This document shows positions 1 to 64,000 of a DNA stretch of 64,000 nucleotides, in pieces. The stretch is from a bacterium (GTDB taxonomy: Bacteria; Chloroflexota; Dormibacteria; Aeolococcales; Bog-877). The translations under genes and the position numbers were made by a program. Location of the stretch: contig JAKAXE010000001.1 in the NCBI GenBank assembly GCA_021816695.1, positions 67,344 through 131,343 of the forward strand, in the 5' to 3' direction. The notes under the pieces were generated by a model, which saw only the letters and a list, made by a program, of their open reading frames with translations, made no database searches and was not told the origin of the DNA. Position 1 is the stretch's first letter. Each line of letters opens with the position of its first letter.

Positions 1-290
1 CGGTCCCGATAACGGACTCGGAGCCAGATGCGCTCCTGGGTGCTCTCCTCCAGCACCTCGGCCTGCAGCCCCTCCCGGAACGGACTCACCTGGATGCCAG
101 CCATCTGGTAGGCGTGAAAGCGCGCCTGGACCTCGCTCAGGGCGTCCCCGGCGAGGGCCAGGCCCAGTCGGGCCAGGTTGCCGGTGGCGGCGGCCTCGTC
201 CACGATGGCCAGGGCGCGCTGCAGCTCGGCGCGGGCGCGCTCGGCCAGTTGGGGTGATGTCGGCCGCCGTCGGAGAGGATTGCTGGGCAT
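1..290 (-). CDS. Partial CDS (N-terminal ~96 aa) of a hypothetical protein; continues beyond window start
   Basis: ATG at 290-288 on minus strand opens a frame (MPSNPLRRRPTSPQLAERARAELQ...) that runs off the 5' edge. No recognisable motif. Confidence 0.3.
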   Translation of the reverse strand, partial: MPSNPLRRRPTSPQLAERARAELQRALAIVDEAAATGNLARLGLALAGDALSEVQARFHAYQMAGIQVSPFREGLQAEVLEESTQERIWLRVRYRD

Positions 291-297
291 GACTTCC

Positions 298-924
298 TCA
301 GCGCCGGCGGGGACGCAGCGGCCTCAGCACGTCGGTTGGCTCGTACGCGGTTTGCGGCGGTCCTCCCGCGTCTATGACCTGGGGTGCGCCCGGCGCCGGA
401 GTGGGATCGAGGGAGACCGGTGGCGGAGGTACCTGCACCGGGGTCTCCGCGGCCCAGTCATAGGTGGGCGCGGGGGGAGGCGGTCCGGCCGGGCTCGGTG
501 GGCGCGGGGCGGTGGGGGCTGCTTCGACCACCGCCGTGAGCCCTCGTGGAGCCGGAAGAGGCGGCCCCGACCGGCCCAGGAGCATGGCCGGAAGCGTCTC
601 GAGGGCCGGCAAGACGATCATCCCCACCGCCTCCGCCATCCAGCGGACGGTTTCCTCTGGCCACGCGGAGCCCTCAGGGATGACGAAGCAGCGTGAGGGG
701 GAGAGCCGTGAGAGCTGGCCGAGAAGGGCGAACCCAGGGAGGGCGGAGCACACCAGGGAATCCGGGCCGGAGCCCGAGTCCAGGAGAGAGCGGACGGCCT
801 CCACTGAGGTGACCGGATCCTCAAGCTCGGCCTCGGAGTCGGGTCCGAGGACTTCGAAGTTGGGCAGCAGCCGACGCACCCGCTCGGCGAGCTCTGAGCT
901 CCCCACCACCACGACCTGCCCCAT
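298..924 (-). CDS. Hypothetical protein with a Pro-rich C-terminal half
   Basis: 208-aa ORF. N-terminal region has ordinary composition (MGQVVVVGSSELAERVRRLL...). C-terminus is a PAPTAPRPPSPAGPPPP low-complexity stretch. No catalytic motif recognised. Confidence 0.35.
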   Translation of the reverse strand: MGQVVVVGSSELAERVRRLLPNFEVLGPDSEAELEDPVTSVEAVRSLLDSGSGPDSLVCSALPGFALLGQLSRLSPSRCFVIPEGSAWPEETVRWMAEAVGMIVLPALETLPAMLLGRSGPPLPAPRGLTAVVEAAPTAPRPPSPAGPPPPAPTYDWAAETPVQVPPPPVSLDPTPAPGAPQVIDAGGPPQTAYEPTDVLRPLRPRRR

Positions 925-955
925 CAGACCTGGTCCGTTCTGTTCGCCCGGTGCC

Positions 956-2083
956 TCAGGGGATCACCTCCAGATGCACCGTCGCACGATCGAAGGCGGC
1001 CTCGTCGACCACCACCCCGAGTCCGGGCCCCGTCGGGACCGGTAGAGTCCCGTGGGGGGAGAGGCGGAAGGGGGTCTCCAGGATGTCCTGGTGGTAGTAG
1101 CGGTCGCTGGCTGAAGTGTCCCCGGGCAGGGTGAAGCCGGGGAGCGAGGCCAGCGCCAGGTTGGCCGCCCGCCCGATGCCGGTCTCCAGCATCCCTCCGC
1201 ACCACACCGGCCAGCCCTCGGCAAGGCAGGCGTCGTGGATGGCCAGAGCGGGGATCAGTCCGGCCACCCGCCCCGCCTTGATGTTGAGGATCCTCCCGGA
1301 ACCCAGGCGAAACGCCGCCCGGAGGTCCGCCATCGACTCCACGCTCTCGTCCAGGCAGATCGGCGTCTCCATCTGGGCTTGCAGCTCCGCATGGTCCACC
1401 AGGTCGTCGTGCGCCAGCGGCTGCTCGATCATCATGAGTTCGAAGCGGTCCAGCTGGCGGAGCCGCTCGAGGTCGGAAAGGGTGTAGGCGCTGTTGGCAT
1501 CCAGCATCAGAGCAGTGGCGGGGAAGGCCCGCCGAACCTCGGCCGCCAGCTCGAGGTCGTATCCCGGCTTGCACTTGAGCTTGATGCGCCGGTACCCCTC
1601 GGCCAGGTACCCCTCGATCATCGCCAGGGTGGCCGGAAGGGACGGCTGGATGCCGATGCTGACCCCGCTGGGGATCTCCTCCTTGGTCCCTCCCAGGATG
1701 GCCGCCAGGCTCATGCCGGTCATCTGTCCTGCCAGGTCGAGGATGGCCATCTCCGCTGCCGCCTTGGCCATGTTGTGCCCCCGTACCCAGCTCCAGCGGG
1801 CGGCCAGCTGGACCGGGGTGGAGGGCTCGGCACCGACCACGGCGGGGAGGATGTAGCTGCGCAACGCCTCCAGGGAGGTCTCCCGGGTCTCGTACGAGTA
1901 CCCCGGCTCCACCCCCGCGGCGCACTCCCCCAAACCGCGCAGCCCCTCCCCGTACACCTCCACCAGCACCGCCTCCCTGCGAGTTTGCGTGCCGAAGCTG
2001 GTCGTGAACGGTGAGACCAGGGGGAGTGCGACCACCCGCAGGCGCGCGCCCTCCAGGCGCAGGGGTGGGAGCTCAGCGATCAC
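956..2083 (-). CDS. Enolase-superfamily MR/MLE enzyme: o-succinylbenzoate synthase / N-succinylamino-acid racemase (OSBS/NSAR) family
   Basis: KxK motif (RIKLKCKPG) is followed by LDAN, IEQP, LDES and NIKAGRVGG, the canonical OSBS/NSAR metal-ligand and base positions. Start is probably the GTG at 2083-2081, which forms a GTGA overlap with the upstream M20 stop. Confidence 0.8.
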   Translation of the reverse strand: MIAELPPLRLEGARLRVVALPLVSPFTTSFGTQTRREAVLVEVYGEGLRGLGECAAGVEPGYSYETRETSLEALRSYILPAVVGAEPSTPVQLAARWSWVRGHNMAKAAAEMAILDLAGQMTGMSLAAILGGTKEEIPSGVSIGIQPSLPATLAMIEGYLAEGYRRIKLKCKPGYDLELAAEVRRAFPATALMLDANSAYTLSDLERLRQLDRFELMMIEQPLAHDDLVDHAELQAQMETPICLDESVESMADLRAAFRLGSGRILNIKAGRVAGLIPALAIHDACLAEGWPVWCGGMLETGIGRAANLALASLPGFTLPGDTSASDRYYHQDILETPFRLSPHGTLPVPTGPGLGVVVDEAAFDRATVHLEVIP

Positions 2084-3252
2084 GAGCTCACCCGAGAGGC
2101 GCCCAGCTGCCACACACAGCCGGCGACCAGGGCAGCCCGCTCGGGGAGCGACCCGAGGTCAGCCCATTCTCCCGGGGCGTGAGCTGAGCCTCCCACGACT
2201 CCGAGCCCATCAAGAGTCCGGACTCCGAGGTCAGCGGTGAAGTTCCCATCGCTTCCGCCTCCCACCGTGACCCCCTGGATCGGAGGCAAGCCGAGCCAGC
2301 TGCCGACCTCCCGGGCCATGGCGAAGAGGCCAGCTGCGGCGGAGGTCTCCAGGGGTGGGCGGTTCGGGCCCCCGCCCAGCTCGAGGGTGGCATCCGGGTG
2401 TCTGGGCCTCAACAGGCGCAGCCCCCGGTCGACCCGCGTGGCCTCCGCTGAGGTGGCGAAGCGGACGTCCACATCCAGCTCAGCCAGCTCCGGCACCACG
2501 TTGACCCGTCCCCCGCCCCGGAACACCGTGGGGGTGACAGTGGTCCCCACCCCCGCGTCGCCGAGGTCCCCCACCGCGTCCACCAACCGCGCCAGCTCCG
2601 CCACCGCATTGACTCCCAGCTCCGGCTCCAATCCCGCGTGCGCCGCTCGGCCATGGAGCCTGAGGCGGTACGTCCCCACCCCCTTCCGGCCGACCTTGAG
2701 GGCGCCCTCGGCCGGAGGCTCGAGGACCAGCACCGCGCTGGTCTCCCGGGCGGCCTGTTCGATCGTCGGCCTGGAGGCCGTGCTTCCCACCTCCTCGTCA
2801 CCGGTGCAGAGCAAGGTCACCTTCCCCGGGGCCTTCCCGTGCTCCGCCACGGTGGCCATCGCCGCTAGCCCCACGACCACTCCCCCCTTCATGTCGAACA
2901 CCCCCGGCCCAGTCATCCGCCGGCCTTCCCTACGCAGCCCGCCGGGGAATGCCCCCACCTCCCAGACGGTGTCCAGGTGGCAGAGGAGGAGCACCGCCGC
3001 GCTGGGGTCCCCCTCCAGGGTCAGGCTCAGTTCGGGCACGCCGCCCCGCACCTCTCGGGAGACCCTCACCCCGGGAACCCAGCGGCTCGCCAGCTCGGAG
3101 ACGAGATCCCCGCATCGGCTGATGGCTCCCGGGTCACCGCTCGGGGATTCCAGTGCCACCAACTGGCCCACGGCATCCGCCCACATCTCACTGCGCTCGT
3201 TCAGCCATGAGCGGAGGCGCGCGGGCGGCAGCGGAGCTTGGATCTGGGTCAC
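2080..3252 (-). CDS. M20-family metallopeptidase / amidohydrolase (ArgE/DapE/aminoacylase-like; candidate N-acyl- or N-succinyl-amino-acid deacylase)
   Basis: Carries HLDTV, the GDEEVGS metal-binding motif and a C-terminal dimerisation region typical of M20 peptidases. Confidence 0.8.
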   Translation of the reverse strand: MTQIQAPLPPARLRSWLNERSEMWADAVGQLVALESPSGDPGAISRCGDLVSELASRWVPGVRVSREVRGGVPELSLTLEGDPSAAVLLLCHLDTVWEVGAFPGGLRREGRRMTGPGVFDMKGGVVVGLAAMATVAEHGKAPGKVTLLCTGDEEVGSTASRPTIEQAARETSAVLVLEPPAEGALKVGRKGVGTYRLRLHGRAAHAGLEPELGVNAVAELARLVDAVGDLGDAGVGTTVTPTVFRGGGRVNVVPELAELDVDVRFATSAEATRVDRGLRLLRPRHPDATLELGGGPNRPPLETSAAAGLFAMAREVGSWLGLPPIQGVTVGGGSDGNFTADLGVRTLDGLGVVGGSAHAPGEWADLGSLPERAALVAGCVWQLGASRVSS

Positions 3253-3494
3253 GGCCCGATTCTATGCCCGGGCGGTCTCCTCAGCGCCCCTGCCGCTCGC
3301 CGGCAGCACCAGGTCCCGGAGAGGGCGCGGCTCCCGGCTCGACCAGGGTCGCCACAGGCCGCTCCGGTTGCGGAGGCGGATGGCCGAACAGGGCTCCCAC
3401 CAGGATCATCAGGCCAGCCGCCTCAGAGCGGAGTCGGGACCCCCGCCAGCTCGCGCTGAGCAGCCAGCGCGCCAGCAGGCCTGAGATCACCGGG

Positions 3495-4160
3495 CTACTT
3501 GCAGACCCACTCCGACGACTCCCCGATGGAGAACATCTTGGCGGCGATGTCGGCCTGCTGGGTGGGGTTCCAGATGTCCGTGCCTCCGTGGCCGTAGAAG
3601 GTGGCGGGCATGAACTGGAAGAGGCCGCTGGCCCCGGAGTACCGATTGACGTCCGTGGGGTCAAGGCCGGACTCGCACTGTGCCACCCCGAGCAGCCAGG
3701 TGTAGGACACGTTGTACTTCTGGGCGGCGGCCCAGATGATCTGCTTGATGGTCCCGATGGGCGGCTCCGGCACCGGCTGCCAGAAGGCATTGCCATAGGG
3801 GAGGGATGGTTGGGGCGGCGGCGGCGGGGTCACCTTGGTCACGGACAGCGGCATCGTGATCTGGTAACCGGTGCTGCTGAGGAGGTTGCGGCCCTGGCCC
3901 GCGACCTGGGCCACCAGCGCCGGGGCGGGGGATTGGGGGCCGACCGCCTCTCCGGTGCTGAGCGCTCCCAGCACTGGGGCCAGCGCCGCCAGGCAGAGGG
4001 CGGCCGCTCCCCACCGCAGCCTCGAGGCCAGCCGGGGCCAAGCTCGGCGCTGCGCCGGCGCCGACGGCGCCAGCGTCAGCTCAAGCGGGGCCGTATATGA
4101 AACCCAGGTACCCTGCGCCATCCTGTATCCATCTGTAGTCGACTCGATCCCACCCGCCAC
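3495..4160 (-). CDS. Secreted lytic transglycosylase (SLT domain)
   Basis: Has the VAQCESGLDPTDVNRYSGASGLFQFMPATF SLT signature and an N-terminal signal-like segment (RLRWGAAALCLAALAPVLGALS). The true start is probably internal, because the ORF overlaps the upstream CHAP gene. Confidence 0.7.
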   Translation of the reverse strand: MAGGIESTTDGYRMAQGTWVSYTAPLELTLAPSAPAQRRAWPRLASRLRWGAAALCLAALAPVLGALSTGEAVGPQSPAPALVAQVAGQGRNLLSSTGYQITMPLSVTKVTPPPPPQPSLPYGNAFWQPVPEPPIGTIKQIIWAAAQKYNVSYTWLLGVAQCESGLDPTDVNRYSGASGLFQFMPATFYGHGGTDIWNPTQQADIAAKMFSIGESSEWVCK

Positions 4161-5049
4161 CCGGGACGCCGTAGAAGTTCATCTCCGAGACCTCGAAGGA
4201 ACCGGGCTTGACCGCCACCACGTAGGCCACGTGACCGTAGCCCCAGCTCTCGCCCGGAACGTCGATGCCCCACACCACGATCGACCCCACCTCGGGGGTC
4301 TGGCCCTCGGCATATCCCGCCGCCGCGGCGTTGGCCCACCACTGGTAGGCGTTGCCACCCCAGGTAACCTTGCGCTGGCTGGCGACCCACCAGGTGCAGT
4401 CGCCGAAGGCGAAGGACCAGCTCCCGGTGCCGACGGCCGGCTGGGGGGTGGTCAGCTCGGCCAGGAGCTGCTGGGAGCGCTGACCCAACTGCGCCTGGGC
4501 GACCATCGACTGGCTCTCGTCAGCCCGCAGTTGCGCGGTGGCGGCAGCCACAACCTGCTGGTCGTGCTTGATTGTCCCCACCAGCTGGGCGACCTGGGAG
4601 GCCACCGCCGACGGGAGGGCGGTGCTGGCCAGGAACTGGGCCAGGTTGGGCGCGGCCAGCGCCTCCGCCACCTGCTGGCTGCCGCTGCCGTCCACGTAGG
4701 CAGTGGACACCAGGTTGGTCAGCGCGACCTGATCTCCCGCCATCTGGCGCTGGAGCGTCGCTGAGGTCGCCTGGTCCGCAGCCAGCTTGGCGTTCAGCTG
4801 CTTCAAATAGCTCTGCTCCGACTCAATCTGGGTCAGGAGCGCCATCACCTGGCTCTGAGACGCCAGGTCGCCCTGGGCTCGGAGCTGGTTCAGAAGCTGG
4901 GTCAGTTGGGCCTGGTCACCGGCGAGTCCCTGCTGGGCGCTGGTGTTCGGACCTGGCCCCAGCACAGCGGAGATCCAGACCAACCCGGCCATCGCCACAG
5001 CAATCGAGACGCGCCCAATGGCTTGGGCTCCGCGCATACGTCCTCCCAC
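4081..5049 (-). CDS. Secreted CHAP-domain peptidoglycan hydrolase with N-terminal coiled-coil region
   Basis: Signal/TM (VSIAVAMAGLVWISAVLG) is followed by a Q/A/L-rich heptad-like region. C-terminal CHAP features are GDCTWWVA...GHVAYVV...LGFIYGP. Confidence 0.75.
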   Translation of the reverse strand: MGGRMRGAQAIGRVSIAVAMAGLVWISAVLGPGPNTSAQQGLAGDQAQLTQLLNQLRAQGDLASQSQVMALLTQIESEQSYLKQLNAKLAADQATSATLQRQMAGDQVALTNLVSTAYVDGSGSQQVAEALAAPNLAQFLASTALPSAVASQVAQLVGTIKHDQQVVAAATAQLRADESQSMVAQAQLGQRSQQLLAELTTPQPAVGTGSWSFAFGDCTWWVASQRKVTWGGNAYQWWANAAAAGYAEGQTPEVGSIVVWGIDVPGESWGYGHVAYVVAVKPGSFEVSEMNFYGVPGGGWDRVDYRWIQDGAGYLGFIYGPA

Positions 5050-5099
5050 ATAGCGCGTGCGTTACGGGGGGGCAAGTTAACCGATAGGTCCCGCCGCGG

Positions 5100-6155
5100 T
5101 CAAGTTGGCAGGCGGTGGCCATCCGGCCCGCGGAAATCGTGGACGAGTTCCACCAGCCGCTGGAGCTGGGACGGCTCGGTGTTGGGGAGGACGCCGTGGC
5201 CCAGGTTGAACACGTGGCCCTGACGCCCCCGCGCACGGGCCAGGACATCCTCGGCCAGCGGCCGGAGGCGCTCCCAGGGGGCCAGCAACGCTGCCGGGTC
5301 CAGGTTGCCCTGCAGGAAGTGCTCCGCACCAACCGTGTCCCAGGCGGTGTCCAGGGGCACCCTCCAGTCGACGGAGATCCCGGCGGCCCCCAGGGCGGAG
5401 AAGGCGGGGAGCAGGTGGCTGGAGGCGGTGGAGAAGTAGATGGCGGGCACCTTTCCCCGGAGCCGGCCGAAGAGGCCTTGCAGGTGGGGAAGGAGGTGCT
5501 CCCGGAACGACCTTTCGTCGAGGACGCCAACCCAGCTGTCGAAGACCTGCACGACCTCGCAGCCGGCCTCGGCCTGGGCGACCAGGTAGTCGCCGAGGTG
5601 GTCTGTGAGGGTGGCCAGCAGCTGCGCGAACACCGCGGGGTCCGTGCGCAGGAGCCCGCGGAGCGCCGGGTAGTCCCGGCTGCCATGGCCCTCGACCAGG
5701 TAGCAGGCCAGGGTGAACGGTGAGGGCCCGAACCCGATCAGGCCGGCCCGCTCTCCGAGCCGCTCGCGGGCGATGCGGATGCCCTGCAGTAGGAAGGGGT
5801 AGGCCTCCTCGGCGGCGGGGCGGCGCAGCCCCCGCACCTGCTCGGCGCTGCGGATGGGGTCATCGACCCAGGGTCCCACCTCCTCGCGAAGCTCGAAGGG
5901 CACTCCCATCCCCTCCAGGGGAAGCATGATGTCGGCGAAGAGCACGGCAGCGTCGACGCCCAGGAGCTCCACGGGCATGCAGGTGACCTCGGCGCAGAGC
6001 TCGGGCTGGTGCACCATCTCCATCAGCCCCCAGCGCCGCCGGAGCTCTCGGTAAGGGGGCAGGGACCGGCCAGCCTGGCGCATGAACCAGACCGGCGTGG
6101 CGTCGACCTGCTGGCGCTGTACGGCGGCCAGCAGCCGTGCCCGTCCGCCCCTCAC
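5100..6155 (-). CDS. hemE: Uroporphyrinogen decarboxylase
   Basis: Has the N-terminal PVWFMRQAGRSLPPYRE UroD signature and full-length similarity. Start is probably the in-frame GTG (MRGGRARLLAAVQRQQVDATPVW...); the ORF track extends to a TTG at 6194. Confidence 0.9.
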   Translation of the reverse strand: MRGGRARLLAAVQRQQVDATPVWFMRQAGRSLPPYRELRRRWGLMEMVHQPELCAEVTCMPVELLGVDAAVLFADIMLPLEGMGVPFELREEVGPWVDDPIRSAEQVRGLRRPAAEEAYPFLLQGIRIARERLGERAGLIGFGPSPFTLACYLVEGHGSRDYPALRGLLRTDPAVFAQLLATLTDHLGDYLVAQAEAGCEVVQVFDSWVGVLDERSFREHLLPHLQGLFGRLRGKVPAIYFSTASSHLLPAFSALGAAGISVDWRVPLDTAWDTVGAEHFLQGNLDPAALLAPWERLRPLAEDVLARARGRQGHVFNLGHGVLPNTEPSQLQRLVELVHDFRGPDGHRLPT

Positions 6156-6187
6156 CGCTCGCCCATTTGGTCCACCATCATGGGAGC

Positions 6188-7054
6188 ATGCCAAATCGGA
6201 GCGGGTCTCTGAGCGGCTGGGTCGCCGCCGCCCACCTGGGTCCCTCTCTGGCCTGCACCGCGTTCACCGCCCTCTCCGGATGGGCGGCCGCCCGCGCGCA
6301 GGGCGGCCGCGGGTCCCGCACCGCGGCGTTCCTGGCGTCCCTGGCGATGGCCCTGGCCCAGGTGAGCACCGGCTCGCTCAACGACGTTGCCGATCATCGG
6401 GCGGATTTGATCCACCAGCCTTATAAACCAATCCCCCGCGGCCAGGTGACGCGGCCGAGGGTCCTGGTCTTTGCCCTCGGCACCGGGGCCGGCTCGCTCC
6501 TCGTTGCCGCGCTGGCCGGACGCCGGGCGCTCAGGGTCATGGCCCTGGGGCTGGCTAGCGGCTGGACCTACGACCTCTGGCTGCGGCGCACCCCACTCTC
6601 CTGGGCTCCGTTTGCGGTCGGCATCGGGACGGTGCCGCTGCTGGGACCGGCGGCGCTGGGTTTGCCGCCCGTCCGCCCCCGCCTGCTGATGGCGATGGCG
6701 AGCCTTTTGGGGCTTGCGCTGCACCTCGCCAACGGCGGGCCGGATGCCGCCCGCGACCGGGCCGCCGGGCGTAGGAGCCTTCCCGTGCTCCTCGGGGTGC
6801 GCCGGAGTCGGCTTGGGGCTCACGCCACCCTGACCGGAGCGGCGGCGCTGAGCGTGTTGAGTTCGCCGGGTGCGGCCCGCGGATGGGCGCTACGGGGTGC
6901 GGGGGCCGGGCTGGGACTGCTCTCCGTCGACCGTGTCCTTTTGGAAGCCGAGCGCCGTCCGGGCCAGTACCCGTTCGTGCTCCCGGTCCTGGCGGCGGGG
7001 GCGATCGCGGGTGGCTGGCTGGTCGGCGCCGCGGGCACGGGAGCCGGTCGGTGA
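6188..7054 (+). CDS. UbiA-family aromatic/heme prenyltransferase (polytopic membrane)
   Basis: NDVADHRAD (NDxxDxxxD) is followed by KPIPRGQVT, with multiple TM helices. ATG at 6188; the track ORF begins at 6137. Confidence 0.75.
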   Translation: MPNRSGSLSGWVAAAHLGPSLACTAFTALSGWAAARAQGGRGSRTAAFLASLAMALAQVSTGSLNDVADHRADLIHQPYKPIPRGQVTRPRVLVFALGTGAGSLLVAALAGRRALRVMALGLASGWTYDLWLRRTPLSWAPFAVGIGTVPLLGPAALGLPPVRPRLLMAMASLLGLALHLANGGPDAARDRAAGRRSLPVLLGVRRSRLGAHATLTGAAALSVLSSPGAARGWALRGAGAGLGLLSVDRVLLEAERRPGQYPFVLPVLAAGAIAGGWLVGAAGTGAGR

Positions 7055-7620
7055 CCGGGCAGCCGGTGACCGGCACCGAGGTGCGGCTGCGCCCTTCGCC
7101 CCGAGAGCGCTGGCGGGCCGCCTGGAGTGCCGCGCGGGTCCTGGCGCTCCTGCTGATCCCCGTCGGGGTGGTCCTCGCCCTCCTGACCGGGAGCTGGGGC
7201 TGGCTCCTGGTTCTGGAGATGTGGGCGGTGCTTTCGGCTGTCCTCTCGTACGTGGGCCAGGGTCAGAACGCGGTCTACGTGGGCGAACTGGGGGTTCGGA
7301 GGATCACCAAGGGCTGCAGCGTGACCGCCACCTGGGCGGGCCTGGACGGGATCGAGGTGACCATCCCCGGCCAGCGGATCGTGGTCTTCCAAATCAACAG
7401 CAGCGACTACCGCATCGAGCGATCCGGCTGGGGCAGCCGGCGCAACCTGGAGGCCTTGCGGCGCAACCCCCCCGACGGCATCAAGCTGCGCCTGGACCGC
7501 CGGACCGCCGACACCCTGGTCACCATGGTCCGCGAGCACCGCCCTGACCTCTCAGGGGTCTCCGACTGGGATCGGACCAGCCGGCCCAGCGGTGGCGTCC
7601 AGCCGACTTCGGGGGCCTAG
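7051..7620 (+). CDS. Membrane-anchored bacterial PH-domain-like protein (hypothetical)
   Basis: GTG start at 7051 overlaps the UbiA stop (GTGA). Two TM helices (VLALLLIPVGVVLALL, LLVLEMWAVLSAVL) precede a soluble domain (ITKGCSVTATWAGLDGIEVTIPGQRIVVFQI). The track ORF 6883-7620 is over-extended upstream. Confidence 0.45.
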   Translation: MTGQPVTGTEVRLRPSPRERWRAAWSAARVLALLLIPVGVVLALLTGSWGWLLVLEMWAVLSAVLSYVGQGQNAVYVGELGVRRITKGCSVTATWAGLDGIEVTIPGQRIVVFQINSSDYRIERSGWGSRRNLEALRRNPPDGIKLRLDRRTADTLVTMVREHRPDLSGVSDWDRTSRPSGGVQPTSGA

Positions 7621-7853
7621 TCCGGGCCGTCCCGCAGCATCCCCCGAAGTATCGCCCGGGCCTCGGCCCTCTCGCTCTCCAAGAGCGCCAGCAGCTGCTG
7701 ACCGCCATCCAGAAGGGTCTCGGCCTGGCGGAGCAGCTCGGGACTCTGCGCTCCCTGGAGGCGGCTGTGCAGCCGCTCCAGTCGGCGGAGAATCGATCTC
7801 GCCTCGCTGGTGGCAGCATCCAGCTCCCGGAGGTCGCTCAGAGAGCCAGCCAT
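7617..7853 (-). CDS. Small hypothetical coiled-coil protein (78 aa)
   Basis: Ordinary composition with helical heptad-like pattern. Convergent 4-nt overlap with the preceding gene. No motif. Confidence 0.3.
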   Translation of the reverse strand: MAGSLSDLRELDAATSEARSILRRLERLHSRLQGAQSPELLRQAETLLDGGQQLLALLESERAEARAILRGMLRDGPD

Positions 7854-8007
7854 CGTCTGCCGTCCCCCACCGTGCCTGGCATGCGCGCCCTCGCAACCGA
7901 ACGTCCCGATCCATACCGGGGACCCGCCGAGGCTTGGCGTCCCCTATCCGCAGGCGGCAGCGTCCTCAGCCTCGTGGTTCCTCGGGCGCGGCCCCGCGGG
8001 CCGGCTC

Positions 8008-9261
8008 TCACGTTGACGCCTGGCCGCCGGCGGACCAGCGGCTCGGACCACGTCCAACACACGGAATCAGAAGCAGCCCAGCTCCCACGTACGAGCCGGC
8101 CATCACCCCGAAGCCGGCGGCGAAGCCGAGGTGCTGGATGATCTGGCCGATAGCCACGATCCAGAGCGACCCGACGCCGTACGAGAGCGCGAAGTAGTAG
8201 CCGAACATCCCGGCCTGGGCCGAGGTGGCGATGCTGTCGCTGACCAGGGCCTGGAGCAGCGGGTTCTCCACGTACGCCACCAGCCCGACGAGCAGAGCCA
8301 GCACCGCCAGGCCGGCGAGCGGCAGAGAGGAAGCCAGGCCGAAGGCCAGGACCGCGACCGCCGAAAGGGCGTAGGCGCCCCACAGCACCGGGATGCGTCC
8401 GAGCCGGTCCGAGAGCGGCCCGCCCAGGATCGGTCCCAGGACCGCCCCCACGAGGACCACATTGAAGATCACCCCCACCGTGGCCTCCGGGAGGTGGACC
8501 CCGTTGCGCAGGTAGAGGGGGATGAAGGCGTTGAGCGTCCCCAGCCCACGACCACCGGCAGCGACCGTGGCCGCAGCCACCCCGAAGATCGCCACCCGGG
8601 GGTTGACCAGCTGGTCACGCCGGATCCGCGGCAGGTGGGGACGCAGGCTCGGTCGGGGGACACCCTTGCCGCGGTCGCCGGGGACGGGAGGGAAGGTGAG
8701 GAGCAAGACGAGACCGAGAAGGAAGAGCGGAATGGCAAGGATGAGGAGGGTTGGCCTCCAACCCAGATCGGCGATCAGCAGGGCTGCCGGAATGGGGATT
8801 ATCAGCGAACCCACGCTCCCCCCGATGGTGGCCACGCTGAGGGCGGTTCCCCGTCGCTCGGGGTACACCCGGGCCGCCACCGAACTACCCACCGGGTGCT
8901 GCTGGCTCGATCCCAAAAGGGCCAGCCCCTGACCCGTCGCAAAGACGGGGTAGGTGGGCGCCACCGCGCCGAGGATGGCGCAGAGCCCCACCACGAGGTT
9001 CTGGCACCCGAGGATCCAGCGCGCGGCCACCCGCTGGCCGACGTACCCGGCACTGGCCTGGGTGAGGCCGCCCACCACCCCGATCACCCCTACGGCCAGC
9101 CCCAGGGTGGCGTAGTTGAGGTGGAAGTCGACCAGGATCGCCGGGTAGGTCAGCGGCAGGAGGCCCGAGTACATGTGCTGGCCGGCGTGCGAGGTCGCCA
9201 CGAGGCCGAGCGCGCGCCGCCGCGCCCGCCTGCCCGCGCCGAGTTCCGCGGCCGCCTCCAC
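8008..9261 (-). CDS. MFS transporter
   Basis: 12-TM pattern with an MFS-like N-terminus (RRALGLVATSHAGQHMYSGLLPL). The track ORF runs to 9381 through an Arg-rich read-through; true start is more likely near 9261 (GTG) or the ATG at 9174. Confidence 0.75.
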   Translation of the reverse strand: MEAAAELGAGRRARRRALGLVATSHAGQHMYSGLLPLTYPAILVDFHLNYATLGLAVGVIGVVGGLTQASAGYVGQRVAARWILGCQNLVVGLCAILGAVAPTYPVFATGQGLALLGSSQQHPVGSSVAARVYPERRGTALSVATIGGSVGSLIIPIPAALLIADLGWRPTLLILAIPLFLLGLVLLLTFPPVPGDRGKGVPRPSLRPHLPRIRRDQLVNPRVAIFGVAAATVAAGGRGLGTLNAFIPLYLRNGVHLPEATVGVIFNVVLVGAVLGPILGGPLSDRLGRIPVLWGAYALSAVAVLAFGLASSLPLAGLAVLALLVGLVAYVENPLLQALVSDSIATSAQAGMFGYYFALSYGVGSLWIVAIGQIIQHLGFAAGFGVMAGSYVGAGLLLIPCVGRGPSRWSAGGQAST

Positions 9262-9280
9262 GCTTGCAGCATACGGAGCG

Positions 9281-9961
9281 TCAGGACGGGGACGGCGGCG
9301 GTGCAGGCCCGTAGACGAACCCGAGGAGGGTCTCAGTCGGACTCCCCGTGGCCCCCGCTGCGACCCCTCTGAGGTCCACATAGGGCGGGGCGGGGCCGGG
9401 AAGCGCCCAGTTGGACTCCGCCACCGTGTACGACCCGTCCGCGCTCACCCCGACCACGAAGGCCACGTGCCCAGGGCCCCGATCTCCGAACACCGCGATC
9501 GCCCCCAGCGCCGGGGAGACGCCGACCGCGTAGCCCGCCGCCGATGCCAGCTCCAGCCACTGTCCCCCATTGCCCCCCAGGAGGCCCTGGGGCGTGTGCC
9601 AGGTGACCAGCCGGCGCGTGGCCACGTACCAGGTGCACTGACCGGTGGAGAACCCCTGGTAGTTGGCGGGGAACGGATCGGGGTGTCCGGTGCAGGCCGA
9701 CGGTTGGACCGCCAGCGCCCCGGGCTCGGGTCCGCACGGAGCCGCCCAGTTTGGAAAGGAGGGCGAACTCGCCAGCACCACCTCTCCCGGCCGCAGGACC
9801 AGCCCCCCAGGATCTGGGAGCAAGCCACCCAGAGCCGGCCACCCGGCAGCCGCCGCGCCAGCGCCCAGCAATCCCACCAGGCTGGCCCCCAGGACCGCTG
9901 GGACCAGGCAGCCCAGGGCCAGAAGGGCACCCATTCCGGACAGCCAGCGCCGGGGACTCAT
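9281..9961 (-). CDS. CHAP-domain cell-wall hydrolase, last gene of the T4SS-like operon (VirB1-like role)
   Basis: C-terminal CHAP features GQCTWYVA...GHVAFVV...LGFVYGP are paralogous to the CHAP protein at 4081-5049. Signal/TM is MGALLALGCLVPAVLGASLVGLLG. ATG at 9961-9959 overlaps the VirB4 stop (ATGA, verified as plus-strand tcat at 9958-9961). Confidence 0.75.
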   Translation of the reverse strand: MSPRRWLSGMGALLALGCLVPAVLGASLVGLLGAGAAAAGWPALGGLLPDPGGLVLRPGEVVLASSPSFPNWAAPCGPEPGALAVQPSACTGHPDPFPANYQGFSTGQCTWYVATRRLVTWHTPQGLLGGNGGQWLELASAAGYAVGVSPALGAIAVFGDRGPGHVAFVVGVSADGSYTVAESNWALPGPAPPYVDLRGVAAGATGSPTETLLGFVYGPAPPPSPS

Positions 9962-12159
9962 GGGGAGTCCGCGGCCAGTTGACCGGTGCTCAGGGCCGGC
10001 CACCACTCTCGAGGAGCGCCCCCTCGGAAGCTGGCGTGCTCATCTCCGGCCAGCACCAGCCCGCAGCCCGGCTCCGCATCTCGGAGGAGCTCGCACTCCG
10101 CGTCGGAGAGCGAGAACGCGCGCCGCACCCCGGGAAGAGCCACCGGCTCCTGGCGGAGGAGCAGCTTGGTATGGCAGTTGCGGATGACCACGTTGCCCAC
10201 GGGCGAGTTGAGGAAGTCCTCGACCACCTGCGAAACCACTAGCAGCCCGGCTCCCAGCTTGCGGATGCGCCGAGCCATGCTCTCCAGGAACCGGGCTCCA
10301 GAGGGAGAGGAGAGCAGGACCTCGGCCTCATCCACGACCACCAGGGTGGGATGCGTGTGCGGGAGCTCGAGGTCCGCCTCCAGATGCCAGAGCACCAGCT
10401 CCATGGCAGTCCCCAGGAGCTCCTCCCGGGCGTGGAGGTGGCGCAGGGAGACCACCAATGCGTCGTCGACGTCGAGTCCGCCGGCGCCGTTGAAGACGCC
10501 TGACCCGGGGCCGGCTGCCTGTCGTTGCAGCCCGGCTGCGAGCTCCCCCTGGCCCGCCTCCTCCAGCTGCTCCAGGACCTCGGAGAGGCCGGCTCTCATG
10601 GGCTGGAGCCGAAGGGCGGTCAGAGCGGCGAGCCTCAGGGCCTCCAGGGAGCTCCTCGAGGTGGCCGACCGGCTCGACGCCAGCAGCCGGCCCAGCAGAG
10701 GAAGTGCCCGGTCGACCCGCCGCTCAGGCTCCTGACCAGGTGGCCCGAGTACATTCAGCCCGCGCTCGTCGGTCGCGCCCAGTTCCAGGCACCGGGCTCC
10801 GAGCAGCGCCCCCAGCTTCAGGTACTCCCCGGCGGGGTCCAGGCACCGTAGACGGCAACCTTGTAGGAAGAGGCGGGCCGCGAGCAGTTTGGAGGTGAAG
10901 GACTTGCCCCCACCGGAGGTCCCCAGGACCAGGATGTTGCGGTTGGGATTGGACTCGGCCAGGGGATCGACGGTCACCAGCTCCCTTGTGCTGGGGCTGG
11001 GTCCGAGGAGCACCCCGTTCCGCGCGTCCAACGTGGCCCGCAGGAAGGGGATCGCCGTGGCGGTGGCTGCGGTCGTCATGTCCCGGGACCAGCCGAGGGG
11101 GTCCACACCCAGCGGCAGCGTGGATCGCCATCCGTCCGCCTGGCGGTTGAACAGCGGAATTGGGGTGCACCCGAGCTCGATGAGGGTGTTCACCACCTGC
11201 TCCCAGCCCAGCTCCATCTCTGCCTGGCTGGATCCCTCCACCGTGATGCAGGTCACCAGCCGCATGAGCCGGTCCTCCTCCAGTAGGACCCGCTCCTCGA
11301 GGGCCAGCGCGTCCTCGAGTGCGGCCCGCGTGCCGGCATCCGGGCGGCGACCCTGGCGCCGGTCCACCTCGAGCCCGGTCTCGAAGGTGCGAATCCGTCG
11401 GCGCAGGTGGCTCAGACTGTGCACCTTGGGCACCGGGTACAGGTGCTGGGCCATCCGGATGGGAGCTGGGGTGGCCAGGACCAGGGGGGCCAGCCACCCC
11501 AGCTGCAGACGGCGGGGGAAGCCGCGCACGACCAGGCTGCGGACCACCCGGTCCGAGAGCTCCAAGCGGTCCGGCCTCACTGTGGCCGTGTCTGGCGCCA
11601 GCCAGCTGGCGAAGCTGGCGGTGGGGCGGCCGCTCCGCCCCCCGGTCAGCTCCTGGAGGATGGACAGCCAATCCCCGTCCTCAAGGGGACGGGGGCGCAG
11701 CCCCGGACCGCTCAAGGCTGCCGCGACCGCTCTCCGGCGCTGGTCCAGCTCGTACGTGCCGCGAGGGCGCACTTGCCCCGGCAGCGCCCCCCGCAGGCTC
11801 GCCGGGGAGTCGTCCCAGATCACTGCCAGGTGTCGGCGAAGGTGCACCTGGCCACTGGCCATGAGCCCCGCCGAGTAGTCGGCGTCGGCGCGCCCGATCG
11901 TGGTCTGCGCCGGTTGAGCTGAGGCGGCCAGGGGCCGGGAGATGGTGTAGAGGGAGACGGGCCCGGAGAGGGTTGAGAGTGCTCGCCAGTAGCGCCTCCA
12001 GACCAACTGCCGCTCGGCGCCGGAGCGCAGCAGGAGGTTCAGGGCGGCCAGTTCCAGCCCGACCCGGCGGCGCCCGTCCCGGAGGCTGGCCACGCCGCCC
12101 TCCAGGTAGGCGACGTCGATGAGGTCCAGGGTGGATCCGACCCGCGAGGGCAGCCTCAT
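9958..12159 (-). CDS. VirB4/TrbE/TcpF-like type IV secretion ATPase
   Basis: Walker A (NILVLGTSGGGKSFTSKLL) and Walker B-like (HPTLVVVDEAEVLL) motifs, ~730 aa. Start ATG at 12159-12157 forms an ATGA with the stop of the upstream small gene. The first ~150 aa of the 883-aa track ORF are rejected as Arg/Pro-rich read-through overprinting that small gene. Confidence 0.85.
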   Translation of the reverse strand: MRLPSRVGSTLDLIDVAYLEGGVASLRDGRRRVGLELAALNLLLRSGAERQLVWRRYWRALSTLSGPVSLYTISRPLAASAQPAQTTIGRADADYSAGLMASGQVHLRRHLAVIWDDSPASLRGALPGQVRPRGTYELDQRRRAVAAALSGPGLRPRPLEDGDWLSILQELTGGRSGRPTASFASWLAPDTATVRPDRLELSDRVVRSLVVRGFPRRLQLGWLAPLVLATPAPIRMAQHLYPVPKVHSLSHLRRRIRTFETGLEVDRRQGRRPDAGTRAALEDALALEERVLLEEDRLMRLVTCITVEGSSQAEMELGWEQVVNTLIELGCTPIPLFNRQADGWRSTLPLGVDPLGWSRDMTTAATATAIPFLRATLDARNGVLLGPSPSTRELVTVDPLAESNPNRNILVLGTSGGGKSFTSKLLAARLFLQGCRLRCLDPAGEYLKLGALLGARCLELGATDERGLNVLGPPGQEPERRVDRALPLLGRLLASSRSATSRSSLEALRLAALTALRLQPMRAGLSEVLEQLEEAGQGELAAGLQRQAAGPGSGVFNGAGGLDVDDALVVSLRHLHAREELLGTAMELVLWHLEADLELPHTHPTLVVVDEAEVLLSSPSGARFLESMARRIRKLGAGLLVVSQVVEDFLNSPVGNVVIRNCHTKLLLRQEPVALPGVRRAFSLSDAECELLRDAEPGCGLVLAGDEHASFRGGAPREWWPALSTGQLAADSP

Positions 12160-12554
12160 TGGCAGGAGGTGGCTCCCGAGGGCATGGTCCAGGAGATGGG
12201 CGAGGTCTCCGCACCGTCGACGTCGCGGAACTCCGCACGCGAACTCACCAGGTCCGGATGGCTCAGCCGCCTGCGCTGGGCCCGGAACCGCGCCGCGTCC
12301 AGGAGGTAGGCATCGAGCCGGCGGCCTCGGCGGCTGCCGAAGCCCAGAACGACGCAGCCGGCCGCCCACGGCACGGCCCCGGTCAGGGTGGCGTCCAGGC
12401 CGCAATGGGCGTGGATCAGGATCATCGGCAGGACGGCCGCTCCGCTGAGCCAGCCCAGCTGTGGGGTGGTCAGCCCGCCCCAGCGGCTGGGCACGTCGGA
12501 GATGGGTTGCGGTACTTCGGCCTCCATCATGTTCGCCTGGTTTGGTCCCGCCAA
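12156..12554 (-). CDS. VirB3/PrgI/TcpE-like small membrane protein (candidate)
   Basis: 132 aa with two adjacent TM helices (LGWLSGAAVLPMILIHAHCGL, TGAVPWAAGCVVLGF). Sits immediately upstream of, and ATGA-coupled to, the VirB4-like gene, which is the canonical VirB3 position in T4SS operons. Confidence 0.5.
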   Translation of the reverse strand: MAGPNQANMMEAEVPQPISDVPSRWGGLTTPQLGWLSGAAVLPMILIHAHCGLDATLTGAVPWAAGCVVLGFGSRRGRRLDAYLLDAARFRAQRRRLSHPDLVSSRAEFRDVDGAETSPISWTMPSGATSCQ

Positions 12555-14650
12555 CGGCCGGGCTGGGGCTGAAGCCTGCCGCGGCGCAGGGAGTTGAGGT
12601 AGGCCACATCCAGGCTATGGACCGCCGGACCTCCCGCGGCGGCGTACCTGGTGCCGAGGTCGTGGAGGGCCTCTCCCAACTCCGGGCCTTCGGCCAGGGA
12701 CTTGATCGCCGCGAGGTCTCTGGGGGTGAGCCCGGTCAGCCGGACGAGCTCCCGCTGGCGTCCCCCATCCCACAGGAGCTGGCGGCCGAGAAACTGCTCT
12801 CTCGTCTCCCGTCCGTCGACCGCCGGCCACCCACCGCCGGCTCCTGGGACCGCACTCTCGAGCCTGGTGGCGAGGTCCTCCTCTGGCCTCCCGGGCAGTC
12901 CCAGGGCGTGGGCGGCCCGCCCACCCCAGCGGGAGCCATAGCGCCGAGCCTGGGGGATGGCGGTGGTGGCCGCCAGAAGTGAGCCGCCGAGCACCGTACC
13001 CACAGACAGCTCAGCCAGGGCTCTTACCCGGCGGGTGGTGGACATCTCGCCCCGGCTGATTCGTCCCGGCACCTCGACCATGAGGAAGACCGTCACGGCG
13101 GCCAGCAGACACTTGGCGAACTGGTCCCCGGGGTTCCCGCTCCCCACCTCGGCCAGCAGGCCGCCCTGGGCCGCGGCGCAGCTCGAGTGCGTGGTGGGGG
13201 AGATGAAGGGGCAGGACCCGTGGGCAGCCACCGGGGCCAAGCCGGACACGGTGGAGACCACCGCCACGAACGCCAGGAAGATGAGGGTCTGGACCACCAC
13301 CACGGCCGAGAGCGACGCGACCGTGGCCCAGTAGCGGTTGAAGAGGGTGCGGCCCCCCGGCAGCGCCAGCGCCACGAAGGCCAGGCTGGAGCAGGCGGCC
13401 AGGAGCGAGAGGACGATGAATCGGGCCAGGTAGGTCAGCGCCAGCCACAGGCCGAGCCCGGTGAGGGCGGTGAAGGCCACCATCCCCATCAGCCCATCGG
13501 GGACGTCGTAGCCGTTGCGCCCGTGGGGCCCGACCCCGGCCCAGACGTCGGTGAAGGTGGGCGTCGTCCCCCAGTAGATGTCCGCATAGCGGCAATCGGC
13601 AGGGCTCTGGCCGTCTCCCGCCCGAGGCTCACCCGGTAGGGGAAGGACCCCCAACTGGAGGGACCCGATGGTGGAGCTGCCGCTGCCCTCCAGGCAGTTC
13701 TGGCCCTGGTTGTTGTTGACCTGGTTGTCGGTGTTGGTGCAGAGGGGCTGGCCGGGGGATGCATCGCCGCGGTCGCAGTTGGCGTCATGGAGCGGGGGGC
13801 CGAAATAGTTCTCGCTGCGGTCCAGGACCTCCTTGGTGAAGTCGGGGCTGGACACCCCGATGCAGTGCGACTGCGTGAAGGACCGGTCCATCCAGGGGTC
13901 GACCAGGACCTGCTGGCGCGGGCTCGGGCCCGGGAGCGAGAGATGGATGCCCGGGTGGATGATGGGACTGTCCTCCGGGCAGTAAGCGGTGACTGCGAGG
14001 ACGGTCATCATGTCCAGCGGGGCGGTCCCCGAGCCGCCCAGCCGGTGGAAGGTGGCCTCCAGAATGCCCTGGGACACCCAGCTCCCCATGTCGATGACGC
14101 GTCCCGCCAGGTGCAGTGGGAGCCCGGCCCCCAGGACTGCAGCGGCGATCAGGCAGGGCACGATGCCGGCTCTGAGATTCAGCTGCTGCCCGGCCATGAA
14201 GAGCGACACCTGGAGAGCGAAGGCGACCACGATCAGCGCCAGGGACAGCGGCTCAAGGACCGCGTTCATCTCCTGGACCCAGGGGATGCACCCGGCAGGA
14301 CCGCACTGGTGCGCCGGCTCACCCAGGCTCCCGTCGTAGTTGTCCACCACCGGGTTGGTGCCCACCAGGGTGGTGATCAGGTGCCAGGGGCCCGAGGTCA
14401 CCGCCCCGGTCAGGGGGTCGATGTGGGCCGGGTCAGGACTCCCGTCGAGGCTGCCCATGATGGCCACCGGCCCGGAGACGAACGCATCGATCACGTAGCA
14501 GAAGGGATCCGTGATCCCCCCGCACTGCTGGCTGTCGCTCCCGGCGGAGGCTGCCGCCGCGGGGGGAGTCGGGGTGGGCTGGGCGAGGGTTGCCGGAGCG
14601 CTCCCGGCGGAGAGCAGGTGCCCGGCCAGGACGACCACGGCAGCGGACGG
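12527..14650 (-). CDS. VirB6/TrbL/TcpH-like polytopic T4SS membrane protein with Cys-rich extracytoplasmic regions (candidate)
   Basis: Signal-like start (AAVVVLAGHLLSAGSAPATLA) and at least 6 TM helices. Cys pairs sit in predicted external loops (QQCGGITDPFCYV, HQCGPAGCIPW, NCDRGD...PLCTNT). The track ORF runs to 15103, but that N-terminus overprints the pilin-like gene and is rejected. Exact start near 14650 is unresolved (GTG at 14638?). Confidence 0.5.
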   Translation of the reverse strand, partial: PSAAVVVLAGHLLSAGSAPATLAQPTPTPPAAAASAGSDSQQCGGITDPFCYVIDAFVSGPVAIMGSLDGSPDPAHIDPLTGAVTSGPWHLITTLVGTNPVVDNYDGSLGEPAHQCGPAGCIPWVQEMNAVLEPLSLALIVVAFALQVSLFMAGQQLNLRAGIVPCLIAAAVLGAGLPLHLAGRVIDMGSWVSQGILEATFHRLGGSGTAPLDMMTVLAVTAYCPEDSPIIHPGIHLSLPGPSPRQQVLVDPWMDRSFTQSHCIGVSSPDFTKEVLDRSENYFGPPLHDANCDRGDASPGQPLCTNTDNQVNNNQGQNCLEGSGSSTIGSLQLGVLPLPGEPRAGDGQSPADCRYADIYWGTTPTFTDVWAGVGPHGRNGYDVPDGLMGMVAFTALTGLGLWLALTYLARFIVLSLLAACSSLAFVALALPGGRTLFNRYWATVASLSAVVVVQTLIFLAFVAVVSTVSGLAPVAAHGSCPFISPTTHSSCAAAQGGLLAEVGSGNPGDQFAKCLLAAVTVFLMVEVPGRISRGEMSTTRRVRALAELSVGTVLGGSLLAATTAIPQARRYGSRWGGRAAHALGLPGRPEEDLATRLESAVPGAGGGWPAVDGRETREQFLGRQLLWDGGRQRELVRLTGLTPRDLAAIKSLAEGPELGEALHDLGTRYAAAGGPAVHSLDVAYLNSLRRGRLQPQPGRWRDQTRRT

Positions 14651-14655
14651 CCGCC

Positions 14656-14943
14656 TCAGGGGCCGCTCGCGGAACAGGTGGCGGTGGCACAGGCGGTGTT
14701 GCTGCCGGTCAGCCCCTCGACGAAGGTCAGGATGGCTCCTTCGTTCACCAGCAGGAGCACGCCCAGGAGGACGGTCACCAGGCCCTGGATGGCGGCCGCC
14801 CGGCGCTGGCTGTTGTCTAGCGAGGTCATGTAGCGGATAGCCGCGAAGCTGAGGCACAGGACCGCTACCGCCCCCAGGGCCAGGGTGGTGACCGTGTGGA
14901 TGAGGTTGTTGAGCCCGGTCGCGAAGGTCGCCAGCTCCGTCAA
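14656..14943 (-). CDS. VirB2/TrbC-like pilin candidate (95 aa, two-TM hairpin)
   Basis: TTG start at 14943-14941. Two hydrophobic helices (HTVTTLALGAVAVLCLSFAAI, IQGLVTVLLGVLLLV) and a short Cys-containing tail. Sits between VirD4 and VirB6-like genes, with its stop at 14658-14656 directly abutting the VirB6-like start. Confidence 0.45.
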   Translation of the reverse strand: MTELATFATGLNNLIHTVTTLALGAVAVLCLSFAAIRYMTSLDNSQRRAAAIQGLVTVLLGVLLLVNEGAILTFVEGLTGSNTACATATCSASGP

Positions 14944-16493
14944 CGAAGCTCACCCCGGGGCTGAGCCCAGGCGATCGGACGCGGCCCATCTGCGATGGCG
15001 ATGGGCCGCCCCTTGGCCGGTCGGGGCATGCGCTCAAGGTCCGCCCCTGCGCCGGCCGCCGCTCGCATCCTGCGGTCGCCATACCAGGGAAGCTGGCGAA
15101 CAAGTGCCGGGTGGTCGCTGCCCCGAAGGATCAGGGCTCGCCCGCGCCGGAGGCGCCTGATCTCATCCGGCGGCAGATGCGGGTGGGCCTGTACGGGGTG
15201 GCCGCCCCCCGCGGAGTGCAGGGTGGCCGAGCCAACCAGACGGCTGGCCCGTTCCAGCAGGTCTACCTCCGAGATGCCGGGCAGGAGGAGCTTCGTCCGG
15301 CAGTTGGCCCAGAGTGCGGTCACGGCGTCGGCCCCGTAGAGGGTCGAGATGGACGCGACGTCTTGGGCCAGCAGCACCAGTCGCACCCCCTGGGTGCGGC
15401 CCAGCTGCACCAACGACGGCAGCTCGGGCAGGGTCGTCAGCTGGGCGAACTCGTCCAGGACGAAGAGCACGGGGAGCGCCGGCGGGCTGGCATACACCGC
15501 CCGCCAGCAGGCGGAAAGCAAGGCGCTCAGCAGTCCCCGCACCAGGGGAGCGTCGGTGGGGCTGACCACGCAGTAGAGGCTGTTCAGCTGACCGCTCGCC
15601 AAAGAGCGCGGATCGAAGGTGCTCCGGGAGGTGGTCCGAGCCACCTGATCGCTGCCGAACACCCCCAATTTAGACACCAGGGTGGCGACCACCCCCATGG
15701 CCGTGCGGTCCCCGCCGCTCAGTGCGCCCTGGACCAGCTGCCGGGCCAGCGGATGGCTGAGCTCCTCGACCACCTCCTCCGCCGGGACTTGCTGCAGTAG
15801 GGCCAGGAGGTCACTCAGGGTCAGACCTGAAGCGGCGGCCTCCACCAGCAGCCCGTGCAGCAGCTGAAGCGCCAGGTCGTGCCAGAACGGTTCACGCTCC
15901 GGCGGGCGGCCGAGAAGGAAGCCGGCGCTGCGCAGCGCGTCGTCCGAGCTGGAGATGGCGCTGATGGGGTTCCAGCCATCCCCGGGCTCCATGAGGGGGG
16001 CGAAGACGGCGGCTCGGCCTCGCCGCTCCCGGGCCATCAGGGTCCGGGCCAGCAGCTCCCCCTTGGGGTCCGTGACCACCACCGGGCCGGGCCACTCGAG
16101 GATCGCGGGAATCGCCAGCGCGCTGGACTTCCCCGACCCGGTGGGGCCCAGCACCAACAGATGCTCGTCCTCCGGCAGTCGGACCGTCACCGGCCCGATC
16201 CGTCCCAAGCGGACGCGTGCCCCACCCCCATGCCAGAGCCGGCGGAGCTCAAGGAGGCGGGCGGTGCGTGCCCCCCCCAGCGTCCCGGGGCGAAGGGAGG
16301 AGCGTGGACGGCCGAGCCAGATGAGCGCCGCAGCGGCCAACACCACCCCGAGGGTGGCAGCCAGGCCGGTCAGCCGCGTCCCCGTTGGTGGGCCGCCCAT
16401 GACCCCCTCGCGCATCGCGCCGGCCACCACCGCCGCTCCCACCACCGCGGCCGGCAGCAGCAGCCAGAGCAACTCCTCCTGCCTCTTCTCCAC
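14940..16493 (-). CDS. VirD4/TraG/TraD-family type IV coupling protein (T4CP)
   Basis: Two N-terminal TM helices are followed by Walker A (HLLVLGPTGSGKSS), VTDPKGE and Walker B (VLFVLDEFAQL) motifs, 517 aa. Confidence 0.85.
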   Translation of the reverse strand: MEKRQEELLWLLLPAAVVGAAVVAGAMREGVMGGPPTGTRLTGLAATLGVVLAAAALIWLGRPRSSLRPGTLGGARTARLLELRRLWHGGGARVRLGRIGPVTVRLPEDEHLLVLGPTGSGKSSALAIPAILEWPGPVVVTDPKGELLARTLMARERRGRAAVFAPLMEPGDGWNPISAISSSDDALRSAGFLLGRPPEREPFWHDLALQLLHGLLVEAAASGLTLSDLLALLQQVPAEEVVEELSHPLARQLVQGALSGGDRTAMGVVATLVSKLGVFGSDQVARTTSRSTFDPRSLASGQLNSLYCVVSPTDAPLVRGLLSALLSACWRAVYASPPALPVLFVLDEFAQLTTLPELPSLVQLGRTQGVRLVLLAQDVASISTLYGADAVTALWANCRTKLLLPGISEVDLLERASRLVGSATLHSAGGGHPVQAHPHLPPDEIRRLRRGRALILRGSDHPALVRQLPWYGDRRMRAAAGAGADLERMPRPAKGRPIAIADGPRPIAWAQPRGELR

Positions 16494-16577
16494 CGCCCGG
16501 TGAGTCCGGTCAGCTCCCTCCGGGGGGCGCAGCTCGGGTCTGCGACGGTGCCGTCGCCAGGTGCGCCCGGGCCGTTA

Positions 16578-16645
16578 CAGGAATTTGCCGGACTGCTTCA
16601 GGAACTTGCACAAGCGGGCCCACTCCGGGACCTAGACTGCGCCAG
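16578..16645. promoter_or_regulatory. Divergent promoter region with two AGGAAyTTGC direct repeats and a TAGACT -10-like box 7 nt upstream of a leaderless-looking ATG
   Basis: CAGGAATTTGC at 16578-16588 and CAGGAACTTGC at 16599-16609 are 10/11 identical and spaced 21 bp. TAGACT lies at 16633-16638 and the receiver-gene ATG at 16646. The region is locally AT-richer than its surroundings. Confidence 0.3.
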
Positions 16646-17119
16646 ATGCCCCGTTCTCCCCTCGCCCCCACCCGTCACCAGGGGGCGAGGACCATTCTGG
16701 TCGCTGACCGAGACCTCCGGTCCCGCACCGCCACGTCCGCGATCTTGCGCCGTCTGGGATTCGAGGTGGCCGAGGCGGAGTCGCCCCGCTCGGCACTCGC
16801 CCAGGCCCGCTCCGGACCCTACTCCTGCGCCATCCTTGACCTGAACATCTCGGAGGCCGGCGCCTTCGATCTCTGCCGCCGGCTGCTCTCGGCTCCGGGC
16901 TGGAGCTGGACCCCGGTGATCTTCACCAGCTCGCGCCCCCCCGAGCCCGAGCAGAGGGACACGCTCCAGCAGGGCGGATTCACGTTCCTGCTCAAGCCGT
17001 TCCGCTCCGGGCAGCTCCTCTCAGCCGTGGGCGATGCCCTGGCCGCCACCACGCCGTTGCGTGAATCCCGGCCCGATCGGAGGCGGGCGCTCTCCACCGT
17101 CGAGGCCGCCACCGCCTGA
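16646..17119 (+). CDS. Single-domain CheY-like response-regulator receiver protein
   Basis: ILVADRD (acidic pocket), phospho-acceptor context AILDLN, conserved T/S and LLKPF lysine. There is no output domain. Confidence 0.75.
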   Translation: MPRSPLAPTRHQGARTILVADRDLRSRTATSAILRRLGFEVAEAESPRSALAQARSGPYSCAILDLNISEAGAFDLCRRLLSAPGWSWTPVIFTSSRPPEPEQRDTLQQGGFTFLLKPFRSGQLLSAVGDALAATTPLRESRPDRRRALSTVEAATA

Positions 17120-17131
17120 GCGGACCGGTGC

Positions 17132-19276
17132 CTAGCCCCCCGGGCCCGGTGCCTGAGGCGACCCCGATGGCGACGGCACGGATGACGGGGATGGGGAGGG
17201 AGATGCCGATGGGGTCGCGGGCGCGCTGGGGGTGACGACCGGGGTGGGGGTCGGGGTAGGCGACGGCGTCACGCTGCCTCCCCCGAGCACCTTGGTCGAC
17301 GGTCCGGTCCCTGGCAGGTAGTAGTCAACCTCACCGTTCACGGTGCGGCTCACCAGGCCCTGAGGGGGTGTGTACCAATGGTTCGGTACCCCCGCCAGAG
17401 CGGCCTCCATGAACTGGTTCCAGAGGGAGGCGGCTCCGCTGATGCCATTCAGCCCGCCACCGTACATGGGGGCGTCGTTGGCGTTCCCCACCCAGTCTGC
17501 CCCCACCAGCTGAGGCGTCCAGCCCACGGCCAGGTTGTCGCGGTAGCTGTTGGAGGTCCCGGTCTTGATCGCCGCCGTGTGCCCCGGCAGGATCAGGGGG
17601 GTGTTCGGTCCGAAGGCCAGGAGCCGGTTGGAGTTGCGGGAGAGGATGGTGTTCATGATGTAGGCGACCTGGGGGGATAGCACTTGGGTGGCGGCGGTCG
17701 GCGCCTGGTAGAGGATCTGCCCCGTCTGACTCTCCACCGTGTTCACGAAGTGGGCCGGGTGCAGCACCCCTTGGGAGGCGAAGACCGACCCCGCCTGGGC
17801 CAGTTCCCAGAGGGGAATCGGATAGGCCCCCAAGGTCATGCTCGGCCCGTACGAGGAGTCCGGTCCGTTCAGGGTTGTCACCCCCATCGCCCGGGCGGTG
17901 GTGAGGATCTGCGGGATGCCGGTGGCGAGCTCGACCCGGACGGCCGGCACGTTGAGCGAATTGCCCAAGGCGACCTGGATCGGCACCACCCCGGCGTAGG
18001 TTCCCTCGTAGTCGTGGACCACGAAGGGCCCGCCGCCCGGCCCGCCGGTGGGGAGGCTGTAGGGGCTGTCCAGAACCGGGGTGGTCATGGTGACCTGGTG
18101 GTCCGCGATGGCGGTGGAGTAGGTGAAGAGCTTGAACGTCGACCCCGGCTGCCGGGCCACCGCCGCCATGTCGATCTCGCCCCCCGGCACATTGGGCCCG
18201 GCACCGCCGACCCAGACCTCGATCTGCCCGGTGGCGGGATCCTCAGCCACCAGGGCACCGTCGGTCATGTGCATCGCCTGGTGCCTGGCGATGTCGGCCG
18301 TCACCAGCTGCTGTGCCTTCTGGTTCAGCGCCACGTTGAGGCTGGTGTAGACCCGCAGCCCCATGGTGGCGTAGCCCGAGCCGAAGTGCTGCTGCAGCCA
18401 GACGCGCACCTGGTCGACGAAGTAGGGCGCGTTGTCCACCGGGGCCTCGCTTCCCGAGCCCAGAGCGGGCGGCTTGGCCAGAACCGCCGCCGCCTCCCGG
18501 GCGGGAAGCTCCCCGTACTTGACCATGGCGGCCACCACTGCCTGCTGGCGAAGGCGCGCCCCCGCCATGTTGCTGAAGGGGTCGAGGTAGGACGGTGCGG
18601 GCAGGAGGCCGGCGAGCAGGGTGGCCTCGGGGAGGGTGAGCTGCGCGGCGCTCACCCCGAAGTAGGTCTCGGCGGCGGCCTGGATCCCGGTCGCTCCCTG
18701 TCCGAAGTAGACGTCATTCAGGTAGTCGTCCAGGATCTGGCTGCGGCTGAGGTGCGAGGTCAGCTCGTTTCCGTAGAGGATCTCCTTCACCTTGTAGGTG
18801 ATCGACTTGTTGTCGGTGAGGTAGAGGAGCTTGGCCACCTGCTCCGGGATCGTGCTGGCGCCCTGGGCGGCGCTGTGATGAATCAGGTCGTAGACCCCGG
18901 CCTCGACGATCCGCCCCACGTCGAAGCTCGGCGCCGTCCAGAAGCTGTGGTCCTCGATGGCGACCACCGCCTTCTGCATCGCCGGGGCGATCTGGTTAAG
19001 CGGCACCGGGATCCGGCTGGTGCCGGAGGGATGGAGGTCCGCCACCAGCTGGTTGCCCTGGCCGTACACCACAGTGTCTGTGGGGAGTTGCCGGGGAGGC
19101 GGCAGCGAGCTGTAGGCACGGGCCAGCGCCGTCGTGGGCACCGCCAGCGCAACCACCGCCACCAGCACGCCCATTAGTGCCAGGCCCACGATCTGCCGGC
19201 CGTGGGGAGCTGCGGCGCCACCACGCCGGCGGCCCCGGCGCGGTCGCTGGCGGGACTCGGGATTCAGTTCACGCAT
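17132..19276 (-). CDS. Class A penicillin-binding protein (bifunctional transglycosylase/transpeptidase, PBP1A-type)
   Basis: N-terminal TM segment. GT51 motif AIEDHSFW. Transpeptidase motifs STFKLF (SxxK), SNS (SxN) and KTGTS (KTG). Pro/Ser/Thr-rich C-terminal tail. Confidence 0.9.
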   Translation of the reverse strand: MRELNPESRQRPRRGRRRGGAAAPHGRQIVGLALMGVLVAVVALAVPTTALARAYSSLPPPRQLPTDTVVYGQGNQLVADLHPSGTSRIPVPLNQIAPAMQKAVVAIEDHSFWTAPSFDVGRIVEAGVYDLIHHSAAQGASTIPEQVAKLLYLTDNKSITYKVKEILYGNELTSHLSRSQILDDYLNDVYFGQGATGIQAAAETYFGVSAAQLTLPEATLLAGLLPAPSYLDPFSNMAGARLRQQAVVAAMVKYGELPAREAAAVLAKPPALGSGSEAPVDNAPYFVDQVRVWLQQHFGSGYATMGLRVYTSLNVALNQKAQQLVTADIARHQAMHMTDGALVAEDPATGQIEVWVGGAGPNVPGGEIDMAAVARQPGSTFKLFTYSTAIADHQVTMTTPVLDSPYSLPTGGPGGGPFVVHDYEGTYAGVVPIQVALGNSLNVPAVRVELATGIPQILTTARAMGVTTLNGPDSSYGPSMTLGAYPIPLWELAQAGSVFASQGVLHPAHFVNTVESQTGQILYQAPTAATQVLSPQVAYIMNTILSRNSNRLLAFGPNTPLILPGHTAAIKTGTSNSYRDNLAVGWTPQLVGADWVGNANDAPMYGGGLNGISGAASLWNQFMEAALAGVPNHWYTPPQGLVSRTVNGEVDYYLPGTGPSTKVLGGGSVTPSPTPTPTPVVTPSAPATPSASPSPSPSSVPSPSGSPQAPGPGG

Positions 19277-19489
19277 GATGTCGGTTGGGCGCGGCGCGGG
19301 GCCAGGGTCCCCGGGTTCTTGCCGGGGCCGGCCAGGCGGGGGAGGCGCACTTCACGCGCCGCGCCCACCTCTGCAACGCCCACCGGAGCGGTTTGGTTTC
19401 CATCACCGGCTCCGGCGACCCGGCGACCCAGGCCCGTCTGAGTTGGGGACCGACGTCGGGACAGGGTCCCCGGGACTCCCCAGCCGAAT

Positions 19490-19966
19490 TCACCCGATCA
19501 GGTGCCCGGAGGATCCATAGGCTCTCGCCAACCGGGAGCCTCGCCCTTCTGTCGCCGCCGTGTCGCCGCGGTTGTAGAGGCGACAGCGGCGCAGCGACAG
19601 GCAGCCGCACCCGACGCAGCCGGTGAGGTCGTCGCGGAGACGCTCTAGAGCCGCGATTCTGAGGTCAAGCTGGCTGCGCCACCCCACGGAGAGCTCCTGC
19701 CAGTCCGCGCGGGTGGGGGTTCGTTGGTCCGGGAGCCTGGCCAGGGCGGCGCGGATCTCCTCCAGTGTCAGTCCGACCATCTGGGCCGCTGAGATGAACG
19801 CGAGTCGACGCAGGGTGGCGCGGGGAAACAGGCGCTGGCCGCCCGGCGAGCGCTCAGAGGTGAGCAAACCCCTGGCTTCGTAGAAGCGGATCGCGGAAGC
19901 GGCCACTCCACTTCGGCCGGAGAGCTCGCCGATGGAGAGGCGGGTCGGCAGGACGGGCACGGCCAA
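19490..19966 (-). CDS. soxR: SoxR-type MerR-family redox-sensing regulator ([2Fe-2S])
   Basis: MerR-type HTH (LSIGELSGRSGVAASAIRFYEARGLL) and the C-terminal CVGCGCLSLRRCRL cluster, matching the SoxR CIGCGCLSxxxC Fe-S ligand motif. Confidence 0.85.
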   Translation of the reverse strand: MAVPVLPTRLSIGELSGRSGVAASAIRFYEARGLLTSERSPGGQRLFPRATLRRLAFISAAQMVGLTLEEIRAALARLPDQRTPTRADWQELSVGWRSQLDLRIAALERLRDDLTGCVGCGCLSLRRCRLYNRGDTAATEGRGSRLARAYGSSGHLIG

Positions 19967-19985
19967 ATGTTCCTCACGAAGATCC

Positions 19986-20016
19986 TTGACATCAACTTAA
20001 CATTAAGTATTAGCCT
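19986..20016 (+). promoter_or_regulatory. Candidate SoxR-controlled promoter: TTGACA -35, ACTTAA-ca-TTAAGT dyad centred in a 19-bp spacer, TAGCCT -10, ATG 7 nt downstream
   Basis: TTGACA at 19986-19991, dyad at 19995-20008 and TANNNT box at 20011-20016, with the transketolase ATG at 20023. This is the only AT-rich patch between divergent soxR and tkt. Over-long spacers with a central dyad are the hallmark of MerR/SoxR promoters. Confidence 0.5.
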
Positions 20017-20022
20017 GCTGCC

Positions 20023-20763
20023 ATGACAACAGTGCTCCCTAACGCTGCGACGGTTCCTGCCTCAGTCCCGTCCCGGATCGTGGGCTATGAAGGGTTGGGC
20101 GGCCTTCTGGACCTGATTTCGGGGGACGGGAAGCACTCCTCGGCGTCCACCTCGACCCTCGACGTCTTGTGGGTTCTTTATGACCGCATCCTCGAGGTCG
20201 GACCGCAGACCGTCGGCGATCCTTCTCGGGATCGGTTCATTCTCTCCAAGGGCCACGGCCCAGCCGGCTACTACGCAGTCCTGGCTGCCAAGGGCTTTAT
20301 CTCCGCGGAGCTCTTGGCGGAGTTCGGATCGTTCAACTCGCCATTGGGCCATCACCCTGATCGTCTGCTGGTCCCAGGGGTCGAGGTCTCCAGCGGATCA
20401 CTCGGCCACGGCCTGGCGATTGCGGTAGGCGTGGCCGCGGGGCTTCGCATCCAGGGTCGGCTGAAGCCGCGGGTCATCTGCCTGCTGGGCGACGGTGAGT
20501 TGGAGGAGGGGTCCAACCACGAGGCGCTCTGGCTGGCCTCGATCCACCGGCTCTCATCGCTGACGGCCATCGTGGTCGACAATCGCAGCTCGGAGCTGGG
20601 CTGGCCGGGCGGCGTGGACGCCCCCTTCGCCGCGGCGAGATGGCAGGTGGAGCGCGTCGGGGCACATGACCAGGCCGCTCTGGAAGTGGCCCTCCGGCGT
20701 CGATGTGAGACGGGCCCCAACCTGGTGGTCGCCGCCACCTACCCTGGCCCGGTTCCGGAATGA
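20023..20763 (+). CDS. Transketolase, N-terminal (TPP-binding) subunit of a split transketolase
   Basis: Carries GHGPAGYYA, GSLGHGLAIAVG and LLGDGELEEGSNHEAL TPP-binding signatures. Ends with a 4-nt overlap to the next gene. Confidence 0.85.
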   Translation: MTTVLPNAATVPASVPSRIVGYEGLGGLLDLISGDGKHSSASTSTLDVLWVLYDRILEVGPQTVGDPSRDRFILSKGHGPAGYYAVLAAKGFISAELLAEFGSFNSPLGHHPDRLLVPGVEVSSGSLGHGLAIAVGVAAGLRIQGRLKPRVICLLGDGELEEGSNHEALWLASIHRLSSLTAIVVDNRSSELGWPGGVDAPFAAARWQVERVGAHDQAALEVALRRRCETGPNLVVAATYPGPVPE

Positions 20764-21662
20764 GGCAGCGGGTTGCCGACGAGCTGGGGCGAATGCTGGA
20801 CCGCGACGACCGGCTGGTGGTGGTCCTCGCGGCCATCTCCACTGGCCAGTTCGCCTCCGCCCGGGCCAGACATCCGCAGCGCGTAATAGACGTGGGAATC
20901 CGGGAGCAGGCGCTCATCGGGGTCGCAGCCGGGTTGGCCCACGCGGGGCTGCGCCCGGTGGCCCACACCTTTGCACCCTTTTTGTTGGAACGCCCCTTCG
21001 AGCAATTGAAGATGGATCTATGCCAGCAAGGGCTGGGCGCCATCCTCGTCAGCATCGGCGCCTCCTACGACTTCCCCGAGTACGGCACCTCACACTTTTG
21101 TCCGGAGGACGTGGCTCTGCTGGATACCTTGCCGGGGATCGAGGTCCACGTTCCCGGCCATGCGGACGAGGCGGTCACTTTCCTCCGGAAGATGGTGCCC
21201 GAGGACGGGATCGGCTATCTGCGGCTATCCGAGGCCACCAATGCCCGCGCCGAGCCCACACCCCCCGGGGGTATGCGTGTGCTCCGAAGTGGCGCCGCTG
21301 GGTCGGTGTTGGCCGTCGGGCCGATGCTGGATCCCGTGGTGGCGGCGGTGGAGGGCCTGGACGTGACCCTCATTTACGCGAACACCGTGAGGCCCCTGGA
21401 TGAGGCAACCGTCCTGGCCTCCCTCGGCCGGCCCGCGGTGGCGGTGGTGGAGCCGTACCTCGCGGGCACCTCGGTGGGGGTGATCAGCCAGAGTCTGGGC
21501 CACATCCCCCATCGGATCCTCGGTGTGGGAGTCACGCGGCGCGACCTGCGTCGCTACGGCAGTCGCCGCGAGCATGATCTGGCGCACGGGCTGGATCCGG
21601 CGTCCTTGCGCCGTACCCTCCTGGACTTTCTCGTGACCGCTGGGCCGACTCCGGGTGCGTGA
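20760..21662 (+). CDS. Transketolase, C-terminal (pyrimidine-binding/C-terminal domain) subunit
   Basis: Has the transketolase Pyr-domain pattern (VIDVGIREQALIGVAAGLA, FAPFL) plus a C-terminal domain. ATGA-coupled to the N-terminal subunit gene. Confidence 0.85.
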   Translation: MRQRVADELGRMLDRDDRLVVVLAAISTGQFASARARHPQRVIDVGIREQALIGVAAGLAHAGLRPVAHTFAPFLLERPFEQLKMDLCQQGLGAILVSIGASYDFPEYGTSHFCPEDVALLDTLPGIEVHVPGHADEAVTFLRKMVPEDGIGYLRLSEATNARAEPTPPGGMRVLRSGAAGSVLAVGPMLDPVVAAVEGLDVTLIYANTVRPLDEATVLASLGRPAVAVVEPYLAGTSVGVISQSLGHIPHRILGVGVTRRDLRRYGSRREHDLAHGLDPASLRRTLLDFLVTAGPTPGA

Positions 21663-21965
21663 TAGCCCCCCACCAGCTGGGAATGGTGCAGGTGGCGCTG
21701 GTGTTCGGTCCCAGCCGAGCGGTTGACTGGTTGGGACGTCGTCACCGGCCCCGGTCTGCCGGTGCCATGAGTGTGTCTCCCAGCGGGCCCGGACGGTCAA
21801 CGGATTTGGGTGATCGCTCGGACGAAAACGTGCAGTGCGCGGGGACCGGCGGTTGAGTGAGGTTAGGGATCTCGCGGCGGTTGGCCCGCTCCACCACTCC
21901 CAGCGGCGCCTCCGCTCCTCGCCGGCAGACGCCCGCCCGGTGGATCTGCCAGTCTAGAGGCTCGG

Positions 21966-22510
21966 TAATGAGCAGCATGCCGCCTTTCGAGGAGCGCCGG
22001 GAGCTCCCGGTAGAGCCCTCCCAGATGCCTTACCTCCGGCCGCCCACCCCACGGGCGAACTGGAGGTTCACCGGGCTGGCGCTCGGGGGGCTAGGCCTGC
22101 TGGCCGTCCTCCGGTTGGTCGTCTCCCACCCGGCGCCCGCCCCCTCCCATGCCTCGCCGCAGGCTGCGGTCGCCGGCTACCTCAATGCCGCCGTCGCCGG
22201 CTCCCAGGCCGGTCTGGAGTCGTACCTGGCCCCCAGCGACCGTCAGGGGGCCGCTGCCATGCTCAGCGCTCTCCGCGCCGACCGGGTGCGGCTGGTCTCC
22301 CCCTCGATCGGTCCGACAAGCGTCGAGGGGGCCACCGCCCAGGTGGAGGTGGCGCTGGAGGTCTGCTATCGGAAATCCTCCTCGGCCCCGTACACCTGCG
22401 AGCTTCTGAGCCACGAGCCGCTGGGACTCTCCTCGGAGATCCTGTGCCAGGACCTCGCCGGGCGCTGGTACGTAACGACCCTTCTGAAGCCGTCGCCGCT
22501 GACCGGCTAA
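21966..22510 (+). CDS. Hypothetical membrane-anchored protein
   Basis: ATG at 21966 (MSSMPPFEE...), a single TM (FTGLALGGLGLLAVLRLVV) and a soluble domain of ordinary composition. The track ORF starts earlier at 21857. Confidence 0.4.
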
Positions 22511-22521
22511 GGAGGCGGCAC

Positions 22522-23937
22522 CTATCCGGCCGCGGGAGCCTCCAGGGAGGGCACCACCTGCCGTTCGGGGTCGAGCAGCCGGGTGAGCTCGTCCTCGGAT
22601 AGGGAGGTGCGCTGGCGGGCCACCTCGCGCACCGTGGCCCCGGTCTCGAAGGCCTCGTGGGCGATGGCCGCCGCGGCGTCATAGCCGATCGCCGGCACCA
22701 GACCGGTGCAGATTGCGAGTCCGCGCTCCAGCATCTCCGGTCCGCGCTCGGTGGCCACCAGGCCGTCCACTGCCCGCTGCGCGAAGTTGTCCACCGCCCG
22801 GGCCAGAAGCTCCATCTCGGTGAGCAGGTTGTGGGCCGCCACCGGGAGCATCACGTTGAGTTCCAGGATGGAGCCGGCGGTGCCGGCGAAGCTCACCGTG
22901 GCGTCGCACCCCAGCACCTGGGCCACCACCATCAGCAGGGCCTCGCAGATCACCGGGTTGACCTTGCCGGGCATGATCGAGGATCCCGGCTGGACCGCGG
23001 GGAGGCTCAGCTCGCCGATCCCCGCCCGCGGTCCGCAGGAGAGGAGACGGATGTCGCTGGCGATCTTGTAGGCGCTGATGGCCGCCGACCGCACCGCCGC
23101 CGAGGCGAAGACGACAGCATCGAGGGTCGACTGAGCCTGGAAATGGTTGTCGGTCTCGCGCAGCTGGGGGTCGTAGATGGGACGGAGGCGCTCCACCACC
23201 CGGGCCGCGAACTCGGGGTGCCGACCGATCCCCGTCCCGACCGCCGTGCCTCCGAGAGCGACCTCGGTCAGCTGGACCCGTGCCGCTTCCAGCCGCTGCA
23301 GCGCTCGCTCCACCTGGCCTCGGTAGCCTTCGAACTCCTGTCCGAGCCGGATGGGGGTGGCATCCTGGAGGTGGGTCCGCCCGGTCTTGATCACCGGCCA
23401 CAGCGCCTCCCGCTGCGCCGCCAGGCTGTTGGCCAACCGCTCCATGGCCGGTCGGAGCTGGTCGCGCAGGGTGGCCAGCGCCGCCAGGTGGATGGCGGTG
23501 GGGAAGACGTCGTTGCTGGACTGCCCGAGGTTGACGTGGTCGTTGGGATGCACCAGCCCGCGGTCGCCACGGTCCGCTCCCAGCAGCTCCAAGGCCCGGT
23601 TGGCGATCACCTCGTTGGCGTTCATATTGGACGAGGTGCCGCTGCCGGTCTGGAAGATGTCGACGACGAACTCGCCGTCGAAGCTCCCCTCGGCCACCTC
23701 GCCGGCGGCGGCGGCGATCGCCCGGGCCCGCTCCTCGGCCAGCAGGCCGAGGTCCAGGTTGACCAGCGCGGCCTCGCGCTTGATCGCCCCCAAGGCGGCG
23801 ATCAGGGCCCGGGGCAGGCGCAGGGTGGAGATGGGGAAGTTCTCCACCGCGCGCTGGGTCGAGGCGCCGTAATAAGCGCGGGCCGGCACCGCCAGCTCGC
23901 CCATGGAATCGCGCTCCAGCCGAACTTCTGCGTCCAC
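22522..23937 (-). CDS. fumC: Class II fumarate hydratase (fumarase/aspartase family)
   Basis: GSSIMPGKVNP signature and QTGSGTSSNMNANEVIANRA, 471 aa. The fumarase-versus-aspartase assignment leans to fumarase but is not decisive from sequence alone. Confidence 0.8.
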   Translation of the reverse strand: MDAEVRLERDSMGELAVPARAYYGASTQRAVENFPISTLRLPRALIAALGAIKREAALVNLDLGLLAEERARAIAAAAGEVAEGSFDGEFVVDIFQTGSGTSSNMNANEVIANRALELLGADRGDRGLVHPNDHVNLGQSSNDVFPTAIHLAALATLRDQLRPAMERLANSLAAQREALWPVIKTGRTHLQDATPIRLGQEFEGYRGQVERALQRLEAARVQLTEVALGGTAVGTGIGRHPEFAARVVERLRPIYDPQLRETDNHFQAQSTLDAVVFASAAVRSAAISAYKIASDIRLLSCGPRAGIGELSLPAVQPGSSIMPGKVNPVICEALLMVVAQVLGCDATVSFAGTAGSILELNVMLPVAAHNLLTEMELLARAVDNFAQRAVDGLVATERGPEMLERGLAICTGLVPAIGYDAAAAIAHEAFETGATVREVARQRTSLSEDELTRLLDPERQVVPSLEAPAAG

Positions 23938-23939
23938 GG

Positions 23940-24605
23940 TTACGAGTTTAGGCCCTGTTCAGGTTGGGGGCCGGGGCGCCAGTCGTCGACCAGCCGGCGC
24001 TTCCAGTCGTCCTGGGGATCGCGCCGGCCCGGCGGCCAGAGACGGTAGCCCTCGAAGCGGCGCAGGAGCAGGCAGAGCAGCACCCCGACGGCCGTGATCG
24101 GGTAGGCGCGCGGGTCGCGGCTGGCCGCCAGCACCACCGGCAGGCTGAGGTAGCCCATGAGCACTCCGAGGCCACTCCGCCGCATCCCCCCGCCCACCGC
24201 CAGCAGGGCGAGCAGGCACACCAGGCCGATCCAGGACCAGAGGGCGATGGCCCCGGTGGCGGTGGCCACCCCCCGGCCGCCGTTGTAGCGGAAGTAGAAC
24301 GGCCACCCGTTGCCGATCACCGCCGCCAGCCCGGCGCCCGCCGCGACCCAGCTGGGACCGTGGAGGAGGTCGGCTGCCAGCACCGGCGAGAGCCCCTGGG
24401 CGAACTGGAGCGGCCCCACCACGGCCGCCGGAGCCAGTCCCACCGTCCGATAGAGGTTGCTGGTGCCGATCTTCCCGGTACCGACCCGGCGGAGGTCCAC
24501 CCCGGCCGCGCGCCCCACCAGCCATCCCACCGGCACTCCTCCCAGGAGGTAGGCCCCGCAGAACAGGGCGGTAACCCCCGCCGGGGCGCTCAGCGGGCCG
24601 GTCAT
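23940..24605 (-). CDS. plsY: Glycerol-3-phosphate acyltransferase PlsY
   Basis: Polytopic protein with a GTGKIGTSNLYRTVG motif (PlsY G-x-G-N/K-x-G-x-T-N). ATGA overlap with the degV stop (tcat at 24602-24605). Confidence 0.8.
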   Translation of the reverse strand: MTGPLSAPAGVTALFCGAYLLGGVPVGWLVGRAAGVDLRRVGTGKIGTSNLYRTVGLAPAAVVGPLQFAQGLSPVLAADLLHGPSWVAAGAGLAAVIGNGWPFYFRYNGGRGVATATGAIALWSWIGLVCLLALLAVGGGMRRSGLGVLMGYLSLPVVLAASRDPRAYPITAVGVLLCLLLRRFEGYRLWPPGRRDPQDDWKRRLVDDWRPGPQPEQGLNS

Positions 24606-25483
24606 TCCGGCAGAGGCAAGTCGCAGATGGCCGCCGCCCCGAAGAGGCCGGGGCCGGTGTGGAGGGCGATCACCGGGGTGAGGCTCAGCTGCTCCACCCC
24701 GTCCACCCCGAACCGCCCGCGCAACGCCTCCACCAGCGGCTCCATGGTGGAGGCGGCATCCCCGCAGAAGGCGGCCAGCCGCAACGGAACCTCACGCGGC
24801 ATCTGCTCATAGAGAGAGTCGACCACTGTCCGCAGGGCGCGCCTCGTGCCCTGGACCAGGCCGAGCCGGCGGACATCGCCGCCGACGAAGGCGAAGACCG
24901 GGCGAACGCGCAGCAGGTCACTGCCCCTGCCCGCCAGCGCCGGCACCCTCCCGGACCGCACCAAAAAGCGCATCGTCTCCAGCGCGGCGATGACCCGGGC
25001 CGAGGCCGCCAGGCGGGCCACGTGGCCCACCACCTGCTCCAGCTCCAGGCCGGCCGCGCAGCCGGCGGCGGCGGCCTCGGCGACCAGGGTGAACCCGGCG
25101 GCGGCGGTGCCGGTGTCCATCACCTCCACCCGCCTATCCGGCTGCTCCTCGCGCAGCATCTCCGCCGCCACCCGGGCCGAGCGCTCCATGGTCGAGAAGC
25201 CACCGGGGATTGTGAGACAGAGCACGCTGTCCCCCGCCGCCGCCCGAAAGGCCTTGAGGTAGTCGCCGGGGCTCGGGGAGCTGCTGGTGGGGAGTGGTCC
25301 CGCCGCCCGCAGCATGGTGTACAGCTCCTCGCTGGAGATGTCCACACCATCGCGGAGGCTGCGTCCGTCCACCGTGATGGACATGGGCACGACCGTCACC
25401 TGGGGAGCCCGCGCCAGCTCCGGGGGCAGGCAGGCGCCGCTATCCACCACCAGAGCGGTCCTCGAGGTCCTCCCGGCGGTCAC
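24602..25483 (-). CDS. DegV-family fatty-acid-binding protein
   Basis: DegV pattern (LVVDSGACLP...VTVVPMSITVDG...). Probable GTG start at 25483-25481 giving a GTGA overlap with the upstream glycosyltransferase stop. The track ORF extends to 25519. Confidence 0.75.
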   Translation of the reverse strand: MTAGRTSRTALVVDSGACLPPELARAPQVTVVPMSITVDGRSLRDGVDISSEELYTMLRAAGPLPTSSSPSPGDYLKAFRAAAGDSVLCLTIPGGFSTMERSARVAAEMLREEQPDRRVEVMDTGTAAAGFTLVAEAAAAGCAAGLELEQVVGHVARLAASARVIAALETMRFLVRSGRVPALAGRGSDLLRVRPVFAFVGGDVRRLGLVQGTRRALRTVVDSLYEQMPREVPLRLAAFCGDAASTMEPLVEALRGRFGVDGVEQLSLTPVIALHTGPGLFGAAAICDLPLPE

Positions 25484-26661
25484 TCGCTCCCCGGCGGCGT
25501 TTCCAGCTCCCTCATGCAATCTCGATAGATTGCCAGAAGGCGCTCGATCATCGGTTCCATGCCGTGACGCTGGAGAGCCCGCTGGCGGGCCGCTTCCCCC
25601 AGGGTGGCGGCCCGCCCCGGATCCGATGCCAGCTGGCCGAGCTGCTCCCCCACTGAAGCCGCCAGGCGACTGGGGTCGATCGCTATCCCCCCTTCAGCCG
25701 CCACCTCCAGCCCACCCTCCGGAGTGGCGAGCACGGCGCAGCCGCTGGCCATGGCCTCCAGCAGCGAGATAGACAGACCCTCCGCGGTGGAGGGCAGGCA
25801 GAAGACATCGACCTCCTGCCAGAAGGCCACTCGGGCGTCGGCGCCCACCAGCTGGCCGCGGTAGCTGACCCGGGGGTCGAGGGCCGCCGCCCTTCGGACC
25901 AGCGGCGACAGGGTGCCGGATCCGGCGATCACCAACCGGGCACCCGGCGCCAGGGGGGCCGCGGTGAAACCCTCCAGCAGCGCACCTATCCCCTTCTCCG
26001 GGTCCAGACGGCCCAGGTAGCCGACGACCAGCTCGCCCGGCGAGCGGCGCTGACGACCTCCCTGGGGAGGGTGGAAGACGTCCACATCCACGGCGTTGGG
26101 CACGACCACGACCCGCTCGGTCCCGGCCCCCAGCCGCAGCAGCCGCTGCCGGTGCCCCTCGCTGAACACCACCAGCCGCTGGTAGGCGCCGAGCCGAGAG
26201 AGCCAGAAACGGTGCAGCTGGCGCATCACCCAGCCCCGGGCGGTGCCCTCAGCAGCGAAGGGCAGGTGGAAGGTGGCCACGGTGGCGGAGCCGTGCCGGC
26301 GGGCCAGGCGACCCACCCAGCCGTCCGCGAGGGTGAAGCTCAAGGAGCAGTGGGTCACCTGAGGCCGCTGGAGGGCGATGGCCTCCGCCATCCGGCGGCG
26401 GAAGCCCGGACGGGGGATGGTGACGGTCTTGAAGCGCAGGGTGGGCCAGGATGTCGCCATCTGTGGATCCACCGGCACCTGGGGGCCGTCCTCGGCGGCG
26501 TGGTGCAGGTAGACGGTGCAGCCCCGGCGCTGCAACCCCTGGGCCACCTGTTCGCTGTAGCTGCTGAGGCCGTCCGCCCGCCGCCCTGCGGCATGCCCGA
26601 GGAGGGCTACCCGCAGCCCGCCCTCAGGCTGGTCCGAGGTCACGCAGGCGCCCCCTCTCAA
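25480..26661 (-). CDS. GT4-family glycosyltransferase (PimA-like mannosyltransferase candidate)
   Basis: GT-B fold with the EX7E motif region (EGLSISLLEAMASGCAVLATPEGG). Gene order after a PatA/HtrB-like acyltransferase matches the actinobacterial acyltransferase-pimA arrangement. Confidence 0.75.
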   Translation of the reverse strand: MRGGACVTSDQPEGGLRVALLGHAAGRRADGLSSYSEQVAQGLQRRGCTVYLHHAAEDGPQVPVDPQMATSWPTLRFKTVTIPRPGFRRRMAEAIALQRPQVTHCSLSFTLADGWVGRLARRHGSATVATFHLPFAAEGTARGWVMRQLHRFWLSRLGAYQRLVVFSEGHRQRLLRLGAGTERVVVVPNAVDVDVFHPPQGGRQRRSPGELVVGYLGRLDPEKGIGALLEGFTAAPLAPGARLVIAGSGTLSPLVRRAAALDPRVSYRGQLVGADARVAFWQEVDVFCLPSTAEGLSISLLEAMASGCAVLATPEGGLEVAAEGGIAIDPSRLAASVGEQLGQLASDPGRAATLGEAARQRALQRHGMEPMIERLLAIYRDCMRELETPPGSE

Positions 26662-27574
26662 AGGGGTACCACTGCTCGGGCCAGCGGAGCACGGCGCGCT
26701 CGAAGGCCTCGATCACCGGGCGGAGTGCCCTCTGGGGATCGGCCCCGGGCGCCACGAGCACGGGATCGTGCACCTCGATGAAGTAGCCGCCGGCCGGGCT
26801 GCGCACCGCCACCACGGGGATGAGGGGGCAGCCGGTGTGTTGCGCCAGCCGGTAGGGGAGGTCCGAGATCTTCGTCAGGTGGCCGAGGAACTCCACCTCC
26901 ATGGAGGGGGTGTCACCCGGGATGTCGGCGACCAGCGCCACCACCTCCCCCCGGCGCAACGCCGCCAGGACGGCGCGAGGGGACCGCGATGCCAGCACGG
27001 TGTGCATCCCCATCTCGGAGCGTGCCCACACCACCAGGTCGCGGATGGCGGCCGAGCCCTCGTCCGCCATCACCACCGTGAGTGGCAGGCCGATCGCGGT
27101 GGCGTAGGCCCCACCGGCGTCCCAGGTTCCCAGGTGGAAGAGAACGAGTACCGCTCCCTGTCCGCTGAGCCGGAGGTCCAGAAGCCTCTCCGCCCCGAAC
27201 GCCGTGAAGGTCGACAGGAGGCGGGGGCGCGACAGTCGGTGGACGTAAACGAAGTCCAGCGCGGTTCTGGCGTACTCCCGATAGCTGCGGGCGGCCAGCC
27301 GGCGGGCTCCGCGGCGGTCCAGCCCCGGCAGCACCTTCCGGAAGTTGGCGGCGGTGATGGCTCGCCGTCGGGGCTGGAGGGCGAAGGCAAGGTTGGCCAT
27401 CGCGTCCGCAAGCCGGTACCTGTGGTCCCCCAGGAGGTGCAGGAGACCGGCGGTGACGTTCAGGCCCGCTCGCAGGGAGGCGTGGGGCAAGGGCCGTTCC
27501 GCCTGGGGCACCTCTGGATTGTCGCATCGGGCGACTCTCGGGCTGCGACTCGGGCGCCACGCGCAGCCGCCCAC
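26624..27574 (-). CDS. LPLAT/HtrB-family lipid acyltransferase (PIM acyltransferase-like)
   Basis: Lauroyl/myristoyl acyltransferase family features, with no TM-rich region and about 316 aa. It is in the position of the actinobacterial acyltransferase that precedes pimA. Confidence 0.7.
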   Translation of the reverse strand: MGGCAWRPSRSPRVARCDNPEVPQAERPLPHASLRAGLNVTAGLLHLLGDHRYRLADAMANLAFALQPRRRAITAANFRKVLPGLDRRGARRLAARSYREYARTALDFVYVHRLSRPRLLSTFTAFGAERLLDLRLSGQGAVLVLFHLGTWDAGGAYATAIGLPLTVVMADEGSAAIRDLVVWARSEMGMHTVLASRSPRAVLAALRRGEVVALVADIPGDTPSMEVEFLGHLTKISDLPYRLAQHTGCPLIPVVAVRSPAGGYFIEVHDPVLVAPGADPQRALRPVIEAFERAVLRWPEQWYPFERGRLRDLGPA

Positions 27575-27828
27575 CCACCTCAGCTCCCGACCTTCCCCGA
27601 CCCGACCGCCTTGCTCTCAGCAAGCCTGTACTTCGACCTGAAGCAGGTCAGCCGGCGGCCGCCCGGGCTCTGAGCTCGTCCCCCGGAGGCGGCCCGTTCG
27701 GCGTCTCGGCTCGTCGCTCAAGGGCTGCTGGACGCGGGCGGTGGTGCCGACTGAGCCAGGCGATGCGTGTTTTGCACAGCCGAGATGGTGTAAACTCCAG
27801 CGCCGGTGGGCAGCCCCCGCCAGTGGCC

Positions 27829-30800
27829 ATGGTCCGCGTGCGAAGGCCTGGCAGGGTGCGAGTCCGATGGTCGATGGTGGGCCAGGCAGGGGGTAGAAGA
27901 TTGGCTGACCGCTCTGGGCCGCTACTGGCCGCCCACCAGTTCTTTCGCCAAGGGCAACCGTCGGCCGAAGGTTGGAGCCAGCTGGTGGCGAAGGGGCGGG
28001 AGTGGGAGGCGTTCTATCGCGATCGGTGGCAGCACGACAAGGTGGTGCGTTCCACCCACGGTGTCAACTGCACTGGTTCTTGCTCTTGGAATGTCTACGT
28101 CAAGGATGGCCTGATCACCTGGGAAAACCAGGCAGTTGACTACCCCTCGCTGGGACCCACCATGCCGGAGTACGAGCCGAGGGGATGCCCCCGCGGTGCC
28201 TCCTTTTCCTGGTACACGTACTCGCCCTTGCGGGTCCGCTATCCGTATGTCCGAGGGAGCCTTCTGATGCTATTCCGGGCAGCGAAGGAGCGGCAGCACG
28301 ATCCGGTGGCCGCATGGGCGTCGGTCGTGGAGGATCCGGAGGCGGCCAGCCTCTACAAGTCCCACCGGGGCAAGGGGGGGTTCGTGCGCGCCTCTTGGGA
28401 CGAGGCCGTGGAGATGATCGCAGCGGCGCACGTCTACACGATCAAGACATATGGGCCCGATCGGGTGGCGGGCTTCTCGCCGATCCCAGCTATGTCGCAG
28501 GTCTCGTATGCGGCTGGGACCCGCTTCCTCTCCTTGATCGGGGGTGTGATCCTCAGCTTTTACGACTGGTACGCCGACCTCCCACCTGCTTCACCTCAGG
28601 TCTTCGGGGACCAGACCGATGTCCCGGAATCTGGCGACTGGTGGAACGCCGGGTATCTGATGATCTGGGGCACCAACCTTCCCATCACGCGGACCCCGGA
28701 CGCCCACTTCATGACTGAGGCCCGGTACCGCGGCCAGAAGGTGGTTGTGGTCTCCCCGGATTACTCAGACCACGTCAAGTTCGCTGACCACTGGCTGCCC
28801 GCTCAGCCCGGCACCGATGCGGCGCTTGCTATGGCCATGGGCCACGTGATCGTGAAGGAGTTCTACGTGGATCGCCAGGTCCCCTACTTCCAGGACTACG
28901 CCCGTCGCTTCACCGACCTGCCCCTGCTCGTGACCCTGGACCAGCAGGAGGAGGGGACGGTCCCGGGGCGGTTCTTGCGGGCCTCGGACTTGGAGGGAGG
29001 CGGAGGAGAAGAGCTCCCCGAGTGGAAGCTCGTGGTTCTCGACGAGGCCACCGGGAACCCAGCCGTGCCCCCCGGCTCAGTGGGGCACCGCTACCAGACG
29101 ACCGAAGGCCAGTGGAATCTGGAGTTGGGGGACCTGCGTCCGGCACTCACCGTCCTCGACCGGGCTGCCGAGCGTCTTGAGGTGAGGCTGCCTCGGTTCG
29201 ATCTCGGGGGCGGTGAGGGAGGCTCGGAGCTCATTCGGGGGGTCCCGGCGATCCGGGTCGGGGGCCACCTGGTGACCACGGTCTACGATCTCATGCTGGC
29301 TCAGTACGGTGTTGTCAGACCTGGCCTGCCGGGGAACTGGCCTAGAGGGTACGACGATCCGGAGCCATGCACCCCGGCCTGGCAGGAGGAGATCACCTCA
29401 GTCGGGGCGCAGCTGGCCACCCGCATCGCCCGGGAGTTTGCCCGCAACGCTGAGGTCACCGAAGGCCGCTCCATGATCGCCATGGGGGCCGGGACCAACC
29501 ACTGGTTTCACTCCGATCTCATTTACCGAGCGTTCCTCTCACTGCTGCTCCTCTGCGGTTGTGAGGGACGGAACGGTGGCGGGTGGGCCCACTATGTCGG
29601 GCAGGAGAAGGTGAGGCCCCTGACCGGCTGGCAGACGATGGCCTTCGCTCTGGATTGGGTGCGGCCACCCCGGCACCAGTCCGCCACTCCGTACCTCTAC
29701 CTGGCAACCGACCAGTGGCGCTACGAGGGGTACGGCGCCGAGGAGCTGGCCTCGTCCCTGGGCAAAGGTCTCTTTCGGGGCCGCCAATTCGCGGACTGCT
29801 ACGTCCAGGCGAGTCGACTGGGCTGGCTGCCAGCCTATCCCAGCTTCGATCGCAGTCCTCTGGATGTCGTCGACGACGCTCGGCGGATGGGTCGGGAGCC
29901 CGCGGACCATGTCATCCAGGAACTCACCGATGGGCGCCTGCATTTCGCCGCCGAGGACCCCGACGCGCCCCAGAACTTCCCCCGGGTGCTGACGGTCTGG
30001 CGGGCCAACCTGCTCGGGTCGTCGGGAAAGGGGCACGAATACTTCCTGAAACACCTGCTGGGCACCAGCGACCCCGCCGTGCGGGCCGAGGAGAGTCCGC
30101 CAGAGCTGCGACCCCAGGAAGTCCGCTGGCATGATGCACCGCCGCGAGGCAAGCTGGACCTGCTCACGACCATCGACTTCCGGATGACCTCGAACTGCCT
30201 CTTCTCGGACGTGGTGCTCCCGGCCGCCACCTGGTACGAGAAGTACGACATCTCGTCGACCGACATGCACCCCTTCGTGCACAGCTTCAACCAGGCGATC
30301 CCCCCTCCCTGGGAGGCCAAGACCGACTGGGACGCGTTCAACCGCATCGCTGCCGCCTTCTCGGAACTGGCAGAACGCCACCTCGGAGTCCGCGAGGACC
30401 TGGTCTGTGCACCGCTGCTTCACGACACCCCAGACGAGATCTCGCAGCCGCTCGGGCAGGTGCTGGACTGGGCCCGCGGGGACTGTTCGCCGGTCCCCGG
30501 GCGCACCATGCCCAAGCTGCTGGTCGTGGAGCGCGACTACCCCGCCGTGGCCGAGAAGATGAAGGCCATCGGGCCGCTGCTGGAGGAGCTGGGCAGCCAG
30601 ACCAAGGGGGCGCATTGGAAGCCGGCGCTCGAGATTGAGGAATTACGGGCCAGCAACGGCACGGTGCAGGGCGGGGTGGCCGACGGACGGCCCCGGCTTG
30701 AGCGAGCCGAGCATGTTGCCGACGCCATCCTGGCGCTCTCCGGGACCTGCAATGGCCGCCTCGCGGTCGAGGGCTTCCGCTCCCTGGAGGGACGCTGCGG

Positions 30801-31566
30801 GGTGCCGCTCGCCGATCTAGCCGCATCGCGCGAGGCGGACCGAATCACCTTCAAGGACACCCAGGTCCAGCCCCGCACGGTGATCACCTCGCCGGAGTGG
30901 TCGGGGAGCGAGGCTCACGATCGGCGCTACGCGCCTTTCACCATCAACGTCGAGAGGGCCAAGCCCTGGCATACCCTGAGCGGTCGGCAGCACTTCTACC
31001 TCGATCACGAGTGGATGCTGGAACTAGGGGAAGGTCTGGCGGTCTTCAAACCACCGCTCAACTACCGCCTCCACTTCGGCGACCAGCAGATCGGGCAGGC
31101 CGGGAGGCTGGAGGTGACGGTGCGCTACCTGACGCCGCACTCCAAGTGGTCGATTCACTCCGAGTACCAGGACAACCTCTTCATGCTGACCCTCTTCCGG
31201 GGCGGCCCGGTGATCTGGATAAGCGAGGACGACGCCGCGGCCATCGACGTGCGTGACAACGACTGGATCGAGGCCTACAACCGCAACGGGGTGATCACCT
31301 GCCGGGCGGCGGTGACCCACCGTCTGCCCCGAGGGGTGTGCCTCATGTACCACGCCAAGGACCGTCATGTGAACGTGCCCCTCAGCGAGCTGCACGGCAA
31401 CCGGGGTGGGGTCGACAACTCCCTGACCAGGGTCGTCTGGAAGCCAACTCACCTCATCGGCGGGTACGCCCAGCTCTCCTTCGGATTCAACTACTTCGGC
31501 CCCACCGGCTCGCAGCGCGATGAGATCACCGTGCTCAGCAAGCGTCAGTCGGAGGTGGTGTACTGA
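27829..31566 (+). CDS. narG: Respiratory nitrate reductase alpha subunit
   Basis: N-terminal FS0 region RWQHDKVVRSTHGVNCTGSCSW and molybdopterin oxidoreductase length. Start is either ATG 27829 or ATG 27874; the track starts at 27763. Confidence 0.95.
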   Translation: MVRVRRPGRVRVRWSMVGQAGGRRLADRSGPLLAAHQFFRQGQPSAEGWSQLVAKGREWEAFYRDRWQHDKVVRSTHGVNCTGSCSWNVYVKDGLITWENQAVDYPSLGPTMPEYEPRGCPRGASFSWYTYSPLRVRYPYVRGSLLMLFRAAKERQHDPVAAWASVVEDPEAASLYKSHRGKGGFVRASWDEAVEMIAAAHVYTIKTYGPDRVAGFSPIPAMSQVSYAAGTRFLSLIGGVILSFYDWYADLPPASPQVFGDQTDVPESGDWWNAGYLMIWGTNLPITRTPDAHFMTEARYRGQKVVVVSPDYSDHVKFADHWLPAQPGTDAALAMAMGHVIVKEFYVDRQVPYFQDYARRFTDLPLLVTLDQQEEGTVPGRFLRASDLEGGGGEELPEWKLVVLDEATGNPAVPPGSVGHRYQTTEGQWNLELGDLRPALTVLDRAAERLEVRLPRFDLGGGEGGSELIRGVPAIRVGGHLVTTVYDLMLAQYGVVRPGLPGNWPRGYDDPEPCTPAWQEEITSVGAQLATRIAREFARNAEVTEGRSMIAMGAGTNHWFHSDLIYRAFLSLLLLCGCEGRNGGGWAHYVGQEKVRPLTGWQTMAFALDWVRPPRHQSATPYLYLATDQWRYEGYGAEELASSLGKGLFRGRQFADCYVQASRLGWLPAYPSFDRSPLDVVDDARRMGREPADHVIQELTDGRLHFAAEDPDAPQNFPRVLTVWRANLLGSSGKGHEYFLKHLLGTSDPAVRAEESPPELRPQEVRWHDAPPRGKLDLLTTIDFRMTSNCLFSDVVLPAATWYEKYDISSTDMHPFVHSFNQAIPPPWEAKTDWDAFNRIAAAFSELAERHLGVREDLVCAPLLHDTPDEISQPLGQVLDWARGDCSPVPGRTMPKLLVVERDYPAVAEKMKAIGPLLEELGSQTKGAHWKPALEIEELRASNGTVQGGVADGRPRLERAEHVADAILALSGTCNGRLAVEGFRSLEGRCGVPLADLAASREADRITFKDTQVQPRTVITSPEWSGSEAHDRRYAPFTINVERAKPWHTLSGRQHFYLDHEWMLELGEGLAVFKPPLNYRLHFGDQQIGQAGRLEVTVRYLTPHSKWSIHSEYQDNLFMLTLFRGGPVIWISEDDAAAIDVRDNDWIEAYNRNGVITCRAAVTHRLPRGVCLMYHAKDRHVNVPLSELHGNRGGVDNSLTRVVWKPTHLIGGYAQLSFGFNYFGPTGSQRDEITVLSKRQSEVVY

Positions 31567-33149
31567 TGAAGGTCCGCGCCCAGGTCGGGATGGTGATGAA
31601 CCTGGACAAGTGCATCGGGTGTCACACTTGCAGTGTCACCTGCAAGCAGGTGTGGACCAACCGGCCCGGGACCGAGTACGTCTGGTTCAACAACGTGGAG
31701 ACCAAGCCTGGCCTCGGCTTTCCACGCCGTTGGGAGGACAACCAGACGTGGCAGGGAGGCTGGAAGCTCGACCGCCGGGGCCGGCTGCGGCTTCGGGCCG
31801 GCGGGCAGCTGCGCAAGCTGCTAACGATCTTCTGGAACCCCGACCTCCCCACCATCGACGACTACTACGAGCCCTGGACCTACGACTACCACACCCTGAT
31901 CGACGCTCCTCTCTCCGAGCGTGACCCGGTGGCTAGGCCGCAATCGCAACTCACGGGCCGGCGGATGGATGTCAAGTGGGGCCCCAACTGGGACGACATG
32001 CTGGCGGGTGCTCCCGAGACGGCCTCCCGAGACCCTGATCTGGCCGGTCTGCAGGAGCAGGTCAAGCTGACCTACGAGCGTACGTTCATGTTCTACCTGC
32101 CCCGGATCTGTGAGCACTGCCTCAACCCCTCGTGCGTCGCCTCCTGTCCCTCGGGGGCCATGTACAAGCGCGAGGAGGACGGCATAGTCCTGGTCGACCA
32201 GGAGAAGTGCCGGGGCTGGCGCTTCTGCGTGTCCGGCTGTCCCTACAAGAAGGTCTACTTCAACCACCACACCGGCAAGGCGGAGAAGTGCACCCTCTGC
32301 TACCCCCGGATCGAGCTCGGGCTGCCCACCGTGTGCTCCGAGACCTGCGTCGGCCGGATCCGCTACCTGGGCCTCGTTTTGTACGACGCCGACCGGGTCA
32401 GAGAGGCGGCCTCAGTGCCGGACGAGAAGCGCCTCCTGGACGCGCAGCTGAAGGTATTCCTCGACCCCGCGGACCCGGCGGTGCAGCGGCAGGCGCGGGC
32501 CGACGGCATCCCCGACGACTGGATCGAATACGCCCAGCGCTCCCCGGTGTACGCCTTGGCGCACCGCTGGCGGGTTGCCCTCCCACTGCACCCCGAGTAC
32601 CGCACCTTGCCCATGGTCTGGTACGTTCCCCCGCTTTCTCCGGTCGTGAACGCCATGGAGGCGGACGGCTACGAGGCTGACCCCGACCAGCTGTTCCCGG
32701 CCATCGACGCCATGCGCATCCCCCTGGACTACCTGGCCAACATCCTGGCCGCCGGCGACCGGGAGGTGGTCCGGCTGGCTTTGCGCCGCCTCGCGGGCAT
32801 GCGCAGCTACATGCGCAAGCTGGAGGTCCTGGGAGTTCGCGACCACCAGGCCGCAACGGCAGCTTCCCTGGAGCCTTCTGAGATCGAGGCGATGTACCGC
32901 TTGCTGGCGGTCGCCAAGTACGAGGACCGCTACGTCGTACCCCAGGCCCACAGTGAGCAGGCACAGCGGCTGGCCGAGTTGCCGGGGAGCTGCGGACTGG
33001 ACTTTGATGGCGGTCCAGGCAACTGTGGGGCGCTGCCACGACCCGCTCAGGGCCTCAACGAGACCTTCATGGTCCAAGACCGGAAGGTCGGAGGTCACCG
33101 GTTCGTGCCGCTGCCTGTGGTGAACCCGGGGCCTGGGCACGGCGAGTGA
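31566..33149 (+). CDS. narH: Respiratory nitrate reductase beta subunit (Fe-S)
   Basis: CIGCHTCSVTCK plus further Cys clusters (CEHCLNPSCVASCP, CRGWRFCVSGCP). TGATG overlap with narG. Confidence 0.95.
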   Translation: MKVRAQVGMVMNLDKCIGCHTCSVTCKQVWTNRPGTEYVWFNNVETKPGLGFPRRWEDNQTWQGGWKLDRRGRLRLRAGGQLRKLLTIFWNPDLPTIDDYYEPWTYDYHTLIDAPLSERDPVARPQSQLTGRRMDVKWGPNWDDMLAGAPETASRDPDLAGLQEQVKLTYERTFMFYLPRICEHCLNPSCVASCPSGAMYKREEDGIVLVDQEKCRGWRFCVSGCPYKKVYFNHHTGKAEKCTLCYPRIELGLPTVCSETCVGRIRYLGLVLYDADRVREAASVPDEKRLLDAQLKVFLDPADPAVQRQARADGIPDDWIEYAQRSPVYALAHRWRVALPLHPEYRTLPMVWYVPPLSPVVNAMEADGYEADPDQLFPAIDAMRIPLDYLANILAAGDREVVRLALRRLAGMRSYMRKLEVLGVRDHQAATAASLEPSEIEAMYRLLAVAKYEDRYVVPQAHSEQAQRLAELPGSCGLDFDGGPGNCGALPRPAQGLNETFMVQDRKVGGHRFVPLPVVNPGPGHGE

Positions 33150-33781
33150 TGCCGGGTTTCGGGCACAGGGCCCCCTACAAGCTGCTCTCGGTCCTCCTCC
33201 AGTATCCCGGAGATGAGGTAGAGCAGGCTCATCCCGAGCTGGTGGCGGCATTCGGGCGATGTGCGCCCGGTGTGCAGCGGGAGATCTCCAACTTCTTTCG
33301 CTACTGGGAGGTTACCCCCTGGCCGCGGGTGCGCGAGGAGTACGTCGAGACCTTCGACCTCCAGCGACGGTGCAGCCTCTTTCTCACCTTCTTCACCCAT
33401 GGCGACACCCGCAGGCGGGGTCAGGAGCTGCTCCGGCTCAAGTGGCTGTACCGGGCCGCCGGGCTCGAGCTGGAGGGCTCAGAGCTGCCGGACTACCTTC
33501 CGGTAATGCTGGAGTTCGCCGCCCTGGCGCCTGACGCCGCTGGCCGGGAGCTGTTGCAGGAGCACCGCCCCGGGCTGGAGCTGCTGTGGCTGCGATTGAA
33601 CGAGCTGGAGAGCCCCTACGCGTGCCTGGTCCAGCTAATCCGCCGGAGTCTACGACCACTTGCCGCGTCCCAGTTGGAGGTGGTGCGCAGGCTGGTCCAG
33701 GAAGGCCCGCCCGCCGAGGCGGTCGGCCTGCAGCCGTTCGCCCCACCGGAGGTGATGCCGTGGTCGGAGGTGCACCGGTGA
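33146..33781 (+). CDS. narJ: Nitrate reductase molybdenum-cofactor assembly chaperone
   Basis: NarJ/TorD-like ~210-aa protein between narH and narI. GTGA overlap with the narH stop. Confidence 0.85.
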   Translation: MMPGFGHRAPYKLLSVLLQYPGDEVEQAHPELVAAFGRCAPGVQREISNFFRYWEVTPWPRVREEYVETFDLQRRCSLFLTFFTHGDTRRRGQELLRLKWLYRAAGLELEGSELPDYLPVMLEFAALAPDAAGRELLQEHRPGLELLWLRLNELESPYACLVQLIRRSLRPLAASQLEVVRRLVQEGPPAEAVGLQPFAPPEVMPWSEVHR

Positions 33782-34473
33782 CCGTGGAGGAGGCGCTGCT
33801 GTTCGTGGCCCTGCCCTATTCCTCCATCACCCTCTTTGTGGCCGGGCACATCTGGCGCTATCGGCACGACAAGTTCGGGTGGACCAGCCGCTCCACCCAG
33901 CTACTGGAGCGGCGCTGGCTGGCCTGGGGCAGCAACCTCTTCCACTACGGGGCCCTGGCCGCCATCGGGGGCCACGTAGTCGGGCTCCTGATCCCCGAGC
34001 AACTGACCCATGCTGTGGGCATAAGCGAAGGCGCCTACCACCTGTTCGCGGCCGCTGCCGGCACCGTCGCCGGCCTCGCCTGCATCGCCGGGTTCGTCAT
34101 CCTGGTGGGGCGGCGCGCCTACTTCCCGCGGATCCGGCGCACGACCACCTGGACGGATGTCGTGGTCTACCTGGTGCTGGCGGGCATCATCGTCCTCGGG
34201 CTGATCGAGACCATCGGCTTCAACACCCTGGGCACCGGTTACAACTACCGCCCCACCGTCGGGGTGTGGTTCCGCAGCCTGCTGTGGCTGCACCCCGAGC
34301 CCCAGCTCATCGCGGGGGCTCCGCTGGTGTATCAGCTCCATGCCACCCTGCCGTGGATCCTCTACGCGGTCTGGCCCTTTAGCCGCCTGGTTCACGCCTG
34401 GAGCCTGCCCTGGCAGTACCTGGGCCGACCCTACATCCTTTATCGCCGTCGCTACGGCCTGGCCCGGCGCTGA
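33778..34473 (+). CDS. narI: Respiratory nitrate reductase gamma subunit (cytochrome b)
   Basis: GTG at 33778 overlaps the narJ stop (GTGA). Five TM helices with the conserved His-containing helices (ITLFVAGHIWRY, HYGALAAIGGHVVG). Confidence 0.85.
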   Translation: MTVEEALLFVALPYSSITLFVAGHIWRYRHDKFGWTSRSTQLLERRWLAWGSNLFHYGALAAIGGHVVGLLIPEQLTHAVGISEGAYHLFAAAAGTVAGLACIAGFVILVGRRAYFPRIRRTTTWTDVVVYLVLAGIIVLGLIETIGFNTLGTGYNYRPTVGVWFRSLLWLHPEPQLIAGAPLVYQLHATLPWILYAVWPFSRLVHAWSLPWQYLGRPYILYRRRYGLARR

Positions 34474-34512
34474 TGGTAGGCGGGGGTGGCGCAAGCAGAC
34501 TGAGAGCGGAGC

Positions 34513-34977
34513 GTGGTTGAGCTTCGCTTCCGCGGCCGCCTGGAACTGGATTTCGACAGGGTGCGAGCCGTCCTCCAGGGTCCGGCCGAACGCTGGCTGC
34601 CCGGGCGCCGGCAGGCCGATGGGACCTTCCTGGTGAGGCTCCGCGCCGGCGAGCCTCCCCTTGGGCTGAAGCGGGAGGCACGGGTCTCCGTCGCTTCCGC
34701 GCAGCCCTTCGGTTGGGGGCTTGTCGTCCCGCTGGAGTGGCGGGCGGCGGTGCATCCCAGCCTCTACCCCGTACTCCTCGGGTATCTCAGAGTAGAGCCT
34801 GTCCCGGAGGGGGGTACCCGTCTGCGCTTTGACGCGCGCTACACTCCTCCGGGGGGCGGGGTCGGGAACGCCGCCGACCGCGCTTTATTGCACCGGCTGG
34901 CCCGGACGACGGTGGAGAGGTTCTTCGCGGAGGTCACATCAGGGTTGCGGGATGCGGCCAGCGGCGGGGTTGCCTAG
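34513..34977 (+). CDS. Hypothetical protein (possibly SRPBCC-like)
   Basis: 154-aa ORF of ordinary composition. No decisive motif. Confidence 0.3.
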   Translation: MVELRFRGRLELDFDRVRAVLQGPAERWLPGRRQADGTFLVRLRAGEPPLGLKREARVSVASAQPFGWGLVVPLEWRAAVHPSLYPVLLGYLRVEPVPEGGTRLRFDARYTPPGGGVGNAADRALLHRLARTTVERFFAEVTSGLRDAASGGVA

Positions 34978-35001
34978 CTGTCTTCGCTGAGCCGGGCTGG
35001 G

Positions 35002-35961
35002 TTGAGTCCGGGCCTGGCGTCGATGGTCAAGGGGCTAGTACCCCCCGCCTCTGGTGCCGTGGTGATGGGGACCGGGATCGTTGCCATCGGGCTGGGGCTC
35101 GACCACCAGCCGCTCTTCTCGCGTCTAGTCTTGGCCCTGGCAGGAGCCGTCTGGGGCCTCCTCGGTGGAGTCCTCATTGCGAGGCTGCTCACAGGTCGTG
35201 AGGGGTTGGAGGTGGAGGCGCGCTCCCCGGCCGCCCTCACGGGAGTCGCCGGCAGCGCGGTCCTCGGGACCGCTCTTACGCTCATCGGCTGGGTCTGGGC
35301 GGGCGGGGCTCTTCTAGCCGTCAGCACCGGCCTATGGCTGATTCTCGTCGGACCGGTAGCAGGGCACTGGACCGTACCCACGGTGGGAGTCTCCTTCATG
35401 ATCACCGTGGCGACCGAAGCGCTCGCGGTGCTGGCGGCCACCCTGGCGGCAGCTACCGGGTCAGCTTGGTTGGCGGTGGCCGCCGCTGTTCCCTGGCTCC
35501 TGGGCCTTCTCGCCTACGTCCTGGTCCTCTCTCGCTTCGACCTCTGCCAGCTGGCCACGGGGCGGGGGGACCACTGGGTTTCCGGCGGGGCCCTGGCCAT
35601 AAGCGCCCTGGCGTCTGGGCGGTTGACTCTGGCGGCCTCCGCCCTGGGCTGGCCCCATCAGCTGGTACGGGACCTGGCGCTGGTGGCTTTCGGGGTCTGG
35701 GTCGCCGCTGTGGCCTGGCTGCCGGCACTGCTTCTGGCGGAGGCACTCCGTCCCCGGCTGGGCTACGACCTGCGCCGGTGGGCGACCGTTTTCCCGGTGG
35801 GGATGTACGCCGCCTGCAGCTTCGTCGTGGGCCGCGCCGCCCGCATGACGGCGCTGGAGATGTTCGCCGCGGTGTGGGTGTGGGCAGGGGTCCTGGTCTG
35901 GGTGCTGGTACTGGTTCCGACCCTGCGGCGCACTGCAAGTTCGGTTCGGGCCCTGCTCTGA
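35002..35961 (+). CDS. TDT-family (TehA/Mae1/SLAC1-like) anion transporter
   Basis: About 10 TM helices, 319 aa. Pattern typical of tellurite-resistance/dicarboxylate transporter family proteins. Located immediately after narI. Confidence 0.65.
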   Translation: MSPGLASMVKGLVPPASGAVVMGTGIVAIGLGLDHQPLFSRLVLALAGAVWGLLGGVLIARLLTGREGLEVEARSPAALTGVAGSAVLGTALTLIGWVWAGGALLAVSTGLWLILVGPVAGHWTVPTVGVSFMITVATEALAVLAATLAAATGSAWLAVAAAVPWLLGLLAYVLVLSRFDLCQLATGRGDHWVSGGALAISALASGRLTLAASALGWPHQLVRDLALVAFGVWVAAVAWLPALLLAEALRPRLGYDLRRWATVFPVGMYAACSFVVGRAARMTALEMFAAVWVWAGVLVWVLVLVPTLRRTASSVRALL

Positions 35962-35990
35962 CCGTCCCCGCTCGGCTCACGAACCTTCGG

Positions 35991-36293
35991 TCAGGTGCTG
36001 GGAGTTGCGGAGGGATCGATCAGACAGGAGCACAGGCCGAACTCCCAGAGGGAAGAACACACCGATATCCGCCGGAGGAACTCTCGCCAGTCTCCCTCCT
36101 CAAGAGCCACCCGGCAGGCCTCCTCGCCCAGCCTCAAGCCGCGCCACACGAGGTCGCCCAAGCAGCCCGTCGGTAGCCGCTCGGCATCTCTCCGCATCTG
36201 TGCCACAAGCTGCCGTCGCTCCGGGTCGACCGCCACCGACTCGAGATCGCCCAGCCGAAGGGAGAGTTCCCCAGACAGATACTGCCTGGTCAC
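35991..36293 (-). CDS. Hypothetical small protein (100 aa)
   Basis: ORF with ordinary composition. No motif. Could be non-coding. Confidence 0.2.
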   Translation of the reverse strand: MTRQYLSGELSLRLGDLESVAVDPERRQLVAQMRRDAERLPTGCLGDLVWRGLRLGEEACRVALEEGDWREFLRRISVCSSLWEFGLCSCLIDPSATPST

Positions 36294-36389
36294 TTCCGCC
36301 CATCTCCAGCGGTACCGCGCGCCATCACCGTGCCGCCCGCCCCGGTCCGGCAGGGCTGGTGCTGCCCTCCGAGGAGGGCAGCACCCCGC

Positions 36390-38525
36390 TCACTCCACCT
36401 GGCCGAAGGCCTTGATCTCCTCCGCCTCTTCCGCACTGAGCTCCCGCGGGGCCTGGCCACTGCTCAGCTTCTGGCTCTGGACGTGGTGCCGAATGTCGTC
36501 GACGATCTCGGGATTCGCCAGGGTGGTCGTGTCCCCAACGTCGGTGAAGTTGGAGATGCCCGCGATCACCCGGCGCATGATCTTGCCGGAGCGGGTCTTG
36601 GGCATGTCCGGAACGATCCAGACGTTCTTGGGGCGGGCGATCTTCCCGATTTCCGTTTCGATGGCCATCGAGACCTTCTCCTCCACCTCCTTGCTGGCCA
36701 CGATCCCCGGCTTCAAGGAGACATACATCTCCACCGCTCGCCCTCGGAGCTCGTCCACGACCGGCACCGCCGCCGCCTCCGCCACCTCCGGCACGGTGAT
36801 GGTGGCCGACTCCAACTCCTTGGTCCCCAGGCGGTGGCCGGCTACGTTGATCACGTCATCGACGCGCCCGAGGATGCGAAAGTAGCCGTCGGCCGCCTGG
36901 ACCGCTCCGTCTCCGGAGAAGTAGGGCCAGTCGCGCCAGTCGGTGCTCTTGGGGTTCCGGCAGTACTTCTGGTAGTAGATCTGGACGAACCGCTCCGGCT
37001 GGCCCCAGATAGTCTGGAAGATCCCCGGCCACGGGTTGCGGATGCACATATTGCCCGCCCGACCGCTGCCCGCCTCCACGACCTCTCGGTTCTCGTCGTA
37101 GATGACCGGGTAGACGCCCAACACACCTGGGCCGCAGCTCCCTGGCTTCATCGCTTGGAGGGCTGGGAGGGTGCTCCCCAGGAAGCCCCCGTTCTCGGTC
37201 TGCCACCAGGTGTCGACGATCACCGCCTCGCCCTTGCCCACCACCTCGTGGTACCAGCGCCAGACCTCGGGCTCTATCGGCTCACCGACCGTGGTCATGT
37301 GCTTGAAGTGGTAGTTGTACTTCCGAGGCTCGTCTGGACCGACCTTGCGCAGCATCCGGATGGTGGTGGGGGCGGTGTGGAAGATGTTCACCCCCAGCCG
37401 TTCAGCGATGCGCCAGGGGCGTCCGGGGTCGGGATAGGTGGGAACCCCCTCGTACATCACCGATGTGGCCCCCAGCGCCAACGGGCCGTAGACGATGTAG
37501 GAGTGGCCGGTGATCCACCCGATGTCGGCGAAGCACCAGTAGGTGTCTTCGGGATGGATGTCCTGGTAGTACTTGGAAGTTCCCGTGACGTAGGCGAGGT
37601 AGCCTCCGGTGCTGTGCTGGGCCCCCTTGGGCCGGCCGGTCGTGCCGCTGGTGTACATCAGGAACAAGGGCGCTTCGGCCGGCATCGAAACCGGCTCGAC
37701 CACTGCCCCCCGGTAGCGGGGGAGCAGCTCGTCGATGAAGAAGTCGCGGCCCTCCACCATCGGGCTCTTGGACGCGTACTGCCCGGGATGGCGGAGCCAG
37801 ACCAGGACCTTGTCGACCTCCTGGCCGTCCTGGCGGGCTCGATCCAGCGCCTGGTCGGCCTTCACCTTGTGGTCGCCGAGCTCGCCATTGCGGTAGTACC
37901 CGTCCATGGTGATCAGGATCCGGCTGCCGGAGTCCGCGATCCTATCCCCGCAGGCGGCGCCGCTGAAGCCCCCGAACACCTCCGAGTGGATCACCCCGAG
38001 TCGGGCCAGGGCCAGCATGGTCACGGGCAGCTCGGGGGTCATCGGCAGGTGCAGGGTGACCCGGTCACCGGTCTTGACCCCGGCGAAGTCCCGCAGCAGG
38101 GCGGCCATCTCGTTCACCTGCCGGTACAGCTCCTGGTAGGTGATGGCCCGGGTCTCCTGCTCCTCCGGCTCCGGGACCCAGATGATGGCTGCCTTGTTGC
38201 GCATCGTGGGGAGATGCCGGTCCACGCAGTTGTAGCAGGCGTTGAGCTTGCCCCCCACGAACCACTTCCAGAAGGGCGGGTTGCTGGTGTCCAGGGTGGT
38301 GTGCCAGTAGGAGTCCCAGCTCAGTAGGTCGGCGTACTCCTTGAAGCACTCCGGGAAGTGCTCCTCCTTGAACCTTTCCAGGATCGCCGGGTCGGCTGCG
38401 TTGGCCTGCCCGATGAACCGGGCGGGGGGCTGGATGTACTCCTCCTCCCGCCAGTGGACGGCGATCTGAGCCTCCGATACCTGAGCTGTGTCCTCTTCCA
38501 CTGCCATGGTGCCCCTCCGGCGCAA
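36390..38525 (-). CDS. acs: Acetyl-CoA synthetase (AMP-forming)
   Basis: Full-length Acs pattern: N-terminal ACAS domain, YTSGTTGRPKG AMP-binding motif and the C-terminal lysine region PKTRSGKIMRR. Confidence 0.95.
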   Translation of the reverse strand: MRRRGTMAVEEDTAQVSEAQIAVHWREEEYIQPPARFIGQANAADPAILERFKEEHFPECFKEYADLLSWDSYWHTTLDTSNPPFWKWFVGGKLNACYNCVDRHLPTMRNKAAIIWVPEPEEQETRAITYQELYRQVNEMAALLRDFAGVKTGDRVTLHLPMTPELPVTMLALARLGVIHSEVFGGFSGAACGDRIADSGSRILITMDGYYRNGELGDHKVKADQALDRARQDGQEVDKVLVWLRHPGQYASKSPMVEGRDFFIDELLPRYRGAVVEPVSMPAEAPLFLMYTSGTTGRPKGAQHSTGGYLAYVTGTSKYYQDIHPEDTYWCFADIGWITGHSYIVYGPLALGATSVMYEGVPTYPDPGRPWRIAERLGVNIFHTAPTTIRMLRKVGPDEPRKYNYHFKHMTTVGEPIEPEVWRWYHEVVGKGEAVIVDTWWQTENGGFLGSTLPALQAMKPGSCGPGVLGVYPVIYDENREVVEAGSGRAGNMCIRNPWPGIFQTIWGQPERFVQIYYQKYCRNPKSTDWRDWPYFSGDGAVQAADGYFRILGRVDDVINVAGHRLGTKELESATITVPEVAEAAAVPVVDELRGRAVEMYVSLKPGIVASKEVEEKVSMAIETEIGKIARPKNVWIVPDMPKTRSGKIMRRVIAGISNFTDVGDTTTLANPEIVDDIRHHVQSQKLSSGQAPRELSAEEAEEIKAFGQVE

Positions 38526-38532
38526 ACGCCGA

Positions 38533-39234
38533 CTACCCCTTATGAGCCATGAGTCTACCCAACTTCTCGGTTGGGTGTCGAGGGTTGTCGTCCTCGGGAC
38601 GCTCCCGTCTTACCCTGGAGTCGGTGCCGGGAGAGGAGGTGGGCGGGTCTGCGGACACTGGAGGAAGACCGTAGACCAGGGCCTCACCCACGACGACCAC
38701 GCCCGCGGTGGGGACGTGGGGGCTCAGGTGCCCACGATGATCGAGATGCAGGACGGGGACTTTCCCCACCAGCACTACATAATCCGCGAGGAGGCGCCGG
38801 TGACAGCGCCACCAGAGAGTTTCAGCGCACATGACCGCGGTGGTCCGCTCGCGCGCCCCCTCCAGCAGCCTCTCCACGGACGCGACGAAGGCCGGCGTCT
38901 CCATGTAATCGGCGTAGGAGCGGAACGCCGGATGGCGGAGGCCGAGGTGGGCTGAGGTGGGCTTTCCCCGCCGGAATCCACCGAGGCCGGTGTCCCATCG
39001 GTAGCCTACCCCGGCGCGCGGCACCCACTCCTCCAGGGCCTGGCGGGCAAATTGTGGGTTGTGTCGGCTGCCGGGGACGCTCCGTATGTCAACCAGGGCT
39101 TGGATCCCGGCCCCCTTCACCATCTTGAGGAACTCGGCCTGCGTTGCGGTTCCGTGGCCCACAGTGAGCAGCGCAGGGGGGACATCTGGGGTCCTCTCCA
39201 CCGTCGGCGCGTCACCCCGGAACTGGCTCGCCAT
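38533..39234 (-). CDS. DUF488-family protein
   Basis: LLTVGHGT...MCAETLWWRCHRRLLADY pattern characteristic of DUF488. Confidence 0.65.
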   Translation of the reverse strand: MASQFRGDAPTVERTPDVPPALLTVGHGTATQAEFLKMVKGAGIQALVDIRSVPGSRHNPQFARQALEEWVPRAGVGYRWDTGLGGFRRGKPTSAHLGLRHPAFRSYADYMETPAFVASVERLLEGARERTTAVMCAETLWWRCHRRLLADYVVLVGKVPVLHLDHRGHLSPHVPTAGVVVVGEALVYGLPPVSADPPTSSPGTDSRVRRERPEDDNPRHPTEKLGRLMAHKG

Positions 39235-39252
39235 CCGCCGGCCCTGGGTAGG

Positions 39253-39915
39253 TCATCCGGCAGCCCCACGCCCGCCACGCCGTACTTCGTACGCGTCCAG
39301 GTACTCCATGACCCGGGCGACCTCCCTGCTGAACTCAGGCTCGAAGCCCGCCCTCTCGAGAAGGTGGAAGCCCAGCTCCATGCCTGAGCTTATCCCCGCC
39401 GCGGTCACGATCCGCCCGGCATCCACGACCCGGTCCCGGCTGATGACCGTCCGGGGAGCCAGCCGTGCCAGGCGGTCAATCGGGACCATGCCACGAGCGC
39501 TGAGTTCCTGGGGGTCCCCTTCCTTGCGAGCCGTGGCGGCCAGCCCGTCGAGCAGGCCCATCTGGGCATAGACCCATGGCCCGGTGCACAGAGCGGCCAG
39601 GATGGTGGTTTCGGGAAGGGCACGGATGAACTGATGCAGATGACGGTTGTACATCTCCTGGCGCGTCCCGGCCCCACCCGGGATGAGGAAGGCATCCATC
39701 GCGGGGTCGTCGGCAAAACAGTAGTTGGGCAGCACGGTGAACCCCGCCTGCGCTACGACTGGTCGCATCGACTCGGCGATGAGGAAGACGTCCAGGCTCG
39801 GCTCCCAGCGCCTGGCCACCGAGAAGACCCCGAAGGGAGCGGTGAAGTCGACGATCTCCGCCTCCTCGAAGACGTAGATGCCGAGCCGGAAGCCCTTGGG
39901 GTCCTTGTCAGCCAT
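39253..39915 (-). CDS. DJ-1/PfpI-family protein (class I glutamine amidotransferase-like fold)
   Basis: Nucleophile-elbow cysteine context (ILAALCTGPW) and 220 aa. Confidence 0.75.
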   Translation of the reverse strand: MADKDPKGFRLGIYVFEEAEIVDFTAPFGVFSVARRWEPSLDVFLIAESMRPVVAQAGFTVLPNYCFADDPAMDAFLIPGGAGTRQEMYNRHLHQFIRALPETTILAALCTGPWVYAQMGLLDGLAATARKEGDPQELSARGMVPIDRLARLAPRTVISRDRVVDAGRIVTAAGISSGMELGFHLLERAGFEPEFSREVARVMEYLDAYEVRRGGRGAAG

Positions 39916-39981
39916 TGGCCGGCCTCACCCCGTGTTGGGGGTCCCGGCCCGCACCCGGCGGGCACGACGGTGCCGCAGGTC

Positions 39982-40647
39982 TCACGGCCCCGCCAAGGCC
40001 GAGCGGCCACACAAGGCCAGGAACTCGCGGCGGAGGCCCGGGTCCTGGTCGTAGCTCCCGCGCCAGAAGGTGGTCTTGGTGCTCGACTGAAGCTCGCGCA
40101 CTCCTCTCATCTGAGTGCACATGTGGGTGCCCTCGAGGTATACCGCGATCCCGTGCGCCCCCAGCGTCGTGTCCAGGAAGTCGACTATCTCCTGGCCCAG
40201 TCGCTCCTGCACCGTGAAACGGCGAGCGTACAGCCGGACCACCCTGGTCAGCTTGGAGAGCCCGATGATGTCCTGGTGGGCGATGTAGCCCACGTGCGCC
40301 CGCCCGTAGAAGGGCAAGGCGTGATGCTCGCAGAGCGAGAAGTAGGGGATCGGTCCCTCCACCACCTGGGCGATGCGGCAGTCCGGCCCGCCCCGGCACT
40401 CGGTCGGGAAGGTGGTGATGAGCTTCGGGTCTCCGTCGTACCCACTGGTGGCGTCGTGAATCGCGGCCAGAAACCGTTCCGGGGTGCGGCGGGTTCCGGG
40501 CCGGTCCGGGGGCAACCCCAGGGCTTCGAAGATCTCCGCGAGGTAGCCCTGGAAGCGTTCCTTCTGTGCCGGGGTCAGCCGCCCGTGGCGGCTCCCCTTT
40601 GGCTCCGCCTGGCCCCCCACGCTGGCCGTCTCAGGCCGCAGTGCCAT
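39982..40647 (-). CDS. folE: GTP cyclohydrolase I
   Basis: FSLCEHHALPFYG zinc/active-site motif and 221 aa. Confidence 0.9.
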   Translation of the reverse strand: MALRPETASVGGQAEPKGSRHGRLTPAQKERFQGYLAEIFEALGLPPDRPGTRRTPERFLAAIHDATSGYDGDPKLITTFPTECRGGPDCRIAQVVEGPIPYFSLCEHHALPFYGRAHVGYIAHQDIIGLSKLTRVVRLYARRFTVQERLGQEIVDFLDTTLGAHGIAVYLEGTHMCTQMRGVRELQSSTKTTFWRGSYDQDPGLRREFLALCGRSALAGP

Positions 40648-41323
40648 CGGCTCCGTCCTCTTCGAGAGTCTCCAGGCTGAAGACGCAGCCTCCGGCGTGG
40701 CAACGGAAGGGGGTGACGTGGCCGCGGAGGGGGCTTCCCGCGAGCACCCCCTCGATCAGGCCGGCATGGAGGTTCGGCACCAGGGCTGGCTCGGCCGCGC
40801 AGGCGTCTCTGAAGGCGCACCGCTCGACCACCACCTGTCCGGGTGGGTCCAGGTGGAGCCGGTCACCCAGCGTGACCAGGGGCTCGAGCCATTCGCCCGG
40901 TGAGCCCTCGGTACGTGCCAGAGATCTTCCCAGCCGGACGGCACTATCGCGGGCGGCCGCCTGGCCCCGAGCTCCGAACTCCCGGACGGTCTCGGAGAGC
41001 ACGCGCAAGGCGGTGAGCAGGCCGTGGGCCGGGGGCTCGTTGGGAGGAGGCTCGGGGGCCAGCCGGTATGTCTTGGTGGGCCGTCCGCGGGTGCCGCGGC
41101 GCAGCCCGGTGGCCAGGTAGCCCAGGCCGACCAGCTTCTCCAGGTGGGCGTAGGCCACAGAGCGGTGCACCCCGGCCAAGGTCACCACCTGGTCCACCGT
41201 CCGAGGCCGCGGATCGCTGTAGAAGGAGAACAGGATCCCCTTTCGGGTGGGGTCTTGGAGTGCGAGGACCATCCGCTCGGTCGCCTCTCGAGGTTCCACA
41301 GCGGTAGTATACTGCTCTTCCAC
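40631..41323 (-). CDS. Winged-HTH (ArsR/TrmB-like) transcriptional regulator with C-terminal Cys/His domain
   Basis: GTG start at 41323. wHTH region is TVDQVVTLAGVHRSVAYAHLEKLVGLGYLA. C-terminal domain motif is ERCAFRDAC...HAGLIEGVL...RCHAGGC. Paralogous to the regulator at 58390-59073. Confidence 0.6.
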   Translation of the reverse strand: MEEQYTTAVEPREATERMVLALQDPTRKGILFSFYSDPRPRTVDQVVTLAGVHRSVAYAHLEKLVGLGYLATGLRRGTRGRPTKTYRLAPEPPPNEPPAHGLLTALRVLSETVREFGARGQAAARDSAVRLGRSLARTEGSPGEWLEPLVTLGDRLHLDPPGQVVVERCAFRDACAAEPALVPNLHAGLIEGVLAGSPLRGHVTPFRCHAGGCVFSLETLEEDGADGTAA

Positions 41324-41387
41324 GATATGAATGGTGTAAAAGCTATCAATCAGCCCGGGGGTTCACCCCGGCTGGCCAGGGGTTGCC

Positions 41388-42281
41388 GTGGCTGAGCCGT
41401 GGTTCGACCGGCTGGTCCGGAGCCAGAGCTGGCTCGACCCGGTGGGGGGATTGGTCCAGGCCTCGCTCAAGAGCACCTTCACGGCTCTCGGCCCGCCGGG
41501 CGGCTTGGTCCGCGACCTGCTGCATGGTTCCAAGGGGTTGGGGCACCCGCTCCACCCCGCTCTCACAGACCTTCCGCTAGGCGCCTGGGGGGCCGGAGTG
41601 GCTCTGGACTACACCGCCCACTTCGACCCGAAGCTGGGCACACAAGCCGGCGACGCGGCCCTGGCGGTGGGCCTCCTGGTGGGAGTGGCGGCCGCCATCA
41701 CGGGCTTGACCGACTCGCAGGACACCTTCGGGCAGGAGTTGCGGGTCAACATGCTGCACGGCCTGACCATGGCGACAGCGCTCCTGCTTATGGCCGCTTC
41801 CCTGGGCCTGCGGTGGTGGTCCTCCTTCGCCTGGCATCCCTTGGCGCTGGGACTGTCGACGGCCGGCCTGGCGGTGGCCATGGCCGGCATGTACGCGGGC
41901 GGCCACCTCACCTTCGGTCTCGGGACCATGGTCAACCGAAGTGCCTTCCTGAGCGGGCCGACCAGCTTCACCAGCCTCGGCATGAGCAGCGACTTCCCTG
42001 AAGGGGAGCTGTGCCCTGTTGAGGCCGACGGGATGCGGGTGGTGGTGGCCCGGGTCCAGGGGCAGCTGTGTGCCCTGAGCGCCGTCTGTTCCCACGCGGG
42101 AGGGCCCCTCGCCGAGGGGAGGCTTCAGGGGAGTGTGGTCACCTGCCCCTGGCATGGCTCCCAATTCGACCTGAAGGACGGAAGGGTGCTGCGGGGACCT
42201 GCCACCTTCCCCCAGCCGCGGTTGGTGATTCAGGAGCGGGACGGCATCGTCGAGGGGCGTCTGGCACACCCGGTGCCATAG
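41388..42281 (+). CDS. Membrane-anchored Rieske [2Fe-2S] protein
   Basis: N-terminal 4-5 TM region followed by a Rieske domain with CSHAGGPL ... CPWHGSQF (CxH...CxxH). Confidence 0.75.
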   Translation: MAEPWFDRLVRSQSWLDPVGGLVQASLKSTFTALGPPGGLVRDLLHGSKGLGHPLHPALTDLPLGAWGAGVALDYTAHFDPKLGTQAGDAALAVGLLVGVAAAITGLTDSQDTFGQELRVNMLHGLTMATALLLMAASLGLRWWSSFAWHPLALGLSTAGLAVAMAGMYAGGHLTFGLGTMVNRSAFLSGPTSFTSLGMSSDFPEGELCPVEADGMRVVVARVQGQLCALSAVCSHAGGPLAEGRLQGSVVTCPWHGSQFDLKDGRVLRGPATFPQPRLVIQERDGIVEGRLAHPVP

Positions 42282-42301
42282 GCGGCGAAGGAGGACTGGG
42301 G

Positions 42302-42481
42302 ATGAGTGAACGTGTGCAGCCACATGCGGTGGAGGGAGCGGCGCATGTGGTGGTCGACCAGGGGATGCGACGCTGGTATGAGTCCTGCCCCTGCTGCCTG
42401 AGCGCCGCCTACCCGGAGGTGAAGCGGACCCTCGACCTCGAGCGAGCGGACCGCCGGGAGAGGACGGATGGCCACGGCTAG
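42302..42481 (+). CDS. Small hypothetical Cys-containing protein (about 59 aa)
   Basis: ATG at 42302 (MSERVQPHAV...WYESCPCCLSAAYPEV). Sits directly after the Rieske gene. Could be spurious. Confidence 0.2.
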   Translation: MSERVQPHAVEGAAHVVVDQGMRRWYESCPCCLSAAYPEVKRTLDLERADRRERTDGHG

Positions 42482-43592
42482 GGCTGTGCCCGTGGGCCGG
42501 GCAGTCCGGCCGCTGGACTGGGTGCGCCGAGCCGGGCAGTCGCTCTGGCTGGACAACCTGGACCGAACCCAACTCCGGAACGGGACGCTGGCCAGATGGG
42601 TGGAGGATCTCGGGCTGAGCGGCCTGACGTCCAACCCCTCGATCCTGGCCCGGGCCCTCACCGAGGGTCAGGCGCACGACGGCTCGATGATGATCTTCCT
42701 GAGGCGACAGGTCACCGACCCCCAGGAACTCGTCTATGCGGTGGCCTCGGAGGACCTGCTCGGGGCCGCCACGCTCTTCCTCCCCATCCACCAGCGCAGC
42801 CGCGGTGGGGACGGGTACGTCTCCCTGGAGATCCCTCCCGACCTCGCTCACGACTACCAGAAGACCCTGGCCTGGGGCCGACGACTCTCCGAGCAGGCCG
42901 GGATCCCGAACCTCCTGATCAAAGTGCCGGGCACCAGTGCCGGACTTGCGGCCGCCGAGGAGCTGATGGCTGGCGGGGTAGGGGTCAACCTGACCCTTTT
43001 GTTCTCGGAGACCCATTACCTGGGGGCAGCGGGCGCTCATCTCCGAGCCCTGGAGAGACGCAGGGTAGCGGGGCTCCCGCTTAACGTGCCCTCGGTGGCC
43101 TCCCTCTTCGTGTCCCGCTGGGATGGCGCAGCCGACACCCAGCTGCCGGAACGGCTCCAGCATCAGCTCGGCCTGGCGATGGCCCGTAGGGTTCTGGCCG
43201 CCTATCGATCGATCCTAGCCAGCCAGCGTTGGACGGAGCTGGCGGCCCTGGGTGCACTGCCCCAGCGGCTGCTGTGGGCTTCCACCTCCACCAAGGACGG
43301 CCGGCTGCCGGCGACGTACTATGCGGCCGCGCTGGTGGCGGGAGGCACGATCGACACCATGCCGGAGGTGACTCTCCTCGCCCTGGCCTCCGGCCCGGAG
43401 GGCTCCCCCATGGAGGAGCCCACCTCCGGAGCCGACCGGGTGATTGGGGAGGTGGAGGCCTGCGGGCTCGATGTCGACACCCTCGGCGAGTCCCTGCAGG
43501 CCCAGGGAGTCGAGCGTTTCGCCCGAGACTGGAAGACTCTGCTGGACGCCGTCGGCGAGAAGGCGGCCCAGCTGCGCTCGAGCCTACCTTGA
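42468..43592 (+). CDS. tal: Transaldolase (long actinobacterial type)
   Basis: SLWLDNLDR and TSNPSILARAL signatures, plus the catalytic Lys region (LIKVPGTSAG), 374 aa. Confidence 0.9.
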   Translation: MATARAVPVGRAVRPLDWVRRAGQSLWLDNLDRTQLRNGTLARWVEDLGLSGLTSNPSILARALTEGQAHDGSMMIFLRRQVTDPQELVYAVASEDLLGAATLFLPIHQRSRGGDGYVSLEIPPDLAHDYQKTLAWGRRLSEQAGIPNLLIKVPGTSAGLAAAEELMAGGVGVNLTLLFSETHYLGAAGAHLRALERRRVAGLPLNVPSVASLFVSRWDGAADTQLPERLQHQLGLAMARRVLAAYRSILASQRWTELAALGALPQRLLWASTSTKDGRLPATYYAAALVAGGTIDTMPEVTLLALASGPEGSPMEEPTSGADRVIGEVEACGLDVDTLGESLQAQGVERFARDWKTLLDAVGEKAAQLRSSLP

Positions 43593-43789
43593 CGGCCACA
43601 GGAAGGCCGCCGGGGGAGTCCCTCCGCCCGCCGTCGCAGAGCGGTCGGGACCACGAGGCCTCCTCGCCTGCGGCGGACGCGGCGGACGAGGCCGGCGACC
43701 CCGCCTGCTGGGCCGGGCTGCTCTGCCCCGACTGCGGGGCGGTGCTGAGAGAAGGCCACCAACCGGGGTGTGCCAGTTGGGAGTCGGGA

Positions 43790-44301
43790 TGAACGGCGAG
43801 GAGATCGCCCACGACCAAAGGGCTGCCGCTCAGTCCCGGGCCGGACAGCCGGCGCGCCTCGACTACTCGAAGGTGTTGCCGGCGGCGGTGCAGGCGATGG
43901 CCGGCCTGGAGCAGGTGGTGCACTCCTCGACCCTGGAGCCGGAGCTGCTCGAACTGGTCAAGGTGCGAGCGTCCCAGATCAATAGCTGCGGCTACTGCCT
44001 GGACATGCACACCAAGGACGCGGCGGCGCTGGGGATTGAGCCCCAGCGGCTGCACCTGGTGGCCGCCTGGCAGGAGGCGCCCATCTACTCAGATCGCGAG
44101 CGGGCAGCCCTCCTTTGGTGTGAGGCGCTCACGCTGCTGCCGGGATCGGGGGCTCCGGACCCGGCCTACCGGGAGGTGGCGGCCAACTTCTCGCCTGAGG
44201 AGGTGATCTCGCTCACCCTCGCCATCGTGGCCATCAACGGCTGGAACCGCCTGGCGGTGGGGTTCCGCACCCCCGTGGGCAGTTACCAGCGCAGGGGATG
44301 A
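43790..44301 (+). CDS. Carboxymuconolactone decarboxylase-family (AhpD-like) protein
   Basis: ATG at 43790 (MNGEEIAH...). AhpD-like motif region INSCGYCLDMHT (CxxC...H). Confidence 0.8.
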
Positions 44302-44304
44302 CCG

Positions 44305-45351
44305 GTGCCAACTCTCCCGGGTGCCGGGACGGCCGGCCTGCGCATCGGGACGGAGGAAGCTTCCTCCTGGCGCTGGCGGACCACTGGCCCGGGGTCGGCC
44401 ACGACCCTCATCGAGCTGCCTGAGAAGGCCCCGTTCCGGCTCGACCTCACCGTTTGGACCTTGAGGCGCCGCGGGCACAACCAGGTCGATCAGTACGACG
44501 GGACCTGGTACCGGCGGCTCCTGGCTGTCGACGGAGCCGCGGTGGGCGTGGCGGTGCGCCAGCTCGGCCCCAGGCTCGAGATAGTCGCGCGAGGTGAGCC
44601 CCAGGCGGTTTCTCCGGAAGCCCTCCACCTGGTGGGCGTCACCCTGGTGGACATACTGGGGCTCGGCAAGGAGCTTGCCGGCTTCTACCGGGTGCGGAAG
44701 GAGCCATGGCTGGAAGAGCTGGCCCGACGCTTCCGGGGCATGCGCCCACCGCGCTTTCCCAGTGTCTTCGAGGCCGCGGTGAATGCCGTGGTCTGCCAGC
44801 AGCTCAGCCTTGTCGTCGGCATTCACCTGCTCAACCGGCTCGCCGCCCGGTTTGGCACCCGGCCGCCACGGGCCATAGACGGCTGGGGTCCCGGGGCACC
44901 GGAGATGGGACGCATCGCCGGTGCCGACTGGCAGTCGCTGCGGGAGCTCGGCTTGAGCGGCTCCAAGTCAAGGTCTCTGGTGGCCATCGCTCAGGCTCTG
45001 AGCGGTGCGGACTTCGCCTCCGAGGCCCTGGCGGCGATGCCGGACCAACAGCTGGAGGAGAGGCTCCGCTCCCTGCCGGGGATCGGGCGCTGGAGCGCCC
45101 AGTATGTGATGCTCCGCGGGCTGGGTCGCTGGTCGATCCTCCCCGGCGACGACGTGGGTGCCCAGAACGCTCTGCGCCGGCGCTTCCAGCTTCCGGGACG
45201 GCCCGGGTACGAGGAGGTCCAGGAGCTCGCCCAAGCCTGGCGCCCGTACGCGGGTCTGGTCTACTTCCACCTTCTCCTCGCGGGACTCGAGATGGGCGAG
45301 TCAGGGCGGCTGAGCCGGGAGGAGACGGAAGCCGGGGTGGCGGGGCGGTGA
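44305..45351 (+). CDS. HhH-GPD DNA glycosylase, AlkA-like (DNA-3-methyladenine glycosylase II)
   Basis: N-terminal AlkA-like domain. HhH-GPD region LRSLPGIGRWSAQYVMLRGLG with the catalytic Asp context (PGDDVG). Confidence 0.7.
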   Translation: MPTLPGAGTAGLRIGTEEASSWRWRTTGPGSATTLIELPEKAPFRLDLTVWTLRRRGHNQVDQYDGTWYRRLLAVDGAAVGVAVRQLGPRLEIVARGEPQAVSPEALHLVGVTLVDILGLGKELAGFYRVRKEPWLEELARRFRGMRPPRFPSVFEAAVNAVVCQQLSLVVGIHLLNRLAARFGTRPPRAIDGWGPGAPEMGRIAGADWQSLRELGLSGSKSRSLVAIAQALSGADFASEALAAMPDQQLEERLRSLPGIGRWSAQYVMLRGLGRWSILPGDDVGAQNALRRRFQLPGRPGYEEVQELAQAWRPYAGLVYFHLLLAGLEMGESGRLSREETEAGVAGR

Positions 45352-48206
45352 CCGACGTCTTCAACTCGGAGTCAGAGCTCACGGTGGGTGGGCGGCGTTA
45401 CCGGATCAGCCGGCTGGCGTCGCTGCGAGACCTTGCGGATCTCGACGTCCTGCCCTACAGCATCAAGATCCTGCTGGAGAACCTGCTCCGTCACCAGCGG
45501 GACGGGGAGGTCTCTTCCGAGGCGGTGGCTGCCCTGGCCAGGTGGGCCCGGGGGGGCGGTCAATCCCTGGAGCTCCCCTTCCACCCCGAGCGGGTCCTGC
45601 TTCAGGACTTCACCGGGGTGCCTGCGGTAGTGGACCTGGTGGCACTCCGGGACGCCCTCTCCGAGCTGGGCGGTGACAGCGTCCAGGTGAACCCCAAGGT
45701 CCCGGTGGAGCTGATCGTGGATCACTCGGTGATCGTGGATGAATGGCGCGGATCGGCTGCCTTCGACGTCAACCGTACGCTCGAGTTCTCCCGCAACCGG
45801 GAACGCTACCGTCTGCTGCGCTGGGCTCAGCAGGGCTTCCGCCAGTTCGCAGTGGTGCCTCCGGACACTGGGATCTGTCACCAGGTCAACTTGGAGCACC
45901 TCGCCCGGGTGGTGTTCGCCACCGAGGAGGGGGAAGCGTATCCCGACACCTTGGTGGGCACCGACTCTCACACCCCGATGGTCAACGGAATCGGTGTCCT
46001 GGGGTGGGGAGTGGGGGGCATCGAAGCGGAGGCGGCGATGCTGGGACACCCGGTTCCTGTCCCCATGCCCGTGGTGGTCGGGGTATACCTGGAGGGGGAG
46101 CTGCCCCCCACGGCCACCGCCACGGACCTCGTCCTGACGCTGACCCAGTTGCTCCGTCAGCACGGGGTGGTGGGCAAGTTCGTGGAGTTCACCGGCCCCG
46201 GCCTCAGCCGGCTGCGGGTCGAGCACCGCGCCACCCTGGGCAACATGGCGCCTGAATACGGGGCCACCTGTGCCATCAGCCCGATCGACCAGGCCACCCT
46301 GGACTACCTGCGCCTCACCGGCCGGCCAGGTTCCCACGTGGAGCTAGTGGAAGCCTATGCCCGGGAGCAGGGGCTGTTCTTTGACCCCGGCAACCCCCTC
46401 CCGCAATTCTCCGAGCTGGTGCACCTGGACCTCTCCAAAGTGGAGACGTCTTTGGCCGGCCCGGCCCGCCCTCAGGATCGAGTGGCGCTGTCACTCGTGC
46501 CCCAGTCCTTCCGCAGCCACCTCGGGGCACTGGCGCCCGAGACCATGGACTCCGGCACTTTGGCTCCGACCTGGACCCCACCTCCGCTCGTGGATGGGTC
46601 CTGTGAGCAGGCCTCGGCAGACTCCTTCCCCGCCAGCGACCCCCCGGCGTCGAACTGCGCGGGAGCCGCGCACGGCGAGCCCGGTGCTGATCGACCGGAG
46701 GCCGCCAGCCCTCCCGCTCTGCCCAAGGAGCTGTCGGGCAGGCGCAGGCGCGTCGTCGAGGTGGAGCTAGATGGACAGGTGGTGCCGATCGACGACGGCC
46801 ACGTGGTCATCGCCGCCATCACCAGCTGCACCAACACCTCCAACCCCGAGGTGATGGTGGCCGCCGGGCTGATGGCCCGGCGGGCGGTTGACCTCGGGCT
46901 GCGCCGCAAGCCCTGGGTGAAGACCTCGCTGGCACCGGGGTCGAGGGTGGTGATGCGCTACCTTCGCCGGGCGGGCCTGGACCGGCCGCTCGCCGAACTT
47001 GGCTTCAACCTGGTCGGGTACGGATGCACCACCTGCATCGGCAACTCGGGGCCGCTGATCCCGGAGGTGTCCGCGGCGGCGCGGGAGAAGGGGCTCGTAG
47101 TGGCTGCGGTCCTCTCCGGTAACCGCAACTTCGAAGGCCGGATCCACCCCGAGGTGCGCCTCAACTACCTGGCCTCGCCCCCGCTGGTGGTGGCGTATGC
47201 GCTGGCAGGCTCCCTCGACTTCGACTTCGGAGCTCAGCCCTTGGGGACCTCCTCGGATGGCCGTCCTGTCTGGCTCCGGGACCTCTGGCCCGGCGCGCAG
47301 GAGATCGGCGATGTCGTGTCGCAGGTGCTGACCAGCGAGCAGTTCCGGGATGAGTACCGGACCGTCTTCCAGGGGGATGAACTCTGGGAGCGGCTGTTAC
47401 CTCAGGACGCCGCCCGGTTTGTCTGGGAGCCCGAATCGACCTACGTGCGGCGGCCCCCCTTCCTCACCGGGGTGGCGAGGGCGGCCGTTCCGCCTGGGGA
47501 CATCCAGGGGGCTCGTTGCCTAGCGCTGCTTGGGGACAGCGTCACCACCGACCACATCTCTCCGGCTGGCGCGATCAGTCCCGACGGGCCGGCCGGCTCG
47601 TACCTCAGGGGGCACGGGGTGGCCGTACCTGATTTCAACTCCTTCGGCTCGCGGCGGGGCAACCACGAGGTGATGATCAGGGGCACCTTCGCCAACCCGC
47701 GGCTTAGGAACCAGCTTGTGCCCGGCGTAGAGGGGGGGTACACCCGGCATCATCCCAGTGGCCGCACCATGACTATCTACGACGCCTCCTGCCTGTACCA
47801 GGAGGCGGGGACTCCGCTGCTGGTCGTGGCCGGCCGCGACTACGGCTCGGGCTCCTCGCGCGACTGGGCCGCCAAGGGCACGCGGTTGCTGGGCGTGCGC
47901 GCGGTAGTGGCCCAGAGCTTCGAGAGGATTCACCGCTCGAACCTGGTGGGCATGGGCGTGCTCCCCATCGAGTTCTGGAACGGCGCCAGCGCGGCTCAGC
48001 TCGAGCTGACCGGAGAGGAGACCTTCGATCTGCTGGGGATCGCAGACTTGCTCGAGGGGGACCTGGCTGCACTGAGGCTGATAGCCGACGGGCGGGAGCT
48101 CCCGGTGCGGGCGCGGCTCGACTCCCCGACCGAGATCGACCAATTCCGGCACGGGGGCATCCTGCCCCTGACCTTGCGCCAGCTCCTGGGGACGGCCCCA
48201 CTTTGA
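45347..48206 (+). CDS. acnA: Aconitate hydratase A
   Basis: GTG at 45347 overlaps the alkA-like stop (GTGA). Full-length aconitase features include IKILLENLLR, the Fe-S ligand cysteines (ITSCTNTSNP, GYGCTTCIGNSG) and the swivel domain. The 1166-aa track ORF from 44706 is an out-of-frame extension into the glycosylase gene and is rejected. Confidence 0.95.
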
Positions 48207-48310
48207 GCCGGGCCCAGGGACCTCCCACGGGTGGGCCCGGTTCGAAGGATCCGAAGCCCCGGGGTGGGACCGGGACGGACGCGCGTGAGAGAACCGGGTG
48301 GGCCTCCGGC

Positions 48311-48733
48311 ATGTTCAGTTGTCCCCGCTGCCGCAGGCAGTTTCACCGCAGCTTCCTTGAGCGCTTCTGGTCCGAATGGCAGGTGGTCTGCTGGGTCCCG
48401 GACGGGCGGAGCTACCACCTGGACTGCCCGCTGCTCTCGGCCCCACCTCCTGCAGATGCCCTCGATGCGCCCGAAGAGAGCCCCTCACCGCCGCGTTCCA
48501 GTGGCGACCCCCCGGGGGCTACTCAGGTTCTCGGCGCCTGCCTGGGCGACTGCGCCCTCTGCGGCGACCACGCCCGGCTTGCGGTGGTCACCAGCGGTGG
48601 GGTCCTCAGCCGCTGCCTGCGCTGCCGTGACGAGAAGGGGCTCGATGCCCCTCCGCCATTCTGTGCCCGGGCCGGAGCCATTTCGCATCGGGCCGCCCGG
48701 CGCCCGCCCACCACCGGGGCGGAGCGCGGATGA
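48311..48733 (+). CDS. Hypothetical Cys-rich (zinc-ribbon-like) protein
   Basis: MFSCPRCRRQF...CLGDCALCGD...CLRCRDEKG, i.e. several CxxC pairs. Coding status uncertain in this GC-rich context. Confidence 0.3.
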   Translation: MFSCPRCRRQFHRSFLERFWSEWQVVCWVPDGRSYHLDCPLLSAPPPADALDAPEESPSPPRSSGDPPGATQVLGACLGDCALCGDHARLAVVTSGGVLSRCLRCRDEKGLDAPPPFCARAGAISHRAARRPPTTGAERG

Positions 48734-48978
48734 GGCAGCACGACCCGGGGGCGAGGGTCACGGCCGGGCGGCTCCCCACCACGGGCCGAGCGGATCAGGC
48801 CGCTCCGGCGCTCGTAGGCGGGGCACGCCGGTCCCCTTCTCGACCGTCACCTCCGGGGCGCGCACCCAATCGCCAGCCCGGCCACGGCCTAGGCCAAGAG
48901 CACCGGAGGAAGGCTGATAGGGCAGGTGAGTATCGGCTGGGGTGGATCGGGCGGGAGGAGCCACACCGGGGTGCCCGG

Positions 48979-49719
48979 GTGCCACCCGCCCAGTACGAGC
49001 TTCCCTTCCGGGTCGCCGGCAAGCTAAGGCTCAACCTTCGCACCGTGGAGCTCCGGCTGGCGCCACTCGCCCGGCGGCTGGGCTTCGTCCCCGGTCAGTA
49101 CCTCCTGCTGTCGGACCCAGACGGGCAGGTCGAGCCACGCTCGTATTCGATCGCCAATCGCCCCCGCCCCGATGGCACCCTCACCCTGCTCGTGACTCAG
49201 GTGCCGCAGGGCCAGTGCAGCAGCTGGGTCTTAGGGACGCTGGCGGTTGGCGCCGAGGTGCTCGTGGACGGGCCCTTCGGGGACTTCTTCCCCGGCCCAG
49301 AGGACTTCGAGGCCACGGTGTACCTGGCCGGGGGGGTTGGGATGGCCCCGATTCTGGCCCTGCTCGCGGAGGCGCTCGCCTCCTCGGGGGGTGCCGACCT
49401 GCACCTCCTCGGCTCTTTCCGAAGTGAGGACGACTTCCTGGGGCGGGAGCAGGTGCGGAGGTGGCAGAGGCGGCATCCACGCTTCCACTTCACGCGGACT
49501 CTGACCAGGAGCTCGGAGCAGTTGCCGCTGGGCAGGCTGCCCCCGCTCCTGCCGGAGCTGCTCGGGTCGCTGGAAAAGGTCTCCAACTTCGTCGCCGGGC
49601 CGGAGGGATTCGTCGACAGCTGCGCGGCCACCTTGCTGTCTCTTGGAGCCGACCCCTCCCGCCTCCACACTGAGGCCTTCTTCCCCAATCCCAGCCCTTG
49701 GGGGGCAGCTCCACTGTGA
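48979..49719 (+). CDS. FNR-family FAD/NAD(P)-binding oxidoreductase (ferredoxin-NADP reductase-like)
   Basis: GTG at 48979. FAD-binding RSYSIANRP and the NAD-binding VYLAGGVGMAPILAL motif. The track ORF from 48730 is an Arg/Pro-rich upstream extension. Confidence 0.7.
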   Translation: MPPAQYELPFRVAGKLRLNLRTVELRLAPLARRLGFVPGQYLLLSDPDGQVEPRSYSIANRPRPDGTLTLLVTQVPQGQCSSWVLGTLAVGAEVLVDGPFGDFFPGPEDFEATVYLAGGVGMAPILALLAEALASSGGADLHLLGSFRSEDDFLGREQVRRWQRRHPRFHFTRTLTRSSEQLPLGRLPPLLPELLGSLEKVSNFVAGPEGFVDSCAATLLSLGADPSRLHTEAFFPNPSPWGAAPL

Positions 49720-50267
49720 GCCGGGTCTACACACGGCTGGGAGATGACGGCACCACGGGGCTCCTGTTCGGAGGCCGGGTCTCCAAGGCGGACGGACTGA
49801 TCGCCACTCTGGGCGCCATCGACGAGGCGGTGGCCACCCTCGGGGTCGCCCGGGCGGCCGGACCGCCCGGGGAGCTGGGCGACCTCATCTTGGACTTACA
49901 GCGGGAACTCTTTGTGGTGGCTGCCGACCTGGCCTGCAACCCCCGCCAGCGCCGGCGCCTTCGCACGCGGCTGACCCGGGTGAGCTCGGAGATGGTCACC
50001 GGGCTGGAGGCCCGCATCGACGGGCTCGTCGCCCAGCATCCGCTGCGGCCGGTCTTCGTGGTGAGCGGTGCCAACCTGGAGTCGGCCCTCCTGGACCTCG
50101 CCCGAGTCGCTGTACGCCGTGCGGAGCATCACGCGGTCGGCCTTGCGGCAGCGGGGCGGACGGTGTCACCACAGGTCGGCACCTACCTCAACCGGCTCTC
50201 CGATCTTCTCTACGTCATGGCGAGGACAGCCGCCGGGGAAGAGGCCGAGCCGGTCAGCCACCAATGA
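49716..50267 (+). CDS. PduO-type ATP:cob(I)alamin adenosyltransferase
   Basis: VYTRLGDDGTTGL N-terminal signature. The GTG at 49716 forms a GTGA overlap with the FNR-like stop (49717-49719). The track ORF starts at the TTG at 49698. Confidence 0.85.
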   Translation: MSRVYTRLGDDGTTGLLFGGRVSKADGLIATLGAIDEAVATLGVARAAGPPGELGDLILDLQRELFVVAADLACNPRQRRRLRTRLTRVSSEMVTGLEARIDGLVAQHPLRPVFVVSGANLESALLDLARVAVRRAEHHAVGLAAAGRTVSPQVGTYLNRLSDLLYVMARTAAGEEAEPVSHQ

Positions 50268-50436
50268 GCCATCAGGATGCCTTCTCGGCGTGTTGTGGAG
50301 TGGTTGGCCTTGGGCCAGGGCCCCTTGAGCTCCACCCCGCCTGGCCGGTGAGAGCGAGGCGGCCCTGGCGGGACGGGCTCGTACCGGGCGGCGTCACTGC
50401 CCGCGCCCGGGGAACGCGCCGGTTCCGGGCCTCAGG

Positions 50437-51603
50437 ATGACGAAGACTTCGGGCCGAGCAGGGCCCGGCAAGCCCCGCTTCTCGCGCTCCGCCCCGGTGG
50501 TCATAGTCGTGGGGGGAGGTGACGCCGGGTTGGCGGCCGCCCTTCACCTGTCCGCGGCCGGCGTGCGGGTCCGGCTCGTGACCGAGGGGGGGAAGGCCGG
50601 GTACCTGCCCGGCGTGCCCGACGTCATCCTGGGTCGGGCTCGGGCGAGCCGATTCCGCGTCCCGCTGAACCTGCCGCAGATCGAGGTCGTCGCGGGCCGG
50701 GCGCGGGAGGTGCGGCCCAAAGGGGTGCGCATTGGCGGCGATTGGATGCCGGCAGATGCGGTGGTGGCGGCACCAGGGCTGACGCTGGCCCGCCAGCGGG
50801 CCGACCCGGCGGCGGGTCCCCTGCCCTGCTGGGACCTGCCGTCGGCCGCCCGGACGACGGCGCGGTTGCTCGACCTCGAGCGGGGGACGGTAGCCATCGT
50901 CATTGCCTCCCTCCCCTACCGCTGCCCGCCCGCACCATTCGGCCTGGCCATGCGGCTGTCCCGACACCTTCGCGAGCGAGGGAGAGGAGTCAGGGTAGTG
51001 CTGACGACCCCCGAGGCGCATCCGTTGGAGGCCTTGGGGCCGGAGCCCGGCACCCACCTGCTGCAGGCCTGTGCCAGCGTCGGGGTGGAGGTCCGTCTGG
51101 GCTGGGCCCCGGCCCGGGAGGCGCTGGCGAGGGGGCGGCTGGTGGGGGAGGATGGCAAGCCGCTGGCCGCTGAGCTGGTGCTCCTGGTACCGGCCCACCG
51201 CCCCAGCCCTCTGCTGGCACCGCTGGCGGGGGAAGGGCCGCTGGTCCCGGTGAATCATCAGTTCGAGACCCACTGGGCGGGACTGTTCGTGGCTGGCGAC
51301 GCGGCCGCCAGCCCATATCCTCGCGCGTCGGGAGCGGCCATCGCGTCGGGCAAGTCCGCCGCTCAGGGGGTGCTGGCGCGGCTCGGCCTGTCGGAGAAGG
51401 AAGAGGGCAGCCTGCCTCAGCTCGACTGCTACGTCGGCCACGGCGGCGATATCTACAGCCGGCTGAGCGTGCGCTATCCCGAGGGCCCGCCTCCCGTGGG
51501 CCACCCCCAGGTGCTCATCGACGGACCGTCCGCCGACCTCGGCACCGAGTTCGGGGAGGGATTCCTGCGCTGGCTTCGTGCCAGGCAGCCCGGCGCCCGG
51601 TAG
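50437..51603 (+). CDS. FAD-dependent pyridine-nucleotide-disulfide oxidoreductase, sulfide:quinone oxidoreductase-like
   Basis: Rossmann VVIVVGGGDAGLAAALHL and a second dinucleotide fold (GLFVAGDAA). SQR-like Cys context (YRCPPAPFG). The antisense track ORF 50272-51504 is rejected as an artefact. Confidence 0.65.
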   Translation: MTKTSGRAGPGKPRFSRSAPVVIVVGGGDAGLAAALHLSAAGVRVRLVTEGGKAGYLPGVPDVILGRARASRFRVPLNLPQIEVVAGRAREVRPKGVRIGGDWMPADAVVAAPGLTLARQRADPAAGPLPCWDLPSAARTTARLLDLERGTVAIVIASLPYRCPPAPFGLAMRLSRHLRERGRGVRVVLTTPEAHPLEALGPEPGTHLLQACASVGVEVRLGWAPAREALARGRLVGEDGKPLAAELVLLVPAHRPSPLLAPLAGEGPLVPVNHQFETHWAGLFVAGDAAASPYPRASGAAIASGKSAAQGVLARLGLSEKEEGSLPQLDCYVGHGGDIYSRLSVRYPEGPPPVGHPQVLIDGPSADLGTEFGEGFLRWLRARQPGAR

Positions 51604-51708
51604 CAGGTGGACCCGCCACCGCGAGGGGTGGTCCGGCCCCGGCGAGGGCGGCGACCAGTGCCGCCGGGCGCGCTACAAGCGGGAAGGCCCGGGCGGGGCA
51701 TCAGGATA

Positions 51709-51731
51709 ATTACACTATATGCGTCGTGTTA
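51709..51731 (+). promoter_or_regulatory. Operator-like dyad TTACAC-N10-GTGTTA in an AT-rich patch 12 nt upstream of the NnrS-like gene start
   Basis: Seen directly. Same core and spacing as the dyad at 59083-59104. Confidence 0.4.
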
Positions 51732-51742
51732 AAGGTTAGGGG

Positions 51743-53062
51743 ATGATCCGCCCGCAGCGAAGCCCCGAGATCGGCCTGCCTCTGCGCTACCTGGCGACAG
51801 GGATGGGGGCCTGGCTGCTGGCGGCCGTGGCGGTGCCCGTGCTGGCCTCCCACCTCACCTCGGGATTCGACGACCCGGAGGTCTTCGCCCTGACCCATCT
51901 CGTGGTGCTGGGCTGGGTGACCATGACACTCATGGGGGCCCTCTTCCAGCTCTTCCCGGTGGCCCTCCAGGCCACCCTTGCCGCACCGCGCCTGGTCCGA
52001 TGGAACTACTTCGTCTACACGGCTGGGGTGGCCGGCTTTGTGCCCAGCTTCTACTTCAACTGGACCCCGGGCGTGGCCGGCTTCGGGAGCCTTGCGGTTC
52101 TCGGGATCCTGGTCTTCGCCGCGGTGCTGGCCGTCAGCTACCGGACCGTCCGCACCCGGCACCCCATGGGGCTGTTCGTCCTCTGCGGGCTCGCCTGGCT
52201 CCTGGTCACTATCGGCTTCGGGCTGACCTGGGCCCTGGACTGGCAGTTCCAGTGGTTCGCGATCACCCCCAACATGCTCGCCGCCCACGTCCACGCCGGG
52301 CTGGCGGGTTGGTTGGGATGCACTCTGATCGGAGTCTCGTACAAGCTCATGGAGCTGTTCGCGCTGGCGCACCGCCGCAGCTGGCGGGCGGCCCACATCC
52401 TGCTGGTCCTCTGGAACGGCTCTCTGGCGGCGCTGGTGCTGGGTCTTCTGCTCTGGCCCGGCAGCATCGAGGTCAGGGTGGCGTCCACCGCGCTCGCTGG
52501 AGCGGTGCTCCTGTTCGCGGCCGACCTCTTCCAGATGTGGCGAGGGCGACGCCGTCGCCGGGTCTCCGTGGAGCAGGGCCACGTGGCCGTCAGCCTCACC
52601 TCGCTGCTGATGGCGGCAGGCCTGGGGGTCCTGCTCAGCGCCGGGGTCGATTTCCCCCCGCGGGCCTTCGTCGCCTACGGCTACGCCGCCATCATGGGAG
52701 GATTCGGCTTCGCCATCGCCGGCCGGTACCAGAAGATCCTCCCCTTCCTCACCTGGGTCCATCGCTACTCTCGGGGCCCCGGGCCAACTCCGCCTCCGTT
52801 GCTCCAGGACCTCGTGGATGAGCGCCTGGGATGGATCAGCCTGCTTGTCCTCACCGCGGGATACGCCACCACTTTGGGAGGCCTCCTTGCTGGTTCGCCG
52901 GTGGCGGTCCTGGGAGGTGGTGCGGTGTACGCCGCCGGGGCGGTGCTGGGGCTGGGGGCGGTGCGCCTCACCCTCCTTCCGGCCCGTGCCGCCCGGCGGT
53001 CGTCCCCTGCTGCTGCCCTGCCAGGATCACGGACCGGGACCTCGGCGCCCCCCTCCCCCTGA
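51743..53062 (+). CDS. Polytopic (about 12 TM) membrane protein, possibly NnrS-like heme-copper protein
   Basis: 439 aa with about 12 hydrophobic helices and conserved-looking His residues in helices (THLVVLGW, HVHAGLAGW, HRRSWRAAH). The assignment rests on topology and genomic context and is uncertain. Confidence 0.45.
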   Translation: MIRPQRSPEIGLPLRYLATGMGAWLLAAVAVPVLASHLTSGFDDPEVFALTHLVVLGWVTMTLMGALFQLFPVALQATLAAPRLVRWNYFVYTAGVAGFVPSFYFNWTPGVAGFGSLAVLGILVFAAVLAVSYRTVRTRHPMGLFVLCGLAWLLVTIGFGLTWALDWQFQWFAITPNMLAAHVHAGLAGWLGCTLIGVSYKLMELFALAHRRSWRAAHILLVLWNGSLAALVLGLLLWPGSIEVRVASTALAGAVLLFAADLFQMWRGRRRRRVSVEQGHVAVSLTSLLMAAGLGVLLSAGVDFPPRAFVAYGYAAIMGGFGFAIAGRYQKILPFLTWVHRYSRGPGPTPPPLLQDLVDERLGWISLLVLTAGYATTLGGLLAGSPVAVLGGGAVYAAGAVLGLGAVRLTLLPARAARRSSPAAALPGSRTGTSAPPSP

Positions 53063-53067
53063 GCAGG

Positions 53068-54332
53068 TGGTGAAGGCTACTCCAACTCGGAAACCGCCGC
53101 CCACCGTGGTGGTGATCGGGGCGGGGTTCGCCGGTCTGGCCGCGATGGCGGATCTCGCCAGGCTGGGCTGGGACGCCTGGCTGGTGGAACGGCAGCCCTA
53201 CACGACCTTCCAGCCGCTTCTCTACCAGGTGGCGACCGGGGGCCTGAATCTGGAGGATGTCGCCTTCCCCATCCGCAGCCTGCTGCGCCGGATGGGTCGC
53301 GGAAGATTCGTGCAGGGCGTCGCGGCCTCCGTCGACTGGGACCTGAGACAGGTGACCCTGGAAGGTGGGCAGACCCTCTCTTACGACCACCTGCTGCTGG
53401 CCACGGGAGCCGCACCCAAGTTCTTCGGTGTGCCCAGCGCGGCCGAGTTGGGGCTTCCCCTCCACACCCTGGTGGACGCGGCCCGGCTGCGAACTCGGCT
53501 CGTTGCGGTGCTGGAGCGGGCCGCCGCCGACCACACCCAGCACCGGGTGCACCTGGTGGTGGTGGGAGGAGGGCCGACCGGGGTGGAGACGGCCGGGGCG
53601 CTGGCGGAGCTCCGGGACCTTTTGGCGGGGAGGGACTATCCGGAACTGGGCCGGGATGACATCAGCATCGAGCTCCTGGAGGCGGCTCCGCGGCTGCTCC
53701 CCAGCTTTCACCCGGAGCTGTCCCGCTACGCTCGCCGGGAGCTGGAACGGCGCTCTGTGGTCGTTTTAACCGGCAGCGCAGTCCGGCAGGTGCAGGAAGG
53801 GGCGGTCCTTCTCGACTCCGGGCTGAGGCCTACGGACCTTTTGGTCTGGTCGGCCGGAGTGGAGGTGGCCGACTCCCCCTTGCTGCGCGGCCTGGCCCGG
53901 ACCGCGTCGGGGCGGCTGGACGTCACCCCTTCCCTGCAACTGCCAGGTCACCCAGAGGCCTTTGCCCTGGGGGACTGTGCCGGCGCGCGAGCCGGCACGG
54001 CTGAACTGCCGCAGCTGGCTCAGCCAGCGATCCAGGCCGGTCGGCATGCGGTGCGGCAGCTGCGCCGGATTCGCTCCGGTCAGGAGCCCCTGCCCTTCCG
54101 GTATCGCGACCGGGGGACCATGGCCACCATCGGCAGGCGGGCGGCGGTGGCCCAGCTTCGAGGCGGGCTCAGGCTCACCGGAACGGCCGCCTGGCTCGCC
54201 TGGCTGGGGCTACACCTAGTGGAGCTCCTCGGGGTCCGCAACCGAGCCTCGGTCCTGCTCAATTGGACCTGGCACTACCTGGCCTGGCGGCAGGCCGCGG
54301 GACTGATCCCACCAGCACCTGGCCCCGGATAG
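53068..54332 (+). CDS. ndh: Type II NADH:quinone oxidoreductase (NDH-2)
   Basis: VVVIGAGFAGL and VVVGGGPTGVE dinucleotide-binding motifs. GTG start near 53068. The track ORF from 52818 overlaps the preceding gene in another frame. Confidence 0.8.
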
Positions 54333-54348
54333 CCAGGCCCCGGACTCC

Positions 54349-54741
54349 TCAGGGTCCGGGGAGGACGGCGAGAGCCGCTCCCAGTCCGAGAATGGCAATC
54401 GAGCCGATCAGGGTCATGCCCGCCAGAAGCCGGGTGCGGTGCCGAGGCAACCGATGCGCCACCAGGCCGTGGACCGCCGCCAGGGCGAAGACAGCTCCCA
54501 CGAGCGCCGCCTTCACCAAAAGGACCCTTCCGAAGGCAGTGGTGGTGAGGTTGCCGAGGCGCACCCCGTTCAGGGCGGCCAGGGCGATCCCGCTGGCCAC
54601 CAGCACCGGCAGAAGCACCCAGTTGGTGACCGTCGCGAAGCGCCGTCCCGTAGAACTCGCCAGCTCCCGCACCAGCTGCGGTGACCCGCCGCTGCGCAGC
54701 ACGGGCATGACCACCACGACAAGCATGAGCTGGCCCCCCAC
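54349..54741 (-). CDS. Small hypothetical membrane protein (about 130 aa)
   Basis: Four short hydrophobic helices. The frame extends upstream without a clear start (GTG in WVGG or the ATG). The 219-aa track ORF 54275-54934 in another frame is Arg/Pro-rich and rejected. Confidence 0.35.
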   Translation of the reverse strand: MGGQLMLVVVVMPVLRSGGSPQLVRELASSTGRRFATVTNWVLLPVLVASGIALAALNGVRLGNLTTTAFGRVLLVKAALVGAVFALAAVHGLVAHRLPRHRTRLLAGMTLIGSIAILGLGAALAVLPGP

Positions 54742-54834
54742 CCAGAAGCTGGCGGCCAGGACATGAACCAGGACGAGGAGTGTCCACAGCAGCGGGCTCA
54801 GCGCATGTTCTCCGGCTACCGGAGGGGGCGCGGA

Positions 54835-55386
54835 TCAGCCGCCAACTAGCTGCTCCATCCGTTCCCAAAGCTCTGTCCGAGCGTGGGAGTCCAGGGGCGG
54901 TCGGCCCAGGACGAGCACGGTCGGCTCGTCCCACCCGAGATCCCAGGATGCGCTGAGCCGTCCCGAATCCGGTTCTGTGGACTCCACGGTCATGGAGAAG
55001 GGCGTCCTCAGCATCCGCAGGGTCTCCTCAAGCTCGCGGAGGGGAAGGATCCCGGTGGCGGAAAAGCGCAGCTCTAGACCATCCGCCTGGTCGGCCCGGG
55101 CCGTGCAGCTGGTCTCGTCGGCGACCGCAGCTGCCAACCGGTGGGCGATGAGGTGCGCCCGCGTGGTGGTCTGGGAGTCGAGCAGCTCCCCCTGGATCTG
55201 CTTCCACGAGGCGCCCTGGGTCAGGCGCTCCATGGCGTGGAGGGCTGAGGTCACCTCACGCGGCTCCATCGGGCCGATGGAAAGGGAGACCTCGAGGAGT
55301 GCCCCGCACCCCTGGCTCCGACCTCGCTCTGGGGAAAGCCCGGCCACCACCTCCACGGCTTCGCCGGGCGCCGTCCGAGATGCCAA
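54835..55386 (-). CDS. Hypothetical protein, last gene of the redox operon
   Basis: 183 aa of ordinary composition, 3 nt downstream of fdxA. No motif. Confidence 0.4.
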   Translation of the reverse strand: MASRTAPGEAVEVVAGLSPERGRSQGCGALLEVSLSIGPMEPREVTSALHAMERLTQGASWKQIQGELLDSQTTTRAHLIAHRLAAAVADETSCTARADQADGLELRFSATGILPLRELEETLRMLRTPFSMTVESTEPDSGRLSASWDLGWDEPTVLVLGRPPLDSHARTELWERMEQLVGG

Positions 55387-55388
55387 CC

Positions 55389-55694
55389 TCAGGCCCCCTG
55401 CACCACCCGCGGCTTGAGCTCCTCAACCCGGGCCCGGGCTGCGGCCGGATCCTTGAAGTACTGCTCATTGATCTCCGTGTACTGGTTCCACTGCGGCGGC
55501 AGGTCCTCCTCCGCGTAGATGGCGTCCACCGGACAGGGGTCCACACACGCCCCACAGTCGATGCACTCCAGAGGGTTGATGTAGAGCATGCGATCCTCGT
55601 CGGTCCCGATGATGCAATCGACCGGGCACACCTCGACGCAGGCCTTGTCCTTCACATCGACACAAGTCTCTCCGATCACGTAGGTCAACGCCAT
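55389..55694 (-). CDS. fdxA: 7Fe ferredoxin ([3Fe-4S][4Fe-4S], FdxA type)
   Basis: TYVIGETCVDVKDKACVEVCPVDCI ... CIDCGACVDPCPVDAI Cys pattern, 101 aa. Confidence 0.9.
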   Translation of the reverse strand: MALTYVIGETCVDVKDKACVEVCPVDCIIGTDEDRMLYINPLECIDCGACVDPCPVDAIYAEEDLPPQWNQYTEINEQYFKDPAAARARVEELKPRVVQGA

Positions 55695-55728
55695 TCCTCC
55701 TCAGGGCTAGGTCGAGCCCCCATGCAGG

Positions 55729-56040
55729 TCACCGCTCCACCTCGATTACGACCTCGTCGTGCTCCCGAAGGGTGGGATACGTCTGCAGCGGGAGCACCGC
55801 CGGAAGGTTGAGCACGTCCCCAGTGGCGAGGTCGAAGCACGACCCGTGGCAGGGGCATTCCACGGCCTCCCCCTCCAGCGCCCCCGCACTGAGCGAGCAG
55901 TCCTCGTGGGTACAGGTGTCATCCACCGTGTACCAGCCACCACTCTCGGTGTGGGCCAGGCAGAGGACCTTCTCGCCGAGCTCGAGGCGAAGAAGTCCTG
56001 GCCGCGGTAGCGTGGCCACCGGGATTCGGACGGTCGCCAC
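55729..56040 (-). CDS. Soluble Rieske [2Fe-2S] ferredoxin-like protein (NirD/oxygenase-ferredoxin type)
   Basis: CTHEDCSL ... CPCHGSCF (CxH...CxxH). Start is probably the GTG near 56040 (VATVRIP...). The track ORF extends to 56199. Confidence 0.7.
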   Translation of the reverse strand: MATVRIPVATLPRPGLLRLELGEKVLCLAHTESGGWYTVDDTCTHEDCSLSAGALEGEAVECPCHGSCFDLATGDVLNLPAVLPLQTYPTLREHDEVVIEVER

Positions 56041-56041
56041 C

Positions 56042-56284
56042 TCAGCTGGCGCGGACACGACTACCCCCTTGCGGCCGCCGGCAGGTGAGGTGATGGAGGG
56101 TCCCGGTGAAGCGCTCGGCAGCCGCTGGGTCCCACTTCTCCAAGAGGGCGTAGGCGGAAGCCGCCATCCGGCAGGCGCTCTCCACCTGGCCGGCATCACC
56201 GAGCTCCCGCAGGGCCTGGTCCAGGATCCTGGCCAGCCTGCCTGTGGCGGTCACTGCGAGCGGCGCCCGATCCGGACCTTCCAT
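56042..56284 (-). CDS. Small hypothetical protein (80 aa)
   Basis: ORF of ordinary composition bridging the OsmC-fusion and Rieske genes. Overlaps the OsmC-fusion C-terminus by 34 nt, so coding status is uncertain. Confidence 0.25.
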   Translation of the reverse strand: MEGPDRAPLAVTATGRLARILDQALRELGDAGQVESACRMAASAYALLEKWDPAAAERFTGTLHHLTCRRPQGGSRVRAS

Positions 56285-56925
56285 GTCTTCGGGCCCTGCT
56301 CCAGGTATTCCCAGCTGAACTCCTCGCCCCTGGTGGCCTCGAGCTGGTAGCGCAGGGGCAGAGGATCATGGTCGTTCACCAGGGTTAGGTTCCTGCCGGC
56401 CTCCAGCCGGTCGATGGTGGAGAAGATCAGCTGATGGCGCTGGGCAGGGGCCAGGGAGCGGACGTCCAGTTCCTCCTGCGCCGCTTCGGGGGCTCGGACC
56501 GACACCCGGCCCACCCGGTACTCCACCTCGCTCCGCAGGTGCTTGCCGATGAAGCAGTGCTCCCGGGCCAGGTTGGCCGCAGACTGGTAGGCGTCATGGC
56601 GCGTGGGATCTCCGCCCAGCACCTCTGGGGTCACCAGGAGCTCAGAGATCCGCAGCGGCTGGCCCTCCACCCGCTGTCGCATCCTCACCTGGACCTTATC
56701 CCAGGGGAGGCCGTCTCGGTTCAGGAGTGAACTGAGGGTGCCGGTGTAACAGGTGGCGACCGCGCTGGCCAGGAGCTCCTCCGGGCTGCTCCCCTCGCCC
56801 CGCCCGCCCATCCCGGCGGGGACGGACCAGGCCAGGACCTGGTCCCCGGTCTCGACTGTGCCGAGCGCGTCCCGGCCGACTCCGGACCACCGGGTGGTCA
56901 CCTCGAACGTCAGCTCATTCATCAT
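56251..56925 (-). CDS. OsmC/Ohr-family domain fused to a C-terminal DUF2249-like domain
   Basis: N-terminal OsmC-like region TRWSGVGRD...SPEELLASAVATCY. C-terminal LDVRSLAPAQRHQLIFSTIDRLEAGRNLTLVNDHDPLPLRYQLE, which resembles the stand-alone DUF2249-like protein at 57815-58051. Confidence 0.6.
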   Translation of the reverse strand: MMNELTFEVTTRWSGVGRDALGTVETGDQVLAWSVPAGMGGRGEGSSPEELLASAVATCYTGTLSSLLNRDGLPWDKVQVRMRQRVEGQPLRISELLVTPEVLGGDPTRHDAYQSAANLAREHCFIGKHLRSEVEYRVGRVSVRAPEAAQEELDVRSLAPAQRHQLIFSTIDRLEAGRNLTLVNDHDPLPLRYQLEATRGEEFSWEYLEQGPKTWKVRIGRRSQ

Positions 56926-57822
56926 TCATCTCCCTTCTTCCCCATCGCCCTTCCCTGCCTCTTGCTGAGGCATGGGCTCCTCCGGATGGCCTCCCGTCAG
57001 GCTCTGCACCATTGCCTCCCGCTCATCCGGGCCGAGCCGGGAGAGCAGGGGAAGGTACAGCTCCTCCTCCTTGTCGAAGTGCAGCTGGACCGTCGTCGCC
57101 AGCTGCTGGAGCAGCGCGCGCACCTCCTCCGAGCGCCCCGCGGCAGCCGCTCGCTCCAGATCCCCTGCCAACCGCTCGATGCGGCGGTGGTCGTACTCCA
57201 TGGTGGCGGTCGCCTTGGCTTCAGCCCTGAGCACCCGGCCTACCTGGGGGTAGATGAGGCGCTCCTCGGCTCGCGCGTGCGGGAGGAGTTCATTCTCCAG
57301 GAACTCGATCGCGGTCTGGATCTCTCCGTCAAGCTGATCGACGTCGCCTCTCGAAAGTCGCTGGGCGAGAAGGCCCAGGTGGGCCACCCCGTTGATCAGC
57401 TCCCGGTGCTCGGAGCGGATGACGGCTGCCGGGTCCGGGCCCGGGGGCCGCACCGGCCAGGCCACCGACTCATCTCCCAGGTGGTCGCCCGCACCGGGTG
57501 GAGGGGACACGATGGCCAGCGCCACGAGCCGCCCGGCAGGGCAACGCACTCCCCGAGCGACACCGGCTGGTACGGTGGCCACCTCCCCCGCCAGGAGCCA
57601 CCGAGTCGTGTCGCCGGTGAGCAGTTCGGCCGTTCCCTGAAGGACGCAGAGGACCAGCCCGCTGGTCGGGCGGTGAGGTGGCAGCTCCCGCCCGGGCGTC
57701 AGCTCCAGCAGGAGCACCCGGTGCGAGGGCGCATCGCTCAGGGTTCGAGCGATCGGACCCCCACTGGATCGGACCTTATCAGAATGGATCACCTCGACTT
57801 CGGTGGCCGCTGCCTCACCCAT
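56926..57822 (-). CDS. Cupin domain fused to hemerythrin-like (HHE cation-binding) domain
   Basis: N-terminal cupin beta-barrel pattern (LLELTPGRELPPHRPTSGLVLCVLQG). C-terminal His/Glu/Asp pattern HRELINGVAHL...EFLENELLPHARAEE...MEYDHRRIE...LHFDKEEELYLPLL. Confidence 0.7.
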   Translation of the reverse strand: MGEAAATEVEVIHSDKVRSSGGPIARTLSDAPSHRVLLLELTPGRELPPHRPTSGLVLCVLQGTAELLTGDTTRWLLAGEVATVPAGVARGVRCPAGRLVALAIVSPPPGAGDHLGDESVAWPVRPPGPDPAAVIRSEHRELINGVAHLGLLAQRLSRGDVDQLDGEIQTAIEFLENELLPHARAEERLIYPQVGRVLRAEAKATATMEYDHRRIERLAGDLERAAAAGRSEEVRALLQQLATTVQLHFDKEEELYLPLLSRLGPDEREAMVQSLTGGHPEEPMPQQEAGKGDGEEGR

Positions 57823-58051
57823 CGCGCCGCGCCTCCAGTGGGCTGAAGACCACCAGGAAGTCTCCCTCGCCCAGGTCCTCCGTCTCGTGGCCGTATCCCC
57901 GGGACTCCATCACCGAGTAGAGAGGAACCGGGTCGAGGGGCGCCACGAGCTCGAGCGGTTCTCCAGGGGAGAGGGCGGAGACCGCCGCCATGATCGCCGC
58001 GAAGGGCTCTTCTCCTCTGGCCATCAGCCCCCGGACATCCAGATGGGCCAT
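57815..58051 (-). CDS. DUF2249-like small protein (78 aa)
   Basis: LDVRGL...PFAAIMAAVSALSPGEPLELVAPLDPVPLYSVMESRGYGHE matches the DUF2249 pattern seen fused in the neighbouring gene. Confidence 0.5.
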   Translation of the reverse strand: MAHLDVRGLMARGEEPFAAIMAAVSALSPGEPLELVAPLDPVPLYSVMESRGYGHETEDLGEGDFLVVFSPLEARRDG

Positions 58052-58057
58052 CCGACC

Positions 58058-58393
58058 TCAGCTCCAGCCCAGGGCTTGCTTGGCGGCGGGACTCATCATG
58101 TCCGGCTCCCAAGGTGGCTGCCACACCAGCTCCACCGCCACCTCACGGACTCCTGGGATCGTCTCCAGGCGGAACCGGACCTGATCTGGGATGCTGCCCC
58201 CCATTGGGCAGCCCGGGGTGGTCAGGGTCATCGCTACCAGCAGAGCACCTTCGTGGACCTCGAGTCCGTACACCAGCCCCAGGTTCACGAGGTCGATGCC
58301 CAGCTCGGGATCGTAGACCTCCAGGAGGCGCTGCCAGGCTTCCTGCTCGATCGCTGGGTCGCCCAGGGTGTCCGCCAGCGGTGGTGTCATCAC
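58058..58393 (-). CDS. DUF59 / SufT-like Fe-S cluster assembly protein (MIP18 family)
   Basis: YDPELGIDLVNLGLVY ... TPGCPMG motif, 111 aa. Confidence 0.75.
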   Translation of the reverse strand: MMTPPLADTLGDPAIEQEAWQRLLEVYDPELGIDLVNLGLVYGLEVHEGALLVAMTLTTPGCPMGGSIPDQVRFRLETIPGVREVAVELVWQPPWEPDMMSPAAKQALGWS

Positions 58394-59073
58394 TCACCCG
58401 CGCTGGTGACCGCATCCCTGCCGGCGAGATCGGCGACGCAGAGGTTCGGCTCGACCAGCGGGTGGAGCTCGGAGACGGTGACCCCGGCCCCGACCTCTGC
58501 CAGCGCCCCGCGCAGCAAGCCCAGGTGCGCTGAGCAGATGAGCTGGCGGTTCCCGGCGGCCACTTCCAGGAACGGGCAGCGGTGAAGGTTGATTCGCGAC
58601 CGCCCCTGAACCTCTTCGAGCTCCGGGCTGAACCCCAGGTCCGCCAGCATCCCGAGGACCCGGGGTAGCCCCCCTCCGCTCTCGGCAGCGTCCGCACGCG
58701 CGAGCTCGGCACCCCACCGGGTTCCGAGCTCCAGGCCCGTCCTCTCAGCACTGGGGGACGAGGTCGAGAGATAGCCGGACAGCACCTCGGCCAGCATCCG
58801 GTATCCGGCCTCTGGCCCTGCATTCACCACTGCATGCCAGATCCGCCGGGGCCGGCCCCGGCGCAACCGACGCTCCGTCTCCGAGGCGACCAAGCCTGCG
58901 CGCGCCAGCACCTCGAGATGGAATCGCACCGTGTTCACATGTATCCCCGCCCGCTCCGCGAGCTCCTGGGCGTCCAGCGGCGCCGGGGCCCTGCGAAGCT
59001 CCTCGAGCAGGGCGACCCGGGTCCAGTCCGAGAGGGCCCGGTGGGCCCGTAGGGAGGTCTCAGGTGTGCTCAT
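58390..59073 (-). CDS. ArsR-like winged-HTH regulator with C-terminal Cys/His domain; first gene of the redox operon
   Basis: ATG at 59073-59071 (MSTPETS...). wHTH region [32 protein letters not shown]-terminal motif HRCPFLE...[15 protein letters not shown]. The 378-aa track ORF from 59526 is an upstream over-extension. Confidence 0.7.
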
Positions 59074-59082
59074 GCCGATATT

Positions 59083-59138
59083 ATACACAACAGATATTGT
59101 GTCAATCATGCGACGACAGATACACGTCTGTGTCCGCA
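59083..59138. promoter_or_regulatory. AT-rich operator-like region: ATACAC-N10-GTGTCA dyad plus a second ACAGATACACGTCTGTGTC dyad between the divergent ArsR-like regulator and yyaL-like gene
   Basis: First dyad at 59083-59104 and second at 59117-59138, in a conspicuous AT-rich 70-bp intergenic patch. The same ACAC-N10-GTGT core and spacing recurs at 51710-51731. Confidence 0.4.
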
Positions 59139-59145
59139 GTACCTT

Positions 59146-61161
59146 GTGGCGATGAACCGCCTCGCCCAGGAGTCCAGCCTCTATCTCCGCCAGCATCAGG
59201 AGAACCCGGTCGACTGGTACCCCTGGGGTGAGGAGGCGTTCACCGTCGCCCGGGCAGAGGACAAGCCGGTGCTGCTGAGCGTGGGCTACTCCACCTGCCA
59301 CTGGTGCCACGTGATGGCCCACGAGTCCTTCTCCGACCCCGAGGTTGCCGAGCTCCAGAACCGCCTCTTCGTCTCCATCAAGGTGGATCGGGAGGAGCGC
59401 CCCGGGGTCGACCGGATCTACATGGAGGCGCTGCTTGCCTTCACCGGGTCCGGCGGCTGGCCCATGACCGTCTTCCTCCTCCCGGATGGGCGGCCCTACT
59501 TCGCCGGAACGTACTTCCCACCCCAAGATCGTGGCGGCCTTCCTGCCTTCCGCCGGGTGCTGCTGGCGGCCGCGGCAGCCTACCGGGACCGGCGCCCGGA
59601 TCTCGAGGCGACCTCCCGCGAGCTGGCACGGGCGCTGGCGCCCTCAAGGGTCGGCGGGACCGGGTCGGCTCCCTCGCAGGAGGACCTCGCCGCCGCCTCG
59701 GAGCGCGTCCTCGCCGGCTGGGACAAGGACCACGGGGGGCTGCGCGGTGCGCCCAAGTTCCCCCAGGCTCCCCTCCTGGAGTTCCTCCAGGCGCGCTGGG
59801 CACTGCGCGGGGACCAGGACGCCGGGCGGGCCGTGGGACTGACCCTCCGACGCATGGCGGAGGGCGGGATTCACGATCAGTTGGGAGGTGGATTCCACCG
59901 CTACTCGGTGGATGACCGTTGGGGGGTACCCCACTTCGAGAAGATGCTCTATGACCAGGCCCAGCTGATCCCCCTCTACCTCCATCACTGGCAGATGCAG
60001 CGAGATGAGGGGGCGCTCGGGGTGGCCGTCCAGACCGCGGAATTCATAGTCAGCGGACTCGGGCTGCCTTCGGGAGGGTTCGCCGCTGCCGTCGACGCCG
60101 ACTCCGCCGGCCGGGAGGGGCTCACCTACCTCTGGACCCGGGAGCAGCTGGAGAGCGCCGGGGGGGAGGGCTGGCGGGAGTTCTGGAGGCTGGATCCCGG
60201 CGCCCGGGTGGACGGTGACTTCGTGCTCCAGGCCGCGCTCCCCTGGGGGCGCCTTCCGCCTGGGGCCGCGGAGGTGCGCTCGCGGCTCCTGGCGGAGCGG
60301 GCGGAGCGCCCCCAGCCCCAGCGGGACGACAAGGTCGTGGTGGCGTGGAACGCTCAGGCGGCCAGCGCGCTCGCGGAGCTGGGGCTCCTGCTTTCGGATG
60401 ACCGATTCCTCACCCCGGCGCTGCGGTGTGCCCTCTTGCTCTGGGAGAGCGCGCGTGACTCCGAGGGCGGGCTCACCCATCTCCTGTACGGCTCGAGCTC
60501 CCGCCTTCCGGCCACCCTTGAGGACCGGGCGGCGCTCGGCCTGTGCGGCCTTTGGATGCACGAGCTCACCGGCGACGGGGTGTGGGTGGAGCGGTCCTTG
60601 GATTTGGCGGAGTCGGCCGAGCGGCTCCATCGGGACGGGGCGGGGCTATGGCACGAGACGGCCGCCGGAGCTGACCCCCTGCTGCCGGCTCGGCCGACCG
60701 TGGTTGACGACGGGGCCACGCGCTCCGGGATCTCCCAGATGGCCTCCCTCTGCTGGCGGCTCTGGCAGCTCACCGGGGAGGCGTCGTGGTCGGAGCGGGC
60801 CGAGGCGGCCGCGTCGCGTCTCGGCCGGGGCGCGACCGGCCAGCCCCTGGCCTTCGGAGGGCTCCTGGCCGACCTCGAGTCCATGAACGCTGGGGGGACC
60901 CAGCTGGCCATAGCAGCTGCACCAGGGGAACATCTCGAGCTCCTCCGCCGGGCTCGCTCCCACTTCTTGCCGACCCTGGTGGTGGCAGTGGGCACCGGGT
61001 CGGAGTCGGATCCGCCACTCGCCGCCGGGCGGCCGGCCCTGGGCGGCATCCCTACGGCACACGTCTGCCGTGACTTCACCTGCCGGATGCCCACCACGCT
61101 GGTAGACGACCTCGAGGCGCAGCTTTCCGCCGCGCGATCCGCGGGGAGCATGGGAGGATAG
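59146..61161 (+). CDS. Thioredoxin-domain protein of the YyaL/DUF255 family (N-terminal thioredoxin-like fold plus six-hairpin-glycosidase-like domain)
   Basis: N-terminal [13 protein letters not shown]...[20 protein letters not shown] signature, 671 aa. Confidence 0.9.
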
Positions 61162-61164
61162 CGG

Positions 61165-61914
61165 ATGGTGAACGGGAAGCAGGGGCGCCCACTGGCGGTG
61201 GTCACCGGGGCCAGCTCGGGGATCGGCGAGGCGGTGGCGCGCCGGCTCCACCGGGAGGGATTCGACCTGCTCCTGGGAGCGCGCCGCGATGGACTCCTGG
61301 AGCCGCTGGCCGCCGAGCTGGGCGTCAGTTGGCGGCACCTGGACGTGGCCGACCAGGCGAGTGTCGAGCAATTCTGCGAGGGGGTTGAGCAGCTGGCGGT
61401 TCTGGTCAACAACGCCGGCGGCGCCCGGGGACTGGACCCGGTCGAGGCCGCCCCGCTCGAGGACTGGCGCTGGATGTGGGAGGTCAACGTCCTGGGGCTG
61501 GTGGCGATGACCCGGCAGCTCATCCCGGCCCTGGAGCGCTCCGGCCGGGGCATTGTGGTGAACATCTCCTCCACCGCCGCCTTCGAGGTGTACGAGGGCG
61601 GGGCCGGCTACACCGCCGCCAAGCACGCCGTCCACGCCATCTCCCGGACCCTCCGACTGGAGCTGGCGGGGCGCCCCATCCGGGTCACCGAGGTCTGCCC
61701 GGGGATGGTGGAGACGGACTTCTCCGTGAACCGCTTCCGGGGGGACGCCGGGCGTGCCGCTCAGGTGTATCGAGGTGTCGAGGCGCTCACGGCGGCCGAT
61801 GTCGCGGACGTGGTGGCCTTCGCCGCCACCCGTCCCCCGCACGTGGACCTCGACCAGATCGTGATGCGCCCGGTCCAGCAGGCCGCGAGCCACAAGGTGG
61901 TGCGGAGGGAATAG
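61165..61914 (+). CDS. SDR-family short-chain dehydrogenase/reductase
   Basis: VVTGASSGIG Rossmann motif, NNAG, and YTAAK (YxxxK), 249 aa. Confidence 0.85.
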   Translation: MVNGKQGRPLAVVTGASSGIGEAVARRLHREGFDLLLGARRDGLLEPLAAELGVSWRHLDVADQASVEQFCEGVEQLAVLVNNAGGARGLDPVEAAPLEDWRWMWEVNVLGLVAMTRQLIPALERSGRGIVVNISSTAAFEVYEGGAGYTAAKHAVHAISRTLRLELAGRPIRVTEVCPGMVETDFSVNRFRGDAGRAAQVYRGVEALTAADVADVVAFAATRPPHVDLDQIVMRPVQQAASHKVVRRE

Positions 61915-61920
61915 GGCGGC

Positions 61921-62757
61921 TCAGCCGGCCATCGGATTCCGCACCGGGCGGCCGGGGTCCGCCGCCCACTCGCTCCAGGAGCCCGGGTAGAGCTGTCCCG
62001 GATGGCCTCCGGCCACCTCCAGGGCGAGGAGCACCGCGCAGGAGGTGACCCCGGACCCGCAGTAGACCACGACCGGACGGTCATCCGCACCGGATTCTCC
62101 GAGCAGGTGCCGCAGCTCGGCCGCGGGGCGGAGCCGACCCCGGTCGAAGAGGTCGGTCCAGGGGAGGCTGACCGCCCCCGGGAGGTGCCCGGGCCGGGGG
62201 TCCAGTGGGTTTGGCTGCCCCAGGTAGCGCGCCCTGGCCCGCGCGTCCACTACGACGCTGCCCCGATCCCGGCACGTCTCGAGGCTATCCGCACCCACCC
62301 AGCCCTCGAACCCCTCGGCCTGGAAGTCGCCGGACCGTGGGGCCGGCCGCTCACCGGTGAGCCTCCCCCCTGCCTCCAGATAGGCCCGGAGGCCGCCGTC
62401 CAGGACCGCCACCCGGCGGTGGCCGGCGGCCCGGAGCATCCACCAGGCCCGGGCCGCTGCCCCGGTGACCTCGTCGTACACCACCACCTGGCTGCCGGCG
62501 TTGACCCCGTGGCGGCGCATGCTGGCGACAAAGCTCTCCACCGGCGGAAGGGGGTGGCGGCCCTGCGGGCCCGCCGGTCCTGCGAGCTCCAGGTCAAGGT
62601 CCACGAACTCCGCCCCGGGGATGTGGCCGGCGAGATAGGCCTCGCGTTCGGCACCCAGCTCCAGCGACCAGCGCACGTCCAGGACCACCAGATCCGGCGC
62701 GCCCAGCTGCCGGATCAGGTGGTCGGGCTGCACCAGGGGCTGGGGCCTATCCGGCAT
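61921..62757 (-). CDS. Tandem-rhodanese sulfurtransferase (thiosulfate/3-mercaptopyruvate sulfurtransferase-like)
   Basis: Two rhodanese domains with active-site loop CGSGVTSCAV in the C-terminal domain. ATG at 62757 (MPDRPQ...). The track ORF extends to 62835. Confidence 0.85.
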   Translation of the reverse strand: MPDRPQPLVQPDHLIRQLGAPDLVVLDVRWSLELGAEREAYLAGHIPGAEFVDLDLELAGPAGPQGRHPLPPVESFVASMRRHGVNAGSQVVVYDEVTGAAARAWWMLRAAGHRRVAVLDGGLRAYLEAGGRLTGERPAPRSGDFQAEGFEGWVGADSLETCRDRGSVVVDARARARYLGQPNPLDPRPGHLPGAVSLPWTDLFDRGRLRPAAELRHLLGESGADDRPVVVYCGSGVTSCAVLLALEVAGGHPGQLYPGSWSEWAADPGRPVRNPMAG

Positions 62758-62842
62758 GGCGACATAATGCCGGAAGTGGGCCGTACGCAAGGATTCAGCC
62801 GGAGGGGGGCGCGACCCTCCCCCCTCGGAGGCCACCGTCTGA

Positions 62843-63829
62843 ATGGGTCAGCCCGTGAGCCCTGAGCTGAGATGCCTGGTGGTCGGGCGCAGCCCGACCC
62901 CGGATCCGGGCGTGCTGGCCGGGCTGGACCGGGGCCTGGAGCTGGTCGGGCCCGGGGCCGGGGTGGGCGAGGGACGCTTCGACTGCATCTGGCGGCTCTT
63001 CGGGGGGCGCCTCGAGGGAGCGACCGAGGACCCCCTTGAGGCAGGGCTCGAGGCTCACCCCGAAGTGCGCTGGGTGCACACGGTGAGTGCCGGGATCGAC
63101 CACCTGCGCCCGCTGCTGGAGCGATACCCCGGGGTCACCCTCACGACCTCCGCCGGGGTGGTGGCGGTTCCCATCGCCGAGTTCGTGCTCGCCTGCCTAC
63201 TGCACCACTGCAAGCGGCTGGCCGACCTGGATGAGCTGCAGCGCCAGCGCCGCTTCGAGGCGGTTCCTCTGAGGGAGCTGGGGGACTTGAGGGTGGTGCT
63301 GGTCGGCCTGGGGGCGATCGGCAACGAGGTGGCTCGGAGAGCCCTCGCCATGGGGGCGCAGGTGGTCGCCGTGCGCCGCCGCCCCGAGTTGGGGGGTGGC
63401 CCGCACGGGTTGCCGGTCATTGGCCCGGAGGGGCTCCCCGAGGCCTGCCGCGGGGCTGACGCCCTGGTGCTGGCGGCCCCGCTGACCGGAAGCAGCCGGG
63501 GGATGATCGGGGATCGGGAGCTGCGGCTCATGGGCGAGGGATCGGCGCTGGTCAACATCGCCCGGGGCGGGCTCGTGGACGAGCCGGCGCTGCTCCGGGC
63601 GCTCACCCACGGACCCCTGGCCGCCGCCTACCTGGACGCCTTCGAGGAGGAGCCGCTGCCGGACTCGTCTCCGCTTTGGACCGCCCCCGGCGTCCACCTG
63701 AGCCCCCACGTGAGCTGGAACTCTCCCCACTTCGCCCGGCGAAGCACCGAGCTCTTCCTGAACCAGCTCAACCGCTTTCGCCAAGGGCTGCCCTTGGCGA
63801 ACGTCGCCGATGTCGCCCAGGGCTACTGA
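62843..63829 (+). CDS. D-isomer-specific 2-hydroxyacid dehydrogenase (NAD-binding)
   Basis: NAD-binding VVLVGLGAIGNEVARR. Catalytic Arg/Glu/His context (NIARGGLVDE...SPHVS), 328 aa. Confidence 0.85.
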   Translation: MGQPVSPELRCLVVGRSPTPDPGVLAGLDRGLELVGPGAGVGEGRFDCIWRLFGGRLEGATEDPLEAGLEAHPEVRWVHTVSAGIDHLRPLLERYPGVTLTTSAGVVAVPIAEFVLACLLHHCKRLADLDELQRQRRFEAVPLRELGDLRVVLVGLGAIGNEVARRALAMGAQVVAVRRRPELGGGPHGLPVIGPEGLPEACRGADALVLAAPLTGSSRGMIGDRELRLMGEGSALVNIARGGLVDEPALLRALTHGPLAAAYLDAFEEEPLPDSSPLWTAPGVHLSPHVSWNSPHFARRSTELFLNQLNRFRQGLPLANVADVAQGY

Positions 63830-63830
63830 C

Positions 63831-64000
63831 TCATTCCGGGATGTAGTCGGAGCGGAGCCCCAGGAGCTCGGGGGCGTGGAGCTGGACCAGCTTGGAGGCC
63901 ACCCCTGGCGGCGGGCCGGGGCGGAGCAGGGAGCCCAGGACCATGGTGGCGAAGGCCAGCGGCACGGTGACGATCGCCGGCTGAGCCAGGATCACGGCCA
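63831..64000 (-). CDS. Partial CDS (C-terminal about 56 aa) of a hydrophobic, probably membrane, protein
   Basis: A minus-strand frame ends with ...SDYIPE* at the stop at 63833-63831 and runs off the 3' edge of the window. Hydrophobic, helix-like. Confidence 0.3.
   Translation of the reverse strand, partial: AVILAQPAIVTVPLAFATMVLGSLLRPGPPPGVASKLVQLHAPELLGLRSDYIPE

Follow-up and report, generated by a model that had tools for sequence, protein, structure and literature searches.

The window, by which we mean the whole 64-kb stretch of DNA that was analysed, carries a nitrate reductase operon, two related regulator genes (Reg1 and Reg2), a membrane protein/NDH-2 gene pair and a redox operon, together with four sites considered here as putative operators. 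Coordinates and strands are as follows.

27767..27798, + strand: site 3, gtgTTTTGCAC-N10-GTGTAAACTcc, core 27775-27790, from the relaxed scan described below
27829..34473, + strand: narGHJI respiratory nitrate reductase operon (Pfam)
27829-31566, + strand: narG, start uncertain by a few codons
31566-33149, + strand: narH (Pfam)
33146-33781, + strand: narJ (Pfam)
ending at 34473, + strand: narI (Pfam)
40631..41272, - strand: Reg2, a second, divergent SufR-like paralogue of 213 aa with an RGRP AT-hook
41321..41336, + strand: site 4, a weak candidate, cttcCAC-N10-GTGTAAAAG, with one good and one poor half-site, between Reg2 and the next gene
41388-42281: DUF2231-Rieske membrane-protein gene
51704..51735, + strand: site 1, gATAATTACAC-N10-GTGTTAAAGG, CAC/GTG core 51713-51728
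51743..53062, + strand: 12-TM membrane protein of 439 aa with a heme-copper-oxidase subunit-I-like fold
53067..54332, + strand: NDH-2 (type II NADH:quinone oxidoreductase)
54349-54834, - strand: CopD-like gene
54835-55386, - strand: gene of unknown function
55389-55694, - strand: ferredoxin
55729-56199, - strand: Rieske protein
56251-56925, - strand: OsmC-DUF2249
56926-57822, - strand: cupin-hemerythrin
57815-58051, - strand: DUF2249
58058-58393, - strand: SufT/DUF59
58390..59073, - strand: Reg1, a SufR/ArnR-like regulator (COG2345) of 227 aa
59078..59108, - strand: site 2, on the regulator strand gATTGACAC-N10-GTGTATAATat, core 59086-59101
59140..61161, + strand: yyaL-like DUF255/thioredoxin-domain gene, ATG 59152 (Thioredox_DsbH, E 2e-70)

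The same-strand genes at 54349..58393 lie downstream of Reg1, and their order is kept in sixteen related loci (L001-L016).

Two rare dyads lie over promoters

The sequence-only reading had pointed to two ACAC-N10-GTGT dyads, and both were found where it placed them. TTACAC-N10-GTGTTA (51710-51731) ends 11 nt, rather than the 12 nt first given, ahead of the membrane-protein ATG at 51743, and ATACAC-N10-GTGTCA (59083-59104) lies, as described, between the regulator ATG (59073, minus strand) and the yyaL/DUF255 ATG. The scan of the 64-kb window found ACAC-N10-GTGT at just these two places against 0.42 expected, a count of two being reached in 6 of 100 whole-window shuffles. For TACAC-N10-GTGT, also present twice, the expectation is 0.08, and a pair turned up in 1 of 100 shuffles. 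The window is 70% G+C, and the sites fall within two of its only six AT-rich patches, in line with the setting first proposed.

Identity of core and spacing, also claimed for the pair, holds for the two window sites; at the regulator promoters of relatives the outer A is replaced, giving CCAC or TCAC. Conservation is thereby limited to CAC-N10-GTG and the A/T tracts. Arm symmetry ends beyond the 4-nt core at both sites: the reverse complement of TTACAC is GTGTAA where the right arm of site 1 reads GTGTTA, and that of ATACAC is GTGTAT where site 2 has GTGTCA. The symmetric core is short, 3-4 bp per arm, which counts against reading the dyads as operators.

The promoter-proximal placement is borne out, each dyad lying over a -10 box that is itself 6-7 nt ahead of a start codon. 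Site 1 is centred 22.5 nt ahead of the membrane-gene ATG, with its right arm abutting or overlapping a -10-like TAAAGG (51730-51735), and ATAATTACAC-N10-GTGnTAAAG is kept ahead of the orthologous genes in L004, L005 and L016. Site 2 is centred 20.5 nt ahead of the regulator ATG; one arm overlaps a conserved -10 TATAAT (59085-59080) 6 nt from that ATG, and TTGnCAC-N10-GTGTATAAT-N6-start is kept ahead of the Reg1 orthologues in L001-L005. The dyad becomes imperfect in orthologues of 57-60% identity, whose left arm reads GAC. A promoter scan at site 2 reports TTGACA-N16-TAATAT. Because both right arms are -10 elements and the left arm of site 2 reads TTGACA, the conservation could partly be promoter conservation. 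On the other side of site 2, the yyaL start lies ~58 nt downstream of the site centre and is preceded, at 6 nt, by a -10-like TACCTT (59140-59145), readable as TACCTT-N6-start in L001, L003 and L005 and as TAGTCT-N7 in L012. Since this conserved -10 box of yyaL is 45 nt from site 2, the gene need not be controlled from there.

The relaxed architecture recurs upstream of narG

Scanning with a relaxed pattern (A/T-rich, CAC-N10-GTG, A/T-rich) gave three matches in the window; shuffles that keep the local composition predict 0.02, and 0 of 3000 of them had at least two. Across 370 kb of Dormibacteria DNA the pattern matched eight times, seven at regulator or membrane-gene promoters and one at narG, and a further 1.27 Mb yielded just two matches, one of them directly after a regulator homologue. 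The motif is absent from the other window promoters compared, namely TTGACA-N16-TATTAG (19965-20031), the yyaL TACCTT box and the Reg2 TATACT box.

Site 3, the third match, lies directly upstream of narG, its right arm abutting a -10-like TAAACT (27791-27796). Seven loci have nitrate reductase genes near Reg1 homologues (narG in L008, L011, L024, L065, L068 and L078; narH/narI in L073), and in L008 and L011 narG and the membrane gene are divergent, with a back-to-back promoter region in common. The narG loci retrieved for comparison carry different genes upstream of narG. narGHJI probably belongs to the same predicted regulon as the genes behind sites 1 and 2.

Reg1 is a SufR-like rather than an ArsR-type protein

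The adjacent regulator had been described as ArsR-like with a Cys/His-bearing C-terminal domain. The second part is borne out by alignment A1, in which C166-X13-C180-X2-H183-X28-C212 is invariant; as to the first, Reg1 has all the sequence hallmarks of SufR-like COG2345 [4Fe-4S] regulators, with R50-x-H52 in the recognition helix of its winged HTH and an AT-hook, R72-G-R-P-R76, within a long wing loop. Foldseek with the AF2 model of Reg1 returns ArsR, CzrA and SmtB, and Pfam HTH_20/HTH_5 match the N-terminal 85 residues, whose winged HTH fold is what Reg1 has in common with the ArsR/SmtB metal-sensing repressors. In contrast to these, Reg1 is twice as long, its wing carries the AT-hook, and its Cys/His sensory domain is a separate one. 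It scores 38 bits against the NCBIfam metalloregulator model (cut-off 55) and is not a classical ArsR metal sensor. ArsR/SmtB operators are of the 12-2-12 type, with no match to the window dyads.

Relatives of Reg1 adjoin narG, nirK-like, hmp and DUF2249/hemerythrin genes, a setting also known for the NO sensor ArnR; the actinobacterial homologues adjoin hmp, nirK-like and COX1-like genes. Among 80 loci, genes neighbouring Reg1 homologues include DUF2249 in 37, SufT in 30 and ferredoxin in 28. Reg2 aligns with A1 at an hhalign probability of 97.7% and 28% identity, and its gene and the DUF2231-Rieske gene are divergent in every case.

The membrane protein is oxidase-like

The label NnrS-like given earlier to the membrane protein does not hold by sequence: PF05940 is matched by 0 of 31 family members and PF00115 by 23 of 31, the window protein having no Pfam or NCBIfam match of its own. 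What it shares with NnrS and with heme-copper oxidase subunit I is 12 helices and an NO/nitrate-linked gene context. Its AF2 model (pLDDT 90.8) matches cbb3 CcoN (3mk7_A), cNOR NorB (3o0r_B) and CoxA at a Foldseek TM of ~0.7. The protein is heme-copper-oxidase subunit-I-like. Only two His, H52 and H182, are invariant in the family (alignment A2), against the six metal ligands of oxidases and NO reductases, so it is not a canonical oxidase or NOR, and it cannot be shown to be an NnrS either. The next gene is NDH-2, as had been read (Pyr_redox_2, E 7e-44, and NDH2_C); it starts 4-7 nt past the membrane-gene stop, so the pair is probably co-transcribed. This adjacency is kept in L001-L005 and L013, and in four other Dormibacteria contigs (L018, L019, L024, L025) the membrane gene and the regulator gene are immediate neighbours that point away from each other.

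Discussion

We propose, with a probability of roughly 0.7, that the dyads are predicted operators of a SufR-like (COG2345) repressor, most likely Reg1, that would control its own operon, the membrane gene/NDH-2 pair and probably narGHJI. The earlier idea of shared promoter-proximal operators bound by the adjacent HTH protein is well supported by the sequence comparisons and by the family traits of Reg1; which protein binds, that it represses, that it carries a cluster and senses NO, and that the transcripts are leaderless we infer from homology with SufR and ArnR. In this model a [4Fe-4S]-loaded dimer would sit on a ~30-bp element, TTWACAC-N10-GTGTWAA, with its two HTH helices near the CAC and GTG arms and its two RGRP AT-hooks inserted into the minor grooves on either side, where the A/T tracts lie. 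Transcripts would begin at the start codon or within a very short distance of it, with each site over its -10 box, and because of that overlap the bound regulator would block RNA polymerase. The signal would be NO, with oxidants or Fe-S damage as further possibilities; nitrosylation or loss of the cluster might then release the protein and de-repress the Reg1 operon (SufT, DUF2249, cupin-hemerythrin, OsmC-DUF2249, Rieske, ferredoxin and the rest), the oxidase-like membrane gene/NDH-2 pair and, as a probable third unit, narGHJI.

Let us consider instead that the elements are core promoters only, a -35-like TTGACA or TTACAC with a 'GTG'-extended -10, read by RNA polymerase with no dedicated regulator, the dyads arising from the promoter elements themselves or as relics of back-to-back divergent promoters. 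The right arms do abut or overlap conserved -10 hexamers, the scan of site 2 returned a promoter, the same region is truly a bidirectional promoter in L008, L011, L018 and L019, and the left arm of site 1 in reverse complement, GTGTAATTAT, is -10-like. We nevertheless consider this account unlikely. The conserved TATAAT is only 14 nt from TTGnCA, too short for a -35, and a canonical TTGACA-N16-TATTAG promoter is present elsewhere in the window. The yyaL, Reg2 and transketolase promoters have no GTG ahead of the -10, wherever a promoter does have one, CAC precedes it by exactly 10 nt, and within the 370 kb this architecture is confined to regulator, membrane-gene and narG promoters. Moreover, the left arm of site 1 is conserved though no gene runs leftwards from it, and that of site 3, GTGCAAAAC in reverse complement, is not -10-like.

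Alternatively, the operators might be real, with some or all bound by Reg2 or by an unlinked CRP/FNR-, Rex- or Rrf2-type factor encoded outside the window. Reg2 could be such a binder: it is likewise COG2345-like with an RGRP hook, site 4 lies in its own divergent intergenic region, and its gene is ~6 kb past the nar operon, much as arnR of Corynebacterium glutamicum lies just downstream of narKGHJI (PMC12343034). The conserved partner of Reg2, however, is the DUF2231-Rieske gene rather than the membrane gene or narG, both of which are linked across genomes to Reg1-family genes; and site 4, kept in L161, has lost CAC/GTG in L163 at 62% identity. CRP/FNR or Rrf2 genes were not seen in the window. 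In CRP, FNR and Rex sites the arms come in the reverse order (TGTGA...TCACA) and the spacers are 4-6 nt, and NsrR sites are 11-1-11 AT-rich repeats. Taken together we regard a binder other than Reg1 as improbable.

Chance likeness of two AT-rich intergenic patches is very improbable: the pattern was picked after viewing the sequence, its core is just 4+4 nt and whole-window shuffles do at times yield a pair, but both sites are kept in orthologous promoters, the relaxed matches far exceed those of local shuffles, an independent third match lies upstream of narG, and synteny ties the genes together.

Assuming Reg1 to be the repressor, its closest known counterparts are ArnR and SufR. ArnR of C. 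glutamicum is a COG2345, NO-sensing [4Fe-4S] repressor of narKGHJI and hmp, with cysteines C179/C193/C223 plus a conserved His (PMC12343034). Reg1 resembles this NO sensor in overall plan (ArsR-like wHTH, dimerisation helices, Cys-rich sensory domain) and, going by the published description of ArnR, in its C-X13-C spacing (C166/C180/C212 in Reg1) and in a conserved His close to the predicted cluster. Further likenesses are the predicted site ahead of narG, the recurrence of narG, hmp and nirK-like genes near members of the Reg1 family, and a ~25-bp AT-rich dyad over the promoter. Unlike ArnR, Reg1 belongs to an uncultured host in another phylum (Candidatus Dormibacteria) and to a window without an hmp gene, and its predicted regulon adds the SufT/DUF2249/hemerythrin/Rieske/ferredoxin operon and the oxidase-like membrane protein with NDH-2. 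The ArnR operator at the C. glutamicum hmp promoter, GGATTTAATCTAATTAAATAAATCC, is unlike the window sites in sequence.

SufR, compared here for Mycobacterium tuberculosis, Streptomyces and cyanobacteria, has an RRH motif, a 75-RGRP-78 hook and the ligands C179/C192/E195/C220, and binds a palindrome with required A/T-tract flanks (bioRxiv 10.64898/2025.12.26.696629). Reg1 has R-x-H at the same positions (50-52), the RGRP AT-hook in the wing, and three Cys plus a predicted non-Cys fourth ligand three residues past the second Cys; it likewise has a predicted autoregulatory site over its own promoter and a SufT-type gene in its operon. The M. tuberculosis operator, ATTTTGTCACACT-N5-TGTGAAAAT, is laid out almost as the window sites are, with an A/T tract, CAC, ~9-10 nt, GTG and an A/T tract. 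Mutations in its palindrome core have little effect (bioRxiv 10.64898/2025.12.26.696629), and the A/T tracts may therefore be more important than CAC/GTG. The two proteins differ in the fourth ligand (Glu in SufR, His in Reg1) and in Cys spacing (X12 versus X13), and no sufBCDSU lies beside Reg1, whose neighbours point to nitrate/NO metabolism rather than Fe-S assembly.

Predicted operators at three promoters

We consider the ACAC-N10-GTGT-like dyads of this region to be predicted operators of an ArnR-like regulator of the SufR family (Reg1), placed over the promoters of the regulator's own operon, of a gene pair encoding an oxidase-like membrane protein and NDH-2, and of narGHJI, and from sequence comparison we would give this reading a probability of roughly 0.7. 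Of these, narGHJI is newly added as a third predicted target to the two promoters named in an earlier, sequence-only reading. The main thrust of that reading, one regulator joining the two promoters through shared dyads, finds support in the SufR-type layout of the sites, in synteny and in the hallmarks of Reg1, while its labels, NnrS-like for the membrane protein and ArsR-like for the regulator, need changing.

Features of the predicted regulon and its surroundings
27767-34473, complete nitrate reductase operon narGHJI with a preceding predicted operator, site 3 (TTTTGCAC-N10-GTGTAAACT)
34513-34977, 154-aa ORF with no assigned function, after narGHJI
35002-35961, SLAC1/TehA-like anion channel gene
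40631-41272, minus strand, Reg2, 213 aa, with an RGRP hook and an altered Cys pattern, a divergent COG2345 paralogue
41321-41336, candidate site 4 (CAC-N10-GTGTAAAAG) between Reg2 and a DUF2231-Rieske gene, with one good and one poor half-site
51710-51731, site 1, TTACAC-N10-GTGTTA
51743-53062, plus strand, membrane-protein gene (439 aa, oxidase-subunit-I-like)
53067-54332, NDH-2 gene
57815-58051, minus strand, stand-alone DUF2249 gene (78 aa, E 6e-18), easily missed between the SufT and cupin-hemerythrin genes
58390-59073, minus strand, Reg1; downstream on the same strand, SufT/DUF59, 78-aa DUF2249, cupin-hemerythrin, OsmC-DUF2249, Rieske, ferredoxin, unassigned and CopD-like genes
59083-59104, site 2, ATACAC-N10-GTGTCA

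A check against the sequence found sites 1 and 2 exactly where the earlier reading had put them, with the correction that site 1 ends 11 nt, not 12, ahead of the membrane-gene ATG (51743); site 2 has the Reg1 ATG (minus strand, 59073) on one side and the yyaL-like gene on the other. ACAC-N10-GTGT occurs at these two places only in the 64-kb window, against 0.42 expected, and with an extra T (TACAC-N10-GTGT) the expectation is 0.08. The dyads do sit, as had been noted, in rare AT-rich patches of GC-rich DNA, occupying two of only six such patches in a window of 70% G+C, and their promoter-proximal placement is equally clear, with centres at -22.5 (site 1) and -20.5 (site 2) from the start codons and right arms at the -10 boxes. 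True symmetry of both is limited to the 4-nt cores, and the outer A of ACAC varies at the regulator promoter when orthologues are compared. Sites 1, 2 and 3 each combine the dyad with an A/T tract on either side, about 10-12 bp off centre, overlapping the promoter; site 4 has such a tract on one side only. The half-site consensus from sites 1-4 is TTWACAC, with which 7/8 half-sites agree.

A relaxed pattern, CAC-N10-GTG flanked on both sides by A/T-rich sequence (at least 5/7), was scanned over the window and 25 Dormibacteria loci (370 kb in all). It matched eight times, seven of them at regulator or membrane-gene promoters; the eighth is site 3 (27767-27798, gtgTTTTGCAC-N10-GTGTAAACTcc), immediately ahead of narG, with which the complete narGHJI operon begins. 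Three matches were observed in the window against 0.02 expected from shuffles preserving local composition, and two were reached in 0/3000 such shuffles. A further 1.27 Mb of loci gave only two matches, one directly after a regulator homologue (L056) and the other in a contig of 45% G+C. No site was found upstream of narG relatives on metagenome contigs (L081-L160), but other genes precede these relatives, narK being a frequent one, and they are uninformative rather than negative for site 3.

The regulator

Reg1 (227 aa) begins with an ArsR-type winged HTH (Pfam HTH_20, E 4e-12; HTH_5, E 2e-6). Its AF2 model has this domain with a 10-residue, hook-bearing wing loop, two long helices and an alpha/beta domain, the AT-hook loop (67-76) lying between strands 62-66 and 77-81. 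In an alignment of 27 homologues R50, H52, G73-R74-P75-R76, C166, C180, H183 and C212 are invariant and R72 nearly so; the R-x-H motif, within the sequence VRFH, falls in the recognition helix alpha-3. The same set of features defines the SufR-like COG2345 family: according to a cryo-EM study of M. tuberculosis SufR, helix alpha-3 carries an RRH motif (residues 50-52), the extended wing bears the AT-hook 75-RGRP-78, and a [4Fe-4S] cluster is bound by C179, C192, E195 and C220, His being among the common alternatives at the fourth position (bioRxiv 10.64898/2025.12.26.696629). Where the M. tuberculosis protein has its fourth ligand, Glu, three residues after the second Cys, Reg1 has His (H183).

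The sole non-SufR member of the family with known targets is ArnR of C. glutamicum, which senses NO, acts as a repressor of narKGHJI and hmp, and has cysteines C179, C193 and C223 with a conserved His nearby (PMC12343034). Reg1 shares with it the C-X13-C spacing (C166/C180, C179/C193 in ArnR) and a His near the cluster, and is best explained as an ArnR-like member of the SufR-like Fe-S regulators with a predicted [4Fe-4S] cluster, the cluster-loaded dimer being the presumed DNA-binding form. The correspondence has its limits: the classic ArnR target is narKGHJI, whereas the nar link here consists of site 3 and gene linkage only; and the ArnR site at the hmp promoter, GGATTTAATCTAATTAAATAAATCC, differs from TTWACAC-N10-GTGTWAA. 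As for hmp itself, none of the genes of the window was recognised as one.

The C-terminal domain of Reg1 has no match in Pfam, and Foldseek matches in the PDB to the full-length model (ArsR, SmtB, Phr) cover the HTH only, residues ~1-100. In this family a TRAPPC3/V4R-like sensory domain follows two dimerisation helices; weak TRAPPC3 matches in a profile search of the PDB (E 0.03-0.13, residues 109-204) echo reports in both papers (bioRxiv 10.64898/2025.12.26.696629; PMC12343034). An ArsR/SmtB metalloregulator, a type with metal sites in alpha-3N or alpha-5, was rejected on length (227 aa against ~100-120 aa) and on score, NCBIfam NF033788 (HTH_metalloreg) giving 38.1 bits against a cut-off of 55. 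A classical SufR was rejected too, as no suf genes are nearby; SufB, SufC, SufD and SufS domains are absent among the annotated window genes. SufR proper adjoins and regulates sufBCDSU, whereas the neighbours of Reg1 are SufT/DUF59, DUF2249, hemerythrin, Rieske and ferredoxin genes.

The operator of M. tuberculosis SufR as printed, ATTTTGTCACACT-N5-TGTGAAAAT, reads A/T tract, CAC, ~9-10 nt, GTG, A/T tract, the same layout as the sites here, and its tracts stand ~12 and 10 bp from the centre, compared with ~12.5 and 10.5 bp at site 1. Binding by that protein requires the flanking A/T tracts and tolerates mutation of the palindrome core (bioRxiv 10.64898/2025.12.26.696629), which would explain why regulator orthologues at 57-60% identity keep the A/T tracts and the spacing with a left arm drifted to GAC.

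Gene linkage and the second paralogue

The order of the Reg1 operon is kept through loci L001-L016, and the ~240-nt gap holding the 78-aa DUF2249 ORF is kept in orthologous loci; over 80 loci the neighbours of regulator homologues include DUF2249 (37), SufT (30) and ferredoxin (28). The membrane gene lies <10 kb from the regulator in most Dormibacteria loci and is directly divergent from it in L018, L019, L024 and L025, with 60-83 nt between them. Within 10 kb of Reg1 homologues narG is found in Dormibacteria (L008, L011, L024), Gaiellaceae (L065), Pseudonocardiaceae (L068) and Geodermatophilus (L078, where it is divergent from the regulator), and a Nocardiopsis locus (L073) has narH and narI. 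Two of these loci, L008 and L011, have a single back-to-back promoter region from which the membrane gene diverges on one side and, on the other, a short ORF that leads into narG. Taken together, this linkage across loci makes one nitrate/NO-linked unit of Reg1, the membrane protein with NDH-2, and narGHJI, and suggests a shared bidirectional control region as the origin of the separate predicted operators in the window. A conserved ~270-aa ORF lies between the shared promoter region and narG (L008 ~5990-6880, L024 ~2400-3230), and narG of L008 has a strong GGAGG ribosome-binding site, not a leaderless start.

Actinobacterial homologues adjoin a flavohaemoglobin gene (directly downstream of the regulator homologue, in L064 only) or a nirK-like multicopper oxidase and a COX1-like gene (L057 and others). 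Seven Pseudonocardiaceae loci (L036, L043, L045, L059, L064, L067, L069) carry a strongly conserved block, TTATTAGAC-N15-TTTATTAGGGTAGGG, some 60 nt ahead of the regulator homologue; two A/T tracts are part of the block, which is probably the form that the operator takes in that clade. The COX1-like gene is divergent in several of these loci, and hmp is downstream in L064.

Reg2 could bind some of the sites instead. It aligns to the Reg1 family with an hhalign probability of 97.7% at 28% identity, and candidate site 4 lies beside it. Its constant partner is the DUF2231-Rieske membrane-protein gene, always divergent from it, a pairing kept in L161-L164 (Reg2 region 40631-42281); the CAC/GTG of site 4 is lost at 62% identity. 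For the membrane gene and narG, synteny favours Reg1.

Operator or promoter architecture

Upstream of Reg1 orthologues (L001-L005) the sequence reads TTGnCAC-N10-GTGTATAAT-N6-start, upstream of membrane-gene orthologues (L004, L005, L016) gATAATTACAC-N10-GTGnTAAAG-N7-start, and more distant membrane-gene orthologues have GTGTAAAAT or ACGTAAAAT 7 nt ahead of the start. The right arms therefore abut or overlap the -10 boxes of apparently leaderless promoters, a position expected for a repressor occluding RNA polymerase.

Hexamers resembling -10 boxes, 6-7 nt before the start codon and kept in orthologues
51730-51743, TAAAGG, membrane gene
59073-59085, TATAAT, Reg1
59140-59154, TACCTT, yyaL (DUF255/thioredoxin-domain gene)

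Since three genes keep such a hexamer so close to the start, leaderless transcripts are perhaps common in this organism.

One could read this same overlap as generic promoter architecture, with the dyads as promoter elements, and we argue against it on several counts. The conserved -10 box TATAAT sits only 14 nt from TTGnCA, whereas a canonical promoter, TTGACA-N16-TATTAG, is present elsewhere in the window (19965-20031). Taking TTGACA as the -35 element of site 2 would need TAATAT as -10, and orthologues keep TATAAT, leaving the 14-nt spacer. Promoters without GTG ahead of the -10 exist (yyaL TACCTT, Reg2 TATACT, the transketolase promoter), and each promoter that has GTG there also has CAC exactly 10 nt upstream. 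The left arm of site 1 is kept despite no leftward transcription from it, and the combined architecture of A/T tracts around CAC-N10-GTG was extremely rare in the relaxed scan. Predicted operators thus remain our preferred reading of the sites.

Co-regulation of yyaL from site 2 is not implied, because this gene is preceded by a conserved -10 box of its own (TACCTT, 59140-59145, plus strand, 6 nt before the ATG at 59152) and the centre of site 2 is ~58 nt upstream of that ATG. In the yyaL leader, ACAC-N4-GTGT (59122-59133) was considered as a second dyad; it is not kept even in L005, whose regulator is 93% identical, and is probably incidental. It also belongs to a hairpin-capable sequence, ACAGAtacacgTCTGT.

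Other operator types fare worse. In the sites of CRP, FNR, NnrR and Rex the arms stand the other way round (TGTGA...TCACA or TTGAT...ATCAA) and are 4-6 nt apart; NsrR binds 11-1-11 AT-rich repeats and ArsR/SmtB proteins 12-2-12 repeats. None of these consensus forms fits the dyads, and the SufR-type layout does. The cyanobacterial/Streptomyces SufR motif is CAAC-N6-GTTG; the ACAA-N6-TTGT inside site 2 was considered as such a motif and rejected, not being kept in orthologues. No RNA genes came up when the window was scanned with Rfam and for tRNAs, so the dyads have no explanation as RNA elements.

The membrane protein and NDH-2

The description of the membrane protein as NnrS-like is not upheld: PF05940 (NnrS) is unmatched by the window protein at E<=10 and by all 31 family members at E<=1, and 23 of the 31 match PF00115. 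Its AF2 model (pLDDT 90.8) has the 12-TM subunit-I fold; Foldseek finds cbb3 CcoN (3mk7_A, E 4e-7, TMq 0.72) and the cNOR subunit NorB (3o0r_B, TMq 0.68), and the model superposes on subunit I of aa3/bo3 as well, at TM ~0.7. Among 31 relatives only H52 and H182 are invariant His, and thus the canonical six-His metal centre (two haems plus CuB/FeB) is absent. The family is mostly Dormibacterial. A literature search for a connection between NnrS and the oxidase fold found nothing usable. The assignment of the following gene to NDH-2 was correct: it begins 4-7 nt past the membrane-gene stop, and its product is a flavoprotein of two dinucleotide folds (Pyr_redox_2, E 7e-44; Pyr_redox, E 6e-13) that ends in the membrane anchor typical of NDH-2 (NDH2_C, E 4e-8).

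Meaning of the predicted regulon

SufR-like proteins of COG2345 have only lately been seen as a large family of Fe-S factors reading DNA by an HTH and an AT-hook. The window offers a testable second example beyond SufR, after ArnR, from an uncultured phylum, with three or four predicted operators. Nitrate reductase, genes for Fe-S maintenance, and an oxidase-like membrane protein paired with NDH-2 come together in the predicted regulon. This would give a functional lead for DUF2249/hemerythrin gene clusters, for an oxidase-superfamily branch poor in ligands, and for nitrate and NO handling by Dormibacteria, a group abundant in soils that are cold and dry.

Let us consider, as a scenario that is improbable in its entirety, a nitrosative-stress and nitrate-respiration regulon of Dormibacteria. 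A His-ligated [4Fe-4S] ArnR-like sensor would induce nitrate reductase together with an undescribed heme-copper oxidase branch, which would have lost four of six ligands, be quinone-coupled to NDH-2 and catalyse a new reaction that handles NO or dissipates electrons; the SufT/DUF2249/hemerythrin/Rieske/ferredoxin operon would repair or protect Fe-S proteins. The oxidase-like branch would then be a functional analogue of NnrS or qNOR, or something else.

Other features of the window

A conjugation-type cluster on the minus strand (3495-16493) encodes SLT and CHAP cell-wall hydrolases, a VirB4/TraG-P-loop-like 883-aa ATPase, an 858-aa unassigned protein and a VirD4/TraG coupling protein; the cluster may represent an integrated conjugative element, either whole or as a remnant. 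At 19490-20031 a MerR-family regulator gene is divergent from a split transketolase pair, and the spacer of the TTGACA-N16-TATTAG promoter there holds a perfect palindrome, CTTAACATTAAG, the typical position of a MerR-type operator.

Follow-up and report, generated by a model that had tools for sequence, protein, structure and literature searches.

We identify a ten-gene operon in a Candidatus Dormibacterota soil genome that is an enlarged, lineage-specific version of a widespread gene set. Our preferred reading, to which we assign a probability of about 0.55, is that a widespread module accessory to nitrate respiration and denitrification takes its Dormibacterota form at this locus, working as modeled below. 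Its role would most likely be to handle NO and nitrosative stress during nitrate respiration.

Organization of the operon

The operon lies in a 64-kb stretch of DNA (the window). An open reading frame listing and inspection of the sequence confirmed nine ORFs, all on the minus strand, between 54835 and 59073, as the initial annotation had proposed in describing nine co-directional, overlapping or near-abutting genes. The proposed nine-gene limit proved too narrow, however: a tenth minus-strand gene encoding a four-transmembrane (4-TM) CopD-like protein extends the set, and two convergent genes (51743-54332), encoding a type II NADH dehydrogenase and a 12-TM HCO-like protein, accompany the operon in related genomes. 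Domains were assigned from Pfam and NCBIfam profile searches judged against family cut-offs, and the Pfam searches verified each of the domains guessed earlier. The features are:

59078..59105, minus strand: promoter with candidate operator (promoter scan; putative function)
58390..59073, minus strand: regulator with an ArsR-type wHTH and a V4R-like sensory domain (Pfam HTH_20, 46 bits)
58058..58390, minus strand: DUF59 (FeS_assembly_P) protein with an invariant Cys in a TTPGCP motif (Pfam, 65.8 bits)
57815..58051, minus strand: stand-alone type B DUF2249 protein, without Cys or Arg-His site (Pfam, 65 bits)
56926..57822, minus strand: cupin-hemerythrin fusion (Pfam Hemerythrin, 63 bits; Cupin_2, 21.6 bits, below the gathering score of 27.2)
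56251..56922, minus strand: OsmC-DUF2249 type A fusion (Pfam OsmC, 52 bits; DUF2249, 98 bits)
56042..56284, minus strand: small 80-aa protein with a helical-hairpin domain of ~60 residues (conservation across loci)
55729..56058, minus strand: soluble Rieske-type [2Fe-2S] ferredoxin, CxH...CxxH (Pfam Rieske, 63 bits)
55389..55694, minus strand: 7Fe-type, FdxA-like ferredoxin (Pfam Fer4; NCBIfam FdxA_Actino, 115 against a cut-off of 125)
54835..55386, minus strand: lineage-specific protein, conserved from about residue 30, start uncertain
54349..54801, minus strand: 4-TM CopD-like membrane protein with two invariant His (Pfam CopD, 29.5 bits, below cut-off)
53106..54332, plus strand, convergent on the operon: type II NADH dehydrogenase, NDH-2 (Pfam Pyr_redox_2 and NDH2_C)
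51743..53062, plus strand: ~12-TM membrane protein of the HCO-homologue kind (homology to the L002 and L004 proteins)

The regulator stop overlaps the DUF59 start (TGATG at 58390). A 6-nt gap separates DUF59 from the DUF2249 gene, which overlaps the cupin-hemerythrin gene by 8 nt; after a further gap of 0-3 nt, the OsmC-DUF2249 gene overlaps the small ORF by 34 nt, and the small ORF overlaps the Rieske gene by 17 nt. Gaps of 34 nt and 2 nt follow, before fdxA and the ninth gene respectively, the latter provided that TTG 55386 is the start. The most likely starts are ATG 59073 for the regulator (227 aa) and 56922 for OsmC-DUF2249; the Rieske protein starts at GTG 56058 (109 aa), the CopD-like gene probably at CTG by start-codon comparison, and the ninth gene at 55386, 55269 or 55254. 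A scan of positions 54000-59600 (5.6 kb) found no terminator-like site and a single strong promoter-like site, immediately 5′ of the regulator. Five further Dormibacterota contigs share this gene order, with protein identities of 35-90%; the arrangement is thus conserved rather than due to chance.

Promoter and regulator

The promoter comprises TTGACA at 59105-59100 and TATAAT at 59085-59080. Since TATAAT lies only 6 nt before the ATG, a leaderless transcript is implied. Dormibacterota orthologues keep a -10 element 6 nt before an ATG or GTG start; it reads TATAAT in most, and in four it follows TG or TGTG. Abutting the -10 element is an inverted repeat, ACACAA-N6-TTGTGT (59102-59085), which three orthologues share in the form ACnA-N6-TnGT with one covarying pair. 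The autoregulation claimed earlier is therefore plausible, because the regulator is the first gene of the operon and lies downstream of this inverted-repeat promoter.

In the V4R-like domain of the regulator, Cys166, Cys180, His183 and Cys212 are invariant, forming a Cys3His metal site located away from the ArsR dimer interface. The regulator scores below the NCBIfam cut-off for the metalloregulator subfamily (37.9 against 55). The V4R domain of DmpR contains a structural zinc site (PMC7264223), and by analogy the Cys3His site may be structural as well, rather than a sensor of redox state or NO.

Proteins of the operon

The DUF59 protein carries an invariant cysteine, Cys61, across 61 neighbours. 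It was initially called SufT-like, but it scores below the NCBIfam SufT and SUF_assoc equivalog cut-offs (105 against 143 and 104 against 203). Alignments of type A DUF2249 domains show invariant R-H, D-H-D-P, Q and W residues. DUF2249 has a TusA-like fold: an AF2 model of the DUF2249A domain (pLDDT 93) matches TusA, SirA and YeeD folds at TM 0.58-0.75. The type B domain of Thermus DrpB also matches Pfam TusA (E 4e-5). The OsmC domain has both catalytic cysteines when aligned to Thermus OsmC (1ukk). DUF2249A has been fused independently to OsmC, AhpD, hemerythrin and ScdA_N; the OsmC fusion, like the cupin-hemerythrin fusion, is found in Dormibacterota only.

The hemerythrin domain has a complete di-iron ligand set (H, HxxxE, H, HxxxE), and H14, H57, E61, H87, H123 and E127 of this segment are conserved among 30 sequences. 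Its cupin partner lacks the usual HxH...E metal motif. Assignment to the RIC/YtfE family was rejected, as the protein scores 25 against 205 bits for NCBIfam RIC and has no ScdA_N domain.

The small ORF had been treated as filler, yet it is among the most conserved members of the module. It is present in 53 of 84 loci across phyla, with Ala37 and His64 invariant and Cys38 mostly conserved. Here and in Alphaproteobacteria it is a separate gene; in Actinomycetota the same domain forms an in-frame linker from hemerythrin to DUF2249A. The family has 121 cluster representatives among 1.84 billion proteins and is a conserved domain family, new in that neither Pfam nor NCBIfam holds a model that matches it.

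The Rieske protein shows no Tat signal and comes closest, below cut-off, to the ferredoxin subunits of dioxygenases in NCBIfam; its gene is conserved in Dormibacterota loci only. The FdxA-like protein has cysteine motifs for both 3Fe-4S and 4Fe-4S clusters. The ninth gene matched nothing in Pfam, NCBIfam or the PDB, and tblastn found homologues of 35-44% identity in L002 and L003, all within Dormibacterota.

Membrane proteins and NDH-2

The 12-TM protein is 53-62% identical to proteins of L002 and L004 that are encoded inside or beside the operon and carry a precomputed "COX1 (weak)" match. The window protein itself matched neither Pfam NnrS nor COX1, and aligned weakly with helix II of NorB in hhalign (E 1.3e-3). 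Only two of its histidines, H52 and H182, are invariant; it could therefore hold no more than one haem and would lack a binuclear centre, which excludes a conventional NO reductase. HCO-homologue (HCOH) proteins including NnrS are described as multi-TM proteins with two conserved histidines from denitrification and NO contexts (Pei et al. 2014, Protein Sci 23:1220), and DUF2249 neighbours of such proteins have been noted, as cited in PMC11218638.

The CopD-like gene is kept after the operon in L001, L002, L003 and L005. In three further loci (L016, L033, L038) it lies immediately 3′ of a hemerythrin-DUF2249A gene, and the 12-TM protein is absent there. NDH-2 occupies the equivalent position in L001 and L005 and recurs in the neighbourhood of the module at several Actinomycetota loci, a weaker tie to the operon than that of the other parts.

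The core and its association with N-oxide reductases

A core of DUF2249 type A, DUF2249 type B, DUF59, hemerythrin, HCO-like membrane protein and small ORF occurs in at least five phyla. Fully flanked loci, here those DUF2249A loci with 5 kb or more of sequence on either side, number 44. Among them, DUF59 lies within 5 kb of DUF2249A in 33, an HCO-like gene in 23 and an FdxA-like gene in 10; the small ORF is present in 27, DUF2249B in 22 and hemerythrin in 15.

The initial annotation tied DUF2249 and hemerythrin proteins to denitrification and NO loci, and the neighbourhoods bear this out. Genes for nar, nir or nor lie within 10 kb in 16 of the 44 fully flanked loci (36%). Within the window, narGHJI is 20 kb from the operon, and it adjoins the operon in L002, L004 and L007. 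On R. etli p42f the order is norECBQD-hemN-[DUF2249A, 450-aa membrane protein, DUF2249B, DUF59]-nnrS-nirK-nirV-nnrR-nnrU, and S. meliloti pSymA has the same core. The Thermus order is nar-drpA-drpB-4TM COX1-like-protoglobin-HCO-like-DUF59, and in Ralstonia DUF2249A-qNorB is divergent from nirK. Under denitrifying conditions, expression of Haloferax DUF2249 genes rises 3-8 log2-fold (PMC11218638). In roughly two thirds of the DUF2249A loci, no N-oxide reductase gene lies within 10 kb, so the module is not strictly tied to denitrification.

The earlier statement that the unit is not a described system holds only in part. The core neighbourhood has already been partly described, as it is seen in the R. 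etli nor-nir, Thermus drpAB and Ralstonia qNorB contexts: the link between DUF2249 (COG4309) and nor was published in 2005, with NsrR/DNR regulation predicted for the Ralstonia "COG4309-norB" operon (Rodionov et al. 2005, PMC1274295), DrpA and DrpB have been studied (PMC6282519), and the HCO-homologue link has been cited (PMC11218638).

A model for the module and its alternatives

From gene content, order, conservation, folds, ligand residues and the association with N-oxide reductases, we infer a signal, a substrate and a series of catalytic steps. In our preferred model, the core includes a membrane component of either the 12-TM HCO-homologue kind or its 4-TM CopD-like relative, and in this lineage would form a single leaderless transcription unit controlled by its own ArsR-type wHTH/V4R-like repressor with a Cys3His metal site. 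In Dormibacterota the core has gained a two-Cys OsmC peroxidase fused to DUF2249A and a cupin fused to hemerythrin, along with Rieske and 7Fe ferredoxins, the lineage-specific protein and the convergent NDH-2. Active NarGHI nitrate reductase would give rise to nitrite-derived NO, with peroxynitrite, and the regulator would release the operator. NO would then be bound or turned over at the membrane by the membrane protein and its DUF2249 partners (compare DUF2249A with qNor in Ralstonia), with electrons supplied by the two ferredoxins or, via NDH-2, by NADH. Hemerythrin and DUF59 would protect or rebuild iron centres, and OsmC would remove hydroperoxides or peroxynitrite. The Fe-S/diiron repair module proposed initially is only one of several possible readings of the locus.

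A possible though doubtful alternative is that the module serves for sensing and signalling: DUF2249A, DUF2249B and the membrane protein would sense nitrate, nitrite or NO, a role already proposed for Thermus DrpA/DrpB, and tune nitrate reductase expression, the redox proteins being accessory. Loss of DrpA or DrpB in Thermus raises dnr and nar expression and frees it from its dependence on nitrate; these, the only available genetics, point to a sensing or regulatory role rather than detoxification (PMC6282519). DrpA is a type A protein 53% identical to the domain here, DrpB has type B domains, and type A proteins could bind an anion or metal at their invariant Arg/His/Asp site. Yet a DNA-binding regulator is already part of the operon, which also encodes obvious redox enzymes (two-Cys OsmC, di-iron hemerythrin and a pair of ferredoxins). 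In Ralstonia, moreover, the gene shares a transcript with an NO reductase rather than a regulator, and no signal peptide is seen in the proteins here, whereas DrpA is reported to be periplasmic (PMC6282519). It is also conceivable, if unlikely, that the soluble proteins are maturation factors inserting haem, iron or Fe-S clusters into the HCO-like protein or Nar/Nor, with DUF59 as carrier, the TusA-fold proteins as shuttles and hemerythrin as iron donor. The DUF59 protein belongs to a family with a part in maturing Fe-S proteins and has an invariant Cys, fold matches point to carriers that dock on partners (IscS-TusA, YeeE-YeeD), and hemN adjoins the core in rhizobia; against this, DUF2249 lacks the TusA carrier Cys, many loci have no reductase nearby, and a maturation role does not readily account for the fusions to OsmC and AhpD.

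We consider it quite unlikely that the locus is an operon for general oxidative stress or for copper/iron homeostasis, controlled by an ArsR/SmtB-type metal sensor and only incidentally close to nitrate respiration genes. Such an operon would fit the ArsR-type wHTH with its Cys3His site, the CopD-like protein, the OsmC peroxidase, a divergent thioredoxin-fold DUF255 gene, and the absence of N-oxide genes within 10 kb at most loci. But the regulator falls short of the metalloregulator cut-off and its metal site is not at the ArsR dimer interface, the CopD match is sub-threshold, the 36% association with nar/nir/nor far exceeds expectation for a random 20-kb window, and the core is found in clusters controlled by NnrR, NsrR or DNR. 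A chance juxtaposition of unrelated genes is extremely improbable: the gap before fdxA and the uncertain start of the ninth gene would allow it, but the genes overlap or nearly abut without an internal terminator-like site, and conservation of order within the phylum, at protein identities of 35-60%, and of the core across phyla contradicts it.

Comparison with known systems

The RIC/YtfE/ScdA/DnrN proteins repair iron centres, and YtfE is also an NO-forming nitrite reductase (PMC9052748). They share with the hemerythrin here a four-helix di-iron domain, its ligands and an association with NO stress, but the N-terminal partner here is a cupin instead of ScdA_N. DUF2249 has the beta-alpha-beta-alpha-beta-beta fold of TusA, SirA and YeeD (TsuB), with the conserved site likewise at the start of helix 1 and the D-x-D-P loop, and YeeD functions docked on a membrane partner encoded alongside. 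The TusA carrier Cys (CPxP) is missing; type A carries Arg-His and Asp-His-Asp in its place, and type B lacks these as well. The regulator differs from DmpR/PoxR/XylR in lacking an AAA+ domain and in the spacing of its Cys3His ligands, and its pairing of an ArsR wHTH with a V4R-like domain belongs to no named family, whether DmpR/PoxR/XylR or ArsR/SmtB. The membrane protein family is distinct from NnrS, though according to Pei et al. (2014) NnrS and other HCOH proteins include 12-TM and 4-TM versions.

The four-gene rhizobial cluster (R. etli p42f RHE_RS29145-29160; S. meliloti pSymA), between hemN and nnrS, shares DUF2249A, the HCO-like protein, DUF2249B and DUF59 with the operon here, and Mesorhizobium and other Hyphomicrobiales have a homologue of the small 80-aa protein 3′ of DUF59. 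In the Ralstonia "COG4309-norB" pair, DUF2249A lies directly 5′ of an HCO-superfamily enzyme. The rhizobial and Ralstonia clusters differ from the Dormibacterota operon in gene order, lack hemerythrin, OsmC, cupin, ferredoxins and the ArsR-type regulator, and are instead under Crp/Fnr-type NnrR/DNR or NsrR regulation; NO-responsive control of such clusters has been predicted. Thermus thermophilus drpAB, which is controlled by DnrT (Chahlafi et al. 2018, PMC6282519), also lacks hemerythrin, OsmC, cupin, Rieske ferredoxin, FdxA and the ArsR-type regulator, has a protoglobin instead, and adds a DUF1858 domain to DrpB. Its DrpA nevertheless has all invariant type A residues, the drp genes are followed by 4-TM COX1-like, HCO-like and DUF59 genes, and the locus, 3′ of narCGHJIK, likewise adjoins a respiratory nitrate reductase.

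Organization of the operon

The ORF listing and sequence of the window (G+C ~70%) reveal ten tightly packed minus-strand genes at 54349-59073, converging with the genes for an HCO-like membrane protein and a type II NADH dehydrogenase (NDH-2). The initial annotation had described a nine-gene unit; all nine genes are present, but the unit is larger, with a tenth gene encoding a CopD-like protein (54349-54801) having been missed. Adjacent genes overlap or are separated by at most 8 nt, except for a 34-nt gap 5' of fdxA. A terminator scan found no terminator-like sites inside the operon, and no Rfam RNA families were found in 51000-60000. Every domain guessed at earlier was matched in Pfam and NCBIfam searches: Hemerythrin, DUF2249 and OsmC all lie over their Pfam gathering scores, and Cupin_2 is a sub-threshold match.

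Genes of the operon and its convergent neighbors
58390-59073, minus: ArsR-type HTH regulator (Pfam HTH_20)
58058-58390, minus: DUF59 protein (Pfam FeS_assembly_P)
57815-58051, minus: stand-alone DUF2249 protein, type B (Pfam DUF2249)
56926-57822, minus: cupin-hemerythrin (Hemerythrin over its gathering score; Cupin_2 at 21.6 bits against 27.2)
56251-56922, minus: OsmC-DUF2249 fusion (Pfam OsmC, DUF2249)
56042-56284, minus: 80-aa ORF, no family
55729-56058, minus: Rieske ferredoxin (Pfam Rieske)
55389-55694, minus: 7Fe ferredoxin, FdxA-like (Fer4, FdxA_Actino)
54835-55386, minus: hypothetical protein without Pfam, NCBIfam or PDB relative
54349-54801, minus: 4-TM CopD-like protein (CopD below cut-off)
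53106-54332, convergent on the operon: NDH-2
51743-53062, plus, convergent on the operon: 439-aa HCO-like membrane protein

Two gene starts in this region deserve comment. No ATG, GTG or TTG precedes the invariant histidine of the CopD-like gene, whose start is likely the CTG at 54799-54801, which has a GGAG 8 nt upstream; the homologous Dormibacterota locus L005 has the same CTG, and loci L002 and L016 have GTG or ATG. The catalogued OsmC-DUF2249 protein begins one codon after the first ATG, and the first-ATG version has no exact match.

Immediately 5' of the genes for the HCO-like protein and NDH-2 lies an FAD oxidoreductase gene (50329-51603, plus strand) with a weak match to the flavocytochrome-c sulfide dehydrogenase central domain, and the three may form a plus-strand operon. 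Beyond the regulator end of the minus-strand operon are a gene for a thioredoxin-fold DUF255 protein (59146-61161), transcribed divergently from the regulator, and one for a rhodanese (61921-62835). Farther away, the open frame of an aconitase gene (44598-48206, plus strand) reaches ~320 codons 5' of the region matching Pfam Aconitase.

Conservation in Dormibacterota and proximity to nitrate reductase

Proteins of the window have matches in MAGs designated Candidatus Dormibacterota/Dormibacteria, and one locus (L001; ENA ERZ27237345 k141_364946) is a contig almost identical to the window. In other Dormibacterota contigs, the gene order regulator, DUF59, DUF2249, cupin-hemerythrin, OsmC-DUF2249, small ORF, Rieske, FdxA, hypothetical is kept in L002, L003, L005 and L007, and partly in L006, with 35-90% identity between operon proteins of related contigs. 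The CopD-like gene lies 3' of the operon in L002, L003 and L005. Extra stand-alone OsmC and CMD/AhpD-like genes lie between the CopD-like and HCO-like genes in other Dormibacterota loci, as in L002 (11561-12668).

The window also encodes a respiratory nitrate reductase:

27457-35961, plus: narGHJI, then a 157-aa ORF without a Pfam match, then a SLAC1/TehA-like anion channel

In L004, the HCO-like protein gene lies within the operon, between the regulator and DUF59 genes, and narGHJI follows directly; nar genes also adjoin the operon in L002 and L007. The membrane protein and nitrate reductase thus share a functional neighborhood. The nar-small ORF-SLAC1 arrangement of the window also adjoins the operon in L004.

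Several features set the Dormibacterota operon apart among the loci and proteins searched. The cupin-hemerythrin fusion and the hypothetical protein are found only in this phylum, a Rieske ferredoxin recurs beside the module only there, and full-length OsmC-DUF2249 fusions are almost confined to it. Stand-alone OsmC genes lie beside the module in two Bacillota MAGs.

A widespread core and its link to denitrification genes

A scan with the DUF2249 type-A motif, taking one genome per species, yielded 80 loci from Actinomycetota, Chloroflexota, Alpha-, Beta- and Gammaproteobacteria, Bacillota, Deinococcota and others. We counted partners by comparing the window proteins with six-frame ORFs within 5 kb of the anchor in the 44 loci flanked on each side by 5 kb or more.

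Partners of DUF2249 type A in 44 loci (within 5 kb unless stated)
DUF59: 33
Small ORF: 27
HCO-like membrane protein: 23
DUF2249 type B: 22
Hemerythrin: 15
ArsR-like regulator: 11
FdxA-like ferredoxin: 10
nar/nir/nor genes (within 10 kb): 16

The proposed link of DUF2249 and hemerythrin proteins to denitrification is borne out by these nar/nir/nor counts and by Rhizobium etli p42f, where the core lies within the nor-nir region in the order norECBQD, hemN, DUF2249A, a 450-aa hypothetical membrane protein, two copies of DUF2249B, DUF59, nnrS, nirK, nirV, nnrR and nnrU. The core on Sinorhizobium meliloti pSymA is as in R. etli. Thermus thermophilus encodes, in this order downstream of its nar operon, DrpA, DrpB, a 4-TM protein with a COX1 match, a protoglobin, an HCO-like protein and DUF59. 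DrpA is a type-A DUF2249 protein 53% identical to the window domain, and DrpB combines DUF1858 with two type-B DUF2249 domains. The Thermus protoglobin-domain protein (locus L086, 10447-11286) sits between the 4-TM COX1-like and HCO-like genes; the module of other lineages includes a hemerythrin instead, and either protein is a candidate for gas binding.

The DUF2249A gene of Ralstonia solanacearum immediately precedes qNorB and diverges from nirK; the pair is the “COG4309-norB” operon, for which NsrR and DNR control has been predicted (Rodionov et al, PMC1274295). In Haloferax, denitrifying conditions induce DUF2249 genes (PMC11218638). A literature search returned nothing on the S. meliloti locus tags, HCOH, or DUF59 combined with NO.

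Two DUF2249 subtypes and an overlooked small domain

Both DUF2249 domains of the operon score well over the Pfam PF10006 gathering score of 29.5, with 65.0 bits for the stand-alone protein and 97.6 bits for the C-terminal domain of the OsmC fusion. Alignment separates them into two types. Type A, the fused domain, has invariant Arg14-His15, Asp36-His37-Asp38-Pro39, Gln45, Trp56 and Glu60, and type B, the stand-alone gene, is without these residues. The fusion partner of type A is OsmC in the window, and hemerythrin, AhpD or ScdA_N elsewhere; one metagenomic AhpD-DUF2249A protein (P0048) is a second independent link between DUF2249A and a thiol peroxidase.

Since PDB sequence searches with profiles of both types gave no usable solved relative, the fold was obtained by prediction. 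The AlphaFold model of the type-A domain (pLDDT 93) adopts a beta-alpha-beta-alpha-beta-beta fold that matches SirA/TusA/YeeD proteins with TM scores of 0.58-0.75, and the DrpB type-B domain has a Pfam TusA match (E 4e-5). Neither DUF2249 type qualifies as a TusA-like sulfur carrier: the fold is shared, but the carrier cysteine (CPxP) is absent, and both types are devoid of any cysteine. In the predicted model, the type-A Arg-His pair lies on the first turn of helix 1, the region bearing the persulfide cysteine in TusA.

The OsmC domain (Pfam 52.2 bits; gathering 27.5) aligns both catalytic cysteines with those of Thermus OsmC 1ukk. It falls under the NCBIfam subfamily cut-offs (63 versus 166 and 52 versus 86 bits), and is thus an OsmC-fold protein outside every named subfamily.

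The 80-aa ORF is, on comparative sequence grounds, a real gene. Its homologues make up a family in which Ala37 and His64 are invariant and Cys38 is kept in 86% of members. A full HMMER pass over 1.84 billion representatives returned 121 clusters, mostly of 70-110 aa. It is a separate gene in Dormibacterota and Alphaproteobacteria, and in Acidimicrobiia and other Actinomycetota the domain forms an in-frame segment linking hemerythrin to DUF2249A. We found no Pfam or NCBIfam model for it, with weak TPR matches only.

Hemerythrin, DUF59 and ferredoxins

The hemerythrin domain (PF01814, 62.8 bits versus gathering 25.3) retains the full di-iron ligand set H, HxxxE, H, HxxxE, 97-100% conserved in 30 sequences. 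The protein is not a RIC/YtfE/ScdA repair protein, as it scores 25.1 against 204.7 bits for TIGR03652, lacks a ScdA_N match and has a cupin as its N-terminal domain. For DUF59, the general domain is supported (Pfam 65.8 versus 23.5 bits) and its cysteine is invariant, but the earlier label “SufT-like” does not hold: the protein reaches 105 and 104 bits against equivalog cut-offs of 143.4 and 202.6, with no suf genes nearby. The Rieske protein (Pfam 63.2 versus 20.3 bits) has invariant C49-T-H51 and C68-P-C-H71 motifs. The 7Fe ferredoxin scores 115.3 bits with NCBIfam NF045480 (FdxA, actinobacterial type), just under the cut-off of 125, and its cysteine motifs for 3Fe-4S and 4Fe-4S clusters are present and conserved.

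Membrane proteins with two conserved histidines

The catalytic subunits of HCOs and NO reductases have 12 TM helices and six conserved histidines for two hemes and a binuclear center. The HCO-like window protein has ~11-12 hydrophobic segments and, by alignment, just two conserved histidines, H52 and H182; it therefore cannot hold a binuclear center, which rules out a catalytic NO reductase role. There is weak evidence that it is related to HCOs. The window protein has no match to Pfam COX1, its homologues carry precomputed weak COX1 matches, and the 4-TM neighbor in Thermus matches COX1 with E 1.3e-5. Profile comparison with hhalign gave weak, partial matches to NorB (helix II only, E 1.3e-3) and to NnrS. 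The HCO homologues (HCOH) of Pei and co-workers from 2014 reportedly show remote HCO homology, two conserved histidines and 12-TM or 4-TM forms. The 12-TM two-histidine family (window 51743-53062; L087 9265-10617; L086 11337-12488) has no Pfam or NCBIfam model, and its R. etli and Thermus members are annotated “hypothetical protein”.

The CopD-like 4-TM protein also has two invariant histidines, and its gene replaces that of the 12-TM protein directly after hemerythrin-DUF2249A in three loci (L016, L033 and L038). With 28.7-29.5 bits against the Pfam cut-off of 32.1, and 37 against 195 for NCBIfam, it is a 4-TM relative only and not a CopD copper-resistance protein.

Regulator and promoter

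The regulator belongs to a family of several hundred members named merely “helix-turn-helix” or “predicted ArsR”, with invariant Cys166-Pro-Phe, Cys180-x2-His183 and Cys212. We took the family wHTH and the NCBIfam NF033788 cut-off (55 bits) to define an ArsR/SmtB metalloregulator, and a Pfam V4R match, the V4R/Bet3 fold and a metal site to define a V4R sensory domain. Because the V4R domain of DmpR holds zinc, bound by Cys/Glu/Cys/Cys (PMC7264223), the Cys3His site may by analogy be structural zinc, or else a reactive metal or Fe-S site. A SufR-like identity is rejected, as there is no SufR model match and the cysteine spacing differs, and OrpR gives no precedent for a V4R Fe-S sensor, its cluster being located in a PAS domain.

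Most Dormibacterota orthologues have a TATAAT -10 element exactly 6 nt 5' of the start codon, preceded directly by TG or TGTG in four of them, a signature suggesting a leaderless operon transcript. The TTGACA-TATAAT spacing is 14 nt, which departs from canonical -35/-10 spacing, so the promoter call relies on conservation of the -10 element at a constant 6 nt from the start codon. The inverted repeat ACACAA-N6-TTGTGT (59102-59085) abuts the -10 element, and its core ACnA-N6-TnGT also occurs in L005 and L007 with one covarying pair, making autorepression by the regulator plausible. Regulator homologues in six Actinomycetota loci, mostly Acidimicrobiia (L024, L035, L040, L041, L061 and L081), have a different, conserved palindrome, TTCCGG-N6-CTGGAA, that holds a -10-like TATACA/TACACT, positioned relative to the gene as in Dormibacterota. 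Public gene calls (protein P0090; L001) place the regulator start at ATG 59109, for a length of 239 aa. This is probably 12 codons too long, with the start at 59073, because the conserved -10 element falls downstream of the called start and the nearer homologues have 227 aa.

Functional interpretation

Overall, our comparisons firmly support placing the operon in a conserved module linked with nitrate respiration and denitrification. Judged from sequence and context, the role that fits best is managing NO and NO-derived products, both at the membrane and at iron centers, given the NO-responsive regulons of Proteobacteria, the DUF2249A-qNor pairing, the hemerythrin and the repeated thiol-peroxidase fusions. 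The main rival is a sensing function, in which a DrpA/DrpB-type module controls nar expression; it owes this standing to Thermus DrpA/DrpB, the sole available genetics, which indicates such control. The module may instead act in cofactor maturation, and the repair module proposed in the initial annotation is one reading among these.

A bolder and more tentative model, to which we give roughly a one-in-four chance, is that DUF2249 proteins are dedicated soluble partners of HCO-superfamily membrane proteins and form, with DUF59, hemerythrin and the small helical-hairpin domain, an NO/nitrite-handling membrane complex, of which the Dormibacterota operon would be the most complete form. The membrane partners would be qNor in Ralstonia and two-histidine HCO-like proteins elsewhere, and DUF2249 would be a TusA-like fold with its carrier cysteine replaced by an invariant Arg-His / Asp-His-Asp site. 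Such a previously unrecognized, membrane-associated complex would bind or turn over NO or nitrite. The Dormibacterota form would supply its own electrons through the Rieske and 7Fe ferredoxins and NDH-2, and would add a fused peroxidase and a new ArsR-V4R type of sensor with a Cys3His metal or Fe-S site.

Few unknowns in denitrification clusters are as persistent as DUF2249 (COG4309), the two-histidine HCO-like proteins and DUF59, which are present in rhizobia, Ralstonia, Thermus, haloarchaea and a wide range of soil phyla. How the abundant, uncultured Dormibacterota of soils handle nitrogen oxides bears on soil NO and N2O fluxes. The window locus carries the module in its richest form and yields hypotheses for tractable relatives: two DUF2249 subtypes, type A with a defined candidate binding site; a repeated thiol-peroxidase fusion; a conserved small domain overlooked by annotation pipelines; and a regulator class joining an ArsR wHTH to a V4R-like Cys3His domain.

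Comparison with described systems

The core neighborhood has been noticed before (Rodionov et al, 2005, PMC1274295; Chahlafi et al, 2018, PMC6282519; Pei et al, 2014, as cited in PMC11218638), so the system is not categorically new. In the accessible literature, we did not find the small domain family, the two DUF2249 subtypes or the candidate binding site. The earlier statement that the operon is not a described system thus gives way for the core and stands for the Dormibacterota form, which is new in its two lineage-specific fusions, dedicated ferredoxin pair, extra protein and undescribed regulator architecture.
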